A stretch of DNA of 64,000 nt, taken from positions 96,001 through 160,000 of IMG/VR virus record IMGVR_UViG_3300045988_181536. One strand, given 5' to 3'. A model generated the notes under the pieces. That model saw only the letters and a list, made by a program, of their open reading frames with translations, ran no database searches and was not told the origin of the DNA. Shown here one piece after another: positions 1 through 64,000 of the stretch (positions within the stretch are counted from its first letter, which is position 1; each line of letters opens with the position of its first letter). The position numbers and the translations under genes are program-made. This stretch comes from a virus.

Positions 1-790
1 TGAAGTTATTGTTGGGATTACAGCGTATTCTCGAAAAGAGATCATAGAACAGTTGGCTGAGGCTCCGCAAAATGCAACCATTATTCTGATGCATACGAGA
101 TGCAAAGAATTTATTCAATACAATGACAAAACTACAAATTATTGGAGCATAGAAGAAGATTTTAATTTTGATAGATTTCCCAATCTAAAATTAGTCGTTA
201 TAGGCGATACGCATGTTACAGAAACTAAAGCTGTAAACGGCGTAACTTTTATTTCTCCTGGTTCAATAGAACTGGTTAAGGCAAATGAAGATATAAAAAA
301 ATATTTCTTTGTTTTTGATACCGATAAACGTATGTATGATCCTGTAGAAATATTCTGCGATTATGTACGCATTAGATCTGAACTTATTTGCAACGAACAA
401 GACCTTGATAATCTAATCGCTACCTTAACCCGATACGGTGTAAATCAAAAGGGTACTAGGGCATTTATAATTGTATATTATAAACCTGAAGTGGAAAACG
501 TGTTATCAAGAATCAACGATTTAATTGTAGAAAATAAAGAAAACGTTATTTTGCAAAGCATTGTAAAAACCAAAAAGATTACATTTTCCGAAGAAGATGT
601 AAAAGATGTTGCAAAAGAACAAGTTGAAAATTTAGACAATATTTTATCCTTGCCCGATTTTGTAAGTAAAAGCCTAAATGATATGCAAAATCTGCGTTTA
701 GGATTGACGGAAAAAGGCGCCGAGTTATTGCAATCTTTAGTAGATAAAAACAACAATTCTGAAGAAGCTATAAACAAATACTTAAACTAA
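1..790 (+). CDS. sbcD: SbcD/Mre11-like metallophosphoesterase nuclease, C-terminal part (gene begins upstream of the window)
   Basis: 'LVVIGDTHVTE...GVTFISPGS' resembles the last phosphoesterase motif (GHxH) and the conserved 'YxGSP' of SbcD/Mre11. An SbcC/Rad50-like gene lies 2.3 kb downstream. The reading frame is open back to the window edge. Confidence 0.5.
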   Translation, partial: EVIVGITAYSRKEIIEQLAEAPQNATIILMHTRCKEFIQYNDKTTNYWSIEEDFNFDRFPNLKLVVIGDTHVTETKAVNGVTFISPGSIELVKANEDIKKYFFVFDTDKRMYDPVEIFCDYVRIRSELICNEQDLDNLIATLTRYGVNQKGTRAFIIVYYKPEVENVLSRINDLIVENKENVILQSIVKTKKITFSEEDVKDVAKEQVENLDNILSLPDFVSKSLNDMQNLRLGLTEKGAELLQSLVDKNNNSEEAINKYLN

Positions 791-797
791 CTTTACC

Positions 798-1709
798 ATG
801 CTAAAAATTTATCAAAACAAACCTGTTGATTTAGAACTGGCTACAGATTTTCTAAGATCTGTCGTACTTAAAATTAAAACAGCGCCGGACTTTAAACGTT
901 GTTTGCCCTTTAATGAAAATAACGTGGCAGTGGGCAACCTAAAAGACCCTGAAAAGATTGCCGCGAAAATTGCAGCAGCAAAAGAGAGTTACGCTTCAGA
1001 AGGTGCACTACTTGGCGTTACAGGAAGAATAGCCAGTATAACAGTAATGTGCACGTACTGCGGCGGGGCTGTTACATTTAAGTCTTTTGTAACGGACAAT
1101 GTGGGAATTGCTGGAAACGAAGAGGAGTTGGATAATCAAGAAAGGATTATGTTAACCAAGTTTTTTGACATATGCAAAAGACTTGGCGACGAGGCGATTA
1201 ACTCAAATGTGCCGGTAAATCTGATTTCTTGGGGCGGTTCTTCTTTTGATATTCCGTTTTTATTGCAAAGAAGTTGCATATTGAAAGTATATGATGTTTA
1301 TAAGCAAACATTTATACCTAATATGGAACAATTTTACTATTTAGGTAAAAACCGTGGGGTAGAAGGTAATGTCCGTCAAATCGACTTAATGGACTTTTGG
1401 AATTGCAGCAAATATTACAGCCCGCTTAAAAAGACAACATTGCAACAATTAGCTTATTCGTTCGGATATCTGGAAAATGCTGTGTTGCCTGAAGTTATTG
1501 GACGTAGTGAAATGAGGATAGGTGAAGGTGAGACCGCAATGGATAATATTATTTCTGAAAAAACGTATAAAGATTTTTGTGAAGACTTTAAAAACGGTAT
1601 TGACCAAATCGAATTATCAAAAAGTATTGTACAAGGTGAGAGCCTTAAACAACTTTATCCTCTTCTTGAAACTTACATAATTCAACAACTTGCGGACCAA
1701 ATAATCTAA
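798..1709 (+). CDS. hypothetical protein; possible DnaQ-like (DEDD) 3'-5' exonuclease
   Basis: 'PVDLELATD' could be the Exo I D-x-E motif. 'SWGGSSFDIPFLL' resembles the Exo II 'N-x2-FD-x2-FL' motif. No clear Exo III motif was found. Confidence 0.3.
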   Translation: MLKIYQNKPVDLELATDFLRSVVLKIKTAPDFKRCLPFNENNVAVGNLKDPEKIAAKIAAAKESYASEGALLGVTGRIASITVMCTYCGGAVTFKSFVTDNVGIAGNEEELDNQERIMLTKFFDICKRLGDEAINSNVPVNLISWGGSSFDIPFLLQRSCILKVYDVYKQTFIPNMEQFYYLGKNRGVEGNVRQIDLMDFWNCSKYYSPLKKTTLQQLAYSFGYLENAVLPEVIGRSEMRIGEGETAMDNIISEKTYKDFCEDFKNGIDQIELSKSIVQGESLKQLYPLLETYIIQQLADQII

Positions 1710-1711
1710 AT

Positions 1712-2320
1712 ATGTCACGTCCCAAAGGTTCAAAAAATAAACCCAAATTAAAAAATATTATTGCTGAAGAAATACTTCAGGATACCACAGGGCGCAAGAA
1801 ACGCGGACGTAAATCATCTCGTGAAAAGATTGCGATTCCTGTGGTAAATACTAATACTGCTGCGATTAAGTTAAATGTGACATCCAAGGTTCAAGCCTTA
1901 AAAGAGGATTCGGAAAAGCCCAAGCGCAAGCGTCGCACAAAAGCGGAAATGCAGCAAGCCAGGCAGCTTCAAGAATCTTCCGAAGTAATCACAGATAAAC
2001 AAAAATCGCAGCAGTCACTAAAGAAGGTTTTGCCGAAACTTGAAATCGGCAAACCTTTATTTTATTTTGATCAATATTTGCTTACAAAATTTGACAACAA
2101 CAATTTTGCGCTTTGGTTAACTAATAAAAAAGATCGCCAAGTATTTTTAGGATATTATTCCTTGGATATCATCGGATTTAAACAAGCTGTAACCAATATC
2201 GCAACTAGATTGCTGACAAAAGTTGATGACGATTCATACAAATCCCTATTAAGCGCCAATAGCGTATTAAAAGCTTTAGATTTGTTTAGGGTATTTTTAG
2301 ACACAAACTTTAAATCATAA
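1712..2320 (+). CDS. basic DNA-binding protein with AT-hook-like motifs
   Basis: The N-terminus is 'RPKGSKNKPKLK...GRKKRGRKSSREK...KPKRKRRTKAE'. These are GRP/RGRK-type basic hooks. Confidence 0.4.
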   Translation: MSRPKGSKNKPKLKNIIAEEILQDTTGRKKRGRKSSREKIAIPVVNTNTAAIKLNVTSKVQALKEDSEKPKRKRRTKAEMQQARQLQESSEVITDKQKSQQSLKKVLPKLEIGKPLFYFDQYLLTKFDNNNFALWLTNKKDRQVFLGYYSLDIIGFKQAVTNIATRLLTKVDDDSYKSLLSANSVLKALDLFRVFLDTNFKS

Positions 2321-2331
2321 ATATATGTATA

Positions 2332-2598
2332 ATGGACACTTATGATTTAATAGATAACCTTAGTGTCTATAGACATCTGCAATTTCCAAGAGAGATAATT
2401 AAAAATCCCAAAGTAATTATAAAAGTTAAAAATAAATTAACAAATGCTATATATTTTTTTGGATGTGCTACAATGCCATTAAAAAAAGAACTTGAAGAAT
2501 TTTTTCTGCCCATAGCACTTTGGGAGGAAGAACGTTATAACTCTTTGGAATTTGAAATGAAAAACTACCAATATCAAGTTTTAACTATCAACAAATAA
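2332..2598 (+). CDS. hypothetical protein
   Basis: ORF with an A-rich leader, no recognisable motif. Confidence 0.3.
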   Translation: MDTYDLIDNLSVYRHLQFPREIIKNPKVIIKVKNKLTNAIYFFGCATMPLKKELEEFFLPIALWEEERYNSLEFEMKNYQYQVLTINK

Positions 2599-2618
2599 CA
2601 ACCAGCACCAAAATTTTT

Positions 2619-3125
2619 ATGACTAAAAAATTAAAATTGGCCTTTTGGCTAACAGATAAAACCCTAGCTATGAAAATAGAGGAACAAGCCGGTTTGCCCC
2701 ATTTTAAAGAAACAGGGTTTGTGAGAATTAAAAGTTCACCTTATCTTGAAGATTGGGGGATTTACCTAAGGGGCAATTACTGGGCTGCTGATAATCAAGT
2801 TGTATCAAAATGTTTTATCAGCAACGAAGAGCGCGACGCCTATTTGCATAAGGTTATTAATGCAATCACGGACGAGCTTTTCACGGGCGAAGGAGAATTG
2901 AAAGTTGGTGAGATGTGCGAGGTGAAAGATGGGGAAGTTGGCGATTGGGAAAAAAGGAAGCTCATAGCAGTTCTTCCAGCGCAATACAGAGAGCGATTCA
3001 TTGTTGAATGGGAGGATTGCCCTACTGAGCACGCTTCTTGGACTTACGCCCGCCCAATAGCTAAGCACACAGAACCCACCGTTGAGGAGTGCGGAAACGT
3101 AGTCACCTACATTTGGGAAAAATAA
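2619..3125 (+). CDS. hypothetical protein
   Basis: ORF, no recognisable motif. Confidence 0.3.
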   Translation: MTKKLKLAFWLTDKTLAMKIEEQAGLPHFKETGFVRIKSSPYLEDWGIYLRGNYWAADNQVVSKCFISNEERDAYLHKVINAITDELFTGEGELKVGEMCEVKDGEVGDWEKRKLIAVLPAQYRERFIVEWEDCPTEHASWTYARPIAKHTEPTVEECGNVVTYIWEK

Positions 3126-5722
3126 ATATGATAATAAAATCTTTACATTTAAAAAACTTCGGACAACATTCCGATTTATTTTTGGATATTAAAGGTCCTG
3201 TAATAGGCATAGTGGGGCGTAATGGATCTGGTAAATCGACTATTGTTTCTGCTTTGCAATATGCATTTACCGGAGAAACTACCAATAATATTCAAACGTA
3301 TATTAAAAAAGGCGAAACTTCCGCCGAAGTAGAAGTTATATTTGAGAAAAACGGTAAAACAGGCGTTATTAGACGTGGCATTAATACCAGAACTACTACC
3401 AGAAGTCTGACCTATGGTGATCTTATTCAAAAGCCTATTACTAAAGCTAAAGAATTTGACGCCATGATGGATCAAATTTTGGGAGTAGATAAACAAAATA
3501 TCTTAAGCGCTATATTTATTGCGCAAGGAGAAATTGCCAATATTCTTAGTCCGAGACTTTCGGAACGACTGGGCTTGTTTGCCAAATTGTTAAATTTAAA
3601 TTTCTTGTCCAAAAGATCTTACGTAGTTGACCAGACTTTAAATAAACTGAGATCTTCCGTTACAGATGTTGGCAGTTTAAAAAATAATTTGGAAGTTAAA
3701 ATTGAAAATTTAAAATCCAAAAACGAAGCCTGGGAATCTGCAGTTCAGGAAGCAAATGCGAAATATGTTAGCGCAACCTTTGTCAAAGATATATGGGAAT
3801 CCGCATCAAATTATATTCATGCTCAAAATGAGCATACACGATGGGAAACTAAATATCAAGAAGCATTAGCAACTCTTGTTGAACAAAAAAATAAGCTAAC
3901 CTCTGTAGCTGCAATTGCAGGGGTAGATGAATCTACGCTTATTCCTAGTATTACGACACAAATCGAAAGCTTAGAAAGTCAATTTAACGAAATAAGCGCA
4001 TTTTTAAAAAATCAACAGCTGATTATTGACGCTTGGAATAATTTAGTTTCAGCCAGAGAAGAAAATAAAATATTTAACCAGCTAAAGACCACGGTGTTTG
4101 CTGACGTACCACCTGACGTTGTGGAAACGACTGTGAGTGAATTTGACGAGTATCAAAACAACACAACCAAATTTGAAGATTGTTGCCTAAAATCCGAAAA
4201 GTGGAAAAACAAACTGTCTGAACTTGAGCAAGATATAAACAAAGCAACTTCCAAGATACAACAGGCAGAGGCCGCTATTCCTCGATTGGATCAACAAAGA
4301 AATAACTTGTGTTCAGTTGTGGCACAGCTAGAAACGCTGGCGAAAACCAAGCAGAAGCTAAAAGACAAGGTTAACAAAGATACTGCCAGCTGTCCTGTAT
4401 GCGGTCTAAAACTGATGCTTGGACAAGAGGTTTGTGATGGAGATATTGAAAGCATAAAACAAAATATTCAAACGCTTCAAACATCCCAGATTCAGCCCTT
4501 GGAAATACAGTTAAAAGAGGCAACTTCTCTAAAAGTAAACAATGGAGCTATCTTAAGAGTTTCAGAGCAAGAATTTAAGCGTATAAAAGCGGACTATGAT
4601 GAGTGCCAAACGCTTATGGTAGAACTGAAGTCTAAAATAGATGCTTATAAAAACGACTGGCCGAAAATTACACAAACTATTTACACAGTAAAAGAAAAGT
4701 TGCCTGAATATAAAGTGTTGTGGGAAAAAAATCAACGCAACACTTTGCAGGATATGATTGATCAAGTAACCAAAACCTTACAATCATTTAATCTTGATGA
4801 AAACAACATAGATGTCGTCAAATTAAAAGAAATTGTCAGCGCAAAAGAACAAGAACTGTCTAAGCTAAGGTCTGAAATATCTAATAAAAAAGATTTGTTA
4901 AGTAGGGCCACTACGATTACAGGGTCTATTTCTGCGCAGGAACAAGAAATATCTAAAACTCAAGAGACTATATCGCAGCTTAATCAAAATCTAAAAAATC
5001 ATAAGCTAAAACAAATACGCGATACACTTGAGCAAGATATAAAAAATGCCTATATTCTGGAAACGTTTAACCACTTCGTAATGATTCCTGAGGTGCAAAC
5101 AATTGCATCTGCAGCTGTGGATGTATATAATCAGCTAAATGCTGAAAAACAAGTCATTGATAATTTGCAGCAGCAGATTGACAATGATAAAAACTTGATC
5201 AATAAACTAGAAGCTGAGAATGCCAAGGTTTATGGTGAAGTTGAAGAATTGGCACGCATAAAGCAACTCTTGCAACCTCAAGACGGCGTAATTAAAAACT
5301 ATATCAATTATTTGTTTAAGTCGATTTCCGGATATATCAGCGAGTATTTGGCGTATATGAATGCCAACTTTATCATTCAAATTGAAGATAGAGCGACTGA
5401 AGAAGACTTGTCATTTAAGTTCCAAAGAATCGATAAGCCTAACGACAAATATTGGTACCCAATGTATCAATTGTCAGGTGGTCAAAAGATTAAGTTGTCC
5501 ATAGCGTTTCAATTAGCTATTCAGAAAATTATTTGCCCTGATTTAGGATTCTTGGTTTTAGATGAACCTACTACTCATTTAGATGAAGAATCCATAAAAG
5601 CGCTTAGCGAACTCTTGGAAAATGTCGGAAATATGTTAACCGGACAAAACGGTCAAGTATGGATCATTGATCATAACCATATCATAGACAAAGCATTTAC
5701 GACTGCAATTAACCTAGATTAG
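3089..5722 (+). CDS. sbcC: SbcC/Rad50-family ATPase (T4 gp46-like)
   Basis: N-terminal Walker A 'GRNGSGKST'. Long coiled-coil middle with a zinc hook 'CPVCG'. C-terminal ABC signature 'LSGGQK' and Walker B 'LVLDEPTTHLD'. The true start is probably ATG 3128 ('MIIKSLHLKNF'). Confidence 0.85.
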   Translation: MRKRSHLHLGKINMIIKSLHLKNFGQHSDLFLDIKGPVIGIVGRNGSGKSTIVSALQYAFTGETTNNIQTYIKKGETSAEVEVIFEKNGKTGVIRRGINTRTTTRSLTYGDLIQKPITKAKEFDAMMDQILGVDKQNILSAIFIAQGEIANILSPRLSERLGLFAKLLNLNFLSKRSYVVDQTLNKLRSSVTDVGSLKNNLEVKIENLKSKNEAWESAVQEANAKYVSATFVKDIWESASNYIHAQNEHTRWETKYQEALATLVEQKNKLTSVAAIAGVDESTLIPSITTQIESLESQFNEISAFLKNQQLIIDAWNNLVSAREENKIFNQLKTTVFADVPPDVVETTVSEFDEYQNNTTKFEDCCLKSEKWKNKLSELEQDINKATSKIQQAEAAIPRLDQQRNNLCSVVAQLETLAKTKQKLKDKVNKDTASCPVCGLKLMLGQEVCDGDIESIKQNIQTLQTSQIQPLEIQLKEATSLKVNNGAILRVSEQEFKRIKADYDECQTLMVELKSKIDAYKNDWPKITQTIYTVKEKLPEYKVLWEKNQRNTLQDMIDQVTKTLQSFNLDENNIDVVKLKEIVSAKEQELSKLRSEISNKKDLLSRATTITGSISAQEQEISKTQETISQLNQNLKNHKLKQIRDTLEQDIKNAYILETFNHFVMIPEVQTIASAAVDVYNQLNAEKQVIDNLQQQIDNDKNLINKLEAENAKVYGEVEELARIKQLLQPQDGVIKNYINYLFKSISGYISEYLAYMNANFIIQIEDRATEEDLSFKFQRIDKPNDKYWYPMYQLSGGQKIKLSIAFQLAIQKIICPDLGFLVLDEPTTHLDEESIKALSELLENVGNMLTGQNGQVWIIDHNHIIDKAFTTAINLD

Positions 5723-5726
5723 CGAA

Positions 5727-6179
5727 ATGAAAACCGTACTGCAAGAAATTCGGCTTATTTCTCCATTCTTGGGTAGCGGTAAACCGGATGAAAACGGATT
5801 AAGGCGAATCTTGTTAAATAATGTCAAGAAAAACGAAGTTAAGTTATTCTTAACTTCGTTTCTTAATAATTTTAAAAAGCTTACTAATGTAACAATAGAT
5901 AAAAATTTTCAAATTTATCCTGGAATGGTTCCTTCTGATAGAAATGTTCCAGTATTGTTTGAACGAAAACAGATATATATTGACGGAAAAGAACAGTTGT
6001 TTGAAAGCTTACCTGTAGGTTATACCGGATACCTAAAAATCCAATATAACCCTAAAGTTTGGGATGAAACATATCTGTTAAACGGAATTAAAACTATTGC
6101 TAACCATAACGGCATTACGCAATTTGGTGCTAAGCAAGGTTATGGAAAATTCATATTCACCAACAAAAAATCACATTAA
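5727..6179 (+). CDS. hypothetical protein
   Basis: ORF only. Confidence 0.3.
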   Translation: MKTVLQEIRLISPFLGSGKPDENGLRRILLNNVKKNEVKLFLTSFLNNFKKLTNVTIDKNFQIYPGMVPSDRNVPVLFERKQIYIDGKEQLFESLPVGYTGYLKIQYNPKVWDETYLLNGIKTIANHNGITQFGAKQGYGKFIFTNKKSH

Positions 6180-6401
6180 ATATATGCCTAACATAAAAAT
6201 TCGTGTTAACAAATCTCAACCGCATTTTGATCTGAAACAAATGAGACGAGATCAATACATGCAATTTAAAGTGCAAGAAACTGTAAAGAATACTTGTAGG
6301 AGGCTTGCAAAGCAAGCTAATGTTAATCCTTTTACGGACAACTATGTCAATCAACCAAAGGTTACGATTAGCTTTGATCTCACAATATCACCATTTCAAA
6401 A

Positions 6402-7832
6402 ATGCATGCAGAAATTTATTGGACAAATAACGATTTAATTGTTCGGTTGCCGAAAAGATGCAGAGAATTGGAATCGAGTTTAAAATATACTAAAAAAGAA
6501 TTGGTATTTAGTCCTGCACAGCGCAAGCGAATAACTAAAAAAACGACTAAGCATATTTTTAACATCATTCCTTCTTTGCAAGACAATATGGTCACGTATC
6601 AAACATTCCAAGGAATGTTTGATACGGTCGTTGATATAGTGCGTAAAAGTTATCCTGATGCCAAGGTGATTGATAAACGCTTGGCATTTCCGTTGCCTTT
6701 GTATGATAAACTTGGAGGTTTGAGATTTAACCAAGAGGAAGTATTGCGCAAGGGATTGGATAAAAACCGTAGCGGGTTGTTTAAATGTCCTACTCGTTAT
6801 GGTAAGACGCGACTTATTACCAACACCATTAATGTTTATCCCAATTTGCCAACTGTAGTTTTAGCCCCTGGCATTGACCTTTTACCTCAAACCATGGATA
6901 CAATTAAACAATGTTGTCCTGGACGTGAGGTAAAAGGTTTATTTACCGGAAGTAAAGACAGATATCCATCTGAGGACATTACTGTGTGTTCTTTGGATTC
7001 AATGCATAAATTGGATTTTGAGAATACCAAACTGGTGTTGGTGGACGAACCTCATTCAGCTGTAACAGAAAGCCGTGCACCGTATTTCCCAAGATTCTCC
7101 AATGCTCGAATCCTTGGGTTCGGGGCCACAACAGACGGAAGATGGGGAGGTGAAGATATTCTTATAACAGGACTTATGGGTCCGGTTCTTTCTCAGACAA
7201 CTTATACAGAATGTGTTAAGTTAGGCGCTTTGTGCCCGATTCATGTGTATATGATAAAGGTATCTTTTACGCCTAAGAATTATGTAAGAAGAGATTTAGC
7301 GTATAAATATCTGGTTCAACAGAATGCTGCATTTAATGCGCTTGTTGGTCATATCTGTAACAATATAATTCCCAAAGATTTTCAAACTTTGGTATTTATT
7401 GAAAACTCCAGTCAAGCCGAGGTGTTGTCGCAACAAGTAAATGATAGCATCATTGCCATGGATAAATTAATGAAAAACAAAAAAGAGCGGCAAGAGTTAT
7501 TTGCTAAAATGAAAGCAAATGAAATAAAACGCTGTATTTGTTCCAATATTTATTCCACTGGTGTTACTATCGACGAATTGCGATGTGAAATTAATTGTTG
7601 TGGGGGAGGCGCCGGTATTATGGCCACTCAAAAACCAGGAAGGCTCGCGGAAGTAAAACCCAACAAACCTGAGGGTATAATGATAGATTTTCTATTTATG
7701 CCTTCTGCTCACTGCAATCCGGCAAGCGGAGATGCAATGATTATGCGAGATTCCTATCTGCGTCTCAATGCCTACAGGGAACTAGGATATACAGTTGATA
7801 TTTTGGAAAACATTGAACAACTAAAAATTTAA
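6402..7832 (+). CDS. superfamily-2 (DExH-like) helicase
   Basis: Walker A 'CPTRYGKTRL', Walker B/DExH 'LVLVDEPHS', motif III-like 'FGATT', motif VI-like 'QKPGRLAE'. Confidence 0.55.
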   Translation: MHAEIYWTNNDLIVRLPKRCRELESSLKYTKKELVFSPAQRKRITKKTTKHIFNIIPSLQDNMVTYQTFQGMFDTVVDIVRKSYPDAKVIDKRLAFPLPLYDKLGGLRFNQEEVLRKGLDKNRSGLFKCPTRYGKTRLITNTINVYPNLPTVVLAPGIDLLPQTMDTIKQCCPGREVKGLFTGSKDRYPSEDITVCSLDSMHKLDFENTKLVLVDEPHSAVTESRAPYFPRFSNARILGFGATTDGRWGGEDILITGLMGPVLSQTTYTECVKLGALCPIHVYMIKVSFTPKNYVRRDLAYKYLVQQNAAFNALVGHICNNIIPKDFQTLVFIENSSQAEVLSQQVNDSIIAMDKLMKNKKERQELFAKMKANEIKRCICSNIYSTGVTIDELRCEINCCGGGAGIMATQKPGRLAEVKPNKPEGIMIDFLFMPSAHCNPASGDAMIMRDSYLRLNAYRELGYTVDILENIEQLKI

Positions 7833-7834
7833 TT

Positions 7835-8272
7835 ATGGCAACATCAAATACTTCTAAAAAACATACAAGATATTTTGTCGCAGTTATAAAACAATTTATC
7901 AATAGCACTTACGACGAGTATGCGGAAGATGAGGAAGAAACGGATGACGTAGATTCTGATACGCAAGTAAGTAATTTGGCTGCATTGCAAGAACTGAATG
8001 CAGTGGAACTTTTTTCAGTAGGCAAACAACTCTTGTTTCTGGAAACTGATGAGCTGGAAGAGGGTGATTTGACGAGTGAAGAAGCTGAAGAAATATTCAT
8101 AGATTGGCTAGAGAACTATGCTAATGGATGGGATTATCTTTCCATGAATCCAATAACGGTAGACGGCAAAAAAATGTATCAAGTGGACGAATCTCCCTTT
8201 GTTTTTAAATTTGTTAACATAAAAGAAATAACCAAAGAAATCTTTAACATATCTAAATATTTCGAACTTTAA
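7835..8272 (+). CDS. acidic hypothetical protein
   Basis: Glu/Asp-rich with no Cys, so it is not an E2. Confidence 0.3.
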   Translation: MATSNTSKKHTRYFVAVIKQFINSTYDEYAEDEEETDDVDSDTQVSNLAALQELNAVELFSVGKQLLFLETDELEEGDLTSEEAEEIFIDWLENYANGWDYLSMNPITVDGKKMYQVDESPFVFKFVNIKEITKEIFNISKYFEL

Positions 8273-8276
8273 AAAA

Positions 8277-8864
8277 ATGGACAACAACCACAATATCACC
8301 GTTAAATACCAAGCACTTCCCGGAGTTAAAGCTCCTGAAATCAAATCGGAGGGGGCGCATTGTGCAGATATTTATGCCAAACAAATGGTAAAGATTTATC
8401 CTGGAGAAATAGTTATCGCTAAAACAAAGCTATTTACAGAAATTCCTCAAGGATACGGGGCGCGTATATTGGAACGTAGCTCTATGCCTGTAAAACATAG
8501 GGTAACCGTAAAAGCTGGAACCATTGACAGCGATTATCGCAACGAATGGGGAGTAGTATTGTATAAAATGCCAGGACTAACGTTGCGGAATGCCCTGCGT
8601 ATCAATATAAAAAAATATAATGAAGACGTAGAAAATGAAGAAGTTAATAATAAAGGACTTCTCTCCAAACTGAGAAATTGGGCAGGGGTACTAAGCGATA
8701 CGGTGGAAGATTATATTTCCAGCAATAGGCCTACTGTATATCTGGAAGGTGATCGTATAGCCCAAGTTAAATTTGAGCCGACGGTCACGGCTAAATTTCA
8801 AGCTTCTGATAATCTTAGCAAAACTGAACGCAATATGGGCGGCTTTGGCAGCTCTGGAAAATAA
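8277..8864 (+). CDS. dut: dUTPase (trimeric dUTP pyrophosphatase family) with a long insertion between motifs IV and V
   Basis: Motif I-like 'SEGAHCADIY', motif III 'ERSSMP', motif IV 'GTIDSDYRNEWGVVL', motif V 'RNMGGFGSSGK'. About 75 aa are inserted between motifs IV and V. Confidence 0.85.
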   Translation: MDNNHNITVKYQALPGVKAPEIKSEGAHCADIYAKQMVKIYPGEIVIAKTKLFTEIPQGYGARILERSSMPVKHRVTVKAGTIDSDYRNEWGVVLYKMPGLTLRNALRINIKKYNEDVENEEVNNKGLLSKLRNWAGVLSDTVEDYISSNRPTVYLEGDRIAQVKFEPTVTAKFQASDNLSKTERNMGGFGSSGK

Positions 8865-8869
8865 AAATT

Positions 8870-9667
8870 ATGGAAATCGAAATTATAGATATTTCTAAAG
8901 CAAATGTGCCGAATGTGCGCTTTGACATAACTGCTTGGGAAAAAATTCAATTTATTGTGGACCATGAATCAAGGGAAATCGGATGGTTTGGAACAGTTGA
9001 TCATGATCCTAAAAGTAACACATATGTCGTAACAGACATATTTATTACCGAACAAAAACGTGATGGTGCTACATGCGACCAATCCGCAAAAGGAATAAAC
9101 GAACTGACTTCCGAAATTATTCGTGATCGATCATTAAGCTCCGAAGAAAAGCGGGATCGTTTAAACAAATTCAATTTTTGGGGACATTCTCATGTTAATA
9201 TGGGAGTAAGTCCTAGTAGTGAAGATATTGCCAATGCAAAAAGATTTGCCGGTAAGGACTTTTTGATTACCGGGATATTTAATAAAAAAGGAGACGTTCG
9301 CTTAGATTTTTGGGATTTTAAAAATAATCTACACTATGTGGAACTTCCTGTAAGAAAACGTTGGCATTTGTCTGATGAAACGGTTACAAAGATAATATCC
9401 GATATAAATACCAAAGTTAAAGAAATTACATTTGAGTCGTCTTATAGTTACGGTTCACCGCAACATTTACGTTCCGGCAGGGCTTTATTTGGAAGCCCAG
9501 CATCTGTTTGGAACAGCGAAAAACCATCTGTAAGTAACGAATGGATTGACCTTGACGGCGCTATACGCAGTAGCAATGCAAGTAGCAATAAGCTCGTAGA
9601 AAAAGTAGATAATAACGATTTCTTTTCTAAAACTCAAATCTCTCAAAAATCATGGATGCAGCATTAA
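8870..9667 (+). CDS. JAB/MPN (JAMM) metalloprotease-domain protein with a C-terminal extension
   Basis: Canonical JAMM motif 'HSHVNMGVSPSSED' (HxH-x7-S-x2-D) with upstream Glu residues. It overlaps the next gene by 16 nt, which suggests translational coupling. Confidence 0.75.
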   Translation: MEIEIIDISKANVPNVRFDITAWEKIQFIVDHESREIGWFGTVDHDPKSNTYVVTDIFITEQKRDGATCDQSAKGINELTSEIIRDRSLSSEEKRDRLNKFNFWGHSHVNMGVSPSSEDIANAKRFAGKDFLITGIFNKKGDVRLDFWDFKNNLHYVELPVRKRWHLSDETVTKIISDINTKVKEITFESSYSYGSPQHLRSGRALFGSPASVWNSEKPSVSNEWIDLDGAIRSSNASSNKLVEKVDNNDFFSKTQISQKSWMQH

Positions 9668-10368
9668 TTGATTTTGAACGGCAACATGCTTTCTTGGATC
9701 CAGCGAATTTTAACCAAAAAAATTATCGCATAGATATTATAGGAGCTGGAGCAACAGGATCTTATGTTGCATTTCAGTTAGCTAAAATGGGCATCCAAGG
9801 CATGCATATTTGGGATGCTGATGTCGTAGAAAGCCATAACCTTCCCAATCAGCTTTATGGACTTGAGGATGTTGGCAAACTTAAAGTAGAAGCCTTATCA
9901 GAGTATCTAAAAGAAATTGCAGGTATTGAAGTTGCAACACATAATGAATTTGTAAATTCGGAAACTGGAATGTTAGGGGATATTGTGTTTTTACTTACAG
10001 ACACAATGTCTTCTCGAAAAGAAATTTACGAATCGTGTTTAAAGTATTACGCAACGCAATTGTGTATTGAGACCAGACTCTCAGCAACCCAAGGAAGAGT
10101 TTATGCTTTTAACCCGACTGATCTAACGGATCAGATGCGGTGGGAAAAAACTTTATATTCCGATGAAGTCGCTGAAAAAAGCGAGTGTGGCACATCCATT
10201 ATGATGGGTGCTTCTTCTTCAATGATTGCGTCGATGGCCGTATGGCAATTTATAAAGTGGGTCACAAAACGTGACGATACCATTGATGAAAAATATCGAC
10301 TTGCAAATCCCGAATTTGAAGTGCTATTTTCCGTTTATCCGAATTATAACTTTCTTTTTAATCTTTAA
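9652..10368 (+). CDS. E1-like (ThiF/MoeB-family) adenylyltransferase
   Basis: Rossmann 'IDIIGAGATGSYVAFQLAKMG', followed by 'DADVVESHNLPNQLY' (ThiF 'D-D-V-x-x-SNL-RQ' equivalent) and a downstream conserved Cys. Confidence 0.75.
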   Translation: MDAALIDFERQHAFLDPANFNQKNYRIDIIGAGATGSYVAFQLAKMGIQGMHIWDADVVESHNLPNQLYGLEDVGKLKVEALSEYLKEIAGIEVATHNEFVNSETGMLGDIVFLLTDTMSSRKEIYESCLKYYATQLCIETRLSATQGRVYAFNPTDLTDQMRWEKTLYSDEVAEKSECGTSIMMGASSSMIASMAVWQFIKWVTKRDDTIDEKYRLANPEFEVLFSVYPNYNFLFNL

Positions 10369-10408
10369 CCCAACCTACCTAACTCAAAAACAAAAAAACT
10401 AAAATAAT

Positions 10409-10912
10409 ATGACAAAACAAGAAATTATCGAAAAAATTGCTGAAGCTGTTGACTTTAACGCTACACGTGTTCTGAGGGACACTGTAATTCGTGGCGCAGA
10501 TAAAATTATCTCGGAAGCGACCATGTTTGAATATTGGAACAACTTTGGCGAACTAAAACGCGATGTTATCGATTATATTGAAGAACATGAAGTTGAGGAG
10601 ACCCGTGAAATCGAAGAAGATGAACAAGAGGCTCCTTGTGACCATGTGCCTCAGGAATCCGAGGATCCAAACGCTACCAAATCTGTAACCATTGTACCGT
10701 TCCAGGCTATGTGCCGTGAAGTGCGTATTCCGGCATCCTGGACGTTGAAACAGATTTTGGATGCGTATCCAGATCTGAAAATTGACGTAGAAACCGGCAT
10801 GTGGGATATTCGCATAAATGGCGGTGGAGATGACGTTGCGCCTGATGCAGAATTATGCGTGCCCAAGGACGGAGACTTTATTCAGATTGCCACCCATTCT
10901 AAAGGCAACTAA
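10409..10912 (+). CDS. acidic N-domain fused to a ThiS/MoaD-like beta-grasp (ubiquitin-like) C-terminal domain; the C-terminus is ...SKGN, not GG
   Basis: The C-terminal ~75 aa 'VTIVPF...IRINGGGDDVAPDAELCVPKDGDFIQIATHSKGN' follows the ThiS/MoaD pattern (NG...V...L.DGD.I.I). It sits directly after the JAB and E1 genes. Confidence 0.45.
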   Translation: MTKQEIIEKIAEAVDFNATRVLRDTVIRGADKIISEATMFEYWNNFGELKRDVIDYIEEHEVEETREIEEDEQEAPCDHVPQESEDPNATKSVTIVPFQAMCREVRIPASWTLKQILDAYPDLKIDVETGMWDIRINGGGDDVAPDAELCVPKDGDFIQIATHSKGN

Positions 10913-10936
10913 CCTTTTTTAATTCGCTGTATATCA

Positions 10937-10977
10937 TGGCTCCCGATACGCAAATTGTCGGGAGCCATTTCTTTTTT
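10937..10977 (+). terminator. rho-independent terminator closing the dut-JAB-E1-Ubl operon
   Basis: 10-bp GC-rich stem 'tggctcccga/tcgggagcca' followed by 'tttcttttttc'. Confidence 0.7.
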
Positions 10978-11001
10978 CAAACTTTCACACACTAAAAAAA
11001 A

Positions 11002-14000
11002 ATGAAATCTTTAGAAACAATTCTCGCAAAACAAAATTTCGACGATTTACAAGTACAGTTTTATTCTCCTGGGAAACAAACTGTGTTACTTGAAGCATCA
11101 AAAGCTACTGTAGATTATTTGGTTAACTTTAGTAAGTCGGCACTGCCCTGCAAATGGATTACGGGAATTTTTTCTACTTATGAAGAAATAAAATCAGACG
11201 TATCACATGAATCTATTGGGCTTTTCTTTAAAAAGTACGACATAATAACAAATGCCAATTTACTTGAAATAAATCTTCGCAGTTTAACACACGGAAAGAC
11301 TTATTTAAATGAATTTGAGGTAGATTTGTGTTTCAATTATAATAAGCCTTATTGTTTGTTTCCTGAATTTGGGCGTCTAATATATGCATGTTTTACGCAA
11401 ACCATACAAATAAAACGTGACATTATAAATTATCTATTAAATCATTGTTATATAAAACTGCATAGTGTATGTAGATCAAATGCTTTAGAACGTCAGGATG
11501 CTTTGTTTTGTCAAGATTGGTTTGGAAGTAAACGTTTGCAAGAGAGGAATGCATTAACTCCCTTTCAAGGATTAAAAATTTGGCCTAAACTTGATAAGTA
11601 TTATTATAAATTTAATTATCATAAAGCTAAAAATTTTTCTCCTTATATTATAACTAAAATTTACAGTGAACACTTTGATCTTGAAATTGAAGTTGATAAA
11701 ATAGCTTCTTTTATTATAAATGTAGACCCTTCGACCAACAATGTGGAAACATTTCGTGAGTCTGCAGGAAATAAGATAAGTAATTTACTTCAAGAAATAT
11801 CCGATAAGTTTTCAAAAAAACTATTTGAGAACAAAAAATATATTAAACTCTTTAAAAAAGCAGAAAAACATCTCATTTTTGTTCCTAATTTTACTTCTAA
11901 ACACTTATTAAATAATACAGAACACACTAAAGAAGAAATTTTAAATTTTATTTTATTCGGCCTTACAAACAGCTGGAATGAACTAAATTCTTATGGAGTA
12001 CCCAGTGTAAGTTTACGTAATTATCAAAGTCTTGCGGAACCTATAAGATTTAAAGAAGACTATGTTCGCAATTTAATAAAAGTTATTTGTGAGTTTATAT
12101 CGTTACTTTCCGACATGTACAGTAGTGTTAGAAGTATCACAAAGGCTCTGCAGTGTTTTGATTGTGTAAAAAGTTATCTTGATTTTATTGACCATATACT
12201 AAACAGTTATAATAACAAGTTAAACCGTTTTAAAGGTATAAGTTTAAATTGCAAAATCTTTTACGCTATTCCTGACAGTAAATCAGATATCTTCTATGCA
12301 GAATGGTTACAAGGCATTGATCAAAACAAAGAAACTTATACAAAAAAGTATAATTTTAACATTTTCTCCAATTTATTTGATGTTACAGCTTTTGTACCAA
12401 AATATATTGATTCAAGTTTACAAGAATTTAAGATAAAAAATCTTGCGGAAGTATTAAGCATCAATACTGTCACTCGCCAAACGCTAAATACCTATATGGA
12501 AAGCAATCTTCCTATATGGGGAACCTTGTCTGAAAATATATTTCTCTCACCTCCACTTAGTTCAACTGTATCTCTGAACTTAAAACGCTCGTACAGTATT
12601 TCAAATCTGATATGCAACACTTTGTCTAATCCTGATGACCGTGTTTATTCAGAGTATGCAAGAAACTTGTTATTTTCAGAGACAACGAATAATAGTTTCT
12701 TTACGCTTACTACAAAAGAACATAGAAGTCTTGCAACTTATATTAAACCGCACGATGTAGAGCAATATTCAGTGTCTCCGATATTTAATTGGGATAAAAT
12801 AATATATTCACAAACTAAATATCAAGTTTCTACTTCACCAAATTTTTACTGTATAAATGCTAATCCAAATGAAGATCATATTAGTTGCGAATTGCCATTA
12901 TACAATGATACACTTACTGAATGTTATGGAAAATTTTATCCTATTATAAATCAAATCGACATTCCGGTATGGTATATACCAGGAAAAGTCATTCATAATC
13001 TTACTCGTTATTGCGACAATGGTATTGGATCAACATTTTTTACAAATGTTAGAAATCTGGTTATTAAATATTTGTGCGATGGATCAAATATCATAGATCA
13101 ATTATTTTATTTGGCTGTGAATCGAGAGGAGAGTGTGCTTACATCCTCTTTTGAAGATTACGTAATCGAACAAGCGCTGACCCATCCGTTGGTTCAAAGA
13201 CCATGGAATGAGTTTTTTGCAAAAAAACTCCGCAATAAAAAACCCAGTCCTCCAAATATTGTAAAGATTAATACAATTGTCAGCATTAATGGAAACTCTG
13301 TAACATCAAATGATGAGATCTTGGATTTTATTGAATCTAAAAATTTAGCACAATATTTTGAATTATATCGTAAAAATATTCAAAAAAATTGCCAAGATTT
13401 AGATGATTTAATTGAGAAAAAAAATAACTTATTGCTTAAAGTAGCTAAATATCAAACAGATATTCTTAATAAAATTAATCAAAATAATGGAATTGATTTG
13501 TTTAAATCCTGCGACGAAACGCTGAAAGCTTCTTGGATGAAACAAATCAATTTGTTGCAGCAAAACAAACGTATTATAAGCATTAATTTTGATCTGGTTA
13601 ATAAGCGTTTGGAAGTGGTTTTTAAACCGAAAAACATTGTAGATCCACGTACGGACATTGAATATGATATAGGTACAATTGCTGTATCTTGGCCTTTAGA
13701 TATAAATTTTAATGGTTGTATTAATCCTATATTGAATGTACACAATCAACTTAAAGTTTACTCTAAAAATATTAATCTGGAGGAATTTGGAAGTCTTTGT
13801 AGTCAAATTACTTCTTTAGATAATACGGAAATTGTTAACTTAGTGGATCAGTTATTTGAACCTGTGCACATTAAAGAAGCAAAGAATGTATTGTCAAGGA
13901 ATACACCAACAACGAATTTAACAATTTACGGAGAAAAAGCTGTACCTCATAGTTATCCGGAAGGGTCAGGAAGCGTATGTTTTGGAAACTACTCTTCAGC

Positions 14001-14919
14001 AATCAATAAAGCTGCAGAAGAAGTCAATCTCATGAATTTGGCAGGATTGACAATGTTAAATGCTGAATCTGCAAATTTAAAAGACACTTGGGGTAAAAGC
14101 TTACCCATGTTTCAAATCGCTGCGGGAAAATATTCAACCTTAGATCTTGCACAAAAAACATTTGAAAGGAAATTATTACGTAATAAAAAATACATTATTC
14201 CGGAATTAGGTAATCCTGATACCTATGTGCCGCATGGTCTTGATGCCATACAAGCTATGTTAGTAGCATGCACCAATAATACATGGCCTAAATTCTATAC
14301 CATTTGGGAAATTAATAGTAATGCTTACATGATAATACAATTTTTAAGCAACCTGTATAAAAGGATAGAACCTTACAGGGCTAATGCACGTGAGCTTGTA
14401 AGAAAGTTGTTTAAGGAAATTTGTGCGCGTATATATAAACCATTTACAGATCAAGAGCTTGAAGATTTAAATGCAAAAACTAAATTTAAATTTCAAGACT
14501 CCTCTATATGGAGATATATAACACGTGAAAATACAGATATTGACGTAGATAAGTGTAAACTATTTACAACAGATTATTCTTTAGAAGAATATTTTAATAA
14601 GTATACATTTAACTATAGTAGCTATGAATATTTAAACAGTTTGAAAGATTATGTAGATCTTGATCCTGAGAAAATGGAGCAAGTATTTGAAGAAAGTATT
14701 GAATGTGTTGTAAGAAATTGTTTATTCTATAAAGGTGATTATGAAGTGAAAAGATTTATGCCAAGACAGATTTTAGAATTTGAAGATCTAATTTTTGGCA
14801 AAGATTTTTACTTAATTGAAACAAACGATAAACATTATAATTTCTTGCTAAGAATTTGTAATAACTATTCATATAAAAGTATTACTGTAGAAGTTTTAAA
14901 GTTATTTAAAAAATCTTAA
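11002..14919 (+). CDS. giant hypothetical protein (1305 aa), compositionally atypical (very AT-rich, N/K/Y/I/F-rich)
   Basis: Uninterrupted 3.9-kb ORF. No catalytic motifs recognised. GC is markedly lower than in the flanking genes. Confidence 0.5.
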   Translation: MKSLETILAKQNFDDLQVQFYSPGKQTVLLEASKATVDYLVNFSKSALPCKWITGIFSTYEEIKSDVSHESIGLFFKKYDIITNANLLEINLRSLTHGKTYLNEFEVDLCFNYNKPYCLFPEFGRLIYACFTQTIQIKRDIINYLLNHCYIKLHSVCRSNALERQDALFCQDWFGSKRLQERNALTPFQGLKIWPKLDKYYYKFNYHKAKNFSPYIITKIYSEHFDLEIEVDKIASFIINVDPSTNNVETFRESAGNKISNLLQEISDKFSKKLFENKKYIKLFKKAEKHLIFVPNFTSKHLLNNTEHTKEEILNFILFGLTNSWNELNSYGVPSVSLRNYQSLAEPIRFKEDYVRNLIKVICEFISLLSDMYSSVRSITKALQCFDCVKSYLDFIDHILNSYNNKLNRFKGISLNCKIFYAIPDSKSDIFYAEWLQGIDQNKETYTKKYNFNIFSNLFDVTAFVPKYIDSSLQEFKIKNLAEVLSINTVTRQTLNTYMESNLPIWGTLSENIFLSPPLSSTVSLNLKRSYSISNLICNTLSNPDDRVYSEYARNLLFSETTNNSFFTLTTKEHRSLATYIKPHDVEQYSVSPIFNWDKIIYSQTKYQVSTSPNFYCINANPNEDHISCELPLYNDTLTECYGKFYPIINQIDIPVWYIPGKVIHNLTRYCDNGIGSTFFTNVRNLVIKYLCDGSNIIDQLFYLAVNREESVLTSSFEDYVIEQALTHPLVQRPWNEFFAKKLRNKKPSPPNIVKINTIVSINGNSVTSNDEILDFIESKNLAQYFELYRKNIQKNCQDLDDLIEKKNNLLLKVAKYQTDILNKINQNNGIDLFKSCDETLKASWMKQINLLQQNKRIISINFDLVNKRLEVVFKPKNIVDPRTDIEYDIGTIAVSWPLDINFNGCINPILNVHNQLKVYSKNINLEEFGSLCSQITSLDNTEIVNLVDQLFEPVHIKEAKNVLSRNTPTTNLTIYGEKAVPHSYPEGSGSVCFGNYSSAINKAAEEVNLMNLAGLTMLNAESANLKDTWGKSLPMFQIAAGKYSTLDLAQKTFERKLLRNKKYIIPELGNPDTYVPHGLDAIQAMLVACTNNTWPKFYTIWEINSNAYMIIQFLSNLYKRIEPYRANARELVRKLFKEICARIYKPFTDQELEDLNAKTKFKFQDSSIWRYITRENTDIDVDKCKLFTTDYSLEEYFNKYTFNYSSYEYLNSLKDYVDLDPEKMEQVFEESIECVVRNCLFYKGDYEVKRFMPRQILEFEDLIFGKDFYLIETNDKHYNFLLRICNNYSYKSITVEVLKLFKKS

Positions 14920-14984
14920 TTTTAAAAATTGACAAGTCTAAGCTATTTCTAAAGAAATATTTAAATTTTAAAAATAGCTTAAAA

Positions 14985-15332
14985 GTGAAAAAGATTGATA
15001 TTTTAAAAAAAATTAAACAACAAACATCTAATGCTAATATACAAAAGCAAGGTGTAGTCGATAATTTACATACGCAAATCCGATTTAATCCATCTCAAAT
15101 TAAATCCAAGACCGTAACTGTAGAAGAAATTAAAAATACCCCTTTGTTAAAGGCGTATTATCAAGATACACTTGGACTTGATACAGATGACCAAATCATA
15201 GACATTGATATCTTTAAAGTCAAAAATGGTCGAACAATCATTTACTTCGGAATCAATTCCGAATTTTTGGACAAAAAAGGTATTAATGTGTTGACAACCC
15301 CAATCGGGGATGCTGTATTGATCGACACTTAA
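14985..15332 (+). CDS. hypothetical protein (AT-rich island)
   Basis: ORF with the same composition as the preceding giant ORF. Confidence 0.3.
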   Translation: MKKIDILKKIKQQTSNANIQKQGVVDNLHTQIRFNPSQIKSKTVTVEEIKNTPLLKAYYQDTLGLDTDDQIIDIDIFKVKNGRTIIYFGINSEFLDKKGINVLTTPIGDAVLIDT

Positions 15333-15335
15333 TAA

Positions 15336-15407
15336 TCCCAGGTAGCTCAGCGGTAGAGCGGACGACTGTTAATCGTTTGGTCGATGGTTCAATCCCATCT
15401 CTGGGAG
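15336..15407 (+). tRNA. tRNA-Asn (anticodon GTT)
   Basis: Cloverleaf read by hand. Acceptor 'TCCCAGG/TCTGGGA', D-arm 'GCTC-AGCGGTA-GAGC', anticodon stem 'GACGA/TCGTT' with loop 'CTGTTAA' (GTT), T-arm 'GATGG-TTCAATC-CCATC'. CCA is not encoded. Confidence 0.85.
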
Positions 15408-15409
15408 TA

Positions 15410-15722
15410 GATTTTTGTTCTTTTGCAATTTCTCGGACAATGGGCGTTTTAGGGATAGCGACCCTACCCCTGCCTATAGGGGAATGATAATAACTATCAG
15501 TGAAAACGCGAGTAGCTATCGTAGGAGGGACGTATGAATGTTCCCTTGAAATATGAAACTGATGCCCGATACCGGCGAGTCATGGCTTATCGATAGCGCC
15601 TTGGCTTCGTTTTGCGGTTGAGAATAGGCGTCCGAGCCCTTTTTTAGATCGACATAATTGTTTCCAAAAGTTGAGAGTTCTGATTCCCATAGCGCATAGA
15701 GTGTCTATGCGCTATTTTATTG
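15410..15722 (+). ncRNA. candidate structured non-coding RNA immediately 3' of the tRNA, ending in a terminator
   Basis: ~300 nt with no ORF and locally higher GC. Multiple hairpins: 'cccctgcctatagggg', 'gatagc...gctatc', 'ggcgagtcatggcttatcgatagcgcc'. It ends in a perfect 12-bp stem terminator. Confidence 0.3.
15689..15722 (+). terminator. intrinsic terminator (12-bp perfect stem 'atagcgcataga/tctatgcgctat' plus T-tract)
   Basis: Perfect inverted repeat with a 3-nt loop followed by 'ttttattg'. Confidence 0.6.
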
Positions 15723-15848
15723 TCCAAAAACAAGTTAAGATTCAAGGTTTAAAAGTCCTTTTCATTAAGGACTCCTTGAATCGCCTTGTTTTTACTTTAA
15801 TATTTATTCTTATTTTTTTTAGATATAACATTTAAACCCTTAGAAATT

Positions 15849-16073
15849 ATGTATAAAAGCTCACCATTTATCTTGAACCTTCAAGCCACATTAATTGATC
15901 CCTCTTTTTCCAAAGAAGCAAATATTGGAGAGTGTATCCGAATAATTGTAAACAAATGTAAAGAAAATGAAGAAATTGCTGAAGCTTGGGACTTTCTCCA
16001 AGATTATGCTAAAGCATTTAAAAAAGATAACCCTAACGCAAGTATTATGCTGGGAGATATATTTGAAATCTAA
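15849..16073 (+). CDS. hypothetical protein
   Basis: ORF only. Confidence 0.3.
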   Translation: MYKSSPFILNLQATLIDPSFSKEANIGECIRIIVNKCKENEEIAEAWDFLQDYAKAFKKDNPNASIMLGDIFEI

Positions 16074-16088
16074 AAATAATCTACCACA

Positions 16089-16640
16089 ATGTCGGCAAGT
16101 TTAGAAGATATCAGACAATATTTTATTAAACGTCAACGTGAGCGCAATAAATTTTACAAATTATTGCCTAAGTTTGATCAAATAGAAGTTTGGCAAAAAC
16201 TTGCCGATAATTGCAAAAAACTGGATGTAACGGAAAAGTTTTATATAGATTTTGTTTTTGATGAACTTGCTAATGCAAGACAAACGATTTTTCCAAAAAC
16301 ACTTTTAAATTCAAAAATCATTGGAAAAATTAAAATTTATCAAGAAACCATCGGAAAACAAATACAACTAACCGCAAAAGAATATGTTGATCAAGAATTT
16401 CAAAAAGCTTTTTCGGCTATTAAAAATTTTCTGCAAACGCATCCAGGATCATCACATTTAACGGTCTTACGCATGGCGGGATTTCAAATTCCTGCATGGC
16501 TAAGACTATCTTTAGCTCCTACAGACCCTAAAGTATACACGCATTATATAGCGGAAGCGAGAAAAGAGCTTGCAAATATCAAAGGTCTAAAGGAAGCTAT
16601 CGAAGCTACAAAGGGATTATTAAACACCTCATGGATTTAA
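16089..16640 (+). CDS. hypothetical protein (directly upstream of the helicase; a helicase loader is possible but unsupported)
   Basis: ORF only. Confidence 0.3.
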   Translation: MSASLEDIRQYFIKRQRERNKFYKLLPKFDQIEVWQKLADNCKKLDVTEKFYIDFVFDELANARQTIFPKTLLNSKIIGKIKIYQETIGKQIQLTAKEYVDQEFQKAFSAIKNFLQTHPGSSHLTVLRMAGFQIPAWLRLSLAPTDPKVYTHYIAEARKELANIKGLKEAIEATKGLLNTSWI

Positions 16641-18199
16641 ACTCCCCAAAACCACAGCCAACTGAAACAAATGATGCAATTGCCGTTACAGAAAATCCGG
16701 CAATTAAAAGTTTGGTGCGTAGTAATACCAGAATGTTTGAGCAGTATTTAATGGCTGCAATGATTTTAAGTTATGATTTTTGGAGAGTTTACTGTAAGGA
16801 CAGAATTAACGCTAGAATAAGCTCCCACAGATCATACGAAGATTTTAGTAAAAGCGTATATAACAATATTTATGACGGAATTTGCACGTTTTATAACACT
16901 TTATCCGACAAAAACGACCCAAATAGTTCTTCAATTACCCAAGTCGATGTAAGCTTTGTTAATAGTCTTTTAAAAGACCAGATGTATCTGGGACAAATAA
17001 GTATTGAAGACACGAAATTTGCCGAAGAAAGTTTAAATGAAATTGTCCAGTTAATTAACAATTCTGCCGGAAACAATGATGTTATTTTTAATTTTGCCAA
17101 ATCCGGTTTTGCATTTTGGCTGGAATTAAGACGAGTATCCCAGATAACTGAAAAGTCGTTTAATACAAAAATAACGGCTGATGAATTAATTAATAAACTT
17201 AAATCAGCTACAGATGGATTAGATGTAGATGATTCTACGTTTATGTCGTTTAATGACGCCGTGGACTTTGAAGACGTAGATAATGGCGGTTATCGTATGC
17301 CCGTGGCTACATTGCCTATTTTTACAAGAGTATTAGCCGGAGGATTAAAGAAAGGCGAAACTGGCATTGTTGCGTCACTGCCTTCGGGAGGAAAAACAGT
17401 TTTTGCATGTCAGCTTGCCGTTGGGTTGGCCTTAAATGCTTTTAAGGTATTATTTATTTCAACTGAGCAACATGCTGTTAATCTCGTGCCGAGATGTGTT
17501 AGTCTTAGCACAAATATACCTTTTAGTTTAATAAATGATGGCATTAAACATGCTGTTAAAAATAGCAAATTAAATGACCAACAAATAACCGAAATAAAGG
17601 AGTTTACACAGTTAGTGCAACCTTATCTTTATTTTGAAAATTGGGGATTAAAGGGTAATAAGATAACAAGCAGTTTAGAACATGCCATTGAAAAATTTAT
17701 AGAAGTTAATGGCAGTTTGGATGTTGTTATTATTGACTGGATAGGCGGTGGCATTGAAAAACCTCCGGAAGATCGCGCCAAAAAGCACGAGTATTATGAC
17801 TATACCATGAAATACATTTGCAAGGTTATGAAACAAAAACATCTTGCAGGAGTGGTTATGGCACAGGTTAATCCTAAACAAGCGGAAAATGTCGCAATGA
17901 TTACCATTAACGAACTGGCCGATTGTAAAACACTAGACCAAGATGCTTCTTGGGCATTGGGTATCTCGCGTTTAGAGAATCCTAAAACTCGTGTATCAAA
18001 TCAAATCCAAGCTTCGTATAAAACGCAACAAACGTTTAACTTTTGGAAAAACCGATTGTCTCCGCCGTATCATTATCCCGTGCTTCGTGATTTTGCTTAT
18101 CAAAGATTTGCGGAAAAAGAACAAGCAAGTCCTATGACAAATGTGGCGACCAAGGTTGAACTTGGCAGTATGGATACATTAAACATTAAGCCAATTTAA
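16631..18199 (+). CDS. DnaB-family replicative helicase (RecA-fold ATPase)
   Basis: H1/Walker A 'LPSGGKTVFACQLAVGLAL', H2/Walker B 'VVIIDWIGG', H3 'VVMAQVNPKQAE' (conserved Gln), H4-like 'ELADCKTLDQDASWALGISR'. Confidence 0.65.
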   Translation: MDLNSPKPQPTETNDAIAVTENPAIKSLVRSNTRMFEQYLMAAMILSYDFWRVYCKDRINARISSHRSYEDFSKSVYNNIYDGICTFYNTLSDKNDPNSSSITQVDVSFVNSLLKDQMYLGQISIEDTKFAEESLNEIVQLINNSAGNNDVIFNFAKSGFAFWLELRRVSQITEKSFNTKITADELINKLKSATDGLDVDDSTFMSFNDAVDFEDVDNGGYRMPVATLPIFTRVLAGGLKKGETGIVASLPSGGKTVFACQLAVGLALNAFKVLFISTEQHAVNLVPRCVSLSTNIPFSLINDGIKHAVKNSKLNDQQITEIKEFTQLVQPYLYFENWGLKGNKITSSLEHAIEKFIEVNGSLDVVIIDWIGGGIEKPPEDRAKKHEYYDYTMKYICKVMKQKHLAGVVMAQVNPKQAENVAMITINELADCKTLDQDASWALGISRLENPKTRVSNQIQASYKTQQTFNFWKNRLSPPYHYPVLRDFAYQRFAEKEQASPMTNVATKVELGSMDTLNIKPI

Positions 18200-18222
18200 G
18201 TATACAATATTTTAAGGATTAT

Positions 18223-18256
18223 TAACCGCTCACCATATAAACTGGTGAGCGGTTTT
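18223..18256. terminator. bidirectional intrinsic terminator between convergent genes
   Basis: 12-bp stem 'aaccgctcacca/tggtgagcggtt' with a 7-nt loop, flanked by T/A tracts on both sides. Confidence 0.6.
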
Positions 18257-18268
18257 AACTTAAAAATC

Positions 18269-20584
18269 TCAGAATACAAAGGCTTTCCTTATTTCATCCA
18301 TCAAGTTATTATGGTTTTCCCTAATGGTATTTGCGCATACCTGAAGATAAGCGGGATACCACTTAATGTTGGATGTGCCCTTTGATACAACATTTTTCAT
18401 CCAAGAAGTAAAGTATCCTATAAAAGATACGTGGTCAATTGCATTCTTGAAATCCTTAAAGCAATCGGCATATAAGCTGCCTTTTCCGGTGCCGAAGGTT
18501 TTATGTACAGCCAAAGCTACAGCTTCAAAGATTTGTTGAATATAGGGCGTTTTGTCACAATGACCTTCAGCCATTTCAGTAAACAATATTTGCAGAATAT
18601 TTGACAAATGGTCATAAATCGCAGCTTTATCTTTGCAACGGAAACCTAAGAAACGGGTATTTATAGGTCCTTGATAAAGCGGATGACCTTGATAATCCGG
18701 CAGATCATTCTCTACAGGCATATTGTTAATATACTCCACAACCTTTGGAGGCAGCTGATCTAAATTTCGCAGAAGACGCAGTGACTGCATGCTGTGAATT
18801 AAGCGCTTGGGGAACAACGCCCTGCTTTCATGACCGAATAAGTCGCAAATCCTAAGTTTCTCTTCCATAGGAATGCTGTTATATTTTTCATGTCTGCAAA
18901 GATAAGAGCACATGCTCCTATGCCACCAGTTAGGCATAACATCCGCCTTTACATTCGGATTTTTATTTAACTGATCCGCGTGTAAAATCTTTTGATAATC
19001 ATTTATAAATTCATCCAACAAAGACTTAGGTTCAGGAATAGATCCAGGGAACAAAGCGTCCTCTGCCATAATAACTTCAAGCGTAGGACGGAAACGCTGT
19101 ACTTTGCCTATGCTGCGAACATTTTTCCGAAGTTCTTTAAGTTCTTCAATGGCCTCATTTAAATCTATTTCATATTCGCTTTTATTTATTCCAGTCCAAG
19201 CATTTCCTGGCTGAATAGGAAATACCTTTTCAGGTTCTTGATTTAACCTTGCGGCCTTTTCTGCAATTGCCTTCTGCCTTTGTTCGAAAATGGTTATGCT
19301 GTAATCTATTGCTTCCTGAATGTCTTTAATATGGTTGCTGCGACGTTCCAGAGATTTAAAAAACCTAAACGGAGCCAAATAAACCGCATGCAAAGATTCG
19401 CTTAAAAATCTATAACTCATCACTGAAGAGAATTGTTTTTCAGGACGAATATATTTTCCAAGATAACGCTTGCTTATGGACTTAAGATCCTTTTGAAATC
19501 TTTCCCATTTGCGGCATTTATCCGCTTGAATTGTATCCTCTAAAGATTCTGTGCCCTGGGGCTTGGCTGGAGGAGACCATTTGAGGGCTTTTCTGTCCAC
19601 CTCCATATAGTCTATTATGGTTTTATTGGAATCATTTCCTGTATGTGCGCTGCAAGCAACTCTAAGTTCATTCAACATCTTCCAATAGCTTTTTTTGCAG
19701 AATCTGCCACCCATAGAATTGATAAGATTCTTAAGATAAAGAATATTGGGAAGATGATGCTGTATATCACCTTCTCGCTTACGTTCTAAATCAAGATAAA
19801 GCGAATGATAAAACTTGGTTCCGTGAAGCTTATTGGATATGAACTTGAAATTCATCATTACCGCCATATTCGGATTTGACGGGCAATAATCCAAAGACAT
19901 GTCTAAGAGATGAAGCGCATGTGTATCTGCCAAGGAGCAATGATTGTAATTGGCATATTGTATGCGCTTTAATTGAGGATTATAACCTGCAAAAAACTTA
20001 ACAGACTTAAGCCCCCTTTCTGGAACATTGCAACGACGATCAGATAAAGTCCAGCCGTAACCGTTGGTGGCTTTAGGGTTTTTTTCAGCCCATTCCTTCT
20101 CAAGCTGTGCTCTTTTCTGAGCACGTTCCTTTGCCTGTTGCTCCTTTTTTAAGGCTGCTTCTTTTTCCAGCTTTTCCTTTTTTAAAGCCTCTTCCTTGGC
20201 CTTTCTTCTCTCTGCAAGCATCTGTTGATAGATTGCTCTGCCTTTTGCAATAGCTTGTCTTCTACGCTCTCTGTCTTCTTCGGAGATATTTAAAGGCTTA
20301 GTGACTTTGTAACCCTTGGGGCGTCGAAAACGATATTTGTCCAACTTGGCTTTAGCTAATTCTAAAACTTTTTCTGAAACCGTATATTTCCTCTTGCCAG
20401 TTTTCGTGGCTCTATCTGCAGCCACTAAATTCATGCAACATTGTACTAAAGTTTTTTGATTTGCTTTAAGCTTATCTTGATCCAAACGTCCAGTTCCACC
20501 CCCGCGAGCTCTGTGCACCTTCTCGTTCAGGATGCTCTTAGACATATCGCAGTATTCTTCTGTATTACCAATAGTTGTTGCCAT
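18269..20584 (-). CDS. hypothetical 771-aa protein with a Lys/Glu coiled-coil segment; the only large minus-strand gene besides tnpB
   Basis: 'KAKEEALKKEKLEKEAALKKEQQAKERAQKRAQLEKE' coiled coil. No catalytic motif recognised. It is transcribed divergently from the 1.2-kb non-coding hub. Confidence 0.5.
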   Translation of the reverse strand: MATTIGNTEEYCDMSKSILNEKVHRARGGGTGRLDQDKLKANQKTLVQCCMNLVAADRATKTGKRKYTVSEKVLELAKAKLDKYRFRRPKGYKVTKPLNISEEDRERRRQAIAKGRAIYQQMLAERRKAKEEALKKEKLEKEAALKKEQQAKERAQKRAQLEKEWAEKNPKATNGYGWTLSDRRCNVPERGLKSVKFFAGYNPQLKRIQYANYNHCSLADTHALHLLDMSLDYCPSNPNMAVMMNFKFISNKLHGTKFYHSLYLDLERKREGDIQHHLPNILYLKNLINSMGGRFCKKSYWKMLNELRVACSAHTGNDSNKTIIDYMEVDRKALKWSPPAKPQGTESLEDTIQADKCRKWERFQKDLKSISKRYLGKYIRPEKQFSSVMSYRFLSESLHAVYLAPFRFFKSLERRSNHIKDIQEAIDYSITIFEQRQKAIAEKAARLNQEPEKVFPIQPGNAWTGINKSEYEIDLNEAIEELKELRKNVRSIGKVQRFRPTLEVIMAEDALFPGSIPEPKSLLDEFINDYQKILHADQLNKNPNVKADVMPNWWHRSMCSYLCRHEKYNSIPMEEKLRICDLFGHESRALFPKRLIHSMQSLRLLRNLDQLPPKVVEYINNMPVENDLPDYQGHPLYQGPINTRFLGFRCKDKAAIYDHLSNILQILFTEMAEGHCDKTPYIQQIFEAVALAVHKTFGTGKGSLYADCFKDFKNAIDHVSFIGYFTSWMKNVVSKGTSNIKWYPAYLQVCANTIRENHNNLMDEIRKAFVF

Positions 20585-20763
20585 AATCGTTGTTTTAAAT
20601 TTTTCGTTATCTTTTCAAATTTTTATTATCCAATCAAGAAAAATTTTCTTAAAACCTGTAAAATTTTTAATAAGTATATAAAAATTAATGAGTTAAAGTT
20701 AAAATTTTTCTGATTCATGGTTGTTTATGTTGAATTTTAGGATTAGTGTGCCTTATTGGAAGA

Positions 20764-20786
20764 ACCTATTACTATTTCTGAATAGC
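20764..20786 (+). repeat. 23-bp direct repeat copy 1 'acctattactatttctgaatagc' (internally palindromic ctatt...aatag)
   Basis: Exact 23-nt match with 21548-21570. Confidence 0.9.
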
Positions 20787-20791
20787 TAATC

Positions 20792-20912
20792 GGCCAACTT
20801 TTTGGTTAACATGGCGAGAGCGTAGCCCTCGCCTACACTCTGCATGTTAAATGTTAAAGATGCTTTAATGTTACAAATTAAAAGTCAAACATTAAAGATA
20901 AAAAAGTTGGCC
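20792..20912 (+). promoter_or_regulatory. structured element with a 12-bp long-range inverted repeat 'ggccaacttttt...aaaaagttggcc' enclosing nested palindromes (ttaacatg/catgttaa; ctttaatgtt/aacattaaag) and a GC hairpin 'ggcgagagcgtagccctcgcc'
   Basis: Read directly from the sequence. No ORF. Confidence 0.5.
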
Positions 20913-21547
20913 TTTACGAACCTCTCATGTTCATGCCATCGGTCAACGCCCGATGTCACTTTTTCCGTTACTAAGATCTTGCGCCCCTACGGGGCGCTGG
21001 CGGAACCCCTGTAACTCCGCAATTTTTACGAAAATTGGCGCGAAAAACTGTTTAAATTCTCCAAAATTACATAGGAAAAAATGTGTCATTGCTAAAAATT
21101 GCAGTGCATTTGCCCGCTGTAAATAGACTAAAAAATAGCCAAATGATCAAAACGGAAATCTGGAACAATAGCTATATGCAGGAAAAAATGGGCTTAGAAT
21201 CTTTTTTAAATTTAAAGGTATATAAATATATAGCCTAAAAGCTAAAAATCATTTTTAAGGGCGTTTATTCGCGTTTTTTAATTTTATCGCTGGGTCAGAA
21301 CTAAATCCCTAAAAGCTGTATTAAGGGAGATTGCGTTATATCAAAAGTCGCCATGATAGCTATTATAAAAACGCTAAGTCTATTATACTGTGAAAATAAG
21401 CCCTAATTTCCCTTCCCCTGCACCCCTACCTTTGAATGAATATATTTTTATCTTCGAATTAACATTCTCGATAAAAAGCTTTTTATATTCTATCTGCATA
21501 AATGCATCTAGCATATAAAAAGAAAAATTATTAACATAATTTTTTCT

Positions 21548-21570
21548 ACCTATTACTATTTCTGAATAGC
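21548..21570 (+). repeat. 23-bp direct repeat copy 2
   Basis: Exact match with 20764-20786. Confidence 0.9.
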
Positions 21571-21572
21571 AA

Positions 21573-21628
21573 AATAGTATTACCTTCGGAACTGCGTTCC
21601 TGCGGTAATACTATTTATTTTCTTTTTT
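21573..21628 (+). terminator. strong intrinsic terminator or 3' end of a long non-coding RNA
   Basis: 12-bp perfect stem 'aatagtattacc/ggtaatactatt' with an inner 'ggaac/gttcc' helix, followed by 'tattttctttttt'. Confidence 0.65.
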
Positions 21629-21811
21629 AAAGGTGTTAAAATTTAAAGAGAAGAATCTTAAAAGAATTAGAGAAAAAATAACCAAAATTTAAAATGACAA
21701 TAAAACACCATACAATAATCCTAAATTAAAAAGCGATTATTGCATATCCATTAAGTAAAATTTTTTAAATAAAAAAAAAACAAACCATGTGTAAGTGTCA
21801 ATAGAAATTTC

Positions 21812-23182
21812 TTGATTAGTAAATCAATCCCATGCTTCAATCTATATCCCACAATGAGCACAGCTAAAACCTACATACTTGATGACAGATTATTAAAAAT
21901 AGATCTGTCCGCTTTGGAAAAAACATGCACAGCATTGAATTTTAAGTTAAGTCAACAAATACAAAGATTAGTTACGCGATTGCTTACAGTACATTTTACA
22001 GGCAAGTTGCATGTCATAGATCATAACCATTTGGAATTATCATTGCCTGATCCAGAATTATTGCAGGATGATGGTCCTAAAGAGTTAATGTCCAAGCATC
22101 TTTATGTAAACTTATCAAAATTTGCAGCAGAGGGTCATAATTGCGCTGCACGCTGTGTTAAAACCAATCGGTTTTATAATATAAAGGATTTGTTGGAAAT
22201 GCGTCCCATAGGATTAAGACATAAAGACAAGTCTTATAAATGGTATATAACTTGGGATCCGGATAAATTTTTAAAGAATTATAAAAATAAAGATTTATTG
22301 ACCTCTTCTTTAGTATTTAATTCCGAAGATGCTTTAGAGAATAAATGGATTTCTCCCGGCACATGCATTCCACTAAATAAATTGCCTGTATCCCATCCTG
22401 CAGTCTCTTATTTAAATGACAGGGGTTATACAGATATGGATGCTCTTGTCCGCCAGTTTAACGCTTCGTTTTGCACTGAGGAAAACCCGCAACTTAAACA
22501 TCTAAAATTCGGTAAGGATACTGAAGGCTATATAATTGACCCTTTTAAATTCTTTACCCCTCAAGGGTGTATTATTTTTACCGCTTTTCAATTAGGCCAG
22601 CCTAAATTATGGCAAGCAAGAATTTTAGATAAAAAATTAGGCAATGATAAATTGCATTATATGCATTTTGTCAATGACCCATTTAAAAGAATAAGCGGGT
22701 ATTATAAAGTAGCCGAAAAAGACGCTACAGGTAAATACATACCTTTACAGGGTGTGTCTGATTCCATTATAAAAAGAAAATATTATTTATCTCCAGGTTC
22801 TAAGGCCGGTAATGTTTTGATGGGTTATGATGCCGCGAGAGAATTTAATTTATCCCGTCCGTCAGGGAAGAAAGTTATAGGGCTTTGTGAAGGCGTTTTA
22901 GATGCTGCCAGAATGGGGCCGCCGTTTTGCGCTTATTTGGGAGGCGCTTTGTCCGTAGGACAGCTAAAATTAATTAGCAATGGCATGTTTGATAAAATAA
23001 TTCTTGCCGTAGACCATGATAAAGTCGGAAGCACTACGGCAGCTAAGTTGAGGCGTAGCATTTCTATGCTGGGAGGAATTGATATAGATGAATTAGACTA
23101 TCCTTTGAAGTTTAAAGATTTAGGAGAAATAACCGACAATAACCTGATTTTAGACTTAAAAAAACAATACGATTTATCTTGA
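21812..23182 (+). CDS. DnaG-like DNA primase (Toprim domain)
   Basis: Toprim 'CEGVLDAARMG' (E-G-x-x-D) and 'ILAVDHDKVG' (DxD). It lies between the helicase and the polymerase genes. Confidence 0.6.
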   Translation: MISKSIPCFNLYPTMSTAKTYILDDRLLKIDLSALEKTCTALNFKLSQQIQRLVTRLLTVHFTGKLHVIDHNHLELSLPDPELLQDDGPKELMSKHLYVNLSKFAAEGHNCAARCVKTNRFYNIKDLLEMRPIGLRHKDKSYKWYITWDPDKFLKNYKNKDLLTSSLVFNSEDALENKWISPGTCIPLNKLPVSHPAVSYLNDRGYTDMDALVRQFNASFCTEENPQLKHLKFGKDTEGYIIDPFKFFTPQGCIIFTAFQLGQPKLWQARILDKKLGNDKLHYMHFVNDPFKRISGYYKVAEKDATGKYIPLQGVSDSIIKRKYYLSPGSKAGNVLMGYDAAREFNLSRPSGKKVIGLCEGVLDAARMGPPFCAYLGGALSVGQLKLISNGMFDKIILAVDHDKVGSTTAAKLRRSISMLGGIDIDELDYPLKFKDLGEITDNNLILDLKKQYDLS

Positions 23183-23217
23183 AAGTTAATTAAATATAAA
23201 GAATCTAAACCAACACT

Positions 23218-26200
23218 ATGGAAGAACAAGTAAAAACAAAAACCACGGATAATCCGGATCCGTTTACGAATGAGTTTTCCCGACAGATTTGGGAAGTAAC
23301 CTATAAAACGCAAAATGAAAAGAGTATTACAGATACGTGGAAACGTGTGGCAAATGCTGTAGCCAATGTAGAAAAGGATGAAGAATCCAAAAGATTTTAT
23401 GCTGAGGCTTTTTATGAGATTTTAAAAGATTTTAAGTTTATACCCGGAGGTCGTATATTGGCCAATGCAGGGGGTAGTTGTAAGAATGTCTCTCTCGTCA
23501 ACTGTTATCTCTCACCTGCTCCCAAATACGACATGGATTCCGTTGAAGGAATTATGGAGGTATTAAAGAACCAGGTTTTAACTTTAAAATCTGAAGGAGG
23601 CTGGGGTTTAAATTGTAGTTTTATTCGTCCCAGAGGTTCTTATATAGAAGGCATAGGTGCCAGAACCCCCGGTGCTGTAAAGTATTTGGAGCTGTTTGAT
23701 AAAAGTTCCGAAATTATTACGGAAGGTCCAGGAGAGTATTACATAGAGAATAAAGAAAAAACGCCTAAGAATGAAAAGAAGAAAATTCGCAAGGGTGCAA
23801 TGATGCTTTGTTTAAGCTGCTGGCATCCTGATATATACGAATTTATTACTGCCAAACAAAAGCCGTTTCATCTAACTAAAATGAATATGTCCGTAAATGT
23901 TACCAATGCTTTTATGGATATTTTAAATAGAGTTAACGAGCTTGTTAAAAACAATGCTTCGCAGGAAGAAATCGATGCTGTTGATTTTTGGCAATTGAGA
24001 TTTCCTGATACGGCTTTTGAAAAGTATAAATCCGAATGGGATGGAGACTTGGATAAATGGGAGAAAAAAGGTTATCCTGTAAAAGTTTATCGTACAGTAA
24101 GGGCTACTGATCTATGGGAAGCCTTAATGCAGTCTACCAGCAATCGTTCGGAGCCTGGAGTTTTATTTCTCGATAGGGCAAATGAGACACATTGCGCAAA
24201 TTATATCCCTGAGTTGCAATTAGTTGGGACAAATCCTTGTCTTACTGGAGATACCAAAGTTGCTGTTGCTGACGGGCGTACAAATGTGACTATTAAAGAG
24301 TTGGCCGAAGCTGGCAGAGATGTTCCGGTGTTAGCTTGTGATAATGCTGGCAATATTGTTACAAAGTTAATGCGTAATCCTCGTATTACAGGCTATAATA
24401 AAGATATTTATCGAGTGACTTTAGATGATGGTAATCATATTGATTGCACGTCTAATCATAAGTTTAGATTGTCTGATGGAACATATAAAGAGGTAAAAGA
24501 TTTATCAACAGGTGTAGCTTTGCACACAAATACGTTAAGTGTAGAAGAGTATAAACGTTATTTAGTGCAGGAAGTTTTAAATACGGAAATTACCCCTAAT
24601 CTTCAGCTTGATTCCGTACAACAACTGTGTGAAGAAGCAAAGTCTCAGGGTTATGAGGTAAAAATAGATAATAACATAGTTTTGGTTAAGAGGGTTTGTG
24701 AGGAATGTGGAAAAGAACATTTTGTTCCATTTACTCATCGCGAAATTGCGTTTTGTTCTCTGGAATGTTTAAATACCCATTTGAATAAAGAAAAAATCGC
24801 TGCCAAAACCACAAATACTGATTTAGATGTAATATCTGCTGAGGATTGGCCTGTAAGGTTTGTTTCGTCTATTGAATATATAGGCAAACAAGATGTCTAT
24901 ACCGGTACAGTTGATGATGTGCATAATTATTGCGTTGGGATGTTTGAAACTGTGAATGAACATGGACATCCAAAATTTTATATACTTAATAATCAGCAGT
25001 GCGGAGAGCAGGTTTTATACAGCGGAGGATGCTGCAACTTAGGATCCATCAATCTTACGGCATTTATAGAGTACGATGAAACTAAACATGCCGCCGTTTT
25101 TAACTTTCAGAAGTTCTCTGATATTGTTCCTTATTGCGTAAGATTCTTGGATAATGTCATAGACATTGCCAATCTGCCTTTGGAAGAATATAAATATATG
25201 GCTGAAAGTTATCGAAGAATCGGGCTTGGTATTACAGGCATAGGCTCTGCTTTAATGATGTTGGGTCTAAAATACGATTCTAAGGAAGCTAAAGACTTTT
25301 TAACTAAAGTTTTTGATGTTTATAATTTCTTAGGGATAAGGGCAAGTATCGCTTTAGCTAAATGTAAAGGTGCGTTTAAAGGATGCAATCCTGCAAAACA
25401 TGCTGATAATATAAAATATACGTTTAGACATTTACCGAAGTATATATTGGATGCTTTGCAAAAAGAATTGTTAGAAACTAACGGCATCCGCAATTCAGCC
25501 TTGTTCTCAGTCCAACCGACAGGCAATACAGGGTGTCTAGCCAATAATATTTCAGGCGGTGTGGAACCTGTGTTTCAGTTAGAATACTACAGAATTGTTG
25601 GAGTGCCGATTGTTCCTGAAAGCATAAAAGATAAATGTCCTAGGTTCTGGGAGGGGGATTTTACTCCGAACAATTATTTCAAAGAAGTTAAATACGCAGA
25701 TTTTACTTACTTGTCTTACGTAACTGAAGCTGGCCAAGAATATCAGATACATAAAGATAGAGGTCTGTGTGAAAAAGTAAAAATTCGAGATTATGCTTAC
25801 CAATGGATCTTGGATCATAATTTAGAATATCCACAGGAAGTTTTTACAACAGCTATGCAACTACCTGTTGAATCTCATTTGGAAATTCTGAAATTAGTAT
25901 CTGCACATTTGGATTCCGCTGTAAGTAAAACGATAAATGTTGGCAAGGATTACCCTTATGAACAGTTTAAGAATGTTTATTTAGATGCATATAATAGCGG
26001 AGTAATAAAAGGAGTTACGACTTATCGTGAGGGTTCTATGAGTGCAGTATTGCAAACTACGGATTCGAAAGATGACGTAAATCCTACATCTACATCGATT
26101 ATTCATCCTACTATTACTGCTGAGAAACGTCCTGATATATTGCCGTGTAGAGTATTTTTTAGAACGGTAAAAGGAATATCTTATTACTTTATTGTAAGTT

Positions 26201-26664
26201 TCTTGGAAAATAGTCCGTTTGAGATGTTTATTGACATAAATGAAGATAACATTTTTGACGAGGATGGAGAATGGGTTGAGCGCCGTCGCATTATACCCAA
26301 GACTGTAAAGGAAGGAACTTTAAAGAAGTTGGGTAAGGCTACGTTCGAGTTTGTATCTAAAGATGAGAAATTTATATTTAAAATTGTAAAAGCCAATGAG
26401 TCTTCAGATAAAGCCACATTAACAGCCCTTGCTCGTTTGGTGGCTTTGAATTTGCAGTCCGGTGTATCAGTGAAAGAGATAATACATCAGCTATCTAAAA
26501 CCGAAGGGGATTTTACTTCAATTGTGAAAGCAATTAACAAAGTATTGTCTCAGTGTGCTGGTAAAGTTGATCTTGGAGAAACATGCCCTGTTTGCGGAGG
26601 TAAAGTGTTACGTGAAGAGGGATGTAAAAAATGCTATGCATGTGGATGGTCTGCATGCGGCTAA
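23218..26664 (+). CDS. ribonucleotide reductase catalytic subunit, probably class II (NrdJ-like, monomeric) with a C-terminal zinc ribbon, interrupted by an intein at the NPC active-site motif
   Basis: 'SEGGWGLNCSFIRPRGSYIEG' loop. 'EPGVLFLDRAN...VGTNP|C' then an intein. The extein resumes 'CGEQVLYSGGCCNLGSINL'. C-terminal 'CPVCGG...CKKCYACGWSACG'. No NrdB is adjacent. Confidence 0.8.
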   Translation: MEEQVKTKTTDNPDPFTNEFSRQIWEVTYKTQNEKSITDTWKRVANAVANVEKDEESKRFYAEAFYEILKDFKFIPGGRILANAGGSCKNVSLVNCYLSPAPKYDMDSVEGIMEVLKNQVLTLKSEGGWGLNCSFIRPRGSYIEGIGARTPGAVKYLELFDKSSEIITEGPGEYYIENKEKTPKNEKKKIRKGAMMLCLSCWHPDIYEFITAKQKPFHLTKMNMSVNVTNAFMDILNRVNELVKNNASQEEIDAVDFWQLRFPDTAFEKYKSEWDGDLDKWEKKGYPVKVYRTVRATDLWEALMQSTSNRSEPGVLFLDRANETHCANYIPELQLVGTNPCLTGDTKVAVADGRTNVTIKELAEAGRDVPVLACDNAGNIVTKLMRNPRITGYNKDIYRVTLDDGNHIDCTSNHKFRLSDGTYKEVKDLSTGVALHTNTLSVEEYKRYLVQEVLNTEITPNLQLDSVQQLCEEAKSQGYEVKIDNNIVLVKRVCEECGKEHFVPFTHREIAFCSLECLNTHLNKEKIAAKTTNTDLDVISAEDWPVRFVSSIEYIGKQDVYTGTVDDVHNYCVGMFETVNEHGHPKFYILNNQQCGEQVLYSGGCCNLGSINLTAFIEYDETKHAAVFNFQKFSDIVPYCVRFLDNVIDIANLPLEEYKYMAESYRRIGLGITGIGSALMMLGLKYDSKEAKDFLTKVFDVYNFLGIRASIALAKCKGAFKGCNPAKHADNIKYTFRHLPKYILDALQKELLETNGIRNSALFSVQPTGNTGCLANNISGGVEPVFQLEYYRIVGVPIVPESIKDKCPRFWEGDFTPNNYFKEVKYADFTYLSYVTEAGQEYQIHKDRGLCEKVKIRDYAYQWILDHNLEYPQEVFTTAMQLPVESHLEILKLVSAHLDSAVSKTINVGKDYPYEQFKNVYLDAYNSGVIKGVTTYREGSMSAVLQTTDSKDDVNPTSTSIIHPTITAEKRPDILPCRVFFRTVKGISYYFIVSFLENSPFEMFIDINEDNIFDEDGEWVERRRIIPKTVKEGTLKKLGKATFEFVSKDEKFIFKIVKANESSDKATLTALARLVALNLQSGVSVKEIIHQLSKTEGDFTSIVKAINKVLSQCAGKVDLGETCPVCGGKVLREEGCKKCYACGWSACG
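24238..24999 (+). mobile_element. intein (~254 aa) inserted in the RNR NPC|GE motif; contains a Cys-rich insert, possibly a degenerate endonuclease
   Basis: N-terminal splice block A 'CLTGDTKVAV', block B 'TSNH', block F 'VYTGTVDDVHNY'. The apparent C-terminal junction is '...ILNNQQ|CGEQ', where the terminal Gln is unusual. The insert is 'VCEECGKEHFVPFTHREIAFCSLEC'. Confidence 0.65.
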
Positions 26665-26717
26665 TTTAAACTTAACAAACGACGGGCAAGACTTCCTGCC
26701 CGTCGTTTTTAAAAACC

Positions 26718-29700
26718 ATGAGAGAAAGCGAAATTAATTTACCCCCCGTGAATATGGATTTGCCATGTCCTAAATTGGCAGATTTTTGCGGAGATTTATC
26801 GTATAAACGTTGTAAGGATGACTTAACTCCCGAAAACGATAATGTAGTATTTTTAAATGGTGTAGGCAGGTTAAATGCGGATATAATGTTTTTAACTGCG
26901 GCGCCATTAAAAGAGGATGTGGATGCGAGATATTCTACACCTATGCATTTAAAATCGGGTGCCGGTGAAATGTTTCGCGCAATATGTTTGCAAAATGGCA
27001 TTGATATTGATGACTGTTATTTTACGTCATTAATAAAGTACGGAATAAAACAAAAGAATTTAAAAGGTTGTAAAAAGGATATAGATTATTGTTTGCCTTT
27101 GCTTCTGGAAGAATTTCAGTATTGTCACCCAAAAATTATAGTTTGCGTCGGTACGGAAGCGTGTGACTTTATTTTAAATTATAAAATAAGCGTATCAAAA
27201 TTGGAAGAGGCGTGGTTTTTTAGTCAAGAACACAACGCTCATGTGTTTGTAATTAGCAGTATTTATAATGCCTATTATAAGCCTGAATTGTACGATAAAT
27301 TAGATAAAGAGATAGGCATGTTGGCTGACTTTTATGATCATTTTCTACAAGGCAAGCCAATCGAGCAGATAAAGTGTGACTATCAATGTATTTCAACTTA
27401 TTCACAGTTATCCAATTTGTTAAATCAGCTTAAGTCTGAAGGTTATAAATTATTTGGAGTTGACTGCGAGTGGGGTAAACAATGTTTTGTAGACGGATAT
27501 CTTAGATCAATACAATTTGCATGGGCTCCAGGCAAGGCAGCTTATATAAACTTTAATAATGAACAAGCCGAATGGGTCTTTGATGCATCAAAAGAATCGG
27601 TATGTAAATTATTGCAAGATTTTTTTAATGACCCTGAAGTGCATTTTGTAGGGCATAACGGAGCGGCTGATGCTCAATGGATGTCAACACATTTGGGACT
27701 AAATGTGTATGACGGCAAGTTTATTTTTGACACCATGTTTGGTATTCAGACAGCTGATGAATATGCTGATCAAAAGTTGGAAAAATTAGCTGCCAAATAC
27801 ACAGATAAAGGCAGATATGATATTGATCTGATCTTATGGAAGAAAAATAATAAAGGCGTATCCTTTGATGAAGATGAAGGATATGGACAAGTTCCTTTGG
27901 AAATTCTTTACCCATATGGTTGTTCGGATGCCGATGTAACTTTAAGATTGTATCCGATTATTAAAGACATGTTAATTAAAGACGGCACTTATGATTATTT
28001 CATGAATATTAAGTTGCCGTTTGTTATTGATGGATTTACCTCCATGTCTATTGCGGGTGTGCCTTTTTGCACTGAGGATGCCAATAAAGCGCGAATAGCT
28101 TATCTGGCCGCAGGCGTAGTCATGCAAAAGTTGTTTATGCAAATGCTTAAAAAAGAGGCATATGATTTGTTTTATACGGAAGTGTCAAAAATTCCGCAGG
28201 AAACGCCTGTAGCGAATATTGCAGAAATTCAAAAGTTTTTTGATGATGAAAGATCTTTTGAAGATATTTTTAATCTGTTAAAAAAACTTTATGGGCGCAA
28301 AGCATTGCCTTTATTGCCGTTTGCTGAACATTATTACTATGTGGATGCCTTTAATCCCAATTCTGCAGAGCATAAAAAGAAATGGTTGTTTGACGTAAAG
28401 AAATACACGCCTATTAAAACAACTAAGCCGGAAGAGGGTAATGCAATACCCTGGGAAAGAGTATTAAAAATGTCCCCCGCTAAGCAGAAAAATTATAAGC
28501 CTGCTGTGGATAAAGATACTCTTAAAATATTTGCGGATAAAGGAGATGATTTATGTCTGCATTTATTGCAAATGAATGCAATTAATCAGATAACCAAGAA
28601 TTTTCTAAAAGGTGAAGAAGGCGGGCTGCAAAAGTTTTTAACTTCAGATGGAAGGCTGCATTCCAACTTCGTTATGACCGAAAGCTCACGGCCACGATCG
28701 TTTAAGCCTAACATCTTAAACATACCAAGATATGTTACAGATTACATAGACAAGGGTTTCACGAAAGTATTAAAGTATTTTAATATTACAGATAAATCTG
28801 ATTTGTCGGAGTTTAATGAAGATAATTTTAATGAAATCGTAAATTCTTTACGTGAAACTTACGGCATTACCGAAAATATAACGATAAAAGATATGGTGCC
28901 TGCACCGTTGCGCTGGTGCTTTAAAGCGCCTGAAGGGTATTGTTTTGTCGATGCAGACTATGCCACAGCTGAAGTATGGTCGATTGCATATTTGGCAAAT
29001 GATAAAAAGTTAATTTCCACTTTGAATGATCCGGATCCGCAATTTGCATTTAAAAAGATGCCTGATGGTTCGGAAAAACAAGTGCGTATAGCATATTGTG
29101 ATGACATTGTTGAATTTACTGAAGATGCAAAAGATCCTGCACTACTTGTAGATCCTAATGATCCGGATTTGGTGAGAAATAATGACGGGTCTCTAAAGCA
29201 TCCGAAACAAGATGTTCACTGGGTTGCAGTGGAAAATAAATTTATGCTTAACACACCCCGAGAAAAGTTAAACAAGAAGAAGACGAGAGATGCTGCGGGA
29301 AAGGTAGCTAATTTTTGTTCTGGCAAAGAAAATTACGTTTATACTTTAGAGGGTTATAAAAAAGCAAAGTTAATAAAACAAGGAGATATTTTAAAATCAA
29401 TATCCGGTTTTACAAAAACTTTATCTGTTACTGCTTTAAATGAGAGAGACTGCATTAAGATCAGATTAAGTTCCGGATTAGTGGCTACTTATCATAAATA
29501 TCATAAGCTTAGATGCTTTAATGGTACGGAAATGGTCTGGGTAAGAGTTAAAGATATCGATCCAAAAAGGCATAAAGTAGTTACCTTCAATCCGAGTTTT
29601 ACTGAAGTTATAGGCACTTTTAATGTTCCAAAAGATTCTTATACGGATTTTTATACAGAATTGAAATGTCGTGAAGGTGATAATACCTATCGCTTGCCTG

Positions 29701-30677
29701 AGTGGATATTCTCTTTAAGTCGTGCTGAGATTTGGAGTATATTGCAACGCTTTTTAGAATTAAACCCCCGAGTCACCGATGCGGTGTGTTATCATTTTCC
29801 GTTAAAATTTTGGAAAAATAATTTAGAATTTATTTCCGATATTGCTTTATTGTTGAATTTTATAGGTTTTCAAACCAAGCTTTCGTTGGAACAAGGCGAG
29901 GATGTTTTAGTGGCTTCGGCTGCTATCGAACCTAATGGGCCTTTGCAAAATATTTATTTTAGTGAAGTTGTTTCTTTGGAACATGTGAAAGAAGATATTG
30001 TGGCAATTGAATGTGAATCCCATGAATATATAGACACTTCAATGAATAGCCATAATTCGATTCCTTATGGTGCAAGTCCTTCTTTGCTGGAACGTAACAT
30101 TGAAATAGCTTCAGGTGAAAAACCTGAACCTGGTACGGGACAAAAACTTATTGACGCCTATATGAACACCAAACCGCAAGTTGCAGAATTTTTGGAATGG
30201 TGTAAGTCTCTGCCTGACGGACAAGGGTATTACCAATCGCCTTCGGGATTTAAAAGACATTTTAAAATACCGCCTTTGGATGCTCAAATGTCGGATGATC
30301 TTAGAGAAAGTATCATAAGTAAACTTCGTCGAGAAGCTTGCAATATAGGATTGCAATCTTTGGTTGCTGACTCTTTAGCAAGGGCCATACCTCCACTAAA
30401 TGCCAGTTTTAGAAAGATGAATATGAAGAGCAGAGTAGTAATTCCTTTGTATGACGCTATTTATATTTTATCTCCTTACAACGAAGTCGATTTGGCTGTA
30501 AGTATGTTGAAGTTTTTTATGTCTGAGAATAATTATTGGGACCTAAAAGGCGGTCGCTTGCGTTACAGTATTGATGTCGAAGTTACAAAACGGTGGGGTA
30601 CAGAACTTTCTGAAGAAGAACACAAAGAACTAACTGAAGGATTAAAAAACGCTTGCCAGACGTTCAAGCTTGCGTAG
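26718..30677 (+). CDS. family-A DNA polymerase with a 3'-5' exonuclease domain, interrupted by an intein in motif B
   Basis: Exo I 'VDCEW', Exo II 'VGHNGAADAQWM', Exo III 'YPYGCSDADV'. Pol motif A 'DADYATAEVWSIAY'. Motif B 'RDAAGKVANF|[intein]|SIPYGAS'. Motif C-like 'PLYDAIYIL'. The likely true start is ATG 26754 ('MDLPCPK'). Confidence 0.8.
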   Translation: MRESEINLPPVNMDLPCPKLADFCGDLSYKRCKDDLTPENDNVVFLNGVGRLNADIMFLTAAPLKEDVDARYSTPMHLKSGAGEMFRAICLQNGIDIDDCYFTSLIKYGIKQKNLKGCKKDIDYCLPLLLEEFQYCHPKIIVCVGTEACDFILNYKISVSKLEEAWFFSQEHNAHVFVISSIYNAYYKPELYDKLDKEIGMLADFYDHFLQGKPIEQIKCDYQCISTYSQLSNLLNQLKSEGYKLFGVDCEWGKQCFVDGYLRSIQFAWAPGKAAYINFNNEQAEWVFDASKESVCKLLQDFFNDPEVHFVGHNGAADAQWMSTHLGLNVYDGKFIFDTMFGIQTADEYADQKLEKLAAKYTDKGRYDIDLILWKKNNKGVSFDEDEGYGQVPLEILYPYGCSDADVTLRLYPIIKDMLIKDGTYDYFMNIKLPFVIDGFTSMSIAGVPFCTEDANKARIAYLAAGVVMQKLFMQMLKKEAYDLFYTEVSKIPQETPVANIAEIQKFFDDERSFEDIFNLLKKLYGRKALPLLPFAEHYYYVDAFNPNSAEHKKKWLFDVKKYTPIKTTKPEEGNAIPWERVLKMSPAKQKNYKPAVDKDTLKIFADKGDDLCLHLLQMNAINQITKNFLKGEEGGLQKFLTSDGRLHSNFVMTESSRPRSFKPNILNIPRYVTDYIDKGFTKVLKYFNITDKSDLSEFNEDNFNEIVNSLRETYGITENITIKDMVPAPLRWCFKAPEGYCFVDADYATAEVWSIAYLANDKKLISTLNDPDPQFAFKKMPDGSEKQVRIAYCDDIVEFTEDAKDPALLVDPNDPDLVRNNDGSLKHPKQDVHWVAVENKFMLNTPREKLNKKKTRDAAGKVANFCSGKENYVYTLEGYKKAKLIKQGDILKSISGFTKTLSVTALNERDCIKIRLSSGLVATYHKYHKLRCFNGTEMVWVRVKDIDPKRHKVVTFNPSFTEVIGTFNVPKDSYTDFYTELKCREGDNTYRLPEWIFSLSRAEIWSILQRFLELNPRVTDAVCYHFPLKFWKNNLEFISDIALLLNFIGFQTKLSLEQGEDVLVASAAIEPNGPLQNIYFSEVVSLEHVKEDIVAIECESHEYIDTSMNSHNSIPYGASPSLLERNIEIASGEKPEPGTGQKLIDAYMNTKPQVAEFLEWCKSLPDGQGYYQSPSGFKRHFKIPPLDAQMSDDLRESIISKLRREACNIGLQSLVADSLARAIPPLNASFRKMNMKSRVVIPLYDAIYILSPYNEVDLAVSMLKFFMSENNYWDLKGGRLRYSIDVEVTKRWGTELSEEEHKELTEGLKNACQTFKLA
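29316..30056 (+). mobile_element. intein (~247 aa) in DNA polymerase motif B
   Basis: Begins 'CSGKENYVY' directly after 'ANF'. Block B 'ATYH'. Ends '...ECESHEYIDTSMNSHN' followed by +1 Ser ('SIPYGAS'), which restores the motif-B consensus NF-xxPYG-xS. Confidence 0.7.
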
Positions 30678-30717
30678 CGTTGGCAGGTATACAAACACAA
30701 GAATATACACATAAAAT

Positions 30718-32268
30718 ATGGCTTATTTGAATCTATCACAATCATCTATGAATAATACAAAACAAAATTCAGTTTTATCTTCGTTTTTTCGGAATAATAT
30801 TCCGTGGGTTAGGCTAGCTCCTCCTCGTGAAAACGAACCGAATATGGTTGTCCGAATACTTCCGGGCATGGATTTTTCATTTCAGAATAACACAGAAGCT
30901 CTACTAAGTTCTACAGAACCTTTTAAAACAGCATCCGGACAATATACATCTTGGGCGCAGTTTGTAAAAGGTTATATGTTTTTTGGCAGTTTTAAGATGC
31001 ATTTGTTATCGCCTGATACTTTGGATATGACTTCACATACGTATCCAAGAAGAGGCGCAGATGCATTTTGCGATTTAAGGAGTTTTATCTTCTTTAACAC
31101 AGGAAAATATGCGACAACAAATCCTCTTACAGGACAGCCTACAATTACACCTGAAGAGGAAGAACTGATTAAGTATAGACCATATTCGCCTAATAATACT
31201 GCTGCAAATTTTGAATCGGTTAAGCTACCGAGCAAACCTCGTACATTTGTTTTGTCGAATGTTTTGCATCGCAATCCTCAAACTGAACAAATGGAGCAGA
31301 AGATAGGCGTATATAGTGAGCAAATGTTCCAGACGCTTGTGCAAATTGTAAAACAGCAAATTGCTGCCAATTCCGGTTTGTCTTCAGTGTCGGCAAATTA
31401 TCCTGAACTGTTGTTCGGAGACGTAACTGATCAGGAAACGGGATGTTTGCTTGAAGTGAGGTATTGTCATAATACTTTAACAAACAATAGAATACTCACT
31501 CTTACTCCTTCGAAAGATCCAAATAATGAAACACGTTTGGGCTATTCACAATATCCCGTTTCGGATGATATTTTGAAGAAAAGGTATATATTGTGTGATC
31601 CTGAAAATGTTTTAGAGATCTGGACTTATCAACAGCAGCTCGATTTGCTGTGTAAGGATCCTATGTTCCCGATCGACTTGTTGAAAAAGGCTAAGGATAA
31701 TGGAGTCTTTAAAGACGCAGAATTGCATTTGGAATTGCGCGAAGAAGGTTTGGAAATGCTGGCAAGGCGTGAATCGTTTAAGCGAAATGCTGCTGAAGGC
31801 ATTTATACGCCGCAACCTGGCGTTGCCAAAGCTGCTATAGGAAATCGCCCAATTCCAACAATACAAAAACCTGTGATTCCGATTCCAGCAACAGATAAAG
31901 CTGCAGCAAATCTTCCTCCAGTGAATGTTGAAGCTTTGCATACAGCTTCTATATCTGCCAAACCCGTAACGGAACTAGATTTAATTGTAGAAGATTATCA
32001 TGAGGATGCACAAAATAGTGCACCGGTTGTTGAAGAGGTTAAACCTGCGGAAACTGTCAAACGCTCAGTTCAGGGGGAGCCTTATACTCCAACATCAAAT
32101 ACAGATATTCCGGAGGATAATGCGACATTAAGTCGTGCTAAAGCTTCACTATCTGCAGAAGATTATGAAAAGTTTCGTACATTGCATATGGCAATGATAA
32201 CGAATCCTCAAAAAATGACTCCTCAAACAATGATGGAGTATTTTCAACTTAACGCTAAAATACATTAA
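30718..32268 (+). CDS. hypothetical protein (between polymerase and recombinase; an ssDNA-binding role is possible but unsupported)
   Basis: ORF only. Confidence 0.3.
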   Translation: MAYLNLSQSSMNNTKQNSVLSSFFRNNIPWVRLAPPRENEPNMVVRILPGMDFSFQNNTEALLSSTEPFKTASGQYTSWAQFVKGYMFFGSFKMHLLSPDTLDMTSHTYPRRGADAFCDLRSFIFFNTGKYATTNPLTGQPTITPEEEELIKYRPYSPNNTAANFESVKLPSKPRTFVLSNVLHRNPQTEQMEQKIGVYSEQMFQTLVQIVKQQIAANSGLSSVSANYPELLFGDVTDQETGCLLEVRYCHNTLTNNRILTLTPSKDPNNETRLGYSQYPVSDDILKKRYILCDPENVLEIWTYQQQLDLLCKDPMFPIDLLKKAKDNGVFKDAELHLELREEGLEMLARRESFKRNAAEGIYTPQPGVAKAAIGNRPIPTIQKPVIPIPATDKAAANLPPVNVEALHTASISAKPVTELDLIVEDYHEDAQNSAPVVEEVKPAETVKRSVQGEPYTPTSNTDIPEDNATLSRAKASLSAEDYEKFRTLHMAMITNPQKMTPQTMMEYFQLNAKIH

Positions 32269-32274
32269 TTTTAA

Positions 32275-33771
32275 ATGCCTAGAATTAAAAAAGATCAATC
32301 AACAGCGGAGGTTAAACCCTCCGCTGTTGTAAGAGATGTTTTAGACGACTCTGGTATTTCTTTAAGGGCCATGGGCACAACCAAGAAAGCCAGTTTAGCC
32401 GGTTTAAGTTTGAGCCAGTTTTTAGAAGAAGAAGCTGTGCCTGCTTTGCCGTTTGAATCGCCTTTGTTACAATATACGTTTGCAAGTACAGGTATCAATA
32501 CGGGTACTGCATTGGAAATTATTGGAGAAGATGGTATTGGTAAAACCACTATGGCTTTGTCTTTAGTTGGTATGGGATTGAGAAATCATCCGTATGCAGT
32601 TGCTTTATATTTAAATTCAGAGGGTAAAAATAAATTATTTAGCGAAGATCGCATTGCTTCTTGTTTAAGTCTTAATAAGCAGGAAGCAAAAGATATGATT
32701 GCTAATCGCGTGCGTTGGAGTGAAGTTGCGACGTTAAATCATGCATTGGAATCCATTCTGAATTTTGGGCGTGTAGTACGAGAAAATCTAGATAAACGAG
32801 GAATTAGCAGAAACGATTCCCCAATTTTTGTGGTTTTGGATACCTTGTCTAAATTGATGCCGAAAAACGAAGCGGCGTTGCTTGGTTTAGGGGACAAATC
32901 CAGTAATCCTGCAATTAATTCTTTGGAAGATACCTCAAATCTTGAATTTGCCAGAACATTGCAGCGTTGGTCAAGGGCTATGGCTTATAGCCTTGAGGAG
33001 TATGGTATTTGTTTAATTTTGGTGTCCCATCAAAATACTAAAATTGAGATGAATACTTTTGCTGCAAGATTTTTATCTCAGGCTGCCTTGAAAGAAGATA
33101 ACCGAACAAAAATCGGAGGAAATGCTTTAAATCAAAGTGTAACTTTGCAGTTTACCTTAACTAAGGGAAAAATTTTAACGAGGGAAACTTCGACAAGTAA
33201 AACTCCCATAGGTCAAATTGTGAAGTTAAAGGTGGTAAAAAATTCCCTCTCGATTCCGCATCGCGATTGTCTGTATGTATTAAATATAGATCATAGTTTT
33301 GATACGGAGGAAGAATGGGATCAGCCGTTAAAGTTTGATTACGGCTTGCCGGAAATGTTTATTAAAGAACGCTTGTATGGACTAAAAGTAGCTTCAGTTC
33401 AAAAAGATACATTTACGTCTAAAGCTTTGAATATAGATAATGCTCCTCGGCAGGATGTAATATCAGTACTTAAACCTTTAATATCTGATGTTTTAGATGA
33501 GTTAAATATACGCGGGCATGATCGTATACAAGACATACAAGATGTGGATATCGAGGGAGATCAGGTGTTGGAGGGTGATGAATCTGAAGTAAATACTCCT
33601 GAGGGTTCTCAAGAAACTGAAGAAACATTTGATGATATTTCAGATGCAATAGGACCTTCTTTTGATGAAGAACCTGCGGAAGAGATTACATTAAATGCGG
33701 AAGTTACTCCGAAAAAACGAGGTCGAAAACCTAAAGTAAAAAAAGATAAGGATGACGAAAGGGATCTCTAA
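32275..33771 (+). CDS. RecA/UvsX-family recombinase with an acidic C-terminal tail ending in a basic 'KKRGRKPKVKK' patch
   Basis: Walker A 'EIIGEDGIGKTTMALSL' (RecA: EIYGPESSGKTTLTL). 'FVVLDTLSKLMPKNE' (RecA: IVVDSVAALTPKAE). Confidence 0.65.
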   Translation: MPRIKKDQSTAEVKPSAVVRDVLDDSGISLRAMGTTKKASLAGLSLSQFLEEEAVPALPFESPLLQYTFASTGINTGTALEIIGEDGIGKTTMALSLVGMGLRNHPYAVALYLNSEGKNKLFSEDRIASCLSLNKQEAKDMIANRVRWSEVATLNHALESILNFGRVVRENLDKRGISRNDSPIFVVLDTLSKLMPKNEAALLGLGDKSSNPAINSLEDTSNLEFARTLQRWSRAMAYSLEEYGICLILVSHQNTKIEMNTFAARFLSQAALKEDNRTKIGGNALNQSVTLQFTLTKGKILTRETSTSKTPIGQIVKLKVVKNSLSIPHRDCLYVLNIDHSFDTEEEWDQPLKFDYGLPEMFIKERLYGLKVASVQKDTFTSKALNIDNAPRQDVISVLKPLISDVLDELNIRGHDRIQDIQDVDIEGDQVLEGDESEVNTPEGSQETEETFDDISDAIGPSFDEEPAEEITLNAEVTPKKRGRKPKVKKDKDDERDL

Positions 33772-34267
33772 CTTTTTATTGTATTCCGATCATAATTATC
33801 TTCAATCGTTAAAAAAATTAACTGGCGTTAGGCTTCCTCCTGAGATTCAAACAATGGAGGAAGCTTTATTTTATCACGTAAGTCAGGTAGGTGACCTAAA
33901 TTTGCCTTTAGATGAAGATAATTTAATTGTTGTTTATGAGAGTATTAATCCTGTTTTGGCATTTGTTAATTCTGCAGTTACGGGTAAGTTAAATACTAAA
34001 ATGTTTAATTTATTGGACTCTATTTCAACAGATCCAAACATGATTATGGTTTTGGCGGATACAAGCTTTATGCCACCAAATAATCTTTTTGTATATTCTC
34101 CTAGCACCAAACTCAGGAAACATGTTACGTCTAATACGGACGCTGCTGTATTCACAATGACTTCTGCAGATTATACTTTGGAAAAATATAATTCCAAAGA
34201 AGATCTGGAATTTATCCCTGAATGCAGGCAGTTGATTTCTTTGAAATCCTTTTTAATACAACTTTAA
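33752..34267 (+). CDS. hypothetical protein
   Basis: ORF only. Confidence 0.3.
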   Translation: MTKGISNFLLYSDHNYLQSLKKLTGVRLPPEIQTMEEALFYHVSQVGDLNLPLDEDNLIVVYESINPVLAFVNSAVTGKLNTKMFNLLDSISTDPNMIMVLADTSFMPPNNLFVYSPSTKLRKHVTSNTDAAVFTMTSADYTLEKYNSKEDLEFIPECRQLISLKSFLIQL

Positions 34268-34338
34268 AGAATGTTGCTTAACTTACTGAAATTTACAAGT
34301 AAAGTTTAGTTTATAATCACTAACTTTTAATAAACTAT

Positions 34339-34653
34339 ATGCTTCGTATTTGTCCATGTGATGGCATAATCATAATGGATAAGGCTTTATTAGAGTTAGT
34401 GAAACAAAAAAAGCTTACTTATCATAAGGCATTGACGGACGAAAAATATAGGAAATATGTCTATTGGTATGAGGTATATTCTCTATCAACAGATGAAGAT
34501 AGCCAATCAGACTGTGCTCGAGAATCGAGATTTGACAATTTAAAATCAAAATTTGCTCGACGAAAGCTGTCACGGTTATATCAAGCTATAGAATTTCGAC
34601 GACGAACGCGCAAACCTTGTGATCAAAATAAATCTTCAAAGCGTACATCATAA
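34339..34653 (+). CDS. hypothetical basic protein; its 3' end overlaps the first tandem-repeat copy
   Basis: ORF only. Confidence 0.3.
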   Translation: MLRICPCDGIIIMDKALLELVKQKKLTYHKALTDEKYRKYVYWYEVYSLSTDEDSQSDCARESRFDNLKSKFARRKLSRLYQAIEFRRRTRKPCDQNKSSKRTS

Positions 34654-34865
34654 TCGGCACAAGACAAATACCACCTATCTCTTCAGGTAGGTGCCCTCAC
34701 TAAAAAACCAGAACTTGACATTCTTGGACATCGGGAGGCCACGCCACTAATAACGTACATCATAATCGGCACAAGACAAATACCACCTATCTCTTCAGGT
34801 AGATGCCCTCACTAAAAAACCAGAACTTGACATTCTTGGACATCGGGAGGCCACGCCACTAATAA
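34642..34865 (+). repeat. perfect tandem duplication, 2 x 112 bp (one mismatch: ggtaggtg versus ggtagatg)
   Basis: Unit 'cgtacatcataatcggcacaagacaaataccacctatctcttcaggtaggtgccctcactaaaaaaccagaacttgacattcttggacatcgggaggccacgccactaataa' at 34642-34753 and 34754-34865. It contains a hairpin 'cacctat...taggtg' and a TTGACA hexamer. Confidence 0.9.
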
Positions 34866-34892
34866 CGAAAGGTTTATATACAGCAAAAATAC

Positions 34893-36668
34893 ATGAATGA
34901 AACTATAACTGAAACACATAAAACCTTATCGAATCCGCCACCTTCGACAAATGGTAAAACTTCGATTTTTGAGAAGAGACGAATCTTGGCATCTCTAGAT
35001 AAAACGCATCGCGATTTTAATACCTATATGCGTAATCTGCAGAAGGTATTGGAGGTGTTTGAGTATCCTTCGTTAAGGCCTAATCAAGTTGAACCTGTAA
35101 TCCATTTGTTAAAAGGTCAAGATTTGCTGCTTGTATCTAGTACATCTTCTGGCAAATCTTTTTGCTATATTGCCCCATCCTTAGCGATGGGGTATAAAAC
35201 CATAGTGTTTTTTCCTTTGGTAGCGTTAATTCAAGACCAATGGAAAGAGTTGATGCAGAGAGGAGTGCGTGTAGGCGTAGTATCTTCGGGAGTATCATTA
35301 ACAGAAGCGAATAAAGCCATGGCCGAATGGGAGCAGGGTGCTTTGGACTTTTTGTTTGTGGCTCCGGAAAGATTGCAAAATAAAAAATTTTTAGAGCTAA
35401 TGGATAGAGTTCCCCCTGATTTTGTTGTGGTGGATGAAATTCATTGCGCTTATGAGCAGGCTACCTCGTTTCGATCTTCGTATAAAAAGATAGCGCCATT
35501 TGTGGAGCGGGTTTGTCCAAAACTTTTTCTTGGTCAAACAGCTACGATGTCGGATGATGTAGAAAAGGCTGTTAGAGAAATTTATAATCTAAAGGACACA
35601 CCTAAGTTAGTTAAGTCTTATCCAAGACCGAATTTGCATTTTCGTTCAATAAAAATTGAATCGGACAAGGCTGATGATTGGGTATTTCGGGAACTTAATA
35701 AATCTCCATTGGTTCCTAGTATCGTTTATTGTTCTACAGTTAATATGGTATCCGATCTTTACAGGATTTATGGTCCTGCAATTGTTGGGGGTTCCATGAT
35801 GTACACAGGACAAATGTCTCCATCCCAACGTAAAGCCAATCAAACGAATTTTCTTAACGGTAATATTCGTGTGGCTTTTGCTACCAATGCTTTTGGAATG
35901 GGCATTAACAAACCTGATATTGGCAGAATTATTTTACGCTCGTTTCCAGGAAGCCTGGAGGAATTAATTCAAGAGTTTGGAAGAGGAGGTCGCAACGGTT
36001 GTGACTGTGATTGTGTTTTGTTGGCGGATTATCGTACATTAAATACGCAAAACTTTTTTATCGATACAGCATTTCCTGACATTCGTTATTACTATAAATT
36101 TTTTGACGCTTTAAAACAATTTCAAAATCCCAGTACGCACATGGTTACTGCTACATTAAAAGAGTTGGCAGACAAGATTGGTATTCATCCTATGTGTATT
36201 GGGGGCATCAGTGAGGCGTTGAAAGGTTTTAAGATAATTGATCGCGCTGAACCTACTACAGAGACTCGAATTAGATTTCTTGATTGTCCTGACGATACGT
36301 CTTCGGGTGTAGGTAAAAAATTTGCATTGTATAAAGAGAAAATTGATTTAATAGGTATTGATAATACTGATCTTTCTTGCTTTGAAGTTGATTTAGAATA
36401 TCTTGCAGAAGAAGTTGGAGCATCTAATGTAAATACGATTAAAACTAATTTAACTAAATTTCAAAATTTAGGCTGGATAGATGTAAAAATGCCTTCTCGT
36501 AGTCAACCAATTAAGATTATTGGAGATATGTCATTATTTAGTGAAGAAAAAATTAAGCAAGAGCGTGAAAAAAAGAAATTAAAGCTTGAAGAGGTAAAAA
36601 ATTTTGTTGATATTCCTGATCCATATAAGGCAGAGTATCTAGATAAATACTTTGAAACACATAGCTAA
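34893..36668 (+). CDS. RecQ-family DNA helicase
   Basis: 'SGKSFCYIAPSL' (RecQ GKSLCYQ[IL]PAL), 'FFPLVALIQDQ', 'FLFVAPERL' (RecQ LLYVAPERL), DExH 'VVVDEIHCAYEQATSFRSSY', 'FATNAFGMGINKPDI'. Confidence 0.8.
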   Translation: MNETITETHKTLSNPPPSTNGKTSIFEKRRILASLDKTHRDFNTYMRNLQKVLEVFEYPSLRPNQVEPVIHLLKGQDLLLVSSTSSGKSFCYIAPSLAMGYKTIVFFPLVALIQDQWKELMQRGVRVGVVSSGVSLTEANKAMAEWEQGALDFLFVAPERLQNKKFLELMDRVPPDFVVVDEIHCAYEQATSFRSSYKKIAPFVERVCPKLFLGQTATMSDDVEKAVREIYNLKDTPKLVKSYPRPNLHFRSIKIESDKADDWVFRELNKSPLVPSIVYCSTVNMVSDLYRIYGPAIVGGSMMYTGQMSPSQRKANQTNFLNGNIRVAFATNAFGMGINKPDIGRIILRSFPGSLEELIQEFGRGGRNGCDCDCVLLADYRTLNTQNFFIDTAFPDIRYYYKFFDALKQFQNPSTHMVTATLKELADKIGIHPMCIGGISEALKGFKIIDRAEPTTETRIRFLDCPDDTSSGVGKKFALYKEKIDLIGIDNTDLSCFEVDLEYLAEEVGASNVNTIKTNLTKFQNLGWIDVKMPSRSQPIKIIGDMSLFSEEKIKQEREKKKLKLEEVKNFVDIPDPYKAEYLDKYFETHS

Positions 36669-36670
36669 AA

Positions 36671-37189
36671 ATGGAAAATATCGAACAAGATAAACTTTTG
36701 GGAGCTTTAAATAAGGCTTCTGAAGGTTTACAAAATCTAATTTCAAGCGTTAAGACGCAAGACGAAGCGGTTAAGTTATTTGGCGCTGAGAACGTTCAAG
36801 AAGGCTCATATCAGTGCAAAGTTTGCGGAAAATTGGTAAGTTATTCAAAATTAATTATTTTTGATACCCCAGTAGTCAAAGGAGTCACAGCTTATATTTG
36901 TCCTGATTGTTGGAAACTTGTAAATGAAAATAAATTATGGAAGTTAGTTTGTGTAGGGTGTAAAGAATTTAAACAGGCCATGGAGCCTGGAATTAACCCT
37001 AAGAACGGTTTTGAATTTAAACCTGGAAAATGTTATCATCTGTTACAATGTCCATCTTGTCACCCTGAACATTTTGACTTGACCAATAAAAAGCAAGGTG
37101 AGGTAATTGCACTGCCTTTAATTGAAGAGATATTATACGATCAAAAGCTAAAAGAAAGATTTGCTAAACCCTTTAATCCTGAAAAATAA
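36671..37189 (+). CDS. zinc-ribbon protein (four CxxC pairs)
   Basis: 'CKVCGK...CPDCWK...CVGCKEF...CPSCHP'. Confidence 0.4.
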   Translation: MENIEQDKLLGALNKASEGLQNLISSVKTQDEAVKLFGAENVQEGSYQCKVCGKLVSYSKLIIFDTPVVKGVTAYICPDCWKLVNENKLWKLVCVGCKEFKQAMEPGINPKNGFEFKPGKCYHLLQCPSCHPEHFDLTNKKQGEVIALPLIEEILYDQKLKERFAKPFNPEK

Positions 37190-37191
37190 TA

Positions 37192-37668
37192 ATGAAAAAA
37201 GAAACTAAAGAATCTAAAAAAGACACAACACTTCGCGACATATATAAAATGTACAACAGCGATAAGAGAAAGTTCATAGATACGATTATAAATAGCGGAG
37301 AACAATGCATTCTTCGTGCAGGAAGTTTGACTGTTCCAGTTTACATGGAAGAGTACATAGAAGAGGAATCTCCAGACGAAAAGTTTTACTTCTTCACAGT
37401 TACGCCAGAAGTACTAGAGGAAGATATTGTAGATCTGAAAATTTTTAACGAGTTTATCAGTGATATGTTATTTTCTGTATCGGATTTTAGCGTATCTGTT
37501 AATTCTGAAAATTTAATTGAAATTGTTTTGGATCCTAAACATTGGAAAGAGTTGTTAACTGAACTAATTGAGGACGTTAGGGAACGTCAGATATTATATG
37601 CGAATGTTTGCGAATTGACACTTAATCCTTTTCGCCAATTTAATTTTAATACGATAGAAGTAGAGTAA
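37192..37668 (+). CDS. hypothetical acidic protein
   Basis: ORF only. Confidence 0.3.
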   Translation: MKKETKESKKDTTLRDIYKMYNSDKRKFIDTIINSGEQCILRAGSLTVPVYMEEYIEEESPDEKFYFFTVTPEVLEEDIVDLKIFNEFISDMLFSVSDFSVSVNSENLIEIVLDPKHWKELLTELIEDVRERQILYANVCELTLNPFRQFNFNTIEVE

Positions 37669-37686
37669 AACACTAAAGGAGTCTAC

Positions 37687-38478
37687 ATGAACGAAATAAA
37701 TCAAGAATATAATAGTCAAATAGATAAGCGTTTAAGTGGTATAGATACAATGCCTTGTTATACGAATTTTAAAAGCAAGGAGGTAACAATTGTTCGCTTA
37801 GGACATCCCATAGGGATAACAGAGATGTTGGAGAATAAGAATGGTTCTGTCTTTGGAGGAGCTGTTTATATTCCAAAGGTACTTCGTCGAATTGGTATTC
37901 CCATTGTTGTTAGAACAAATGACAATAGTACCCTGGAAGTCACAGTGCCTGCTACAGATGAACTTTGGGATGCGATTGTGGAAACTCAGTTATTTATGGC
38001 TACTAATCCTATGAGGGTTAAGTTTGATGTTAACGGCATTGCTTATGATATTGTTGTGGATAAAGTTGTGCACAATATGGATAGTCCTGAATATCGTGGT
38101 TATGCCAATATTAAATGGCCAGAAGATCAAGAAGATCCAGATATTCTACGTACTCAACGTGTTTTGTCAAAAGATTTTGGATCTTATAAGACACTGATGG
38201 AATATGTGCACAAAGATTCTTCACTTACTGCAGATATCGGAAATGTGAAGGATTCAGCAACAAGAGATCTTGTGATTCTTTCCTTTGATGGTGACAAAAA
38301 AGATTTTTCGATTGAGTTCCGTGATTCTTCGGTAAGTGTTTACGATGCTGAAGCTATTAGGGCTAAATTGTCGTCACTCTCTAAAAAGACACCAATCAAA
38401 ACGATGGATTATATAAAAGATCCTAAAGCTATTGTGTCCGATATTCGTAAGGGAATGTATTATGTGAAAAAGCTTTAA
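37687..38478 (+). CDS. hypothetical protein
   Basis: ORF preceded by the SD-like 'aaggag'. Confidence 0.35.
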   Translation: MNEINQEYNSQIDKRLSGIDTMPCYTNFKSKEVTIVRLGHPIGITEMLENKNGSVFGGAVYIPKVLRRIGIPIVVRTNDNSTLEVTVPATDELWDAIVETQLFMATNPMRVKFDVNGIAYDIVVDKVVHNMDSPEYRGYANIKWPEDQEDPDILRTQRVLSKDFGSYKTLMEYVHKDSSLTADIGNVKDSATRDLVILSFDGDKKDFSIEFRDSSVSVYDAEAIRAKLSSLSKKTPIKTMDYIKDPKAIVSDIRKGMYYVKKL

Positions 38479-38535
38479 AAGTTTAAAATGCTTTAGTTAA
38501 TAATTTAAGGGCGCCAATTAAGACGCCCTTAAATT

Positions 38536-38583
38536 ATGTTTGCATTTCAATAGAAAATTTGCCTTAATGTTTGCAGTTCAATA
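38536..38583 (+). promoter_or_regulatory. two 17-bp direct repeats 'atgtttgca(t/g)ttcaata' 31 bp apart, immediately upstream of the RNA polymerase beta fragment gene
   Basis: 38536-38552 and 38567-38583 differ at one base. A hairpin 'aagggcg...cgccctt' lies just upstream at ~38508-38530. Confidence 0.35.
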
Positions 38584-38589
38584 ATTATT

Positions 38590-39369
38590 ATGATTCCTGA
38601 TGAGGACAAATATACGTTAAATAAAGAGACATACGCTGTTGATGATAGTGATTATGTAAGATCATCTTTGGAAAATAAGGTTCAGGCTGCTTTAAAGGAA
38701 AGTTTTCCATTGGAATACGGTGGTGTACGTTTAGAAGTAAAGAATATAAATATTCCAAAGCTTAAGAGATACACCTTAGGCGAACAGAAAAAGGCTTTAC
38801 TGCAAAATAAATATTTAGCCAATAGTGTTAGAGGAGATTTGTATCTTTATGATGCAAAAACTGGTGAACTCTTAGATGTAGCTCCAGAAAGAACTTTAAT
38901 GAGAGTTCCGTATTATACTGAACGTGGCACATTTATTCATAATGGTAACGAGTACAACACTTTAAGACAAATGAGGCTGCGTCCTGGAGTGTATTCTCGG
39001 AGAAAATCAAATGGCGAATTAGAATCACAGTTTAATGTGGAGAGAGGTACAGGCAACGGATTCAGGGTATCTTTAGACCCGTCATCTGGTATTTATAAAT
39101 TAAATGTAGGGCAATCTAGCTCAAATCTTTACTCAATACTACATGACCTTGGTATACCTGATGAAGAACTAGAATCAGCCTGGGGGCCGGATATTTTAGC
39201 ACGTAATAAACGTAGATATGACCCAAGAGCTTTATCCAAAGTTCACAGTAAATTGGTACCGAAGCGCATTTCAAAAGCGACAAACAGGGATGAAATGATT
39301 GCTGAATTAAAAGAGGCATTTGATAATCAGCAAATTGATGAAGAAATTAAATTAAGAAATTTAGGATAA
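38590..39369 (+). CDS. rpoB: multisubunit RNA polymerase beta subunit, N-terminal fragment
   Basis: 'RVPYYTERGTFIHNGNEYNTLRQMRLRPGVYS' matches bacterial RpoB '[33 protein letters not shown]'. 'RVSLDPSSGIYKLNVGQ...LYSILHDLGIPDEEL' matches 'LDFEFDPKDNLFVRIDRR...IILRALNYTTEQIL'. Confidence 0.7.
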   Translation: MIPDEDKYTLNKETYAVDDSDYVRSSLENKVQAALKESFPLEYGGVRLEVKNINIPKLKRYTLGEQKKALLQNKYLANSVRGDLYLYDAKTGELLDVAPERTLMRVPYYTERGTFIHNGNEYNTLRQMRLRPGVYSRRKSNGELESQFNVERGTGNGFRVSLDPSSGIYKLNVGQSSSNLYSILHDLGIPDEELESAWGPDILARNKRRYDPRALSKVHSKLVPKRISKATNRDEMIAELKEAFDNQQIDEEIKLRNLG

Positions 39370-39376
39370 TTTATAC

Positions 39377-40519
39377 ATGTCGTTTAACATTAGTAATTTT
39401 AAAAAATTTGCGGATTACGCTCCAATCTACATTCCAAAGAACACCGTCACCAAAGATGAAGCAAATGTTTGGGCTCAAGATCCAAATAATGCTAAAATTG
39501 TACGAGAATTTCAGCAAAACGTAGATAATTTGGCAAAAGAAAATTACCTTTCAAATGCTGTCAAAGATAATGAGCTTTTAAAAGTTAATAAAAAGGATAA
39601 TGGCCTGGTGCGAATGGGGAAAAATGTTATTAATTCCTCTGCAAATTTTGCTACAGACTTGTATTATAATGCTCCTAAAGCTTTGAAATATGTGTCTCCA
39701 ATTGGCGCTATTACCTCTAAAGTTATGCAATGGAATAAACCTGATTCGCATGCAAAAGTGCAGCAAATGATGAAGGAACATCCGGAGTTGCGTTATTTTT
39801 CATCAGGTCTTAATGCCTATAAAGGTTATTACGATCCCAATACTATGGCTCGCAATGCAGCGCAAGATGCAAATAACCTTAAAAATGAAATTGATAACAA
39901 CGCTCTTAGCGCAGGACTTACTGCTGCAGCAACTGCAGCTACCTTACCTGTAGGTGGCGCGGGCGGTTTAGTTGCACGAGGTGGTAGTTTAGCCGCTTCC
40001 AGAATTGCCGCTCGAACAGGAAGTAAGGGCTTAGGGAAAACTGTAGATTGGGTTTCTAGAAATCTTTTAGAACCTGGCATTCAATATTCAGTTAACCCTA
40101 TGGCGGCTGTGGGAGGTGTGGCTAAATCATTAGTCCCAGGAGGCGCACGTTCTTTATCAAGTCGAGCAGTAGAGGGTGCTTTAGGGGCTTCCATATTGCC
40201 ATGGGGAAATAATTCTGTAGATAATGCGTATAAGACGGATTTTAATTTTAAAACTTTCTTAAAAAATAATCCTGAATTTGCGAATTTATCTGATGATGAT
40301 CAGGGGCGATTATATCAATATTTGCAAGACTTTGGATTTGAAAACTATATACGCAATAATCCAGAATTGTTAAAACGTATTGAAAATACTCCTGAACAGG
40401 ATCGAGCGAAGCTACTTAACGAGTTACGTGCAAATTATAAAGGAGGGATTCCAAATATAAAGGAGCATGCTGCAGAATATAATGAGTTGCGTAATGCTCT
40501 TTTAAATGCCAATAGGTAG
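39377..40519 (+). CDS. hypothetical Gly/Ala-rich protein encoded between the two beta-subunit fragments
   Basis: 'AAATAATLPVGGAGGLVARGGSLAASRIAARTGSKGLGKTV'. No similarity to the beta lobe was recognised by eye. Confidence 0.35.
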   Translation: MSFNISNFKKFADYAPIYIPKNTVTKDEANVWAQDPNNAKIVREFQQNVDNLAKENYLSNAVKDNELLKVNKKDNGLVRMGKNVINSSANFATDLYYNAPKALKYVSPIGAITSKVMQWNKPDSHAKVQQMMKEHPELRYFSSGLNAYKGYYDPNTMARNAAQDANNLKNEIDNNALSAGLTAAATAATLPVGGAGGLVARGGSLAASRIAARTGSKGLGKTVDWVSRNLLEPGIQYSVNPMAAVGGVAKSLVPGGARSLSSRAVEGALGASILPWGNNSVDNAYKTDFNFKTFLKNNPEFANLSDDDQGRLYQYLQDFGFENYIRNNPELLKRIENTPEQDRAKLLNELRANYKGGIPNIKEHAAEYNELRNALLNANR

Positions 40520-40527
40520 TAAGCAGA

Positions 40528-41685
40528 TTGGTTAATATTATGTTTAAGTTTAACACCCATAAAAAAGCATCTACTTCACCATTTCCGAAAATTCAAGTGG
40601 CGGAAATGGACAAAAATACCCCAAGAGCTTCAGTAGGATTGGATTCGGTTATCAAAGCTACAAAAAAACTTTTAGCGATAAATCGCGGAGATACGGATTC
40701 TGACGAAAGAGATTCTTTAAGATTTAAAAAGATTTTAGGGCCTGATGATTTAATTGCTGAACGGGTCAGATTGGATGCTGGAAAATTGCGCAATGCTTTA
40801 ATGTTTAAGCTAAGCAAGAATCGCAGTTTAAAATTCTTCCCGTCCGGAGCTTTTGATTCTTATGCCACTGGACATATTATAGGTAATCCTTTGTCTTTGC
40901 CATCAGAAGAAATTAATCCGGTTTATAATCTTGATCAACAATCACGAGTGACGGTTTTTGGCCCCGGTGGAGTTTCATCAGCTGATTTAGTATCTGAAGA
41001 GGCGCAAAATGTGCACCCAAGTCAGTTTGGAGTGATTGATGCCGTGGTGGGCCCTGAATGTTTGGTGTTTAATCCGAGATATGAGATTTTAACTGAGACT
41101 GGATTTAAATCTATAAAGGATATAACTTTAAAAGATAAAATTGGTTATTGGAAGCGTGACGATAGAATCATAGGTTTTACAGAACCGGATAAGATCATAT
41201 TGCAAGAATACGAAGGGAATATTGTTGGCATTGACAATGGAGTAATTTTTCAGGAAACAACACCTGATCACCGTGTTTTAATAACGAATCCGGATTTGGC
41301 AAAGGATTTGCAATATGAGATTGTTGAAGCAAAAGATCTCATAGAAAATCCTTTAAAAGATATTTATTTATTTTCTGTACAGCAGGATTTATGTAAACAA
41401 TCTTTAAAAATTGTGCCTGACAATTGTTATGTAAAACATTTTCATGGTCAAATTTGGTGCTTGAAAATTTCCGGTGGTATGTTTGTTATACGTTATGGTT
41501 CAGAAGGAATACCTTATTGGACTGGTAACTCAGAGAAAATAGGAGTTGACGTTAGGCTAGCTTCTATGACAAGAATTGGTAAAAACGGAAAATTATATAC
41601 TTTATTAAGGGATCGAAAAACCGGTAAAAAGGTTTGGATGACACCTGATGAAATAGAGGACAACATTGTAAGTTTTCCGGTTTAA
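40528..41685 (+). CDS. rpoB: multisubunit RNA polymerase beta subunit, middle fragment, with a mini-intein; the ORF ends where bacterial beta continues
   Basis: 'RGDTDSDERDSLRFKKIL' matches RpoB 'NGKGEVDDIDHLGNRRIR'. 'SRVTVFGPGGVS...QNVHPSQFGVIDAVVGPE|C' matches '[37 protein letters not shown]|PN'. After the intein, 'SEKIGVDVRLAS...GKLYTLLRDRK' matches 'NIGLINSLS...GFLETPYRK'. The likely start is ATG 40540. Confidence 0.7.
   Translation: MVNIMFKFNTHKKASTSPFPKIQVAEMDKNTPRASVGLDSVIKATKKLLAINRGDTDSDERDSLRFKKILGPDDLIAERVRLDAGKLRNALMFKLSKNRSLKFFPSGAFDSYATGHIIGNPLSLPSEEINPVYNLDQQSRVTVFGPGGVSSADLVSEEAQNVHPSQFGVIDAVVGPECLVFNPRYEILTETGFKSIKDITLKDKIGYWKRDDRIIGFTEPDKIILQEYEGNIVGIDNGVIFQETTPDHRVLITNPDLAKDLQYEIVEAKDLIENPLKDIYLFSVQQDLCKQSLKIVPDNCYVKHFHGQIWCLKISGGMFVIRYGSEGIPYWTGNSEKIGVDVRLASMTRIGKNGKLYTLLRDRKTGKKVWMTPDEIEDNIVSFPV
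41059..41529 (+). mobile_element. mini-intein (~157 aa, no endonuclease domain) in the beta subunit between GPE and IG(L/V)
   Basis: Block A 'CLVFNPRYEILTETGFKSIKDI', block B 'TPDH'. Ends '...IPYWTGN' followed by +1 Ser. The penultimate residue is Gly, not His. Confidence 0.55.
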
Positions 41686-41710
41686 TTAAAGAATAATATT
41701 AAAATAAAAA

Positions 41711-43321
41711 ATGACACAAAAAGAAATTATAGAAAAGGTTATAGACTCTTTAAGAAATGTTTTAAATTCGGAAGAGGAGGTTATTGAGGTTGCAAAAGTT
41801 TTCACAAGGGATGGTTATAGGGAAGCCAGAAAGGCTGATTCTTCGTCATTTCCTTCTGATAAAATCATAGCAAAAGTCTTTGGCAGCTTTAAAGAATTTA
41901 AATTCCAACTTTTAGCTACATTGCAAGGGAGACGTACAGCGGATACTTCCGATTCTGATACCAAACATAGCACAGGTAATTCGGAATACATAGTAGAAGC
42001 TGACGGGGTTTTATATAATCCAAATACTGAAGATTATGTATTTGATTTCACCAATGTTGCAAATATAGCTAATGTTATAACTATTAAGAAAACTCAACTT
42101 TTAGCGATTTTGCAGGATTATTCGAATTTTGATAATGATCCTCAAACGGTTTCGGCAATTGCTTTAAAACATAAGATTCCTACATTCATATTAGAGAAGA
42201 TTTTACACAAGCTCAGATTTAGGCATAATTCCTTGCCTGTTACATCGTCTTATCTGACTGAAGTAAATGATGATGAAAAGGTTGTTGAAGATTTGGCAGC
42301 AATTCGTAAATTTCGTGTAGCTGAAAAATACAATCACCTGCAGTGGAAAGAGATACAGCTAAATGCGAATAAGTGGATTCAGTTTGAGCAATGCATCTAT
42401 AATCCTATAAAGGATGTGCTTTCGACGTTTAAACTTCCCAGAGTTACTCAGGATTGTTTGCCTAAATCAATAAATATAGGGAAAAATTCTTGTAAATTTG
42501 CAAAGGATAAATCATTTGTTGTTACTTTATCTGATCTTCACTTTGGAGTTTTTACAGATAAAAATAATGTGTTTTATTCTGATAAGGATTGGACTATAGA
42601 AAGTACTAAACGTGCCGTTGATAATTATATTAAACAAATTGTCGATGAACTTTCAAATATGCGCGTTATACCGAAGGAATGTATTATTATTTCCCTTGGG
42701 GATATTTTACATTCAATTACAGGATTTACAGACAAAGGCACTCAATTAATTGTAAATCCTAGAGGTGTGACTCAATTTAAATATGCCTTGGAATCAATTT
42801 CTTATTTCCTACAGCAACTTGCGGCAATTTGGAAGGGTATTTCACGGATAAAGGTTTTAGCTGTGAGTGGGAATCATGATTCATTTGGAGATTGGGTATT
42901 GTTTACTTGCCTTGAACAAATGTTTAAGGATGTTATGGATTTTGAAATCGGCTCATCTCGCTGGTTGATTTTCCAATATGGAGCGAATGCTTGTGTATTG
43001 GAACATGGTGCAGCTGCAAAATATCATAGTAAGGTGCCAAGTGATGATAAATCCAAAGAAAATTATGTGCAAAAATTACTCTTAGAAAAGATAGCCCAAT
43101 TTAAATCTCCAGTTTTAAATCGCTATTTCTTTATGGGAGACAGGCACCATTACAATCAAAAAGAGATGTCGTCTTTTGAATTTATTCAATTGCCTACTTT
43201 AGTGCCATCGGATGATTATGCGGATAACTTAAACTTAAGTAGCCGTGCTCGTCAGATTTGTTTTGTAATGGATGCGCAAAAAGGTATTATTAAAACAATA
43301 AACTTTTTTATTGACGTTTAA
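41711..43321 (+). CDS. calcineurin-like metallophosphoesterase with a ~250-aa N-terminal extra domain
   Basis: Motifs 'VVTLSDLHFG', 'ISLGDILH', 'AVSGNHDSF', 'VLEHGAAAKYH', 'MGDRHHY'. Confidence 0.7.
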   Translation: MTQKEIIEKVIDSLRNVLNSEEEVIEVAKVFTRDGYREARKADSSSFPSDKIIAKVFGSFKEFKFQLLATLQGRRTADTSDSDTKHSTGNSEYIVEADGVLYNPNTEDYVFDFTNVANIANVITIKKTQLLAILQDYSNFDNDPQTVSAIALKHKIPTFILEKILHKLRFRHNSLPVTSSYLTEVNDDEKVVEDLAAIRKFRVAEKYNHLQWKEIQLNANKWIQFEQCIYNPIKDVLSTFKLPRVTQDCLPKSINIGKNSCKFAKDKSFVVTLSDLHFGVFTDKNNVFYSDKDWTIESTKRAVDNYIKQIVDELSNMRVIPKECIIISLGDILHSITGFTDKGTQLIVNPRGVTQFKYALESISYFLQQLAAIWKGISRIKVLAVSGNHDSFGDWVLFTCLEQMFKDVMDFEIGSSRWLIFQYGANACVLEHGAAAKYHSKVPSDDKSKENYVQKLLLEKIAQFKSPVLNRYFFMGDRHHYNQKEMSSFEFIQLPTLVPSDDYADNLNLSSRARQICFVMDAQKGIIKTINFFIDV

Positions 43322-43356
43322 GAAATAATTTTGCTTAATTATTCTATAATAATTCT

Positions 43357-43572
43357 ATGGATAAGAAATTTCAAAAGATGCAGCAACAAATAAAGCAAGC
43401 TTATGTGCTTGGATTTAAAAATCAGTGCAAGATTCTCGGCGCTTCAAAAGAACAAGTGCCTGAGTTAACAAAAATTGCATCGGCACATTTTGACAAGGTT
43501 GGCAATCGTTATACTCAAAAGGTTGCCAGCTGCAAGGATGCTATTAGAGAAGCTCTAGCTTCTTTAAAGTAG
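43357..43572 (+). CDS. hypothetical small protein
   Basis: ORF only. Confidence 0.3.
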   Translation: MDKKFQKMQQQIKQAYVLGFKNQCKILGASKEQVPELTKIASAHFDKVGNRYTQKVASCKDAIREALASLK

Positions 43573-43604
43573 TTTTTGCTTTTGTTGCATAGGTTCCTTT
43601 TTAA

Positions 43605-43645
43605 GCACACACTGCTTGAAATGTCTTGCAGTGTGTGCATTTTTG
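43605..43645 (+). terminator. intrinsic terminator (11-bp stem 'gcacacactgc/gcagtgtgtgc' plus T-tract)
   Basis: Perfect inverted repeat followed by 'atttttgtg'. It overlaps the annotated start of ORF 43626, so that start is probably wrong. Confidence 0.65.
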
Positions 43646-44285
43646 TGTTCCTATCTTGGACATGTTGGTAGATTTAAAGAAGTTAGATGAAGCTTTAAAA
43701 TTTGTTGCACGTGCTAATAACCTAACCTTAAAAGGGTTTCTAACAGGAAAAGGTCTTCAGCGCGGTATTATTTATTATCTCAAAAAGGTATGCGATACTC
43801 CATCTTTGTATACCTTAGAGAAAGTTTTTAATGCTGCAGGATTAAATCCTACAAGTTTTATATTTACACCTTCTTCCAAAACCGTGCCGTTTAACCCTGT
43901 GTCTGATCTGTTATGTCCGGAAAAAATAGTCACCCGAGATAATTTAAAGTTATTTTTTAAATCATTGATTTACAATTATGGTGATTATCTAATGAGTTTA
44001 AGTTTTATCCATAAATTTTTATCTAATGAATTTCCGGATATTCGTATGGATTTGCTTATTTATGGGGATAAAAAACATGCGTGTTTAACTATAAATTTAT
44101 CTGACGATAAAGTTATATACATTTATTTTAGATTGTGGCATAACAAAATTTATAGCTGCTTGGCAGACAGTACAATTCCTGCGGAGAATTTAAACAAGGT
44201 TGCGTATGATTCCTTGACAGCTACGATTATTTTAAAATATTTAAGAATAGTAGACTTAAATACAACTTTGATTAAAACAACATAA
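43626..44285 (+). CDS. hypothetical protein (the real start is probably the downstream ATG, 'MLVDLKK' at ~43662)
   Basis: The annotated start lies inside the terminator hairpin. Confidence 0.35.
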   Translation: MQCVHFCVPILDMLVDLKKLDEALKFVARANNLTLKGFLTGKGLQRGIIYYLKKVCDTPSLYTLEKVFNAAGLNPTSFIFTPSSKTVPFNPVSDLLCPEKIVTRDNLKLFFKSLIYNYGDYLMSLSFIHKFLSNEFPDIRMDLLIYGDKKHACLTINLSDDKVIYIYFRLWHNKIYSCLADSTIPAENLNKVAYDSLTATIILKYLRIVDLNTTLIKTT

Positions 44286-44289
44286 AATC

Positions 44290-44931
44290 ATGAGCATCAT
44301 AAAGGAGCCAAAATCTTCAGTGGACATGTTTGCTAATATTTCTAAAAGCATTCAACCTGTAGATGTAAAAAGCAGAGTAACTATCAAAAATTTTCCTGTT
44401 GTGTCAAACACTTCGTTGGAAGATAAAATCAATGTTAACCCAGTCCCTGTGGATACAGCGATTGAAGAAATAAAAAAATCTGAAGCATTTAAAAAGGAAT
44501 TGCCTGCAGAGGATGCAACAATTGTAGAAAGGTTAAATGCCATTCATAGGGATATTTTTGAAGTAAAAAATTTATTAACAAAAGTATCTTTAACTCCTGA
44601 AGTTAATAATTATCCAGCTATAACTTCCACAGAACCTTTAGATAAATCAGAGGGCATTTTTGTTATTCCGAATGTTATAAATTATAACTTTAAGTTTATT
44701 AAGTTTCAACAGGATGGCAATCTATGCAGTTTAATTGTTGATCCAAAAGATTTTACTTTAGAGGTAAACCCTGGAACAGAGGCAGTAATTAAACTACCTC
44801 AGAAGGGTGAACCCGATATTTATATGGAATTTAATTTACGGGTTTTGTCTTCAAAAATTTTAGTCGATTTAGGTAATGTAGAATATAATATATTTCTTTT
44901 CTATATTCCACAGCATACAACAAAAGCTTGA
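44290..44931 (+). CDS. hypothetical protein
   Basis: ORF only. Confidence 0.3.
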   Translation: MSIIKEPKSSVDMFANISKSIQPVDVKSRVTIKNFPVVSNTSLEDKINVNPVPVDTAIEEIKKSEAFKKELPAEDATIVERLNAIHRDIFEVKNLLTKVSLTPEVNNYPAITSTEPLDKSEGIFVIPNVINYNFKFIKFQQDGNLCSLIVDPKDFTLEVNPGTEAVIKLPQKGEPDIYMEFNLRVLSSKILVDLGNVEYNIFLFYIPQHTTKA

Positions 44932-45134
44932 CTGTGGTTATACTTTTGAGCAAAATTGTACTTAATATGATAAAAAAAGGCGTAGTAGTCAAAGATGAAT
45001 CTTCTCAGCAAGAGGTATCAGAAGAAGAACTTTTAAAAGACAAGAAAGAGAATATTTCTGATAATTGTCCAGATTTTGCGAGTATTATAGCTGAATTGCC
45101 TCTTTCCAAGCCTGAAAATCAAGATGTCCGATAG
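44928..45134 (+). CDS. hypothetical small acidic protein
   Basis: ORF with start/stop overlaps to its neighbours. Confidence 0.25.
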   Translation: MTVVILLSKIVLNMIKKGVVVKDESSQQEVSEEELLKDKKENISDNCPDFASIIAELPLSKPENQDVR

Positions 45135-46911
45135 GCCCATTATATCCGATTTTTTCTCTCCCTATGCTTCAAAGTTTAGGGATCCTGTTTTCATGCCTTC
45201 ATCGGCATGGTTTCCGAGAACTCTAAGCGAAGGGTTTGAACTATGTCAGTGGCTGTATGCCAATGTTCCGATTTTTCGTCAAGTAGTTCGTAGACTTACA
45301 TCGTTTTTTATATCGGATTTTGAATTTAAGAATTGCGATGAAGCTACGCAAAAATCTTTAAGAGCATTTTTTAATGATATTCTTGATATAAAACAGGTTA
45401 TGCAGAATATTGGGGATGAATGGGGGTGTTATGGGAATGCCTTTATAAGGTTATATGTACCATTTCGTCGAATTTTAATTGATCCCCGTCCGCAATTCAG
45501 CGGTAAATTTTATACCTTTACGGATTTTCGTGATAATATTAGTTTAGTTAAATATAATTCAAAAGATTTAACTTTTACAGTTCCTGATCCTCAAAATAAT
45601 TTTCAAGGCACAATTACTTGTCAGTTTATAGATAAGATCGATAAGCGTAAAGAAAACTTTCGCTTAATGCTTATTGACCCTCGTTATATTAGGATCATTC
45701 ATAGTAGAATTAACGGGGAAAATACTTATATTTGGAAGTTTGATCAAGACATAAGAGAGCAAGTGGAACGAGGAGTACTTGACGTAATTAACACGATTCC
45801 GCGTTCTATGCTGGAAGCTTTGAATAAAAATCAGGATTTTAAATTTAATAAAGGTGAATTATTTCATTTTAGAGGTCCTGTAATTTCTGGGTTGTCACGT
45901 GACGGCTGGGGTATTTCAGAGTTCTTGTTAAACTTTCGTGTAATCTATAAATTGCTACTTTATTCAAAGGCTGACGAAATGTTGGCTTTGGATTACGTAA
46001 CACCGCTTCGAGTTATATCTTTGGATCCTCACGCATTACAAGGAGGTAACGACAGCATTGCTCAGTCTTTTGACGCAGTAATGTTCAGGGATCAAATGAC
46101 TCGTATGGTTGCCAATTATAGGGCTGACCCAACAACTTGGCAAGTAGCGCCTTTTGCGTTGAGCTATCAAGAGCTGGGAGGCACGGGCAAACAGTATATT
46201 AGTAAAGACATAATAAATGCGGAAAAAGAAGAATTGCTTAATGGTGCAGGCTTTCCGTCGCGTTTGTATGATTTGTCTTTAGACTTGCAGGTTTTACCTA
46301 CATCTTTAAAGGTTTTACAAAATAATTTTTGGTATATTTATAATCAATTTAATAAATTGGGCAAATGGGTCTTAAAAAAGACGCAAAAGATATTTAATGA
46401 AAAGCCTGTCGAAGTTGAGTTGCCACAACCGAGGATTATTGATGACATTGAAACACAAGCTGCCAAGATGAATCTCGGTATGCAAGGGTTACTTCCGTAT
46501 AAAACCTTTATGGAATCGTTGGGCATTACCGATCCAATCAGTTCCATCACTCAAAGACAGCGTGAAGACGCCCAGATACAAGTTGAGCAACAGAAAGTTC
46601 AAGAAGAAATTCAAAAGGAGCAAGAAGCACGCCAGAATCTTGAAGCCGAACTTCAAGATAACTCTATGGCTGCAGGTGGTGCTGCTCCAAGCACTTCCGT
46701 GCTGACAATGGAACAAAGGGCCATGGGCATAGCACAACAGCTGTTAGCGATGCCAGTAGGCCAATCGAGACAGCAACTACAACAGCTTGAACAATCTGAC
46801 TTTACCTTGTATTCATTGGTGAGGTCTTATATGAATAAAGAACGAGATCAAATGAGGAATCAAGGCTATGCCCTAATGAAAGAACAGAATGGATATAACT
46901 TAAATGGCTAA
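45124..46911 (+). CDS. hypothetical 595-aa protein with a Gln/Glu-rich C-terminal coiled coil (a portal or structural role is possible but unproven)
   Basis: The size and C-terminal coiled coil are the only clues. No motif recognised. Confidence 0.3.
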   Translation: MSDRPIISDFFSPYASKFRDPVFMPSSAWFPRTLSEGFELCQWLYANVPIFRQVVRRLTSFFISDFEFKNCDEATQKSLRAFFNDILDIKQVMQNIGDEWGCYGNAFIRLYVPFRRILIDPRPQFSGKFYTFTDFRDNISLVKYNSKDLTFTVPDPQNNFQGTITCQFIDKIDKRKENFRLMLIDPRYIRIIHSRINGENTYIWKFDQDIREQVERGVLDVINTIPRSMLEALNKNQDFKFNKGELFHFRGPVISGLSRDGWGISEFLLNFRVIYKLLLYSKADEMLALDYVTPLRVISLDPHALQGGNDSIAQSFDAVMFRDQMTRMVANYRADPTTWQVAPFALSYQELGGTGKQYISKDIINAEKEELLNGAGFPSRLYDLSLDLQVLPTSLKVLQNNFWYIYNQFNKLGKWVLKKTQKIFNEKPVEVELPQPRIIDDIETQAAKMNLGMQGLLPYKTFMESLGITDPISSITQRQREDAQIQVEQQKVQEEIQKEQEARQNLEAELQDNSMAAGGAAPSTSVLTMEQRAMGIAQQLLAMPVGQSRQQLQQLEQSDFTLYSLVRSYMNKERDQMRNQGYALMKEQNGYNLNG

Positions 46912-47644
46912 TTCAAATACACAAGCAGCATTTGATATTTTTTCTTCTTTATTTAAAGACCTTAGCTTAGGTAAAACTACAAAGCTAAGAACTGACACTG
47001 CAGATAGTGTTAAAGTAAAAGATGGAGATACAGATGTAGAATTTGGGGTGAATGATAATTCGCGTCAAATTAATAGTCTGCCAAAAGTTAGTGATTTTAA
47101 GTTAAAATTCGATTTAGGCAATCGCTTTCCACAAAATACCATGGACTCAGGTTCAAGCATTCAATTTCCGCCGAATTTTTACACATACGAATACTCTAAT
47201 GTCAGCACTGGTACAGGTGCAGGGCAAGAAATATTTCCACGTTCTATGGTCAAATCTTCTGCTGTTGATTGGAAAAATATTCCCGAGGTTAAGCCTGGTA
47301 CACAATTTGTGTATAATCCATCGAAATTCGAAGAGTTTAGAGACGCTGCACTTGATATTACGAAACCCATTAATCCTTTATATATTACAGGACAATCTGC
47401 AAAGGGCGGTGCAATACAAGGTGCATTGGGAGGTGCTTTAAGTTTTGGGGCATTAGGAGCATTAGCAAATGCTGGATATCGTTGGTGGAGAAATAGAGGA
47501 TTACCTCCTGAATATCGAGATCCTGAAGATACACTATCACGGTCTCTGTTAAAAGGGGCTTTAGCAGTAGGCGGTGCTGGCGCCTTATTAGGTGCGTTGT
47601 TAGGTTCTGAACAAAAAGGGGAGAAATCTACATGGGAGGCTTAG
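46904..47644 (+). CDS. hypothetical protein with a C-terminal glycine-zipper segment
   Basis: 'GGAIQGALGGALSFGALGALANAG' and 'GALAVGGAGALLGALLG'. Confidence 0.35.
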   Translation: MANSNTQAAFDIFSSLFKDLSLGKTTKLRTDTADSVKVKDGDTDVEFGVNDNSRQINSLPKVSDFKLKFDLGNRFPQNTMDSGSSIQFPPNFYTYEYSNVSTGTGAGQEIFPRSMVKSSAVDWKNIPEVKPGTQFVYNPSKFEEFRDAALDITKPINPLYITGQSAKGGAIQGALGGALSFGALGALANAGYRWWRNRGLPPEYRDPEDTLSRSLLKGALAVGGAGALLGALLGSEQKGEKSTWEA

Positions 47645-47952
47645 AGCAAAGGTTACTACAGGATTATACATTACCTTATAATCAACGTATGGCTTTAATT
47701 GGTTATGTACAAACATTACCTTACAGCATTCAATCTCAATTAAATGCAGCCACATCTACAGCAATGGGTGCAGGTTTAGGTGCAGTGGTAGCCAAATTGT
47801 TGTTTAACATGGGGTTAAAGGGTTCTATTATTATGTCTATATTAGGTGGACTTATGGGAAGAACAATGGGCATAAATAATTCTTTGACACCCCCGGCATT
47901 TAATCCTTTACAAAATTCTGGATTTAGAGATACTTTTGGAAGGCTGCTTTAA
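47632..47952 (+). CDS. small glycine-zipper membrane protein
   Basis: 'AMGAGLGAVVAKLLFNMGLKGSIIMSILGGLMG'. Confidence 0.35.
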   Translation: MGGLEQRLLQDYTLPYNQRMALIGYVQTLPYSIQSQLNAATSTAMGAGLGAVVAKLLFNMGLKGSIIMSILGGLMGRTMGINNSLTPPAFNPLQNSGFRDTFGRLL

Positions 47953-48568
47953 AATATTTATAGAAATGTCTGATAATACTTTTAAAAAATTTGGTACTAC
48001 TTTGGAATTATTTTCTTACGGAGTAACTCCGAAAAATATTTCTTCTGAAGTAATTGAACAATATAATAATGCAGATAAAGCTGCTGAGCCTGATTTGGTA
48101 GATCATGTATACACCAAACTCGCTGCTTCGTTTGCTGATCTACTTAGGGTTACAGATAATTATGAGTATACTCCGGAAATTTTGGTGCTTACTAAGGTTG
48201 CATCTGCAAACAGTGACCAATGGAATAGTTATTATCATAATGTAGTAAAAACTTGCATTAATGCTTCTATTGATTCCGTTAGTGGTATGCATAAACATGC
48301 AAGCAATCCTGCTCTTGGAGCTGCAGCAAAAGCATTACCTGGCGTTGTGGGAGGTTTGCCAGGTCTGGCATTAGCAGCAATTCCAATTATCGGAGCATTA
48401 TTATCCGGATCCGCGTACTTTGCAGAAAAAAGTGTCAATGAAGACTCTGCAGATGTAGAAAAACAAAAAGCCAAGAATATAGCCTATAGGACTTTAGCTG
48501 CAGACGTTGTTCGTAGATTACGGGATGAAGGACTGTCCATAGGTCCTGAATATGAATATGAGTCTTAA
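47936..48568 (+). CDS. hypothetical protein with a Gly/Ala hydrophobic segment
   Basis: 'ALPGVVGGLPGLALAAIPIIGALLSGS'. Confidence 0.3.
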   Translation: MEGCFKIFIEMSDNTFKKFGTTLELFSYGVTPKNISSEVIEQYNNADKAAEPDLVDHVYTKLAASFADLLRVTDNYEYTPEILVLTKVASANSDQWNSYYHNVVKTCINASIDSVSGMHKHASNPALGAAAKALPGVVGGLPGLALAAIPIIGALLSGSAYFAEKSVNEDSADVEKQKAKNIAYRTLAADVVRRLRDEGLSIGPEYEYES

Positions 48569-49082
48569 TGGCATATCTAAAGAAGATCTATCCAAACTTG
48601 AAGATTTAGAGTCTCCAGGTGAAGGGATAGGAGAACTTGCCCAAGTATCTAATGCCTTATCTGCTTCAGATGTGATACTAGATGCTTCACGGACTGTATC
48701 TGATGAGGATTTATCCAGTCAGGCAAAATCTGTAGAATTAATTGATTATACAAAAGATTTAATTAATAATGATGAGAACAACATAGCTGCAAAAGCTACT
48801 TCAGACACTGTGCCAGTTTATCCTGAATGGAATAAAATGCCGGTAATTAAAAACCAACTGGAACAGTATCCAAATTTATGTGAGAGAGTTAAAACTTGTG
48901 TATCAGTTTTAGACTTTAAAAATTCGGAAGATGTAGAACAATATCAATCACTTTTAAACCAAGCGCAAGGAGAATCTGCTTGCATAAAGCTACGCAATAG
49001 TATCATAAAATTTTCTGAACAAACTGGTAATTTTATTGCTTTAGTAATCTTTGACACATTTAAATTTAAAAGGCCTTTATAA
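48552..49082 (+). CDS. hypothetical acidic protein
   Basis: ORF only. Confidence 0.3.
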   Translation: MNMSLNGISKEDLSKLEDLESPGEGIGELAQVSNALSASDVILDASRTVSDEDLSSQAKSVELIDYTKDLINNDENNIAAKATSDTVPVYPEWNKMPVIKNQLEQYPNLCERVKTCVSVLDFKNSEDVEQYQSLLNQAQGESACIKLRNSIIKFSEQTGNFIALVIFDTFKFKRPL

Positions 49083-49084
49083 AC

Positions 49085-50383
49085 ATGAATATCTCAGATT
49101 ATAACATTTTGTCCACAATCCTTACGGCTGCAGCTGCAGGCGGAGGAACCAGTCTTTTACTTAATACCATTTCTGAACTACGTGATTTACAACGAAAACG
49201 TAATTTAGAAAAACGTATAACAAAGCGAGTAACAGGAACAACAGCAGATACCACAGATGAAGATTTAAAAAATCTTTTAATAAAAGATGCTTTAGAGGAT
49301 AATAATGTCAAACACGCTGCGGAAGAAGATCGCCATGGAGATGCCTATACTACAATGGCAAACGTGTTGGGAAGTATTCTCGCATTAGGAGCTTCTTATT
49401 ATGGTGCAAATAAGCTATATAATTCCGTAAAAAAGAGACTATTACAGGATGAAGGGGCTGATATTACAAAAGATTATTATGACCAGTTATTTCTTTTGAA
49501 GAAGTTACAAGATCAAAATATTGTAACTGGACGTACGAGAAAATACGGCTCTTTTGCAGGCGCTTTAGGAGGTTTAGGTGGTATTTTACTCTTAGGGGGG
49601 TTGGCTTCGGCAATTATGACGCGCCAAATTTTAAAGGATAAATATCCATTATTAAATACTTCTAACGCATACGATGAGGCTTTAAAAATTGTCCCACAGC
49701 CTGCATTAGAATTTGCAGATGATCGTAAGTTAAGGGAACAGAATGAACTTGATAAGAAAGAACTTTTACGAAATTTGGTTGAAGAAACTTCGGAAGACAA
49801 TGAGGGAGCTTCTTTAAAGTTAGCTTCTACTGTTAAAGATTTACTAGCTGATGAAGTAAATGAGAATATTCTAAAATTAGCTTACTACTCAGAAAATGAA
49901 TGTGCAGACAATCTTGGAATACAAAATATTGTACATAGTGTAGCTAACGGACATAGAAATTTACTAAAACAAGCTAATACTATCGAAGAACTTTTTGAGA
50001 TTGCAGATAAATGTGCTTTGACTAAGTTTGCTTCTGCAGAACCTTTGAAAATTCAGTTGGCTTTTACAGCAATCGCTAAAGATCCAATGCTGAAAGAAAC
50101 AGTTATTCCTGCAGCAGGTATACAGGTGTTACATGCGTATCCACTACAAAATAAATTAGCTTCTTTAATATCTGAGGAAGTGGATAATGATTTTGCAAGA
50201 TCTGATATGTCTGTTATTTGTGCTGTTAATAATTTGTTAAGCAGGGCGCACGCTTTTGCACCATTCCGTAAAGAAGCAGCTGAAAAGTTAAAGCAGGAAG
50301 ACAAACTTGATAAAATTTTTGATTATCCTTTTGATAACGGCTTGACAACCTTTACTCAAATCTGCAGATTTTTGGATAGTTAA
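49085..50383 (+). CDS. hypothetical protein with a glycine-zipper TM segment
   Basis: 'FAGALGGLGGILLLGGLASAIMT'. Confidence 0.3.
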   Translation: MNISDYNILSTILTAAAAGGGTSLLLNTISELRDLQRKRNLEKRITKRVTGTTADTTDEDLKNLLIKDALEDNNVKHAAEEDRHGDAYTTMANVLGSILALGASYYGANKLYNSVKKRLLQDEGADITKDYYDQLFLLKKLQDQNIVTGRTRKYGSFAGALGGLGGILLLGGLASAIMTRQILKDKYPLLNTSNAYDEALKIVPQPALEFADDRKLREQNELDKKELLRNLVEETSEDNEGASLKLASTVKDLLADEVNENILKLAYYSENECADNLGIQNIVHSVANGHRNLLKQANTIEELFEIADKCALTKFASAEPLKIQLAFTAIAKDPMLKETVIPAAGIQVLHAYPLQNKLASLISEEVDNDFARSDMSVICAVNNLLSRAHAFAPFRKEAAEKLKQEDKLDKIFDYPFDNGLTTFTQICRFLDS

Positions 50384-50391
50384 TCTGCAGG

Positions 50392-51030
50392 ATGAAGAGA
50401 AAAAAGGACAAACTAATTTTTGAAGGGATCACATTTGATTCTGAAGAAGAAATTCAGTTTTACATTTTTCTACGTGATGCAAAAAGACTTGGGTTAATTG
50501 TAGATTTTCAATATCAACCCGAGTCTTTCTTGTTAGTTCCTAAAGCTACAGAGGATATAATAGTTAATTTAAAGTCAGGTAAGCAAAAAGTTAAAACAAA
50601 GGTTCTTTATCGAGAGCATAGCTATACTGCGGATTTTTGGGTTAAAGTAAACCCTGAAAAGTTTTATAATTCAGTAATTCTTAATAGTTCAAAAATACGA
50701 TTGATAGATGATGAATTTTATGTCGATGTAAAAGGTGATTATAATCGTCATGGGGGAGATAGAATTTTTCCAATTCATCAAAAGTTAGTTTTTTGGAAGT
50801 ATCATAAACATGTAAATAAGATTGTACCTGACGAGTTTTTTAAGTCTATAGGGTTTATTCCTGAAGAATTACGTTGGATAAAAAGAAGAAAAGTAAAAAC
50901 TTTAAGACCTAAATATTTAAATTTAAGGTCTTTAGAAACAATTTTTGAAAATAACCAAACACAAACCAACATAGGATTTTTGCCTACTGTTGAAACTTTT
51001 ACCGCTAATGTCAGAAAAAATTGTTGTTAA
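50392..51030 (+). CDS. hypothetical protein; possible PD-(D/E)XK-fold nuclease
   Basis: 'YTADFWVK ... DDEFYVDVKG' (D ... D/E-x-K arrangement). Weak. Confidence 0.25.
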   Translation: MKRKKDKLIFEGITFDSEEEIQFYIFLRDAKRLGLIVDFQYQPESFLLVPKATEDIIVNLKSGKQKVKTKVLYREHSYTADFWVKVNPEKFYNSVILNSSKIRLIDDEFYVDVKGDYNRHGGDRIFPIHQKLVFWKYHKHVNKIVPDEFFKSIGFIPEELRWIKRRKVKTLRPKYLNLRSLETIFENNQTQTNIGFLPTVETFTANVRKNCC

Positions 51031-51448
51031 AAAACAGATTTTAAAAGATTTTAAACCTACTTTTAAATCCAATGGTAGGGTAATGGTTTTAAAAGATAAA
51101 GTTACTGAAAGTGGAGATATAATAACAGATTTATTTAACTCTTTCGGCAATCTTTCAATTAAAAACGATACTCCTGTAACAGGTGTTGTAGTATATATCC
51201 CAGATAATGTAAATAAACAAAGTTTAGGTATTGAAGTAGGAGACAGAATTTTATCTGTTCATAATAAAGTTATTTATATTTCTGACCAAGAACAGGAATT
51301 GTTTTTAGTGTTAGAAGATGATATCTTAGCAAAGATTCCTATTGATTTAGAGTTGGATTTTGTAAATATGAAGAAGATGGATGTAGGATCTGATGATGAT
51401 TACTACGGATTTAATCAAAAGAAACATAGAGATCAATTTGAAGACTAA
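50990..51448 (+). CDS. hypothetical protein
   Basis: ORF only. Confidence 0.3.
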   Translation: MKLLPLMSEKIVVKKQILKDFKPTFKSNGRVMVLKDKVTESGDIITDLFNSFGNLSIKNDTPVTGVVVYIPDNVNKQSLGIEVGDRILSVHNKVIYISDQEQELFLVLEDDILAKIPIDLELDFVNMKKMDVGSDDDYYGFNQKKHRDQFED

Positions 51449-51767
51449 ACCACATATGACAAAAGTATCAGCAAAGGAAGAACAGAAAAATTATTATAAG
51501 AATGTAATGTTGCCAATTTTAAACGGTTATTGGCAAACCGTTAAAGGATTGCCGTATTATAATTATCCCCCTGCAATTACGGCGGAAAATATCGGAGCTT
51601 TATATTTCCCAAGATTGTTTTTAAAAGATAGGGATAGCGATTTGGGAAAGGTGTTTATTTCCGTGTTGAAAAAAGACGGAGATAGAATCCCTGATACTCC
51701 TTTGCATAGTTATCCGATTGTGCAAATAAAAGAATTTGTTAAGTTTTTAGCTAAAAAATCAGCTTAA
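51393..51767 (+). CDS. hypothetical protein
   Basis: ORF only. Confidence 0.3.
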   Translation: MMITTDLIKRNIEINLKTKPHMTKVSAKEEQKNYYKNVMLPILNGYWQTVKGLPYYNYPPAITAENIGALYFPRLFLKDRDSDLGKVFISVLKKDGDRIPDTPLHSYPIVQIKEFVKFLAKKSA

Positions 51768-51824
51768 AATTTAAAACTTGCGGATACAGAAGATTTAATG
51801 TTATATTTTTAGACAAGTAAAATT

Positions 51825-52289
51825 ATGTCCCAAAATTTTGTTAAAGATACAGCAAAAGATCTTCTGTATTCCGCATTGTTAAAGTGCGGTTATAAAAAGT
51901 ATGCAGATTCAAAAAGCCCTTCAATTAAATCTCAAGGGTTAAGAATTGATCGTTTTAATTCCATGGTGGCAGAGTGGAAACAAAAACGGGCGGATGAAGC
52001 AGCAAAAGCAGAGCAGGCTGCACTTGAGGAGCAAAAAGCTAAAATGGAAAATAGTGCTCCACCTCCACAAGATCAAGCTCCTCAAACGCCTGCAGATCAA
52101 TGGAAACAAAACGTATCAAATTTTGCCAATACGTCACAAAACCTAGGCACTAATACGAATCCAGCTCCGGCTAATTCCCCTCAAGATGCAGGTTTACCTA
52201 CACCTCCGAGTACACAGTTGCCGCCTAAAACGTCGCCAAATATGAAAGTTGCTAGCCAAAATGTAACCTTTAAGTGGAAAGTTAATTAA
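51825..52289 (+). CDS. hypothetical Pro/Gln/Ala-rich protein
   Basis: Low-complexity 'APPPQDQAPQTPADQ...PAPANSPQDAGLPTPPSTQLPPKTSP'. Confidence 0.3.
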   Translation: MSQNFVKDTAKDLLYSALLKCGYKKYADSKSPSIKSQGLRIDRFNSMVAEWKQKRADEAAKAEQAALEEQKAKMENSAPPPQDQAPQTPADQWKQNVSNFANTSQNLGTNTNPAPANSPQDAGLPTPPSTQLPPKTSPNMKVASQNVTFKWKVN

Positions 52290-52293
52290 AAAT

Positions 52294-53436
52294 ATGAGTG
52301 TCGCAGTATTATCAAAGATTTTTCGTAAGGTACCGTCTTTGTTAGGGTTAGGTTTAGGTGGTTACGCGGGCCACAATATGGCTCAATGGGAAAATGCGCA
52401 TTTATATTCTAATGATACCACTAAATCCTTGGCTGATTTAACCGGTACAGGAGTTGGCGCGTTAGGTACGGCTGCATTGTTTAGCCCCGCCCATCGTGCT
52501 ACTGGTTTAAAGCTTTTGGGAAGTTTAATGGGTCCTAAACAGCTTGGCTTATACGGAATTGATAAATTTACCCAAGGTATTAATGCGGTAGAGGACTACA
52601 CGGATATTCAGAATGAATTGGCGAATAAAAATGTAGAAATTACAAAAAATCAGTTAGAGACCGCCAAACAAAATAAAGAAATTGCAGATATATCCAATGA
52701 GACATCTAAAAAATGGTTGGATTTAGCAAATAAAGGTTTGCCGTACATTGGAGGTTTAGCAGCTTTGATTACAGCTTTATATGCCTATAATTCCTTTAAG
52801 AAAAATAAGGGCAATGGAAATGTAGCGTTTCAAATTCCTGAAGAAAAATTATCGCCTCAGTTTTACAGTAGATTAGGTAGAGAAATTTTATTTAAGGATC
52901 GTGATGAGAACGGTAGAATTATAAAGAGGAAGTATATCAAACAAAATGATATAGAGGATTATACATTACCGGAATATAATGAAGCTGTGGAGAAGATTGC
53001 TTCGGTTTTAAATATAAAGCGAGCAGCAAATCTTACTAAAGATACAAGACAATTGGTAAATAATGTTAATGATTTAGCTAAAGACAATAGAGTTCCAGAA
53101 GCAAAGGCAGAGACTATAGGGCAAGTTATTGAGAAGCATCCTTCCAATAAAACATGGGGAGGATTTGTGGCTAACAAATTAAATAAATATGGTCCGTTTG
53201 CCTTGGAGTACTTTGGATTAATTACACCTTCTGCACAAATTAGACAAGATGTAAGCTTTATTGATCAAAATGGGCGTTCCCGTGCTGCTCCTTCTTTAAC
53301 CGCAAGTTCTATGTACTCGGATCCGAGTGCAGTGGGTAGGTTATATGAATATGCGCGTAATCGTATGGCAAAAGCAGGCAACCCATATTTCACACATAGT
53401 TTAAGTTATCCGAATTTTGGATCTTATTTCTTTTAA
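52294..53436 (+). CDS. hypothetical membrane-anchored protein (glycine zipper N-terminus, coiled-coil middle)
   Basis: 'LLGLGLGGYAGHNMAQW' and 'GTGVGALGTAALFSPAHRATGLKLLGSLMG'. Confidence 0.3.
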   Translation: MSVAVLSKIFRKVPSLLGLGLGGYAGHNMAQWENAHLYSNDTTKSLADLTGTGVGALGTAALFSPAHRATGLKLLGSLMGPKQLGLYGIDKFTQGINAVEDYTDIQNELANKNVEITKNQLETAKQNKEIADISNETSKKWLDLANKGLPYIGGLAALITALYAYNSFKKNKGNGNVAFQIPEEKLSPQFYSRLGREILFKDRDENGRIIKRKYIKQNDIEDYTLPEYNEAVEKIASVLNIKRAANLTKDTRQLVNNVNDLAKDNRVPEAKAETIGQVIEKHPSNKTWGGFVANKLNKYGPFALEYFGLITPSAQIRQDVSFIDQNGRSRAAPSLTASSMYSDPSAVGRLYEYARNRMAKAGNPYFTHSLSYPNFGSYFF

Positions 53437-53451
53437 ACGTAAAAAATTCTC

Positions 53452-53500
53452 TTGACGTAAGCGCAGATTTTTTAGAATCTGCGCTTAACTTTTTAATACT
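53452..53500 (+). promoter_or_regulatory. sigma70-like promoter candidate (TTGACG, 15-nt spacer, TAGAAT) overlapping a GC hairpin 'gcgcagatt...aatctgcgc' plus T-tract
   Basis: Read from the sequence. The hairpin plus 'ttaactttttaat' could equally be a terminator for the upstream gene. Confidence 0.35.
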
Positions 53501-53842
53501 ATGATTAAAGAACTCGAACTAAAAGCTCCGAAAGGAAAAATTATTGTTAGGCAGCTGCAAGCTGCGGAGATGGAACGTGAAGGGATTATTATCCCAGCAG
53601 GTAAAACTTTTTATAATAAAGAGGCTTTAGTGATTTCCATAGGAGATATGGATAATGGTGAATTTAAAGATATAAATTGTAATAATAAAAAACGTAAAAA
53701 TATTTTAAAAGTTGGAGATCATGTATTGTTAAGCTTTATGCCTGTTGACAGATATGAAGCTTTAGGTCCTGACAATAAGCGATATTTTTATGCTACTATT
53801 AATCCCTGCCAAGTCCTTTTAATAGGACAAAACTTTGCTTAA
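53501..53842 (+). CDS. GroES-like co-chaperonin (T4 gp31-like candidate)
   Basis: The 113-aa size and the pattern 'LKAPKGKIIVRQL...EREGIIIPAG......LKVGDHVLLSFMPVD' match the GroES 'L.PL.DRVLVK...E.KT.GGI.LP......VG.GD.V.F..Y.G' beta-barrel signature. Confidence 0.4.
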   Translation: MIKELELKAPKGKIIVRQLQAAEMEREGIIIPAGKTFYNKEALVISIGDMDNGEFKDINCNNKKRKNILKVGDHVLLSFMPVDRYEALGPDNKRYFYATINPCQVLLIGQNFA

Positions 53843-53876
53843 GAATTTAATTTTCACTTAAATCAGAAAGGAAAAC

Positions 53877-54404
53877 ATGAAAACAATAATTCTAAACGAA
53901 CAAACACGCATTACCGATCCTTGCTATAATAAAAATGTTTCTTTTACTGCAATAATCCCAACCCTTCCAGGGGAATATCGTGTCGTGGGATTAAATACAT
54001 TCGAGGATACTACATTGGATGTACAATTATTGCGCAGCGCGGTGATTTATCATCAGTCTCTACTAAAGCAAGACCAGTTTGCAGATACATTGGATATGAG
54101 AGAAATTGAATATGGCATAGCAGTCGATAGTGGAGAATGTGGTGTGTACCAGGATGACAAGTATCCTGCGGAAGGTCTAAAATTGAAAAATCTTGATGGC
54201 GTCAAAGGAGATTCTAGAGTTCCTGATGGTAATTGGGGCGTTACGTTTAATCACTTTGGAGGAGATATATGTCCGCGAATTTATGGGCATCAAAATCAAG
54301 ACGGTGTATATGATGCTATTTATTTAGATTGGAATTTTTGTAATAGAAAGATGGACAAGGTAATATCGGAGTTAGTATCGGCTATTATTAAAGTAAATTT
54401 TTAA
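53877..54404 (+). CDS. hypothetical protein
   Basis: ORF preceded by the SD-like 'gaaaggaaaac'. Confidence 0.3.
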   Translation: MKTIILNEQTRITDPCYNKNVSFTAIIPTLPGEYRVVGLNTFEDTTLDVQLLRSAVIYHQSLLKQDQFADTLDMREIEYGIAVDSGECGVYQDDKYPAEGLKLKNLDGVKGDSRVPDGNWGVTFNHFGGDICPRIYGHQNQDGVYDAIYLDWNFCNRKMDKVISELVSAIIKVNF

Positions 54405-54418
54405 GTAAAATAAATTTA

Positions 54419-55786
54419 ATGGAGCAGCAAACAATCAAAAAGAGAGGGCGTCCCGCTGGCTATAGAAAGCAAGCAGACGGTACTTGGGTTAGGGTTATAA
54501 CGACTGAACCCAAACAGTCACAATCATCTAAACCAAAGCCCGTGCAGCCGGAACATGCGTCTACACCTAAAAAACGAGGTCGCCCCGCAGGTTATAGAAA
54601 AATGCCTGATGGTACTTGGGTAAAGCAAGCACCTGAAATAATGCATACAAAAACGAATGTGTCTGTTAATAAACGTGGTAAAAAGTCTAAACTGAAAAAT
54701 TCGGATGCAGACTTATTGATAGAATCAGATTTAGCTATATCCCCTACAGCTGCAGATTTAAAATCTTCAAAAGATCATGCCTCAAATGTTTTTTCGTTTG
54801 TCAATATTGTTGTAGATATAAGTTTAAAAGATAAAGGAATATCTGACGAAGGTTTCATTCATAATGATTCCGTATTTAAGCTATTTGCTCAGAAATATAA
54901 TTCTGAAACTCCTATAGAATTTTATTTAGATGATCCTTATAATAGTTTAACTGAAGAAGAGTATTCCAATTTTTATGATTGGTTAGAAATTGAAGGGTAT
55001 TTTAAGCGAAATAATGTAAGCATTACTTCTTCCGCAAATGGATCTTCAGCTAAAAGGTTGTTTACTTTAGTTTTAAAAGGGGGCATACCTTTCTTTATTT
55101 TATGTCCTGTAGTTTGTCATCAAGACGGTTCTTATAATATTAAAATTGGAGGCATTGTACAGAATCAGATAGCTAATTCAAAAGCCACATCCCTATCAGG
55201 AATTTGGGGGATATTTCCCTCAAAACATTTAAAAACTTTATCTTCTGAATCTAAAGCTTTGATTTCGGATCTAAGGTTTACGCCTGTGGGTTTTTACGCT
55301 TCAACTCCTTCATTTAATAATGATCAATTTGAAGTGTTTTTTGATGGATTGGTAGTTGAACTTGGTTCAAAGGCACACTCGAAAACTTTAGTAAGTTTGG
55401 AAATAGATGACATGGTTCCTGCAAATGTTGAATCAACAGCAGTGCCACATACTGTTTCGACATTGCTTGCAGAGTCTCATGAATTTGAGGATTCAGATGA
55501 GCAAGAAAAGGTTTCCAACGAAGAATATGCTGATGATTACGATTTAGACGATTATAAGTTAAAAATATCGCATAAAAAAGTTAACGATTTCGTTTTAGAG
55601 GAAGACGGTGTTTATAGGCGTCGTTTTAAGGATAGAGCCAGTAACTATGTTCCTGCAAACCATAATGATATTTATTATGATGATACGAACATAGAAAGAG
55701 ACAACTATCAAGAAATCGGAGAAGGTCATTATAGAAGTGTTAATCATCAACTAAGTGATGATATAGATTTTGATTATTGGGATTAA
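54419..55786 (+). CDS. AT-hook protein: tandem duplicated 'KKRGRPAGYRK-x-DGTWV' motifs at the N-terminus and an acidic C-terminal half
   Basis: 'IKKRGRPAGYRKQADGTWVRV' and 'PKKRGRPAGYRKMPDGTWVKQ' lie 40 aa apart. The C-terminus is rich in D/E/Y. Confidence 0.45.
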   Translation: MEQQTIKKRGRPAGYRKQADGTWVRVITTEPKQSQSSKPKPVQPEHASTPKKRGRPAGYRKMPDGTWVKQAPEIMHTKTNVSVNKRGKKSKLKNSDADLLIESDLAISPTAADLKSSKDHASNVFSFVNIVVDISLKDKGISDEGFIHNDSVFKLFAQKYNSETPIEFYLDDPYNSLTEEEYSNFYDWLEIEGYFKRNNVSITSSANGSSAKRLFTLVLKGGIPFFILCPVVCHQDGSYNIKIGGIVQNQIANSKATSLSGIWGIFPSKHLKTLSSESKALISDLRFTPVGFYASTPSFNNDQFEVFFDGLVVELGSKAHSKTLVSLEIDDMVPANVESTAVPHTVSTLLAESHEFEDSDEQEKVSNEEYADDYDLDDYKLKISHKKVNDFVLEEDGVYRRRFKDRASNYVPANHNDIYYDDTNIERDNYQEIGEGHYRSVNHQLSDDIDFDYWD

Positions 55787-55825
55787 TTTGCATAATTTTC
55801 AAACACAAAATTAAAAAGGAATAAA

Positions 55826-56068
55826 ATGCGCACTCTTAAAGTTTCACTAAGACGGAATAATTCTACTGTTGCAGTTTTTGATTATGAGGATGATAAAAAA
55901 TTAGTGTCAGATGCTGAGGTTGTTGGCTTGCTCGCAAAGGAATTGCTTAGGCATGTGCGAGACGAATCGCCGACGGCCTTACTGTTTGATGTTGATGATG
56001 CAGAAGAAGCAATCAATACGTATGCTAGTGGGGAGATGCCTTGTGCAATCGTTTTGAGTGATTATTAA
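55826..56068 (+). CDS. hypothetical small protein
   Basis: ORF only. Confidence 0.3.
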   Translation: MRTLKVSLRRNNSTVAVFDYEDDKKLVSDAEVVGLLAKELLRHVRDESPTALLFDVDDAEEAINTYASGEMPCAIVLSDY

Positions 56069-56111
56069 GACAAATCTTTAAGGAAATAATAGTTTAAAAA
56101 AACAATAAAAA

Positions 56112-56765
56112 ATGGAAACACAATTCGAAAAAGTTATTCAAGAAGTAAAAGCCTCAAACAAGGCATTTCCAAATGAAGCTTATAACAAATATAAGTTGCA
56201 GTTTTTAAATGCTTTAAGAAAGTATGGTGAAATTGTTTTACCTTCATTCCAAGATGATAATATGCAGCTTTGGAATATTGGAGATACCGAGGGTAATCAG
56301 GATATAATTATTAATGAAGATGGGTGTTTTAATTCTTATAACAACAACCTTTTACTTACGTGGGTAGTCAAGCCTGCTAATTTAGAATCAGCAAATTATT
56401 TGCAGCTTTGTTATTCTGATAAAGAAGAAGATAAATGGCCTTATACTGCATTTTTTATGCATTTGCATGGAGATGTGCGTGCAAATTATAGTCAGTGTAT
56501 TTTATTGCCATATAATAAAAAAATACTGTTTGATTTGTTATTCGATGATGACGATTTTCGTTATTATATAAAGAGTGACAAGTTTGATATCTACTATGAA
56601 CCCTTGAATGAACAATCTGTTTTAAGGGTTCAAGGGGAAGATGTGAATGATGAAATTTCCACTTATAAAACTAAGCAAGAATTGTTAGATGAAGATATTC
56701 CTGAAGAAGTCATAACCGCAATCCAAGAAGATCCATTATTTGGAGAGGACATCAGAGATGAATAA
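56112..56765 (+). CDS. hypothetical acidic protein
   Basis: ORF only. Confidence 0.3.
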   Translation: METQFEKVIQEVKASNKAFPNEAYNKYKLQFLNALRKYGEIVLPSFQDDNMQLWNIGDTEGNQDIIINEDGCFNSYNNNLLLTWVVKPANLESANYLQLCYSDKEEDKWPYTAFFMHLHGDVRANYSQCILLPYNKKILFDLLFDDDDFRYYIKSDKFDIYYEPLNEQSVLRVQGEDVNDEISTYKTKQELLDEDIPEEVITAIQEDPLFGEDIRDE

Positions 56766-57099
56766 GCGAAACAATAAACCTGAATTGATTATTAGAGAAC
56801 GAGAAGATCCTTTTAAAAAGGACCTTCTGGATAGCATTGGTGCTTTAAAGGAAGCAATTGGGCTTTTGACATCAGAGGTACAACAGTTGAGAGCTAGCAT
56901 ATTAATGAGTGGTTTAGATAGGATTTCAGATAAACAAAAAGATACTATTACGCAACCAACAACTCCTAGTAATCCTCTTTCGCCATATTATCCTCCAACC
57001 ACTCCTTATCCTTCAACCACTCCTTATCCTCAGCTTGACCCCAACTATGTTTGGACTTCTACAGCAGCAAGCTCGGATAATACTTCTGGCAAGGCATGA
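56740..57099 (+). CDS. hypothetical protein with a Pro/Thr/Tyr-rich C-terminus; its stop codon abuts the TnpB element
   Basis: 'PTTPSNPLSPYYPPTTPYPSTTPYPQLDPNY'. Confidence 0.3.
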   Translation: MERTSEMNKRNNKPELIIREREDPFKKDLLDSIGALKEAIGLLTSEVQQLRASILMSGLDRISDKQKDTITQPTTPSNPLSPYYPPTTPYPSTTPYPQLDPNYVWTSTAASSDNTSGKA

Positions 57100-58380
57100 A
57101 GAAATTCATATTCTATTTAGTCAACTACTAATCATACAAGCTGATTAGCTTGTAACTAGGTATTACTACCCGCTACAATAGGCTTGTTGACGGAAGCCCG
57201 AAAGTTATTTGCTATATTGATAGCTGCATTTAAATCTGCATTGCATTCAAATCCACATTTCTTACACTTGAAATGGGATTGTGTAGTTCGATTGCCTTTA
57301 ACGGTATACCCACATCTACTGCATTTTTGCGATGTATAACGAGCATCAACGTGTTGAACACTACAGCCCTTAGCTAATGCTTTGTATGTTAGGAATTGCT
57401 CTAGCTGGAAGAAACTCCACGAATTTACTTTAGCCCTTTCGGACTTTCGCAATTTGCTACTACGATCTCTAATACCATCTAGTTTTTCAAGAACTATAGT
57501 AGTACCGGGAACGCACATAGAAACAATATTCTTACTAATACAATGATTCATATCCGTAACGAAACGGTTCTCCTTCATACTTAATGTACGGAGGTGTCTT
57601 TTAGCGGATTTAGAACCCTTGGATTGTAGTTTGGATCTTAAAATAGCATAGCGTTTCTTTACTTGTAGAACATGTTCTCCAGAGAAGATAGTACCATCAG
57701 ATAGTGTAGCTATATTGACTATGCCTCGATCTATACCGAGTACATTATCATTGGAACATTGCACATCCTCAACCTCCTTCTCAAATATGATGTGTAGGAA
57801 TAATTTGCCTTTCTTTAATGAGAGTGTAGCACCTTTCCTACGCCACGAGAAGTATTGTTTAAAGTGGTCTGTTAGATTTACTTTAAATCGTAATCTACCA
57901 TTCAATGTTAGGATAGAAACCTCGAAACGATCGAACCATATATTAAAGGAGTTCTTAGTTAATCTTAAAGCCATTTGTTTGGATTTAGGACATTTGAATT
58001 TCTTATGTTTCTTTCGTTCTAGTTTCGTAGTGGCTTTGATGGCTTCCGCTGCCTGATCCCGAACTTGTGTAGCGAGATCAGCTGGTAGTGAGAATTGTGT
58101 TCTACAATAATCATAGGTTTGATCGTGAAGCTTTCGTTTATCAAAATTACGATCCTTGAAACCTATTTCACAAATATAGTTATACGCCTCAGTATAGGCT
58201 CGAAATGTAGGAAGTAAATCGGTAGGATTTACGTTCTCTAGCTTAAGCTTTACTGTGCGGAGTAATTTCATTTAATAGTTAATATATTCATATATTAATA
58301 TAATAATGTCAACAACAAATACTTCAAAACACTAAACAATAGAAAGGAGACTTCCGAAATTCCTTGCAATAGACAATCTA
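57100..58380 (-). mobile_element. solo IS200/IS605-family (IS1341-like) element encoding TnpB only; boundaries approximate
   Basis: A minus-strand tnpB lies in an otherwise plus-strand region. A hairpin 'caagctgattagcttg' (57138-57153) sits directly 3' of the tnpB stop. Nested hairpins 'ccgaaattccttgcaatagacaatctattgcgtatcctttcgg' (~58345-58390) sit on the 5' side. No tnpA is present. Confidence 0.55.
57156..58271 (-). CDS. tnpB: TnpB (OrfB) RuvC-like RNA-guided endonuclease family protein
   Basis: RuvC-I 'GIDRGIVNIATL', RuvC-II 'IVLEKLDGI', zinc finger 'CSRCG...CKKCG', RuvC-III 'NADLNAAINIA'. Confidence 0.85.
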   Translation of the reverse strand: MKLLRTVKLKLENVNPTDLLPTFRAYTEAYNYICEIGFKDRNFDKRKLHDQTYDYCRTQFSLPADLATQVRDQAAEAIKATTKLERKKHKKFKCPKSKQMALRLTKNSFNIWFDRFEVSILTLNGRLRFKVNLTDHFKQYFSWRRKGATLSLKKGKLFLHIIFEKEVEDVQCSNDNVLGIDRGIVNIATLSDGTIFSGEHVLQVKKRYAILRSKLQSKGSKSAKRHLRTLSMKENRFVTDMNHCISKNIVSMCVPGTTIVLEKLDGIRDRSSKLRKSERAKVNSWSFFQLEQFLTYKALAKGCSVQHVDARYTSQKCSRCGYTVKGNRTTQSHFKCKKCGFECNADLNAAINIANNFRASVNKPIVAGSNT

Positions 58381-58566
58381 TTGCGTATCCTTTCGGGACT
58401 AACAATGAGGTTTTTGCTTTATTTAATGAGATGGCAAATGTCATCTCTCATTCTTATACCAGTTATTGCCGCTATTGCTGACCCTGTGTGGTCAGCAATT
58501 ATTGGCAATTTAATTGGAGGTTGTGTATTTTTCCTTGTGGATAAAAAGATATTTAACTTAAAATAA
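58381..58566 (+). CDS. small hydrophobic membrane protein
   Basis: 61 aa with two predicted TM helices. Confidence 0.3.
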   Translation: MRILSGLTMRFLLYLMRWQMSSLILIPVIAAIADPVWSAIIGNLIGGCVFFLVDKKIFNLK

Positions 58567-58581
58567 TAGGATGCAATAAAT

Positions 58582-58851
58582 ATGGAGTATGTATTTATCG
58601 TAACATGCACTGTTGCTGCTGTAGTTGCAATTTTTCTACTATCACTGTGCTTTGTAGCTGTATTGCAAAGATTTATTTTTGCTGACACTGCGAGCGACCA
58701 TGGTTCTGATCACAAGCATTATTGGTCATTTTTGCGCAGTGAGTGCAACGTGTATAAGGATATCAATAATATTGAACATAAAAAAATAATTGTAGTCTAT
58801 AATTGCCTACATTGTGGAAAATTAAAAAAGGAAGAAATAATATTATACTAA
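58582..58851 (+). CDS. small membrane protein with a C-terminal CxxC
   Basis: N-terminal TM 'FIVTCTVAAVVAIFLLSLCFVAVL'; C-terminal 'CLHCG'. Confidence 0.3.
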   Translation: MEYVFIVTCTVAAVVAIFLLSLCFVAVLQRFIFADTASDHGSDHKHYWSFLRSECNVYKDINNIEHKKIIVVYNCLHCGKLKKEEIILY

Positions 58852-58855
58852 TAAA

Positions 58856-59593
58856 ATGAAAATAATAGATCCAAGTGTTAGTTTATTAGGACAAACCTAT
58901 GCATTGGATGACTTGAGTGACGAGTCTCCAATGAAGCTACTAGAGTTATGTATACGAAACTGTTATAAATCCGAAGACAAGATTACTGAAGATTCTTGGA
59001 AGTCTATAATAAAGCTTGTATTAGATAATGGACACACTTCAACTCTTGAGCATGTTTCGTTTACATTTAGAATAATAACATCAAGAGATGTATTGCAGGA
59101 ATATGCAAGACATAGAATCCAAAGTTTGTCTGTGGAAAGTACTAGGTACTGTAATTACGGGGATTCTAAGAAGGGACTAACCTTTGTAAAACCTCAATGG
59201 ATTACCTGGGAACAAATAGAAAAGGCAAACAATTTGTTACAATCCAGGGACGAATCTTCGGTATTGTATGAATTAAACAATCCAGATATTGATAAGGATA
59301 TAAAGTGCGTTTGTAATTGGATTGAAGATATAAAACGTGCTGAGTTTTCATATAATATGAAGTTGGACTTAGGTTGGAAACCCCAACAAGCTCGTGTGTC
59401 TTTGCCGGGGTGTTTAAAGACCGAGATCATATCTACTATGAATATAAGGTCATTGCTAAACTTTCTTGATCTTAGAACTTCACCAAGAGCTCACCCTGAT
59501 ATTCAAGTAATAGCTAAAAGTATGGAGGATATACTTAAAGAAAAGTATCCAGTTATATTTACTAACCCAAGTCAACAAGAAAAGGAGAGTTAA
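58856..59593 (+). CDS. thyX: flavin-dependent thymidylate synthase ThyX
   Basis: ThyX signature 'LEHVSFTFRIITSRDVLQEYARHRIQSLSVESTRY' (RHR-x7-S-x-R-Y). Confidence 0.8.
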   Translation: MKIIDPSVSLLGQTYALDDLSDESPMKLLELCIRNCYKSEDKITEDSWKSIIKLVLDNGHTSTLEHVSFTFRIITSRDVLQEYARHRIQSLSVESTRYCNYGDSKKGLTFVKPQWITWEQIEKANNLLQSRDESSVLYELNNPDIDKDIKCVCNWIEDIKRAEFSYNMKLDLGWKPQQARVSLPGCLKTEIISTMNIRSLLNFLDLRTSPRAHPDIQVIAKSMEDILKEKYPVIFTNPSQQEKES

Positions 59594-59603
59594 TATTGAT
59601 ATA

Positions 59604-60161
59604 ATGAAAAAGTATAACATTATTTACGCTGATCCTCCCTGGACATATCAAGATAAGAACTGTCAAGGTGCTTGTGCCCGGCATTATAAAACAATGACGG
59701 ATTCCGAATTACAGTCACTTCCAATTAAAGATATAGCTGCGGATGACTGTATATTGTTTATGTGGGCTACGTATCCCAAACTAAAAGAAGCCCTAGATGT
59801 GATTGATGCTTGGGGATTTAAATATAAAACCATAGCTTTTCAGTGGATAAAACAGAATAAATCTGGAGACGGATTATTCTTTGGATTAGGAAGGTGGACC
59901 AGAGGCAACAGTGAACCTTGTTTATTAGCAATTAAGGGTAGACCTAAAAGAATCAGCCCAAAGGTATCACAGATTGTGTTTAGTCCATTACGCAATCATT
60001 CGCAAAAACCTGATTGTGTAAGAGATAAAATTATAGAACTAGTAGGTGATTTGCCTAGAATAGAATTATTTGCTAGAAATAAAGCTGATGGTTGGGATAG
60101 TTGGGGAGACGAAATAGATTCTGATATCAGCTTTGACTTAAACGATAACAATAAGGAGTAA
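59604..60161 (+). CDS. MT-A70-family DNA N6-adenine methyltransferase
   Basis: 'IIYADPPW', 'ILFMWAT', 'WGF', 'GRWTRGNSEPCLLAIKG', 'HSQKPD', 'ELFAR...GWDSWGDE'. Confidence 0.85.
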   Translation: MKKYNIIYADPPWTYQDKNCQGACARHYKTMTDSELQSLPIKDIAADDCILFMWATYPKLKEALDVIDAWGFKYKTIAFQWIKQNKSGDGLFFGLGRWTRGNSEPCLLAIKGRPKRISPKVSQIVFSPLRNHSQKPDCVRDKIIELVGDLPRIELFARNKADGWDSWGDEIDSDISFDLNDNNKE

Positions 60162-60166
60162 AAAAT

Positions 60167-60391
60167 ATGCCTGATTCAGTTAAGAATAGTGTGTCCATAG
60201 GAAGATGCCCAAGGTGTCATTCTGAGAATGTAGTTTATGACAAAGAATTCGTAGATGATGATTTGTTAATATTTCCAGGTAGATGCCTGGATTGTGAATG
60301 TCAATTTAATGAGAGGTACTTCCTGGATTACCTCGATACGGAGTATATAGATACAGAAGACAACGAAGAATCTAACGCAATAAAAGAATAA
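60167..60391 (+). CDS. small zinc-ribbon protein
   Basis: 'CPRCHS ... CLDCEC'; SD 'aaggag' upstream. Confidence 0.35.
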   Translation: MPDSVKNSVSIGRCPRCHSENVVYDKEFVDDDLLIFPGRCLDCECQFNERYFLDYLDTEYIDTEDNEESNAIKE

Positions 60392-60412
60392 ATTAAACCT
60401 AATAGACAACTA

Positions 60413-60458
60413 ACGTAATAAAAAGGAGCCAAATAACGTAATAAAAAGGAGCCAAATA
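60413..60458 (+). repeat. 23-bp tandem repeat x2 (+8-nt partial) 'aacgtaataaaaaggagccaaat' that duplicates an SD-containing leader
   Basis: 60413-60435 and 60436-60458 are identical, and 'aacgtaat' follows before the ATG at 60466. Confidence 0.85.
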
Positions 60459-60465
60459 ACGTAAT

Positions 60466-61038
60466 ATGAAATCATTGAAGCTAGTGTTTTCTCGAGAAAG
60501 CCCAAAACATCTTTTAATACAGGTAAAATCAAGACATGGTAATTTTAAAAGTTCAGGAAGAATAATATTTGAGGACGATAGGGTATGCAGTATTCCGTTA
60601 ATAGATTACGCACCTATCATAGGCTGCAAAGATTCCTTAGTATGTATACCTACAGTCGATAGATACTATAGAAGAAAGTTAGAAAAAACTATAGTAGACT
60701 CAATAACCAAGGAACAATTTAGTAAAAAGATTGATGTGGCTGATGTCATACCAACGAAAAAGGATATTGGAACCTTATGTGAATTTAGTGATGACAATAA
60801 AGATTGGACTAACCCTTTGGAGCTTGTTGCTATATTACCACAGACAGATGTAGAAAGAAGATATATATGCTGTGGCAATTTTTTGAAGTCCGATAGTGGG
60901 CTTAAACCAGTAATGGCTTGGGCTTATGCTAAAAAGTTTAACAATTCTTCTAAAGATGATACAATAGAAATTAAACCTGAAGTGGTTAACAGTAAAAATA
61001 GACTATTGACGACGTACACTTGGAAGATGGAGGAATAA
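60466..61038 (+). CDS. hypothetical protein
   Basis: ORF only. Confidence 0.3.
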   Translation: MKSLKLVFSRESPKHLLIQVKSRHGNFKSSGRIIFEDDRVCSIPLIDYAPIIGCKDSLVCIPTVDRYYRRKLEKTIVDSITKEQFSKKIDVADVIPTKKDIGTLCEFSDDNKDWTNPLELVAILPQTDVERRYICCGNFLKSDSGLKPVMAWAYAKKFNNSSKDDTIEIKPEVVNSKNRLLTTYTWKMEE

Positions 61039-61085
61039 GCATATTTGTTTCGGAAACTAGATATTAACCAATAATCAATCTTACT

Positions 61086-61481
61086 TTGTTTATGAAAAGA
61101 GGAGTAAAAACAATAATTAATAAATATGTTAAGGGTAAGGGTATCCCTATAGTAAAGTTTGAGGTCCATTTGAGGGATAATAGAACTGAGGATAGCCCAA
61201 TAGTAAAGAAAGACGGATATCTTATAGACGGAAGGTTAGATTCTTCTGAGGTAAAATCATTAAATGAAGAGCTTAAATCAAAAGGGTTTAAAGGGTTTAA
61301 AGCTCTTGGCGTAATGCATAAAGACGAGGATTGGACTGCGCCAGATCTACTGTATGACAAACCAATAGGAGTTAATTATTTAGGTTTGTTGGTAATACCC
61401 ACAGATGGATTAACCTTTAAAAAGGATAAATATGGGTGTATTACCAATTTGGACATAGAAGATTATTATTATAATACTTAA
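61086..61481 (+). CDS. hypothetical protein
   Basis: ORF only. Confidence 0.3.
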   Translation: MFMKRGVKTIINKYVKGKGIPIVKFEVHLRDNRTEDSPIVKKDGYLIDGRLDSSEVKSLNEELKSKGFKGFKALGVMHKDEDWTAPDLLYDKPIGVNYLGLLVIPTDGLTFKKDKYGCITNLDIEDYYYNT

Positions 61482-61506
61482 TGAATAAATACGGAGGTAA
61501 AGAAAT

Positions 61507-61710
61507 ATGGATAACTTTCTAGATAAATTCATCGAGGCTTTAAAGATTTTTAGAACGTATACAAAGACTCCTTATCCTTGTTGGTGTAATATCGAAGAGT
61601 TTCATGTTGGAGTAGATCCCGAAACGATACCTGATGGAGATAAAGAAAGGCTTGAGGAATTAGGCTTTATCTATGATTCTGAGACAGAATCCTTTTATAT
61701 ATTTATTTAA
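61507..61710 (+). CDS. hypothetical small protein
   Basis: ORF only. Confidence 0.25.
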   Translation: MDNFLDKFIEALKIFRTYTKTPYPCWCNIEEFHVGVDPETIPDGDKERLEELGFIYDSETESFYIFI

Positions 61711-61972
61711 TGATAACTTAATAAATAAGGAAAAGATAGAGATGAAAAAACAAGACTACATTTTAGCCATATCACAATTTCAAGATGATATGGCTAATTT
61801 TAGCGGAGATGAAGAAGTACTCTTTGATTATATGAGCATTTTAGACCCTAATGATGACTCTTACATTTACGACGATATTGAAGTTTTAAAGACGATATGG
61901 GACGATTTGATGAGATTTTTAAAGCGAAACAAGAAAGAGCTTTTGGAAGGCGGCGTAAAGTTTAAATTTTAA
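61673..61972 (+). CDS. hypothetical small protein
   Basis: ORF only. Confidence 0.25.
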   Translation: MILRQNPFIYLFNDNLINKEKIEMKKQDYILAISQFQDDMANFSGDEEVLFDYMSILDPNDDSYIYDDIEVLKTIWDDLMRFLKRNKKELLEGGVKFKF

Positions 61973-61987
61973 TTAAGGAAAAGAAAC

Positions 61988-62224
61988 ATGAATACATATC
62001 AATTACGTTTTAATTGTACAGCTACGGAATTATATTCCGGAGATGCCACAGTAAGGGCTAACAGCTTGGAAGAAGCTAAAGGAAAGCTAGAAGAAGTATT
62101 ACTTGCAGGAGGTAGTGACTCCGAAGATGTCCAATGCGTGTATGATTGCTACGGAGAAACCTGTGAAGATACTTTTCAGGTTGATTATATTGACGAAGTG
62201 AAACCAGAGGAAGATAACCAATAA
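61988..62224 (+). CDS. small acidic protein, paralog of 63468-63680
   Basis: Shared pattern Y-x3-F-x7-G-x3-(V/I)RA-x-S-xEEA-x5-E between the two proteins. Confidence 0.4.
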   Translation: MNTYQLRFNCTATELYSGDATVRANSLEEAKGKLEEVLLAGGSDSEDVQCVYDCYGETCEDTFQVDYIDEVKPEEDNQ

Positions 62225-62260
62225 TTTAATATAAAACCCAAACAAAAGGAATAAAATATT

Positions 62261-63394
62261 ATGGAACAAAAATACTATAAAATTTTAACTTCAAAAAATA
62301 CCTCGTTTGAAAGAGGGTTTGATTACACCCCCTATCTCCCAGAGAATGGAAAGCCAGGAAAGGAAACACCATTTATTATGAACCCGATTCCCTGTAGTAG
62401 AGGGTATCATGTTACGCCTAATTGGTTAAAGTATTCAAGAGTACGAGATCTAGATAATATAAAAATATATGAGGTTGAGACTATCGGCGAGTCATTTGAT
62501 TTGCCATTTAATTTTGGAAAAGAACCTGCTTTTATAATTTCATGTAGTTCAATTCGTTTTTTGAAAGATGTCACGTCTGAATGTAAAACCTTATTGAAAC
62601 AATTCAAGGAAAAGAACCAAGGTTCATTTAACCTAGGCGAGAATAACACAGGAGACGCAAACGAAGGAGATTATAATACAGGATCCGCAAATACGGGTAA
62701 CCATAACACTGGAAATTTTAACTCAGGTTCATACAATTCTGGGTGTCATAATACGGGAAATAATAATACGGGAACTGCAAATCTTGGGAATTACAATGCA
62801 GGCACTGGCAATATAGGTGATAAAAATTGCGGAAGTTTTAATGTTGGTTCTTTTAATGTTGGGGACTTTAATATAGGAAATCGTCATGTTGGATATTTTA
62901 ATATAGGTGTCTCTAATATTAAAATGTTTAATAAAGAAATAGATATTCTTCCAGAAGACATACAGTTTCCGCGTTGGATAACTGTAGATGATCCGTTTTC
63001 ATTTATGTTTAGTAAGAGGGAATTAAGATCGCGATTTGAAAACGCAGATAGTGACGACATCTACCGTACAATTAATCTTCCTAACTTTAACTACGCTATC
63101 TTTGAGAAAATAACTGGTATCTCAAAGGAAGATATTGATAAGAAATTAAGTTGGGTTACTCTTAAGGAAAGTGCATTAAGTGAACATAAAAAAATTAAGG
63201 TAAATCTTAATGAAGACTTTACAGAGCTAAAGCCTTGTCCATTTTGTGGTAGCAAGAATATAGAATTAAGTGCTGAAGAATATTATGATAAAGACGTATT
63301 TTACATTGTTTCTTGTAATAACTGTGGGGCTAAGATCGAAGGCTCCGGCAGAAATAAAGAAGCTGCAGAAGCTTGGAATACAAGGTGTGAATAA
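62261..63394 (+). CDS. fusion protein with ~19 consecutive 5-residue (pentapeptide-like, N-x-G period) repeats and a C-terminal Lar-like restriction-alleviation zinc ribbon
   Basis: 'ANEGD YNTGS ANTGN HNTGN FNSGS YNSGC HNTGN NNTGT ANLGN YNAGT GNIGD KNCGS FNVGS FNVGD FNIGN RHVGY FNIGV'. C-terminus 'KPCPFCGSKNIEL...YIVSCNNCGAKIEGSGRNKEAAEAWNTRCE' resembles the Lar family 'CPFCG...C..CGA....EEAI.AWNRR'. Confidence 0.55.
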   Translation: MEQKYYKILTSKNTSFERGFDYTPYLPENGKPGKETPFIMNPIPCSRGYHVTPNWLKYSRVRDLDNIKIYEVETIGESFDLPFNFGKEPAFIISCSSIRFLKDVTSECKTLLKQFKEKNQGSFNLGENNTGDANEGDYNTGSANTGNHNTGNFNSGSYNSGCHNTGNNNTGTANLGNYNAGTGNIGDKNCGSFNVGSFNVGDFNIGNRHVGYFNIGVSNIKMFNKEIDILPEDIQFPRWITVDDPFSFMFSKRELRSRFENADSDDIYRTINLPNFNYAIFEKITGISKEDIDKKLSWVTLKESALSEHKKIKVNLNEDFTELKPCPFCGSKNIELSAEEYYDKDVFYIVSCNNCGAKIEGSGRNKEAAEAWNTRCE

Positions 63395-63467
63395 ATGTTA
63401 ATTTAGGTCTACACAAAACAACAGATTAATGCTCAAATTTTAAAACATAAGAAAGGAAAAATAAAAA

Positions 63468-63680
63468 ATGGAAAAGGATTATTTGGTTGAATTTCACTAT
63501 TCTCAGGAAGTTATTTGTACAGGACAGGTTGTTATACGTGCTAAGTCTAAAGAAGAAGCTGAACGTATTGCTTATGAGAAAGATTATGACTGCGAATTTG
63601 ATGACATAATTGATGATCCAGAAGTTGTAGCAAGTGATTTTGTTATTGAGAGCATCAGTCCTTTAAGCGATGACAAATAA
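63468..63680 (+). CDS. small acidic protein, paralog of 61988-62224
   Basis: See 61988-62224. Confidence 0.4.
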   Translation: MEKDYLVEFHYSQEVICTGQVVIRAKSKEEAERIAYEKDYDCEFDDIIDDPEVVASDFVIESISPLSDDK

Positions 63681-64000
63681 ACTAACTGAGGCCCAATTAA
63701 ATAAAGTTAAGTGTATCGTTGAGTCAAAGGCATATCAAGGAAGTTTAAGTTTTACTAAAAAAGGGGTTACACCTAAGGATAAAAGATTTAATAGATATGC
63801 GAAACAATTGTTAAAACGAGGGTTTGACGATTCAGAAACTTGGGACTTGGGATCAGCTATGGCAAGATGGTTAATTCCAAGGCTAAAAAGGTTTAAGAAG
63901 TTAAATGTGGGATACCCTGGCATATTTGCTAAGTATAAAGACGGGTATGAGAAATGGAATAAAATTATAGACGAAATTCTTTGGATGTTAGAAGAAAAAG
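63670..64000 (+). CDS. hypothetical protein, 5' partial CDS running off the window end (not in the ORF track because there is no stop)
   Basis: ATG at 63670 overlaps the upstream stop in another frame. The frame reads 'MTNKLTEAQLNKVKCIVESKAYQGSLSF...IIDEILWMLEEK' to the window end. The minus-strand ORF 63735-63923 is its shadow. Confidence 0.4.
   Translation, partial: MTNKLTEAQLNKVKCIVESKAYQGSLSFTKKGVTPKDKRFNRYAKQLLKRGFDDSETWDLGSAMARWLIPRLKRFKKLNVGYPGIFAKYKDGYEKWNKIIDEILWMLEEK

Follow-up and report, generated by a model that had tools for sequence, protein, structure and literature searches.

Bil systems (BilABCD; Chambers et al. 2024, Hor et al. 2024) are host-encoded anti-phage defences built on a ubiquitin-like protein (Ubl), an E1, an E2 and a JAB deubiquitinase, and they act on phage tail proteins (PMC11601603). 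Their JAB enzyme, BilC, was shown experimentally to cleave BilA between Gly97 and Ala98, and their E1, BilD, is a protein of about 500 aa with an inactive and an active adenylation domain, a mobile Cys domain and a Zn site (PMC10557695). In type II CBASS, the E1 and E2 are fused in Cap2, Cap3 is the JAB partner and the C-terminus of an enzyme serves as the substrate. The archaeal SAMP/UbaA/HvJAMM1 and Thermus TtuB/TtuC systems perform E2-free Ubl conjugation and sulfur transfer; their Ubls end in Gly-Gly and also serve tRNA thiolation or MoCo synthesis. Bub systems ('6E/DUF6527'; Ye et al., PMC11601596) work through oxyester (Ser) intermediates with an E1 devoid of a catalytic Cys; they include peptidase-E1 fusions (BubCD), and their peptidase acts on a fusion precursor to free the functional Ubl. 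In phages, the only earlier described pairing of a Ubl with a JAB domain is that of the Lambda/T1 tail-assembly protein TAPI with the JAB-NlpC/P60 protein TAPK, whose JAB domain is predicted to cut after the terminal Gly of the beta-grasp (Iyer et al. 2006, PMC1779556).

The window analysed here, a stretch of 64,000 nucleotides, belongs to an uncultured, ~172-kb phage. At positions 8277-10912 it harbours four co-oriented (+) genes coding for a dUTPase, a JAB (JAMM/MPN+) peptidase, an E1 and a Ubl, and the terminator that a sequence-only reading had placed behind them is present as a hairpin with a 13-bp stem. On balance, and with some reserve, we regard it as probable that the locus is one copy of a four-part Ubl conjugation system borne by phages, composed of a pro-Ubl, a JAMM peptidase, an E1 and an E2-like domain. 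The features of the four-gene stretch are:

8277..8864, + strand: dUTPase in which an insert of about 67 aa separates motif III from motif IV (Pfam, PHROG)
8870..9667, + strand: JAMM/MPN+ (JAB) metallopeptidase, 265 aa (homologues, AF2, Foldseek)
9185..9226, + strand: JAMM zinc-site motif HSHVNMGVSPSSED, HxHx7Sx2D (motif location)
9652..10368, + strand: minimal single-domain E1, a ThiF/MoeB-type adenylyltransferase of 238 aa (Pfam, PADLOC, PDB)
10186..10188, + strand: codon of E1 Cys179 (invariant in the family; crossover-loop region)
10409..10912, + strand: Ubl precursor, 167 aa (domain layout, homologues)
10676..10900, + strand: beta-grasp (ThiS/MoaD/ubiquitin-like) domain of the Ubl (predicted structure)
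10901..10909, + strand: K-G-N tail, predicted JAB processing site K-G↓N (family signature)
10936..10978, + strand: intrinsic-terminator-like hairpin, 13-bp stem followed by a T run; lies past the Ubl gene and ahead of a giant ORF

The genes sit in a neighbourhood of dUTPase, ribonucleotide reductase and replication genes. The dUTPase matches Pfam dUTPase (2.8e-18) and PHROG 135 (3.5e-37), and all five motifs of trimeric dUTPases were located (aa 26-33, 66-70, 81-92, 160-166 and 185-195). However, outside the lineage of the window (cluster c21) it does not accompany JAB/E1. The proposed dUTPase-JAB-E1-Ubl operon thus stands as a set of co-oriented genes, but the dUTPase is a lineage-specific neighbour, outside the conserved tagging system.

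For the JAB protein we collected 86 homologues. In 53 sequences, residues E36, H106, H108, S116 and D119 are conserved without exception, giving a complete E...HxHx7Sx2D signature. In the AlphaFold2 model (pLDDT 78.6 overall, above 90 in the core), an MPN core spans about aa 15-160, and the tail, aa 198-265, is mostly of low confidence. Foldseek searches of the PDB with this model returned Rpn11 (6.9e-8) as well as CSN5, BRCC36, PfJAMM1 (PfJAMM1-SAMP2) and AMSH. With Pfam Prok-JAB the protein stays below the threshold (E = 0.06, 13.7 bits for a cut-off of 25), and the PADLOC JAB models match the phage protein only at E of about 0.02. Based on its motif and predicted MPN fold, the protein belongs to the JAMM/MPN+ family and is predicted to be an (iso)peptidase, in agreement with its initial description as a canonical JAMM metalloprotease.

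The E1 gene, which shares 16 nt with the JAB gene, codes for a protein that scores 96.6 bits with Pfam ThiF, for a cut-off of 28.1 (E = 1.6e-27). Its Rossmann part is recognized by the PADLOC Cap2 E1-E2 models (4e-15), and it shares with type II CBASS the presence of a JAB partner. Its top PDB sequence matches are PaaA (8.5e-10) and MccB (about 6e-6 to 8e-6), both of which modify peptides, together with Cap2 (7tsq; 5.7e-6); ThiF also matches (1e-4). MccB aligns only to E1 aa 22-95, from about residue 113 of its chain, and the phage protein therefore has no counterpart of the N-terminal peptide clamp of MccB. NCBIfam ranks ThiF/MoeB models first, at 70 and 46 bits, far under their cut-offs of 159-275. 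In 34 phage E1s, G31, G33, D55, D57, N63, Q67, K78, D117, R142 and C179 are invariant; the Gly-rich loop is G31xG33xxG36, and the N-terminal R10 of the window protein is mostly R or K across the family. From what is known of MoeB/ThiF, we take these positions to include the nucleotide loop, the ribose Asp, the Lys, the Mg-binding Asp and the Arg finger. These adenylation-site elements are kept, together with the conserved Cys, so that the notion of a minimal ThiF/MoeB-type E1 was borne out. Cys179 corresponds approximately to ThiF position 184 in the alignment with 1zud (query 25-202, chain 29-207). As it is invariant and located in the crossover-loop region, it is a candidate thioester (or persulfide) cysteine.

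The phage E1s nevertheless differ from those of the described systems. They are single-domain proteins of 220-240 aa, unlike the multi-domain BilD, and neither Zn-binding CxxC motifs nor a separate Cys domain was found in the E1. The Arg that is canonical in the (S)NLxRQ motif is missing as well: the window protein reads HNLPNQ, and nearly all of the 34 phage E1s have Asn66, whereas PaaA and 9egc retain NRQ. This substitution is specific to the family. In contrast with the Bub enzymes, both the E1 and the E2-like proteins described below keep invariant cysteines.

The 167-aa protein starts with a helical domain (aa 1-62), which an acidic, disordered linker (63-89) connects to a beta-grasp domain (90-164); the K165-G166-N167 tail comes last. 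Its ThiS/MoaD-like C-terminal half had been proposed from sequence; the predicted structure has the beta-grasp fold, and MoaD/ThiS-family proteins are among its top structural matches. No Pfam family was assigned to the window Ubl, and its small relatives have sub-threshold matches to ThiS, Ub-Mut7C and RnfH (E = 0.02-0.2). The tail is predicted to be flexible (pLDDT below 50), with a penultimate Gly and no Gly-Gly. This ending had been noted as unusual, but it turned out to be family-wide rather than peculiar to one protein. K-G-N is invariant in 11 homologues, all close relatives end in Asn or have extra residues after it, and in the larger family the tails consist of K-[G/A/S] followed by 1-6 residues, including KGA, KSA and KA[ANDS]xA. 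Nine ORFs carry 2-3 tandem beta-grasp repeats, and in several of these ORFs (e.g., L010, L024, L027 and L045) KGN stands at each junction; P0093 has two repeats, and other relatives have long C-terminal extensions after KGN. The KGN sequences at the junctions of tandem precursors imply JAB processing, as for BilA, and K-[G/A/S] with a short extension would be the family signature of a precursor processed at K-G↓N. Nevertheless, the invariance of the Asn in the window subfamily is odd for a discarded residue, and the position of the cut is therefore uncertain. A small C-terminal residue with a short extension, the removal of which is predicted here, is a feature shared with Bil, as are multi-beta-grasp Ubls and Ubls with additional N-terminal domains. 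The predicted release from a fusion precursor is also reminiscent of Bub.

Analyses of the genetic environments of the JAB genes revealed that the E1 gene adjoins them in all 65 clusters. A Ubl gene is nearby in 53 of these, and the gene of a fourth protein, c1, is found beside JAB/E1 in 63; all four components are present together in 51 of the 65. Across relatives the genes of the system often overlap by 1-4 nt, and P0021 is a JAB-ThiF (JAB-E1) fusion, similar to BubCD. Thus, the proposal of a core triad of JAMM peptidase, minimal ThiF-type E1 and beta-grasp Ubl working together held up. Further annotated conserved neighbours are c2, a DNA polymerase of family A and a reverse transcriptase; the others have no known function. 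The JAB subfamily is present on 359 IMG/VR contigs of 40-210 kb, among replication genes, in one uncultured GenBank phage record, and on 30 contigs among 185,579 species genomes, where only contigs of metagenome-assembled genomes matched. It is therefore essentially viral. The presence of the triad in a phage had been called unusual, which is correct inasmuch as it is missing from cultured phages, but with 359 contigs it is not rare.

The sequence-only reading had reported no E2. However, the conserved fourth gene carries an E2-like active-site signature and probably codes for one; in the window it is found just past the terminator, within the giant ORF:

11002..14919, + strand: ORF of 1305 aa carrying the fourth conserved component (c1-family HMM)
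13351..14160, + strand: c1 domain, aa 784-1053, probable E2/UBC-like carrier (hhalign, motif)
13978..13980, + strand: codon of Cys993, invariant cysteine of the E2-like domain (alignment)

Neither Pfam nor PHROG has a family for this ORF, and outside c1 it has no recognizable domain. A c1-family HMM built with the window's lineage left out matches its aa 783-1055 at E = 1.3e-7; its counterpart in L008 has 1264 aa, and c1-type proteins range from 270 to 1305 aa. In the c1 alignment (A6), C144, G146, D179 and G182 are invariant, and P135 and H136 nearly so. The family motif, (H)PH-x7-C-x-G...FLExxNxxDxAG, has spacings equal to those of the UBC motif HPN-x7-C...LLxxPNxxDP; the window protein reads VPH-x8-C993-F-G ... 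NAESANLKDTWG. Comparison by hhalign with five manually entered UBC E2 sequences aligned 120 columns in the catalytic register (E = 9.1e-5, probability 59%), whereas 24 controls gave E values of 0.02-0.86. A broader c1 alignment yielded the same register at E = 8e-4 (probability 25%). The c1 domain is thus probably an E2/UBC-like carrier. This would add an E2 to the likeness with Bil in Ubl, JAB deubiquitinase and E1 logic, although no known E2 model matched the phage domain in sequence, and the domain is embedded in larger proteins. Unlike Cap2, the phage E1 and E2-like proteins are separate, and unlike in CBASS the substrate is a dedicated beta-grasp Ubl. In addition, no CD-NTase family was found among the neighbouring ORFs scanned (window 53-26664). 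In contrast with both Bil and CBASS, the system is phage-encoded.

Other phage genes resemble parts of this set. TAPI and TAPK belong to a tail module devoid of E1 and E2, whereas the present genes are found with an activation machinery in replication or early modules. Pairs annotated as 'ThiF' and 'metalloprotease-domain' proteins are present in crAss-like phages (phiCrAss001-type; gp029/gp030 of cr85_1) and in Flavobacterium phage FpV4 (gp51/gp50). In those, the replication module has an HxHx7Sx2D JAB gene directly followed by the gene of a ThiF-like E1 that shares about 33% identity with that of the window, and the proteins encoded upstream start with a Ubl-like domain whose last residues are [I/V]KSG. 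Nevertheless, their JAB proteins form another subfamily, and in the same polypeptide the Ubl is followed by a C-terminal domain of 130-200 aa. Their intervening gene product (gp028/gp52, YMHSH...C.G) aligns with the E2-like family at an hhalign E of 0.025, within noise. We found no description in the literature of a kit of Ubl, E1, JAB and probable E2-like domain.

Could JAB, E1 and Ubl suffice, much as in the sequence-only reading and in SAMP/UbaA/HvJAMM1 or TtuB/TtuC, with the E1 alone conjugating the Ubl to lysines and c1 being a target, a scaffold or a specificity factor? The triad is complete and conserved and the E1 Cys is invariant. Furthermore, the curated E2 profiles (Pfam UQ_con/Prok-E2 and PADLOC E2) matched none of 26 c1 members at E values up to 1, no PDB sequence matched c1 at E up to 10, and in the window a strong terminator places the c1 gene in a separate transcription unit. 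However, c1 and the Ubl show equally tight linkage to JAB/E1, with genes that often overlap, and the invariant Cys of c1 lies in a His...Cys...Asn/Asp pattern in the UBC catalytic register, well above controls. We therefore consider an E2-independent mechanism unlikely.

A sulfur-carrier function, also raised by the sequence-only reading, in which a ThiS/MoaD-type Ubl would be adenylated by the E1, form a thiocarboxylate and deliver sulfur to a thio-modified nucleotide, cofactor or base, with JAB only exposing the C-terminus, is disfavoured and slightly less likely still. The MoaD/ThiS-like matches of the Ubl and its small relatives, the single-domain organization of the E1 and its NCBIfam ranking, and the vicinity of the dUTPase, ribonucleotide reductase and replication genes are consistent with it. 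The JAB enzymes QbsD and Mec+ expose the carrier C-terminus in sulfur pathways, and CysO/Mec+ and QbsE/QbsD combine JAB, E1 and Ubl without conjugation. Nevertheless, all E1 scores are far below the equivalog cut-offs, and no sulfurtransferase, rhodanese, cysteine desulfurase, ThiG/MoaE-type synthase or PP-loop thiolase was found among the annotated recurrent neighbours; with this and its E2-like partner, the system also departs from SAMP/UbaA/HvJAMM1 and TtuB/TtuC. The Ubl C-terminus is K-G rather than G-G, and the family includes poly-Ubl arrays and Ubl fusions, which are hallmarks of conjugation systems.

Counter-defence was another early suggestion; in its pure form it is an improbable role. 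The JAB would strip host Bil or CBASS conjugates, by a Cap3-like antagonism, with the E1 and Ubl acting as decoys in the absence of productive conjugation. The match of the JAB fold to deubiquitinases, the resemblance of the E1 to Cap2 modules and the targeting of phage tail proteins by host Bil systems (PMC11601603) would fit. However, decoys need no conserved adenylation site, invariant E1 Cys or processed poly-Ubl precursors, nor a conserved Cys-bearing fourth partner, yet the complete set spans most lineages, and the affinity to PADLOC JAB models is marginal.

Least credible of all is an MccB/PaaA-like chemistry of the kind that matures microcin C, in which the mature Ubl would keep ...KGN and the E1 would convert the Asn, via a succinimide, into a species that is linked to a nucleotide or activated in some other way. 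The Asn ending of the window Ubl and its close relatives, with extras after N that mirror ubiquitin 'GG + cap', the rank of PaaA and MccB among the E1 matches and the Arg-to-Asn change throughout the E1 family speak for it. However, the C-terminal Asn of MccA is obligatory, whereas the phage Ubls often have Ala, Asp or Ser in its place or further residues behind it, which fits a small residue after Lys with a disposable extension. The E1 begins at its Rossmann fold and is devoid of the peptide clamp, MccB chemistry has no use for the invariant Cys179, the substrate here is folded as a beta-grasp and has an E2-like partner, and the Bil JAB enzyme takes off a one-residue extension after Gly.

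We thus favour conjugation by the four-part system. The 167-aa protein would be a pro-Ubl whose beta-grasp and flexible ...S-K-G-N tail are borne on the N-terminal helical domain and acidic linker. The JAMM peptidase would process the tail, with the cut most likely behind Gly166 so that Asn167 is lost; the tandem poly-Ubl precursors of relatives would be cut at every K-G↓N junction, and the enzyme probably also undoes conjugates. Using ATP, the 238-aa E1 would adenylate the exposed C-terminal carboxylate and load the Ubl onto Cys179 as a thioester. The Ubl would then be handed to Cys993 of the E2-like domain inside the 1305-aa protein, the large non-catalytic parts of which may choose the target, like an E2/E3 hybrid. 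Early in infection, the Ubl would thereby become attached to lysine residues of proteins of the host or the phage. The kit would then represent a phage-borne version of the prokaryotic ubiquitin-like conjugation systems, new relative to those described.

The locus comprises four ORFs, which lie exactly where the sequence-only reading had placed them:

8277-8864, + strand, dUTPase, 195 residues
8870-9667, + strand, JAMM/MPN+ peptidase (JAB), 265 residues
9652-10368, + strand, ThiF-type E1, 238 residues
10409-10912, + strand, ubiquitin-like protein (Ubl), 167 residues

A 5-nt gap separates the dUTPase and JAB genes, the JAB and E1 genes do overlap by 16 nt, and 40 nt lie between the E1 and Ubl genes. 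The terminator proposed at the end of the operon corresponds to positions 10936-10978, where a hairpin with 13 stem pairs is accompanied by a T run. The source is an uncultured phage of ~172 kb with ~35% G+C (IMG/VR UViG_3300045988_180451 and relatives), and the genes around the locus code for Mre11/SbcC-like proteins, a ResIII helicase, a DnaB-like helicase, a primase and an intein-containing ribonucleotide reductase. Among 50,697 GenBank phage records, neither the 2.7-kb region (blastn) nor the DnaB-like helicase (tblastn) has any match. In GenBank phages a small Ubl has no match either, and the JAB subfamily is represented by one uncultured record; the phage thus has no close cultured relative.

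Several other features of the neighbourhood were recorded. An acidic 145-residue protein with runs of Asp and Glu (7835-8272), encoded between the helicase and the dUTPase, has no family match; it has a 156-residue counterpart in a second locus (L008) and could be of the DNA-mimic or anti-restriction type. A single tRNA-Asn(GTT) gene (15336-15407) is found just downstream of the 1305-residue ORF that follows the Ubl gene, and we take any connection with the terminal Asn of the Ubl as a probable coincidence. The large subunit of the class I ribonucleotide reductase (23218-26664, 1148 residues) harbours an intein (Pfam Intein_splicing, residues 349-573) and a C-terminal TSCPD domain. Lastly, a stretch with reversed GC skew contains a 771-residue ORF with no Pfam family (18269-20584, - strand), one of only two ORFs of at least 120 residues on that strand of the window.

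The identification of the second protein as a JAMM peptidase was borne out by its full E...HxHx7Sx2D motif and by MPN-type structural matches. Curated profiles barely detect it (Prok-JAB, E 0.06). We collected 86 homologues, and in the alignment of 53 of them E36, H106, S107, H108, S116 and D119 are invariant. The AlphaFold2 model, with a core pLDDT >90, matches Rpn11 (6.9e-8), CSN5, BRCC36, AMSH-type enzymes and Pyrococcus JAMM1 bound to SAMP2.

The E1 scores 96.6 bits against Pfam ThiF (cut-off 28.1). The PADLOC Cap2 'E1-E2' models match it across the Rossmann part (4e-15), and the NCBIfam ThiF/MoeB equivalogs do so far under their cut-offs. Its best PDB sequence matches are PaaA (8.5e-10), an uncharacterised ThiF-type protein, Cap2, MccB, TcdA, Uba4 and ThiF, and its C-terminal half alone gives only chance matches in the same type of search. 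The second of these matches (E ~5e-6) is a 264-residue 'THIF-type NAD/FAD binding fold domain-containing protein' present in entries 9egb, 9egc and 9egd with about seven chains per entry on average; a literature search on it found no paper. Across 34 phage E1s sharing 25-69% identity, G31, G33, D55, D57, N63, Q67, K78, D117, R142 and C179 are invariant. By reference to MoeB and ThiF, we take these residues to include the nucleotide loop, the ligands of ribose and Mg, and the Lys that binds phosphate. C179 aligns with Cys184 of the ThiF crossover loop. Unusually, Asn takes the place of Arg in the canonical NLxRQ motif throughout the phage family, and CxxC zinc motifs are absent. Judging from this alignment, the adenylation site appears to be conserved.

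The 167-residue protein belongs to no family of Pfam, PHROG, PADLOC or NCBIfam, and its relatives are scarce, with 3 found in an indexed search and 10 at E <=0.001 in an exhaustive profile search. An AlphaFold2 model built from 10 sequences comprises a helical N-terminal domain (residues 1-62), a disordered acidic linker, and a strand-strand-helix-strand-strand arrangement at residues 90-162 (pLDDT ~80-86). The model thus supports the predicted beta-grasp fold of the C-terminal half; as the active-site residues of the E1 are also kept, both features on which the sequence-only reading made its case depend appear to be present.

That reading had also singled out the SKGN end of the Ubl, in place of GG. 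The K165-G166-N167 tail is invariant within the protein's own family, with 0-2 more residues after the Asn, but it is not the oddity of a single protein, since KGN-type tails occur in many lineages. Among the 80 loci fetched after scanning IMG/VR with the JAB motif, ~70-residue ORFs with an exact KGN end adjoin the E1 or JAB genes in many unrelated lineages. An HMM built from these small ORFs matches the window protein at residues 91-167 and its close relatives at ~1e-17. We collected 92 unique Ubl ORFs and classified their tails.

C-terminal tails of the Ubl ORFs (number out of 92)
KGN followed by 0-4 residues: 32
KA[A/N/D/S]xA-type: 37
KGA: 3
KS[A/N]: 2
KGN followed by a long extension: 5
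xGN followed by 0-4 residues: 2
Other: 11

From these sequences, the common denominator of the tails appears to be an invariant Lys, a small residue (Gly, Ala or Ser) and a disposable extension. Two or three tandem domains are present in 9 of the 92 ORFs. One homologue (P0093) has two beta-grasp domains, each with a VKGN end, and at locus L010 a gene past JAB and E1 codes for three tandem beta-grasp repeats (...MIKGN|VNSV..., ...KVKGN|VNSV..., ...KVKGN|DLV*). Such arrays have a parallel in polyubiquitin genes. Experiments on type II Bil systems showed that BilC, the JAB enzyme, cuts BilA after the conserved Gly97 and so removes the terminal Ala98 (PMC10557695). Based on this precedent, on the tail pattern and on the tandem arrays, we infer that the phage JAB would cleave at K-G|N. 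Alternatively, the mature Ubl may keep its C-terminal Asn, since no other residue takes its place in the window's subfamily and any extra residues come after it.

Other Ubl-related proteins were noted in the fetched loci. Three of them (L050, L051 and L054, ~2526-3346) code for a 272-residue protein with two tandem Ubl domains, each ending in GN, and an unrelated C-terminal region of ~136 residues, a Ubl-Ubl-X fusion whose processing would release X. Besides its triple-Ubl precursor downstream of E1, L010 harbours just upstream of JAB a 90-residue Ubl-like paralogue (4709-4981) with no KGN tail (it ends in ...FPKHYSID). In the MAG contig JABLTO010156956.1 (L011, 5858-6898), no KGN Ubl is adjacent; three tandem ~112-residue paralogues with ...(M/L)(D/N)CLLL ends are found between JAB and E1 instead, and these, with their Cys-containing tails, are possible alternative substrates.

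To find recurrent neighbours, all ORFs of the fetched loci were clustered. A protein family that we call c1 and its relative c2 (270-720 residues) directly adjoin JAB in nearly all loci, frequently with gene overlaps, the usual gene orders being c1-JAB-E1-Ubl, Ubl-E1-JAB-c1 and Ubl-c2-JAB-E1. No c1-type gene precedes JAB in the window's lineage. A c1 HMM from which this lineage was excluded nevertheless matches residues 783-1055 (E 1.3e-7) of the 1305-residue ORF at 11002-14919, directly downstream of the Ubl gene. Using iterated HMMs, we counted the components in 65 JAB clusters defined at 70% identity: E1 is present in 65/65, c1 in 63/65, Ubl in 53/65 and all four components in 51/65, the gaps being mostly due to truncated contigs. 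The arrangement described by the sequence-only reading therefore recurs in related phages as far as JAB, E1 and Ubl (53/65 clusters) are concerned, but not with the dUTPase. The latter enzyme is well recognized (Pfam 2.8e-18 in two stretches, PHROG 3.5e-37), with five of five motifs and a ~67-residue insert between motifs III and IV. Because it is found with the system only in the window's own lineage, we rejected it as a component. Similarly, a reverse transcriptase of ~380 residues (Pfam RVT_1 6e-16, PHROG 2825) immediately downstream of E1 is specific to one gut-phage lineage and was not retained as a general component; its cluster comprises 33 loci (L069-L092 type, e.g. L090 6477-7622, and also L011 8027-9193, L053 and L067).

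The c1 domain alignment shows invariant Cys, Gly, Asp and Gly residues and a nearly invariant Pro-His, in the pattern (H)PH-x7-C-x-G ... FLExxNxxDxAG. In the window, the motif reads VPHSYPEGSGSVC993FG ... NAESANLKDTWG. In the ubiquitin-conjugating enzyme UbcH5, 8 residues separate HPN from Cys85 and ~30 residues separate Cys85 from PNxxDP. The c1 spacings appear to equal those of this UBC fold. In hhalign, the c1 alignment matched five UBC sequences with an E of 9.1e-5 and a probability of 59% over 120 aligned columns, placing HPH on HPN, Cys on Cys85 and NxxD on N114/D117. Controls (the reversed E2 alignment, 20 column-shuffled E2 alignments and three unrelated alignments) gave E values of 0.02-0.86. 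With 118 sequences in a broader c1 alignment, the register did not change (E 8e-4, probability 25%). The c1 profile found no match in the PDB at E <=10, nothing relevant in PADLOC, and in Pfam only scattered matches of single members and no curated E2 profile; one of these, to SidC_N (8e-4), was treated as chance. A word-indexed protein search yielded 3 proteins only and no informative fusions. As curated E2 profiles and PDB sequences are unmatched, we grade c1 only as probably E2-like, at about even odds. The sequence-only reading had described the operon as devoid of an E2; this is probably wrong, as the ORF just downstream carries this probable E2-like domain.

The JAB subfamily was found in 359 IMG/VR contigs, in the one GenBank record, and, among 185,579 species-representative genomes, in 30 contigs that are all MAG contigs of 3-244 kb. 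It is therefore essentially a feature of uncultured phages, always in replication or early-gene neighbourhoods. The window E1, for its part, has ~33% identical relatives in cultured phages. In the Xanthomonas jumbo phage PhiXhv-12 (PV764601.1, L004 2238-4916), an 892-residue protein in which a c1 domain is clearly recognised (E 7e-20; IHPHMAV...SLCLGSF...FLATPDRND) is encoded directly upstream of an annotated 'thiamine biosynthesis protein', which is a ThiF-like E1. The N- and C-termini of this c1 protein are extremely Cys-rich and may bind zinc. Erwinia phage Ep032, whose record is unannotated, has an equally similar E1. In the crAss-like cr85_1, a genome with phiCrAss001 annotations, and in Flavobacterium phage FpV4, an HxHx7Sx2D protein precedes the ThiF gene. 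Two genes upstream of the HxHx7Sx2D protein, gp027 (L002 1933-2589) and gp53 (L003 1646-2515), respectively, have an N-terminal Ubl-like domain of ~88 residues ending in [I/V]KSG and a C-terminal region of 130-200 residues. The genes in between, cr85_1 gp028 (L002 2664-3779) and FpV4 gp52 (L003 2587-3849), share a YMHSH-x15-17-C-x-G motif, but we do not claim a link with c1 because the hhalign E of 0.025 is within the control range. With the JAB and ThiF genes, they may represent a diverged version of the four-part system.

Taken together, the results best support a model in which the phage runs a cascade of Ubl conjugation. JAB would mature the pro-Ubl or poly-Ubl, the minimal E1 would adenylate it and form a thioester on Cys179, and the Ubl would pass to Cys993 of the E2-like domain, the large variable flanks of that protein choosing the targets; removal of the Ubl may be a further role of JAB. 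One rival is an E2-free, SAMP-like system in which c1 would be a target or an adaptor. Two points disfavour a sulfur-carrier pathway: no sulfur-pathway partner was detected among the annotated recurrent neighbours, and poly-Ubl arrays exist. MccB/PaaA-like chemistry would act on a retained Asn, but KGA, KSA and KAxxA tails exist, the E1 Cys is invariant and the E1 has no peptide-clamp domain, all of which disfavour it. A pure deconjugase or decoy used in counter-defence is disfavoured by the conservation of the entire activation machinery.

To our knowledge, prokaryotic Ubl conjugation has so far been characterised as host anti-phage defence (type II CBASS, Bil and Bub) or sulfur-carrier chemistry. 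The closest functional likeness of the proposed phage cascade is to Bil, with Ubl, a probable E2, JAB, E1 and predicted JAB pre-processing in common, but it differs from Bil in E1 architecture and genomic owner, and it falls outside the CBASS, ThiS/MoaD and MccB groups. The only phage Ubl and JAB pairing that we found described is that of the lambda/T1 tail-assembly proteins TAPI/TAPK, which has no E1 (PMC1779556), and a comparative survey of jumbo phages does not mention E1, JAB or Ubl (PMC7824862). We found no account of a phage-encoded E1/JAB/Ubl(/E2) system in full-text searches of a library that leaves out most subscription journals, so that an earlier description is possible. We rate the system as a phage-borne variant among known Ubl conjugation systems, new as such.

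With slightly less than even confidence, we propose that tailed phages run a complete cascade, built from a pro- or poly-Ubl, a JAMM enzyme for processing and deconjugation, an E1 of minimal size and a cryptic E2 within large, variable E2/E3-hybrid proteins, and that this cascade would tag host or phage proteins early in infection. It would be the first in prokaryotic viruses and widespread in uncultured phages, with possible diverged forms in crAss-like and Flavobacterium phages, and might be an evolutionary source or mirror image of Bil, Bub and CBASS. Host takeover, regulation of replication proteins and counter-defence are possible roles. Given a mature Ubl that ends in ...K-G, the expected tryptic signature of a modified lysine is a remnant of one Gly. 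Candidate cultured systems, whose kinship is only partly established, are PhiXhv-12 (c1 and ThiF-like E1), Ep032 (E1 match), and phiCrAss001-type phages and FpV4 (JAB and E1). The very small E1 of ~230 residues and the divergent E2-like domain would be useful for studying the evolution of such cascades, and the system would open a new class of functions in phage takeover or counter-defence. Ubiquitin, ligases and deubiquitinases are known from eukaryotic viruses; similarly, a conserved phage set of Ubl, E1, JAB and probable E2 would put this machinery on the virus side of the conflict.

Follow-up and report, generated by a model that had tools for sequence, protein, structure and literature searches.

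The tRNA-Asn locus and its relatives

The window, which is the whole 64 kb stretch of phage DNA that was analysed, corresponds to the replication module of the phage, with every gene on the + strand. Its gene content includes SbcC-like, helicase, PolB-like, UvsX-like, primase and DnaB genes and an RNR with an intein. ThiF, a 1305-aa protein, a ubiquitin-like ORF, a tRNA-Asn gene and the RNA described below are arranged in this order and would form one upstream operon. Downstream, a 74-aa ORF, a 183-aa ORF and the DnaB helicase, primase and RNR genes follow on the same strand. The flanking proteins were searched against PDB and Pfam for an RNA-binding clue and none was found. The whole intergenic region measures 516 nt, the tRNA and two terminators included, and can be divided into the following parts.

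15336..15407, + strand: tRNA-Asn (anticodon GTT)
15408..15431, + strand: 5' spacer, 24 nt, U-rich, between the tRNA and helix P1
15432..15636, + strand: core of the candidate structured RNA, type A, 205 nt, 62 modelled base pairs
15637..15645, + strand: CCC and a U6 run, immediately adjoining the 3' strand of P1
15646..15688, + strand: variable linker; about 22 nt (roughly 15645-15666) are missing in L001, L002 and L023
15689..15722, + strand: intrinsic terminator 1, a 12-bp perfect stem (15689-15715) with the loop GTG, then TTTTATT
15726..15798, + strand: intrinsic terminator 2, a hairpin of three tiers (15726-15793), preceded by an A-run and followed by a T-run

An earlier note, made from the sequence alone, had proposed a tRNA-Asn followed by a GC-enriched segment devoid of ORFs, and these three assignments were confirmed. 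The tRNA was placed at 15336-15407 (+) by both ARAGORN and Rfam, the RF00005 score being 65 bits against a gathering score of 29. CCA is not encoded in the gene. The stop codon of an upstream 115-aa ORF lies at 15332, and the tRNA begins 3 nt later. A second tRNA-Asn variant was observed among the relatives of the phage, and its stem changes are compensatory. The GC content of 100-nt segments was 43-49% across 15300-15700 versus 16-33% in the flanks. For the core (15432-15636) it was 49.8%, compared with 35.2% for the whole window, which corresponds to the 99.9th percentile among 200-nt segments; the core was the sole non-coding one among those top-ranked. Just mechanical ORFs of 33-54 aa were found in the segment, and they were rejected because indels of 1 nt and 22 nt in the relatives would break their frames.

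The relatives were obtained from six IMG/VR contigs (103-173 kb, one sample) and from Logan, ENA and JGI assemblies. All of them come from metagenomes and several are labelled human gut. About 25 related phage contigs carry one of two versions of the element, designated type A and type B. Type A is present in the window and in loci L001-L004, L023, L024, L026, L059, L069, L070 and L145, and type B in L005, L006, L042-L048 and L062. The type B element is ORF-free and GC-rich, and it occupies the identical slot after the same tRNA.

Outside this group, a BLAST search of the region against 50,697 GenBank phage records gave a match to the tRNA part only, and a tblastn search of the GenBank phage collection with the DnaB helicase gave no match. 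When IMG/VR was scanned for the hairpin pattern, the matches from other samples were due to chance. Scans for three motifs were also carried out in IMG/VR, the JGI metagenomes and 185,579 species genomes, followed by a covariance-model filter. They recovered relatives of the same phages only and no third type, and no bacterial copy was obtained from the species genomes.

Boundaries of the conserved segment

The degree of conservation along the locus was evaluated with L145, a type A relative whose helicase is 64% identical to that of the window at the protein level. Of the flanking genes, the 1305-aa gene and the small ORF are 54.5% and 62.9% identical in nucleotides, respectively, and the 183-aa and helicase genes 63.7% and 67.3%. 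The tRNA reached 84.7%, the 24-nt spacer 95.8% and the core 95.3%, although part of the near-identity of type A sequences reflects recent shared ancestry and not selection, since the module is exchanged among these phages (see below). The spacer is thus conserved in type A, while its counterpart in type B varies and measures only 8 nt. The similarity between L145 and the window stops a few bases past the U-run, at about 15649. This end of similarity, together with the linker indel and the swapped terminators of L145, delimits a functional unit that starts at 15408 or 15432 and ends at about 15645. The structured unit of about 300 nt that had been proposed was retained in a shorter form, as the conserved part covers about 205-240 nt and excludes the terminator.

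The U-run at 15637..15645 is probably the 3' end of the RNA or a weak termination point. At the position that matches the CCC-U6 run of type A, the type B loci display UUUACUUUU.

Two strong hairpins lie beyond the linker. Both of them (15689-15722 and 15726-15798) combine a stable GC-containing hairpin with a U-tract, as is expected for intrinsic (Rho-independent) terminators. Terminator 1 folds at -16.9 kcal/mol (z = -5.6), and its previously noted 12-bp perfect stem and T-tract were found at 15689-15715 and in the TTTTATT that follows. Terminator 2 folds at -27.8 kcal/mol (z = -7.6). The nested cruciform reported at 15739-15779 is the inner part of this hairpin; it is real but longer than claimed, with three tiers over 15726-15793. 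Terminator 2 is common to types A and B, and its inner stem differs between them in a compensatory way (AGUCCUU/AAGGACU versus AGUCCCA/UGGGACU). L145 keeps the core at 95% identity, yet it carries two completely different terminator hairpins. Judged from this comparison, terminators 1 and 2 are replaceable operon-end terminators located outside the conserved RNA. The perfect terminator had originally been taken as the end of the RNA itself, which does not hold given that L145 keeps the core and swaps the terminators.

The arrangement of a structured domain and a strong terminator is the classic layout of a cis-acting leader, riboswitch or attenuator, in which the sensing of a ligand or of a tRNA would set the terminator read-through into the replication operon. 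The replication genes are indeed located downstream on the same strand, and the 7-mer AUAGCGC is present in both the loop of the long hairpin P6 of the core and the 5' arm of terminator 1. However, no fixed expression platform was detected: the core of L145 is kept with two unrelated terminators, a 22-nt indel occurs between the core and terminator 1, and type B inserts about 240 nt there, including another element and its own terminator. In L003 the AUAGCGC is altered and the terminator is not changed to match. Furthermore, two tandem terminators and an AT-rich, promoter-like spacer precede the next ORF, and no riboswitch or T-box match was obtained with Rfam. A riboswitch or attenuator is disfavoured because no expression platform is conserved, and it is considered quite improbable; control of the downstream genes by the RNA does not appear to take place.

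Predicted fold and comparison of the two types

The helix model of the type A core comprises the following elements.

15432-38 / 15630-36, + strand: P1, 7-bp closing helix
15442-47 / 15562-67, + strand: P2
15450-66, + strand: hp1, 5-bp stem with the 7-nt loop AUAGCGA
15467-82, + strand: hp2
15485-99, + strand: hp3
15497-15506, + strand: unpaired motif UCAGUGAAAA
15511-13 / 15558-60, + strand: P3
15516-19 / 15551-55, + strand: P4
15522-25 / 15545-48, + strand: P4b
15527-44, + strand: P5
15571-15618, + strand: P6, long hairpin

As shown comparatively, in the predicted fold P1 encloses a multi-helix core, within which P2 encloses hp1, hp2, hp3 and the P3-P4-P5 arm, and P6 stands separate. The conserved unpaired elements are the hp1 loop RUAGCNA, the motif GUSAAAA and UAUCG..GCUA. 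The UAGC of the hp1 loop, preceded by a U within a 7-nt loop that resembles a U-turn, could pair with the GCUA in the P3/P4 junction, both being invariant. RNAalifold returned a different structure for type A, in which the 5' spacer is paired with the 3' region. P1 was preferred over this flank pairing because a G-to-T change in L059 breaks the latter and because type B has no such spacer.

The apical loops of P6 are palindromic, with UAUCGAUA in type A and GUAAUUAC in most type B sequences. Palindromes arise easily at hairpin tips, one of 8 nt is present in about 50% of shuffled cores, and L005 breaks the P6 palindrome; dimerisation through this loop is a weak lead.

Regarding thermodynamic stability, a z-score of -2.4 was obtained for the minimum free energy of 15408-15725, most of it coming from the terminator. 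The values for the core were -0.7 (type A) and -1.2 (type B), not above the shuffled controls. The description of the segment as hairpin-dense was accurate in that the hairpins are present, but their stability exceeds chance weakly in the region as a whole and not in the core.

Comparative covariation had been proposed in the earlier note as a check. For type A, 8 distinct sequences were evaluated with the 62-pair model, and 99.2% of the cells were paired (4 of 494 were unpaired), versus about 40% when the partners were slid. Three double compensatory changes were identified: L059 and L069 have C:G in place of U:A as the closing pair of hp1, L003 and L024 have A:U in place of G:C at one position of P6, and the third change concerns one P1 pair. 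Three further changes are wobble-compatible, and L145 displays a change from U:G to C:G in P4b. Across the members, the closing pair of hp1 is U:A, C:G or A:U. Two type A substitutions break modelled pairs, namely a U-to-C in P4 and a G-to-A in P6. For type B, covariation was observed in hp2 (G:C to A:U) and in P5 (U:A to C:G). The independent covariation events within each type are few. In the comparison between types, six helices could be matched one to one; of the 28 pairs that they contain, 10 have both bases changed, and all 28 remain intact. The substitutions lean towards compensatory or wobble-compatible ones. The region 3' of the phage tRNA is very probably a structured non-coding RNA gene, as these substitutions and a conservation far above that of the neighbouring genes indicate; the RNA-like character first attributed to it was in this respect upheld.

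The pairs are also informative about the strand. Eight of the 62 modelled pairs are G:U, and they would give A.C mismatches on the other strand. This suggests that the helices exist on the + strand only and hence belong to an RNA, not to DNA cruciforms. The observation bears on the possibility of a replication-origin element, that is, a GC-rich transcript or DNA cruciform that would act as an RNA primer, as the RNA of an R-loop or as the target of an origin protein. The location immediately upstream of the putative loader, DnaB helicase and primase genes would suit such a role, as would the very AT-rich stretch that follows at 15794-15848. On the other hand, the G:U pairs and the wobble-type substitutions point to one-strand RNA helices, and the U-run and the two terminators should stop transcripts before the AT-rich DNA is reached. 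No iterons or direct repeats were found, and a lineage with a 71% identical helicase lacks the element while keeping the same replication genes. An origin function is regarded as highly improbable.

No sequence similarity between types A and B was found by BLAST, by Smith-Waterman alignment against shuffles or by nhmmer. The order of the helices can be followed in both. P1 has 7 bp in each type (CUCGGAC/GUCCGAG in A, GCCAGAG/CUCUGGC in B), and in P2 a GGCGU is paired with A[U/C]GCC far downstream. The 5-bp stem of hp1 carries the 7-nt loop RUAGCNA, and hp2 is immediately adjacent, while hp3 is an extra hairpin confined to type A. An unpaired UCAGUSAAAA comes after hp2 (after hp3 in type A) and is followed by P3 (AGU/ACU). 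P4 consists of CU(U)AU/AUA(A)G and is flanked by UAUCG..GCUA. P5 is a capped hairpin, with a GNRA loop in two type B variants. The 3' strand of P2, the long hairpin P6, the 3' strand of P1 and the U-run then complete both types in the same order. Sequence conservation between A and B is seen in P2, in P3 and in the unpaired motifs.

In order to compare the types without shared sequences, two covariance models were used. R1 was built from type B sequences only, on a helix skeleton drawn with type A in mind, and the window was searched with the filters off. The best match in the whole window (both strands, 128 kb) was full length and lay at 15436-15632 (+) with 22.4 bits; the runner-up scored 16.1 bits. 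Base composition does not explain this match, because R1 scored at most 7.8 bits on 13 kb of decoy DNA with 50-66% GC. On 641 kb containing 94 loci pre-selected for three shared motifs, R1 returned true relatives only, namely one type B locus (235 bits) and six type A loci (17-22 bits), and none of the approximately 87 chance loci was found at E<=1, the E-values of the cross-type models being roughly calibrated. In the reverse direction, R2 was built from type A sequences only. On 81 kb it ranked four type B cores at the top, with boundaries equal to those of the independent P1-to-P1 delineation, and their scores (11.7-14.5 bits) exceeded the best background (10.9 bits) by a small margin. The same slot, the helix order, the motifs and the reciprocal recognition by the models point, weakly, to a single family. 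A common origin or architecture of types A and B is supported, not proven, by these comparisons.

The distribution of the types does not follow the phylogeny of the helicase. Type A occurs at helicase identities to the window of 100% and 64% and type B at 82%, and the lineages at 71% and 34% have neither type. In L059, L069 and L145 a type-B-like tRNA is joined to a type A RNA, and these mixed combinations indicate that the module has been exchanged by recombination. In L024 a neighbouring ORF is 99% identical, as corresponds to a recently shared mosaic block. The lineage with 71% helicase identity (L040, L041, L147 and L148) has neither tRNA nor RNA, and only a terminator hairpin follows its homologous small ORF. 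The L146 lineage, with 34% helicase identity, also lacks both. Since the lineages without the tRNA are also without the RNA, both are gained or lost together. Every copy of the RNA follows tRNA-Asn, and no other context was found. It appears from these patterns that the RNA exists as two diverged subtypes, which related gut phages swap with one another as a cassette, in every case linked to the tRNA.

The joint travelling of tRNA and element would also be expected of a non-functional passenger, either a 3' trailer from a GC-richer donor or a decayed remnant of a mobile element or integration event with fortuitous helices. A GC content foreign to the phage, TnpB/IS605 insertions nearby in relatives and the unremarkable thermodynamic z-scores agree with this possibility. 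Nevertheless, the element is the best-conserved segment of the locus, above the tRNA itself, its substitutions are biased to compensatory or wobble-compatible ones, and two sequence-unrelated versions retain one architecture. It was never encountered in another context, nor was a copy with these motifs present in the 185,579 species genomes. With regard to a relic of a TnpB omega-RNA or of IS200/IS605, such a candidate was rejected because every copy follows tRNA-Asn and because the 3' end of the TnpB gene in L025, an insertion located upstream of the 115-aa ORF, is unrelated. The integration scar put forward in the earlier note was discarded as well. The 22-mer at the 3' end of the tRNA is single-copy in the 64 kb when up to 3 mismatches are allowed, so that no att-like repeat of the tRNA end is present in the window, and the context of the element is constant. 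No integrase was found among the neighbouring proteins scanned. A passenger of either kind is unlikely, though it deserves some weight.

Known systems, maturation and possible role

In order to relate the RNA to known families, the window was searched with Rfam 15. At gathering thresholds the tRNA was the only match in all 64 kb, and it was again the only one at E<=10 over 15200-16000; the type A and type B slots likewise gave nothing else at permissive E-values. A kinship with GOLLD or ROOL, suggested in the earlier note, is unsupported because Rfam gives the tRNA only. GOLLD and ROOL are often found near tRNA islands in phages and prophages, and they display complex folds, while neither a protein partner nor a function is known for them (PMC12286853). 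The RNA of the window resembles them in being phage-encoded, multi-helical and located in the neighbourhood of a tRNA. In contrast, they are two to four times larger and their models do not match it. Many GOLLD members exceed 800 nt (PMC12286853), compared with a core of about 205 nt, and the linker of the solved ROOL structure, at nucleotides 414-464 (PMC12286853), lies beyond the full length of the window RNA. GOLLD and ROOL form homo-oligomeric cages; for a similar behaviour of the window RNA the palindromic P6 loops provide a weak hint only. That the RNA is a member or a miniature of either family can be given next to no credence.

A closer counterpart in layout is offered by phage T4, where a tRNA-Arg is followed on one strand by rnaD (119 nt) after a gap of 24 nt and by rnaC (139 nt) after a further 6 nt. 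These RNAs are cut out of the tRNA precursor transcript. Like the window RNA, they lie immediately behind a phage tRNA in the same orientation, and Rfam does not contain them either. In contrast, the window RNA is predicted to be a single molecule of about 205 nt in which a closing helix is combined with two multi-helix domains, and it accompanies a single tRNA-Asn in a low-GC gut phage lineage unrelated to T4. A homology with rnaC and rnaD was rejected, as R1 and R2 scored at most 3.6 bits on the interval that contains them (L149, 2445-2708). By analogy, the window RNA seems to be organised like the stable RNAs of the T4 tRNA cluster without being homologous to them. A retron msr-msd was also considered, and no reverse transcriptase was found in the flanking ORFs by Pfam and PHROG searches.

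The explanation that best accounts for the whole of the observations is a structured, trans-acting non-coding RNA of about 205 nt (about 240 nt with the 5' spacer), encoded on the + strand and released from the tRNA. A probability of roughly 0.6 is assigned to it, given the weak thermodynamic evidence and cross-type scores and the small number of independent covariation events. The RNA would be transcribed as the tail of the upstream operon, since the ORF stop (15332) and the tRNA (15336) are too close together for a promoter to fit in. A tRNA fold recruits RNase P and 3' processing enzymes, and a downstream RNA linked to it would automatically be released with a defined 5' end. Such tRNA-guided maturation, exemplified by the T4 tRNA precursors and by eukaryotic tRNA-like processing signals, is suggested here by the gene order, the missing CCA and the lack of promoter room. 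Host tRNA 3'-end processing would free the 5' end of the RNA, with cleavage expected just behind the discriminator base, as the gene lacks CCA. Of the processing leader evoked in the earlier note, this part can probably be kept, tRNA 3' processing making the 5' end. The 3' end would be set at the U-run after P1, the two strong terminators behind it acting as back-up. Once released, the folded RNA may work in trans; it could, for instance, bind protein or RNA in the course of an infection and so be a scaffold or a decoy. This action is the least certain step of the proposal.

Alternatively, the element may represent a compact, hitherto unrecognised class of phage RNA with an activity of its own, travelling as a tRNA-linked cassette. 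It could be an RNA-only oligomer formed through the P6 loop, like ROOL, GOLLD and some RNAs of less than 200 nt, or a decoy or ribozyme of tRNA biology that might, for instance, counter host defences that target tRNAs. Either version of this alternative is put forward as a doubtful one.

From the comparison of its relatives, the element can credibly be regarded as representing a new structured non-coding RNA family, divided into two subtypes and carried by gut phages of about 170 kb from an unsampled lineage. The family would fit a known kind, that of the stable RNAs linked to phage tRNAs. The structured RNAs beside phage tRNAs are functionally unexplained, those of T4 for about 50 years and GOLLD and ROOL alike. 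For rnaC and rnaD, the species 1 and species 2 stable RNAs, the function is still unknown (PMC9697503). The present candidate is a compact and tractable example from an abundant, uncultivated gut phage lineage. Two natural "alleles" are available, with one architecture and unrelated helix sequences, as well as sister lineages without the tRNA and the RNA, and the boundaries are sharply defined. Its small size, about 205 nt, would permit chemical probing, cryo-EM and reporter work. If the RNA were merely a stable by-product, the finding would be an ordinary one. The strict coupling to tRNA-Asn suggests a link to tRNA processing or to tRNA-directed host defence.

Mosaic structure of the tRNA-RNA cassette and palindromes in the core RNA

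The probable structured non-coding RNA that follows tRNA-Asn in these phages occurs in two versions, type A (present in the window) and type B, which occupy the same slot and share no BLAST similarity. The tRNA-Asn itself has two variants, which carry compensatory differences in their acceptor, anticodon and T stems. In three related loci, L059 (3140-3215), L069 and L145 (6990-7061), a type A RNA was found joined to a type-B-like tRNA-Asn sequence. This combination places a recombination junction at the tRNA/RNA boundary, and the cassette is a mosaic.

Both RNA types displayed an 8-nt palindrome in the apical loop of P6, the long hairpin of the core RNA (window 15588-15595; around 4570-4577 in the type B locus L043). 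In type A it reads UAUCGAUA. Four out of five type B variants carry GUAAUUAC, and in L005 the palindrome is disrupted by an extra U. Another palindrome, GUAGCUAC, arises in the P3/P4 junction through a U-to-C change in L059, L069 and L145. These palindromes may constitute a kissing-loop dimerisation signal, but palindromes of this kind commonly occur by chance.

Second GC-rich element of the type B loci

An additional GC-rich element lacking an ORF was observed in type B loci, at 5185-5340 in L005 and likewise in L006 and L042-L046. It is located 3' of an AT-rich spacer, between the core RNA and the long hairpin common to both types, and it carries a strong terminator of its own, GCCGUCGCAGGG...CCCUGCGGCGGC. 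No match to this element was found in Rfam. A 68-aa minus-strand ORF within it was excluded by a 1-nt indel in L044. The element may represent a separate small RNA.

Other features of the window

At 34643-34878, a segment of about 118 nt is repeated in tandem almost perfectly. This duplication starts within the 3' end of the ORF 34339-34653, occupies the GC-rich intergenic region upstream of a helicase-like ORF (34893-36668), and showed no stable fold (z = +0.2). The large subunit of ribonucleotide reductase (23218-26664) contains an intein (Pfam Intein_splicing, 1.2e-10); the L147 lineage, which has neither the tRNA nor the RNA, carries NrdD-type genes with an intein instead. A 1.2 kb stretch of low GC content (0.30) at 20585-21811, without any ORF of at least 100 aa, is flanked by the primase gene and by 18269-20584, the sole minus-strand gene nearby. 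This stretch could provide room for small genes, promoters or an origin.

Upstream operon and mobile elements

IS605-type TnpB genes (OrfB_IS605 / Cas12f1-like) were found inserted in two relatives. In L025 the gene (7225-8199) lies between a 1307-aa ORF and the ubiquitin-like ORF, while in L146, of the lineage with 34% helicase identity, it (9528-10742) adjoins the helicase.

In the window, a PDB search with the 115-aa ORF directly upstream of the tRNA (14985-15332) repeatedly gave weak matches to ubiquitin chains, with E values of about 0.03-0.07 for single-ubiquitin chains. A ThiF/E1-like ORF (9652-10368; Pfam ThiF, 1.6e-27) belongs to the same operon. A ubiquitin-like protein and an E1-like enzyme may both be encoded by the phage.

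Follow-up and report, generated by a model that had tools for sequence, protein, structure and literature searches.

A repeat-bracketed non-coding cassette between the helicase and primase genes of large uncultured phages, a candidate transcribed origin of replication

The 64-kb stretch of viral DNA analysed here (the window) carries a cassette of ~0.85 kb (20764-21628) that is one conserved, non-protein-coding unit of the phage replication module. The element can be recognised by its layout alone: an exact repeat, several hundred gene-free base pairs, the same repeat again and a hairpin, all within a replisome cluster. Judging from its sequence, we tentatively favour the reading that the cassette is a transcribed, cis-acting replication-control element, most likely a transcription-activated origin resembling those of the c2 type. 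Since five lineages keep the layout despite unrelated sequence, such a control element is a likelier explanation than filler DNA.

Hardly anything is known of the replication origins and non-coding control elements that large uncultured phages possess. Should the cassette be an origin, its layout would provide a way to map origins in a clade that has neither a cultured member nor a detectable GenBank relative. It also constitutes a clean natural case of two short sequences that change over long evolutionary distances and yet stay identical to each other.

The cassette and its genomic setting

The phage, hitherto undescribed, is ~170 kb in size (contigs up to 173 kb); the region and its surroundings have no DNA match among GenBank phages, and the helicase has no tblastn match there. 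As the initial annotation had noted, the window has no larger ORF-free gap (counting ORFs of at least 90 aa) than this stretch, which lies between divergent genes, ORF771 on the minus strand and the primase on the plus strand. With the primase start set at the ATG at 21854, which yields a protein of 442 aa and matches the calls in relatives, the gap measures 1,269 bp (20585-21853). A DnaB-type helicase is encoded on one side, and the genes for the primase, a ribonucleotide reductase (with an intein) and a UDG-fused PolA on the other. The phage thus encodes a family-A polymerase, and RecA/UvsX-like and SbcC-like proteins are encoded as well.

The cassette itself contains no conserved ORF. A 43-aa minus-strand ORF found in relatives was rejected as a hidden small gene, as it lacks a ribosome-binding site, differs in length among them and is missing in the related locus L008, and comparison ruled out that the cassette interiors are decayed copies of neighbouring ORFans. 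ORF771 was likewise dropped as a partner protein. It has no match in Pfam, PHROG, NCBIfam, PADLOC or PDB, its AlphaFold model (pLDDT 50) is too poor for a fold search, and its homologues among 1.8 billion representative proteins come from this phage clade alone. Moreover, the proteins occupying the same slot in L149, L150, L151 and L154 are unrelated to ORF771 and to each other, and ORF771 is therefore not a conserved partner.

Table 1. Features of the cassette and its flanks (window coordinates)
Feature	Position	Strand	Basis or remark
ORF771, divergent left neighbour	18269..20584	-	context only, not a conserved partner
AT-rich leader (75-90% AT), ORF771 start to copy 1; presumed divergent promoters	20585..20763	.	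composition, 40-bp bins
DR1, repeat copy 1, dyad CTATT-TCTG-AATAG	20764..20786	+	exact 23-mer; 21-nt core invariant in 9 distinct relatives
Composite 121-nt hairpin, nested hairpins inside a 12-bp inverted repeat	20792..20912	+	fold -38.7 kcal/mol
Terminator-like hairpin CATCGG(T/G)CAACGCCCGATG, then TCACTTTTTC	20937..20965	+	terminator scan
GC hairpin GCGCCCC-TAC-GGGGCGC	20981..20997	+	invariant in 9 relatives
Variable mosaic middle	21041..21360	.	identity to relatives 87-92% vs 95-99% in flanking blocks
C-run motif CCCTAATTTCCCTTCCCCTGCACCCC (minus-strand G-quadruplex motif)	21401..21426	+	sole canonical G4 motif in the 64-kb window
Three A/U-rich hairpins in a row; AT-rich tract (75-85% AT) before copy 2	21445..21544	+	
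DR2, repeat copy 2	21548..21570	+	exact 23-mer; invariant in 9 relatives
Intrinsic-terminator hairpin (13-bp outer stem, inner 5-bp helix) and T-run	21572..21628	+	
AT-rich fast-evolving spacer to primase start; presumed primase-operon promoter region	21629..21853	.	72-90% AT
DNA primase (Toprim), first gene of the primase/ribonucleotide reductase/DNA polymerase A run	21854..23182	+	context

The 23-mer ACCTATTACTATTTCTGAATAGC, first reported as an exact pair, was located exactly in both places, 784 bp apart, and a third copy is absent from the window even when three mismatches are allowed (shuffles expect 0). Exact copies are confined to this locus in contigs of 103-173 kb. Shuffling the 1,269-bp region gave no exact repeat longer than 14 nt, and the pair is the sole exact direct repeat of at least 20 nt at a spacing of 300-1000 bp within the window; as a control, unrelated viral loci totalling 1.13 Mb contained only about three solitary pairs of this kind. 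Close relatives vary in the first two bases of copy 1, so that just the 21-nt core CTATTACTATTTCTGAATAGC is common to both copies there. A 14-nt core scan of IMG/VR returned chance matches only, and exact-pattern searches of 185,579 species-representative genomes did not find the repeat core.

Upstream of the first copy, the leader contains a 20-bp sequence repeated twice in tandem (20593-20630) and is 90-100% identical to that of relatives; its sigma-70-like matches are at chance level, and a promoter role is presumed. The inverted repeat that opens the structured block (GGCCAACTTTTT/AAAAAGTTGGCC, at 20792-20803 and 20901-20912) proved to be 100% complementary, in agreement with the initial annotation, whose nested palindromes could also be mapped within the 121-nt element as ATGTTA(A) units at 20844, 20851 and 20868, with one on the other strand at 20806. 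This element is near-invariant in close relatives, and two of its few variable sites (A-U to G-U and G-C to G-U) keep pairing on the plus strand only. In the terminator-like hairpin that follows, the window's T is a G in eight of the nine sequences, giving a seventh pair, while the GC hairpin was found precisely where it had first been placed. Further downstream, a ~40-nt segment of the mosaic middle is replaced in L004 and L024, and twin C4-5 runs are present in the L149 and L150 cassettes, too. The three A/U-rich hairpins show a single substitution, in one relative, and an AT-rich tract also lies ahead of copy 2 in L149, L151 and L154.

The terminator after copy 2 had originally been described as a 12-bp perfect stem. 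Its position holds, and the stem comprises 13 perfect pairs, with the hairpin at 21572-21616 being followed by ATTTATTTTCTTTTTT; a strict terminator scan of the window calls only the inner helix. The spacer beyond it is 81-89% identical to relatives and, in L007, has received an IS200/IS605 insertion before the primase.

All nine distinct window-clade sequences keep the full interval, as does every relative that has the slot, and a single-repeat empty site was found neither among these nine nor elsewhere. IMG/VR holds no further relatives beyond the first six contigs. The blocks adjoining the repeats are 95-99% identical, which is the level of the helicase and primase genes, compared with 87% for ORF771. 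The initial annotation had tied a function of the element to conservation of its hairpins in related phages, and this comparison favours function: close relatives keep the hairpins invariant, and distant ones keep the layout without the sequence.

The same layout in other lineages

Relatives whose primase is 45-76% identical possess an ORF-free stretch of 0.9-1.2 kb in the same helicase-primase slot. The layout recurs in five lineages, each having its own exact direct repeat of 23-67 nt at a spacing of 457-784 bp: the window clade (23 nt, 784 bp apart), L008/L009 (32 and 34 nt, 584 and 579 bp apart), L149 (30 nt, 776 bp), L150 (23 nt, 662 bp) and L151 (32 nt at 626 bp, plus 67 nt at 457 bp). 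No other such pair occurs in any of these 11-13 kb loci. In L154, the equivalent repeat is present as an inverted pair. From lineage to lineage the slot is occupied by unrelated ORFans, 263-987 aa long and encoded on either strand, the left neighbour being on the plus strand in L149 and L151. In relatives whose primase is 44-45% identical, the helicase gene abuts the primase and no cassette occurs in the 9-10 kb examined, meaning that the element, if it is an origin, is lineage-specific.

In four of the five lineages (the window, L008, L009, L149 and L150), copy 2 is followed at a distance of 1-11 nt by a strong hairpin. The strict terminator scan does call the one in L150; in L008, L009 and L149 the T-run is 6-12 nt away from the stem, and the terminator is therefore not canonical in these three. 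Between lineages, the interiors show no significant blastn or tblastx similarity and no common sequence or motif order, and in the absence of a shared sequence or RNA core a covariance model could not be built.

The comparison of L008 with L009 illustrates how the repeats evolve. They differ at ~4 positions, every change is present in both copies and the dyad arms are spared; the two copies are thus kept identical while their sequence drifts. In the hairpin after copy 2, four pairs are compensatory and many G-U/A-U changes are tolerated on the plus strand only. The interior as a whole is 88% identical, compared with 85-90% at four-fold sites, which is about the neutral rate, and roughly half of the changed pairs break on a single-sequence fold. 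Across lineages the dyad spacer within the repeats varies in length from 4 to 10, which suggests that the dyad forms a hairpin rather than a dimer-binding site.

A transcribed origin as the favoured reading

A plus-strand terminator without an upstream plus-strand ORF implies a non-coding transcription unit, and an origin would suit both the location among the replisome genes and the AT-rich tract that precedes copy 2. Also counted in favour of this reading are the layout kept in unrelated sequence, the selection seen on the hairpin after copy 2, the concerted change of the repeats, the conservation of the adjoining blocks, the better-than-shuffled folding of both strands and the G4/C-run motif. 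The initial annotation had offered a structured non-coding RNA on the one hand and an origin or partition site with iteron-like repeats on the other. The RNA and the origin are still the leading candidates and may be one and the same thing, a transcribed origin; the iteron-like array and the partition site found no support. An iteron-type origin with three or more close iterons was rejected, given that there are only two copies, 457-784 bp apart, and that the adjacent protein is not conserved.

Were the cassette a transcribed origin, transcription would start to the left of copy 1, within the AT-rich leader, and proceed rightwards, crossing the structured 5′ block, the variable middle, the C-run and the ~100-bp A/T-rich hairpin tract before stopping at the terminator, so that it would not read through into the primase operon. 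The transcript, or its synthesis, would open or prime the A/T-rich tract before copy 2, onto which the helicase and primase encoded in the flanks could load. The repeat copies might act as a pair of hairpins recognised by a single factor, which would mark the two ends of the element, and the simplest agent of their identity would be gene conversion by the RecA/UvsX-type and SbcC-type recombination proteins of the phage. Against the origin reading stands that no initiator protein was identified. GC skew in the window tracks gene orientation and is uninformative on an origin.

The c2-type (Ceduovirus) origins of lactococcal phages are non-coding, flanked by two promoters and intergenic between divergent modules; they require a non-coding transcript for replication and are >90% conserved within a type, with no similarity between types (PMC7150918). 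The cassette resembles the c2 origin (PE1, non-coding region, PE2; PE1-T transcript) in several respects, namely its several hundred ORF-free base pairs between two short bracketing elements in direct order, its place in an intergenic region that separates divergent genes and heads the early/replication genes, and its blocks that are 95-99% identical within a clade and without similarity between lineages. However, the brackets of c2 are demonstrated promoters, whereas those found here are exact repeats of 23-67 nt that are not sigma-70-called; a terminator hairpin follows the second element here; the phages are unrelated; and origin activity, shown for c2, is a prediction for the present element.

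Regarding the promoters, a sigma-70 scan gave only a weak call at copy 2 of the window (9/12, the -35 lying beyond the repeat) and did not call the repeats on the plus strand of L008, L149 and L150, using a tool that omits Bacteroidota-type promoters. The scan gives no support to a c2-like arrangement of two promoters, and a transcript starting from copy 2 would hit the terminator at once. A Bacteroidota-type promoter (TAnnTTTG) was considered and rejected, there being one non-conserved match in the region and near-matches in the repeats that are not significant.

Transcription is coupled to replication start in other systems as well. The primary origin of T7 consists of the tandem phi1.1A/1.1B promoters and an A/T-rich region, with two identical 23-bp promoter sequences, and T7 promoters recur throughout the T7 genome. 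T4 oriF and oriG combine a promoter with an unwinding element, and ColE1 relies on the structured RNA II of ~550 nt and a family-A polymerase. What these share with the proposed model is a transcript in or beside replication genes that opens or primes an A/T-rich stretch; in contrast to the cassette, none is known to place a terminator immediately behind the second repeat or to have its repeats as much as 0.8 kb apart.

Direct repeats also flank the antisense RNA gene in the immunity regions of P4 (seqA/seqC) and P1 (a1b1/a2b2), where, as in the cassette, a non-coding RNA region lies between two similar sequences of the same orientation, and in P4 and P1 it controls termination. This design requires an internal complement to the repeats; none was found here, with duplex energies no better than those of shuffled repeats (z = -1.3 to +0.9), and an antisense mechanism of this kind was rejected. 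An antiterminator was rejected as a general feature, because pairing between the 5′ half of the repeat and the 5′ arm of the terminator amounts to 10 bp with a mismatch and is far weaker than the terminator. By eye, no similar repeat-terminator pairing was noticed in L008.

Competing readings

A possible but doubtful alternative is that the cassette comprises one or more genes for trans-acting non-coding RNA that would act on host or phage targets (e.g. in takeover or anti-defence) and not in replication. One option is a single RNA of ~0.85 kb that bears the repeat hairpin close to each end and may be cut back at the repeats by a nuclease specific for hairpins, in the manner of a repeat-spacer-repeat unit; the other is two RNAs with a common terminator. 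Besides the plus-strand terminator and the missing upstream ORF, such RNAs would account for structured domains that start a few nucleotides after each repeat copy, for the compensatory pairs in the terminator and wobble changes in agreement with the plus strand, and for the recurrence of a C-rich, apparently unpaired motif in three lineages. Folding is significantly better than in shuffles (z = -6.4 for the window plus strand and -7.8 for the L008 plus strand), but the window minus strand folds equally well (z = -5.3), and about half of the changed L008-L009 pairs break in an interior that is near neutral overall. In the window clade, the RNAalifold covariation term of +1.86 gives no support.

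Likewise, a covariance-model scan matched the element to no Rfam RNA family, HEARO, group I/II introns, ribozymes and CRISPR-DR included. At the gathering threshold, the sole Rfam 15 match in the window is a tRNA-Asn; at E<=10, positions 20400-22000 of the window and 5000-6050 of L008 yielded sub-threshold chance matches only, and six relative loci returned only tRNAs and one unrelated group I intron. The known large RNAs GOLLD, ROOL and OLE are comparable in their size of 0.6-0.9 kb, their phage association and their strong predicted structure. Yet, they have conserved cores, abundant covariation and Rfam entries, whereas the element matches none of them and has no sequence or motif order common to its lineages.

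In T4-like phages, PeSL pairs flank ORFans and form mini-circles (PMC2839356, PMC4122927). By analogy, though this strikes us as somewhat unlikely, the slot between helicase and primase may be a hyperplastic region and the cassette its recombination cassette: the repeat and stem-loop units would be substrates of homologous recombination, which shuffles, excises or inserts DNA there, the identity of the copies would be a by-product of gene conversion and the interior would have little function of its own. As with PeSLs, short conserved repeats with a stem-loop flank DNA in a hypervariable region beside ORFans, in recombination-proficient phages in which homogenisation and recombination are expected. 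The unrelated ORFans of the slot, the insertion in L007, the mosaic middle, the concerted evolution of the repeats and the RecA/UvsX-like and SbcC-like proteins all agree with this. However, PeSLs occur in many copies per genome, carry near-consensus sigma-70 promoters and flank protein genes, whereas here two locus-specific copies in 64 kb, in which no sigma-70 promoter was detected, enclose a non-coding interior that is never lost, and the blocks next to them match essential genes in conservation. Direct repeats should readily recombine and so delete the interior, and no relative has lost it, which argues that it is being retained.

Distinctly unlikely, in our view, is a class of phage element, not described before, that relies for its function on terminal redundancy itself, with an R-X-R transcript bearing the hairpin sequence at both ends. 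Copying or processing of RNA or single-stranded DNA would draw on this redundancy, through template switching, unit-length excision or circularisation. If true, this would explain why exact duplicates are regenerated in every lineage despite drift and why interiors are replaced wholesale. A retroelement-type terminally redundant RNA (LTR-, DGR-, retron- or DRT-like) was rejected, as no reverse transcriptase (RVT family) was found among the window ORFs of at least 90 aa scanned.

We regard it as very unlikely that the repeats are recombinase core sites of a site-specific DNA switch, which would cause excision when direct and inversion when inverted, as in L154, whose inverted pair fits the idea. 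The dyad-spacer-dyad shape of the repeats, e.g. TTCTTTA-CATAATCT-TAAAGAA in L009, and the requirement that partner sites be identical speak for such a switch. Against it, none of the integrase, resolvase or invertase families occurs among the 57 window ORFs of at least 90 aa scanned, no excised single-repeat form is seen, the spacer differs between lineages, and identity of up to 67 nt extends far past a core site. The initial suggestion of an excisable segment finds no support, as the interval is kept in every relative that has the slot, no empty site was found and the window's ORFs of at least 90 aa encode no recombinase.

Barely credible is a CRISPR-like mini-array or RNA anti-CRISPR whose repeats mimic a host CRISPR repeat beside a terminator: repeat lengths of 23-34 nt, the GAAAC end of the L008/L009 repeat and a hairpin-containing repeat with a terminator directly after it (an arrangement described for solitary repeat units, PMC10651486) are set against a 'spacer' of 457-784 nt, far beyond CRISPR sizes (~30-40 nt), no Rfam CRISPR-DR match to the repeats, no genome array with the repeat (exact patterns) and just two single-copy genome matches to the L008/L009 pattern, one of which was checked and is non-CRISPR.

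A non-autonomous element derived from IS200/IS605 (PATE) was dismissed, since the IS ends in L007 and beside the window's TnpB are unlike the repeat. As a side observation, assemblies break at this locus when its repeats reach or exceed the k-mer length, as is seen in L163.

A solitary repeat pair in the replication module

A phage known from metagenomes alone, with a genome of ~165–177 kb, carries the cassette in its replication module; searches of GenBank phages matched neither the window at the nucleotide level nor its helicase by tblastn. Besides the module genes, which continue beyond the primase with a ribonucleotide reductase and a UDG-exonuclease-PolA fusion, the window carries genes for SbcC/Rad50-like and RecA/UvsX-like proteins, helicases, ThyX, dUTPase and TnpB, and neither a reverse transcriptase nor a site-specific recombinase was found among ORFs of at least 90 aa in these 64 kb of a ~173-kb genome. 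Shine-Dalgarno sequences precede few window genes, a scarcity that hints at a Bacteroidota host.

The initial annotation had described a repeated 23-mer in an ORF-free stretch, together with a 12-bp inverted repeat enclosing nested hairpins, a GC hairpin and a terminator. The exact repeat, the inverted repeat with its nested hairpins (fold energy -38.7 kcal/mol) and the GC hairpin were all recovered. The terminator is indeed a hairpin plus T-run, with an outer stem of 13 rather than 12 pairs, and the ORF-free stretch reaches further than described, given the primase ATG as called in relatives.

The pair is the sole exact direct repeat of at least 20 nt at 300–1000 bp spacing across the window, and no third copy exists in the 64 kb even at three mismatches (chance expectation: none). 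Shuffles of the 1,269-bp region yielded exact repeats of at most 14 nt. Unrelated viral DNA totalling 1.13 Mb had such pairs in 10 of 120 loci, mostly as clusters out of duplicated genes, and ~3 were solitary. The cassette also holds the only G-quadruplex/C-run motif of the window, and an A/T-rich tract of ~100 bp directly precedes copy 2.

Features of the window, with identity among close relatives where applicable
Feature	Position	Strand	Remark
tRNA-Asn	15336-15407		
tRNA-Asn plus gap without ORF >=90 aa	15336-16088		gap of ~680 bp follows the tRNA; second-largest such gap
DnaB-type helicase	16631-18199	+	
ORF771	18269-20584	-	
ORF-free stretch	20585-21853		
Left block	20763-21040		95-98%
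Repeat copy 1	20764-20786		
12-bp inverted repeat	20792-20803 / 20901-20912		
GC hairpin	20981-20997		
Cassette middle	21041-21360		87-92%
Right block	21361-21616		98-99%
G-quadruplex/C-run motif	21401-21426		canonical; C-rich on plus strand
Repeat copy 2	21548-21570		
Hairpin plus T-run	21572-21628	+	
Primase	21854-23182	+	
Ribonucleotide reductase large subunit	23218-26664		with intein
UDG-exonuclease-PolA fusion			beyond ribonucleotide reductase
Tandem 112-bp unit, x2	34642-34867		units 99% identical to each other; intergenic, before DEAD-box helicase gene; GC-rich hairpin-like content
23-bp unit CAAATAACGTAATAAAAAGGAGC, x2.6	60407-60466		directly upstream of ORF at 60466; Shine-Dalgarno-like AAAGGAG in each copy
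TnpB/Cas12f-like gene	57156-58271	-	
3′ flank of TnpB	57100-57160		

A layout conserved across lineages

Among close relatives, represented by an alignment of nine distinct versions of the interval, the left and right blocks of the cassette are conserved on par with the adjacent essential genes (in the comparison with the relative L011, helicase and primase are 97–98% and ORF771 87% identical), and both repeat cores are unchanged in 9/9 versions. The middle and the spacer past the terminator (81–89%) are variable and mosaic, and a 40-nt segment is replaced in two relatives. None of the relatives' contigs showed an empty site or a lone repeat. In the relative L005, a 12-bp tandem duplication, GTTGCCATAATC (4757-4768, ~ window 20577-20588), covers the start codon of ORF771, giving two ATGs in frame.

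More distant lineages, L008 and L009 along with others recovered by a primase profile search, carry an ORF-free 0.9–1.2 kb in the same helicase-primase slot, each with its own exact direct repeat, the sole such pair within each 11–13 kb locus. The window, L008, L009, L149 and L150 each have a strong hairpin that begins 1–11 nt past copy 2. A strict terminator scan called the L150 hairpin and just an inner helix of that in the window; in L008, L009 and L149 the T-run lies 6–12 nt off the stem. Twin C4-5 runs, 3–4 nt apart, recur in L149 (~3518-3530) and L150 (~4207-4219). L154 is a variant whose slot (1244-2250) has no direct repeats: two inverted pairs, one of 50 nt at 74% and another of 38 nt at 97%, are interleaved in the order A, B, A′, B′, one of the two being formed by the similar sequence TATAT-TTTCTTT-GGAAAT-AAAGAAA, 579 nt apart, and a (TA)n-rich tract occupies 1516-1590. 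In relatives with primases at 44–45% identity, the helicase gene abuts the primase and the cassette is absent from the DNA examined. No sequence similarity is detectable among the interiors of the lineages, and these interiors are not decayed genes.

Repeats of the cassette by lineage
Lineage	Primase identity	Repeat	Length (nt)	Spacing (bp)	Dyad
Window clade	reference	ACCTATTACTATTTCTGAATAGC	23	784	CTATT-TCTG-AATAG
L008	76%	ATCGAATATTCTTTATATAATCTAAAAGAAAC	32	584	
L009	75%	ATACTGAATATTCTTTACATAATCTTAAAGAAAC	34	579	TTCTTTA-CATAATCT-TAAAGAA
L149	69%	TAATATATATGATCTTATTACTAAGATCAC	30	776	GATCTTA-TTAC-TAAGATC
L150	50%	TATATCTTTACCATTAAGAACAC	23	662	TCTTTA-CCA-TTAAGA (one stem mismatch)
L151	45%	two interleaved pairs	32 and 67	626 and 457	
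L154	53%				TTTCTTT-GGAAAT-AAAGAAA

The repeats share a plan across lineages, an A/T-rich 5′ part followed by a dyad whose arms covary around a spacer of 4–10 nt. To judge from few independent changes, this variable spacer would fit a nucleic-acid hairpin better than a dimeric DNA-binding protein site. Concerted evolution was assessed in one genome pair, L008 and L009, with a third L008-like phage (L163, a Logan contig) adding copy 2 alone. Between L008 and L009, the repeat has changed at ~four positions, all outside the dyad arms, and in either genome the two copies agree at each of them. With 28/32 identical positions against 85–90% at four-fold degenerate sites in the genes on either side, the repeat thus drifts near the neutral rate, with its copies kept identical. 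L163 (1-70) begins exactly within the repeat, as a 32-nt exact repeat is expected to break a k=31 assembly, and its terminator loop reads as the L008 loop in reverse complement (TTTTA vs TAAAA), a palindrome-centre inversion.

Within this comparison, drawn wholly from metagenomic sequences, the design is conserved across lineages: a repeat, 0.46–0.78 kb of gene-free sequence, the same repeat again and a hairpin, within the replisome gene cluster and with both copies held identical per genome. The interior is retained, although in a recombination-proficient phage its loss between direct repeats would be expected. ORF771 is not a conserved partner, since unrelated proteins occupy its slot in other lineages. 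It is a clade-restricted ORFan of 771 aa, with relatives among 1.8 billion representative proteins confined to this phage clade, no recognisable domain and a long charged helix at about residues 100–170; its L008 homologue is just 31% identical, compared with ~75% for the flanking helicase and primase.

RNA or DNA element

Several observations speak for a plus-strand RNA. A plus-strand hairpin and T-run close the element although the sole ORF on its left is divergent; between L008 and L009, this hairpin shows four compensatory pairs and tolerates many G-U/A-U changes on the plus strand only. The plus strand folds much better than shuffles (z = -6.4 in the window, -7.8 in L008) and, in L008 and L009, outperforms the minus strand by ~22–25 kcal/mol. 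Other results speak against an RNA whose fold is conserved: the window minus strand folds on par with the plus strand, about half of the pairs of a single-sequence fold that are altered in the other sequence break, the interior overall evolves near neutrally and the lineages' interiors have nothing in common. RNAalifold gave a covariation term of +1.86 for the nine versions; as the conserved blocks lack variation, they are uninformative on RNA structure either way. No Rfam family matches the cassette. The A/T-rich tract and the G-quadruplex/C-run motif are compatible with a DNA role.

Candidate functions and neighbouring mobile elements

A non-coding element in a phage replication module is of a kind already known, but no known family fits, several defining features of the nearest families having been absent when tested. 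Of the systems described so far, the origin of lactococcal c2-type phages comes closest, a non-coding, intergenic sequence flanked by two promoters, with divergent modules on either side, whose non-coding transcript is required for replication and which is >90% conserved within a type and unrelated between types (PMC7150918). By this analogy, the leading, still tentative reading of the cassette is a transcribed origin: transcription would proceed rightward as far as the hairpin, and the element would act on replication in cis. The repeats may serve as promoter, processing site or binding hairpin; a sigma-70 scan lends the promoter role no support, and this sigma type may not be that of the host.

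An RNA acting in trans and a recombination cassette akin to the promoter/stem-loop (PeSL) cassettes of T4-type phages (PMC2839356, PMC4122927) are less probable readings of about equal weight; the latter would share the repeats and hairpin, and the retained interior speaks against it. There is a minority chance that the terminal redundancy itself is the mechanism. Little weight falls on a site-specific DNA switch, for which the paired repeats would be core sites and of which no single-repeat form was seen, or on a CRISPR mimic, as no array carrying the repeat was found. A P4/P1-type antisense design is out, there being no internal complement to the repeat, and so is derivation from IS200/IS605: the repeats are unlike the ends of the element resident in these phages.

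That element is complete in the relative L007 (4397-6009; TnpA of 133 aa, TnpB of 365 aa), inserted between cassette terminator and primase start, and its end is nearly identical to the 3′ flank of the window TnpB. Downstream within its replication gene cluster, the L008 lineage carries a group I intron (L008 12965-13190; 69 bits for Rfam RF00028). Finally, the ribonucleotide reductase region varies by extra 1.2–1.6 kb insertions and by LAGLIDADG or HNH domains in L006, L010, L011 and L017, marking it as a hotspot for selfish elements.
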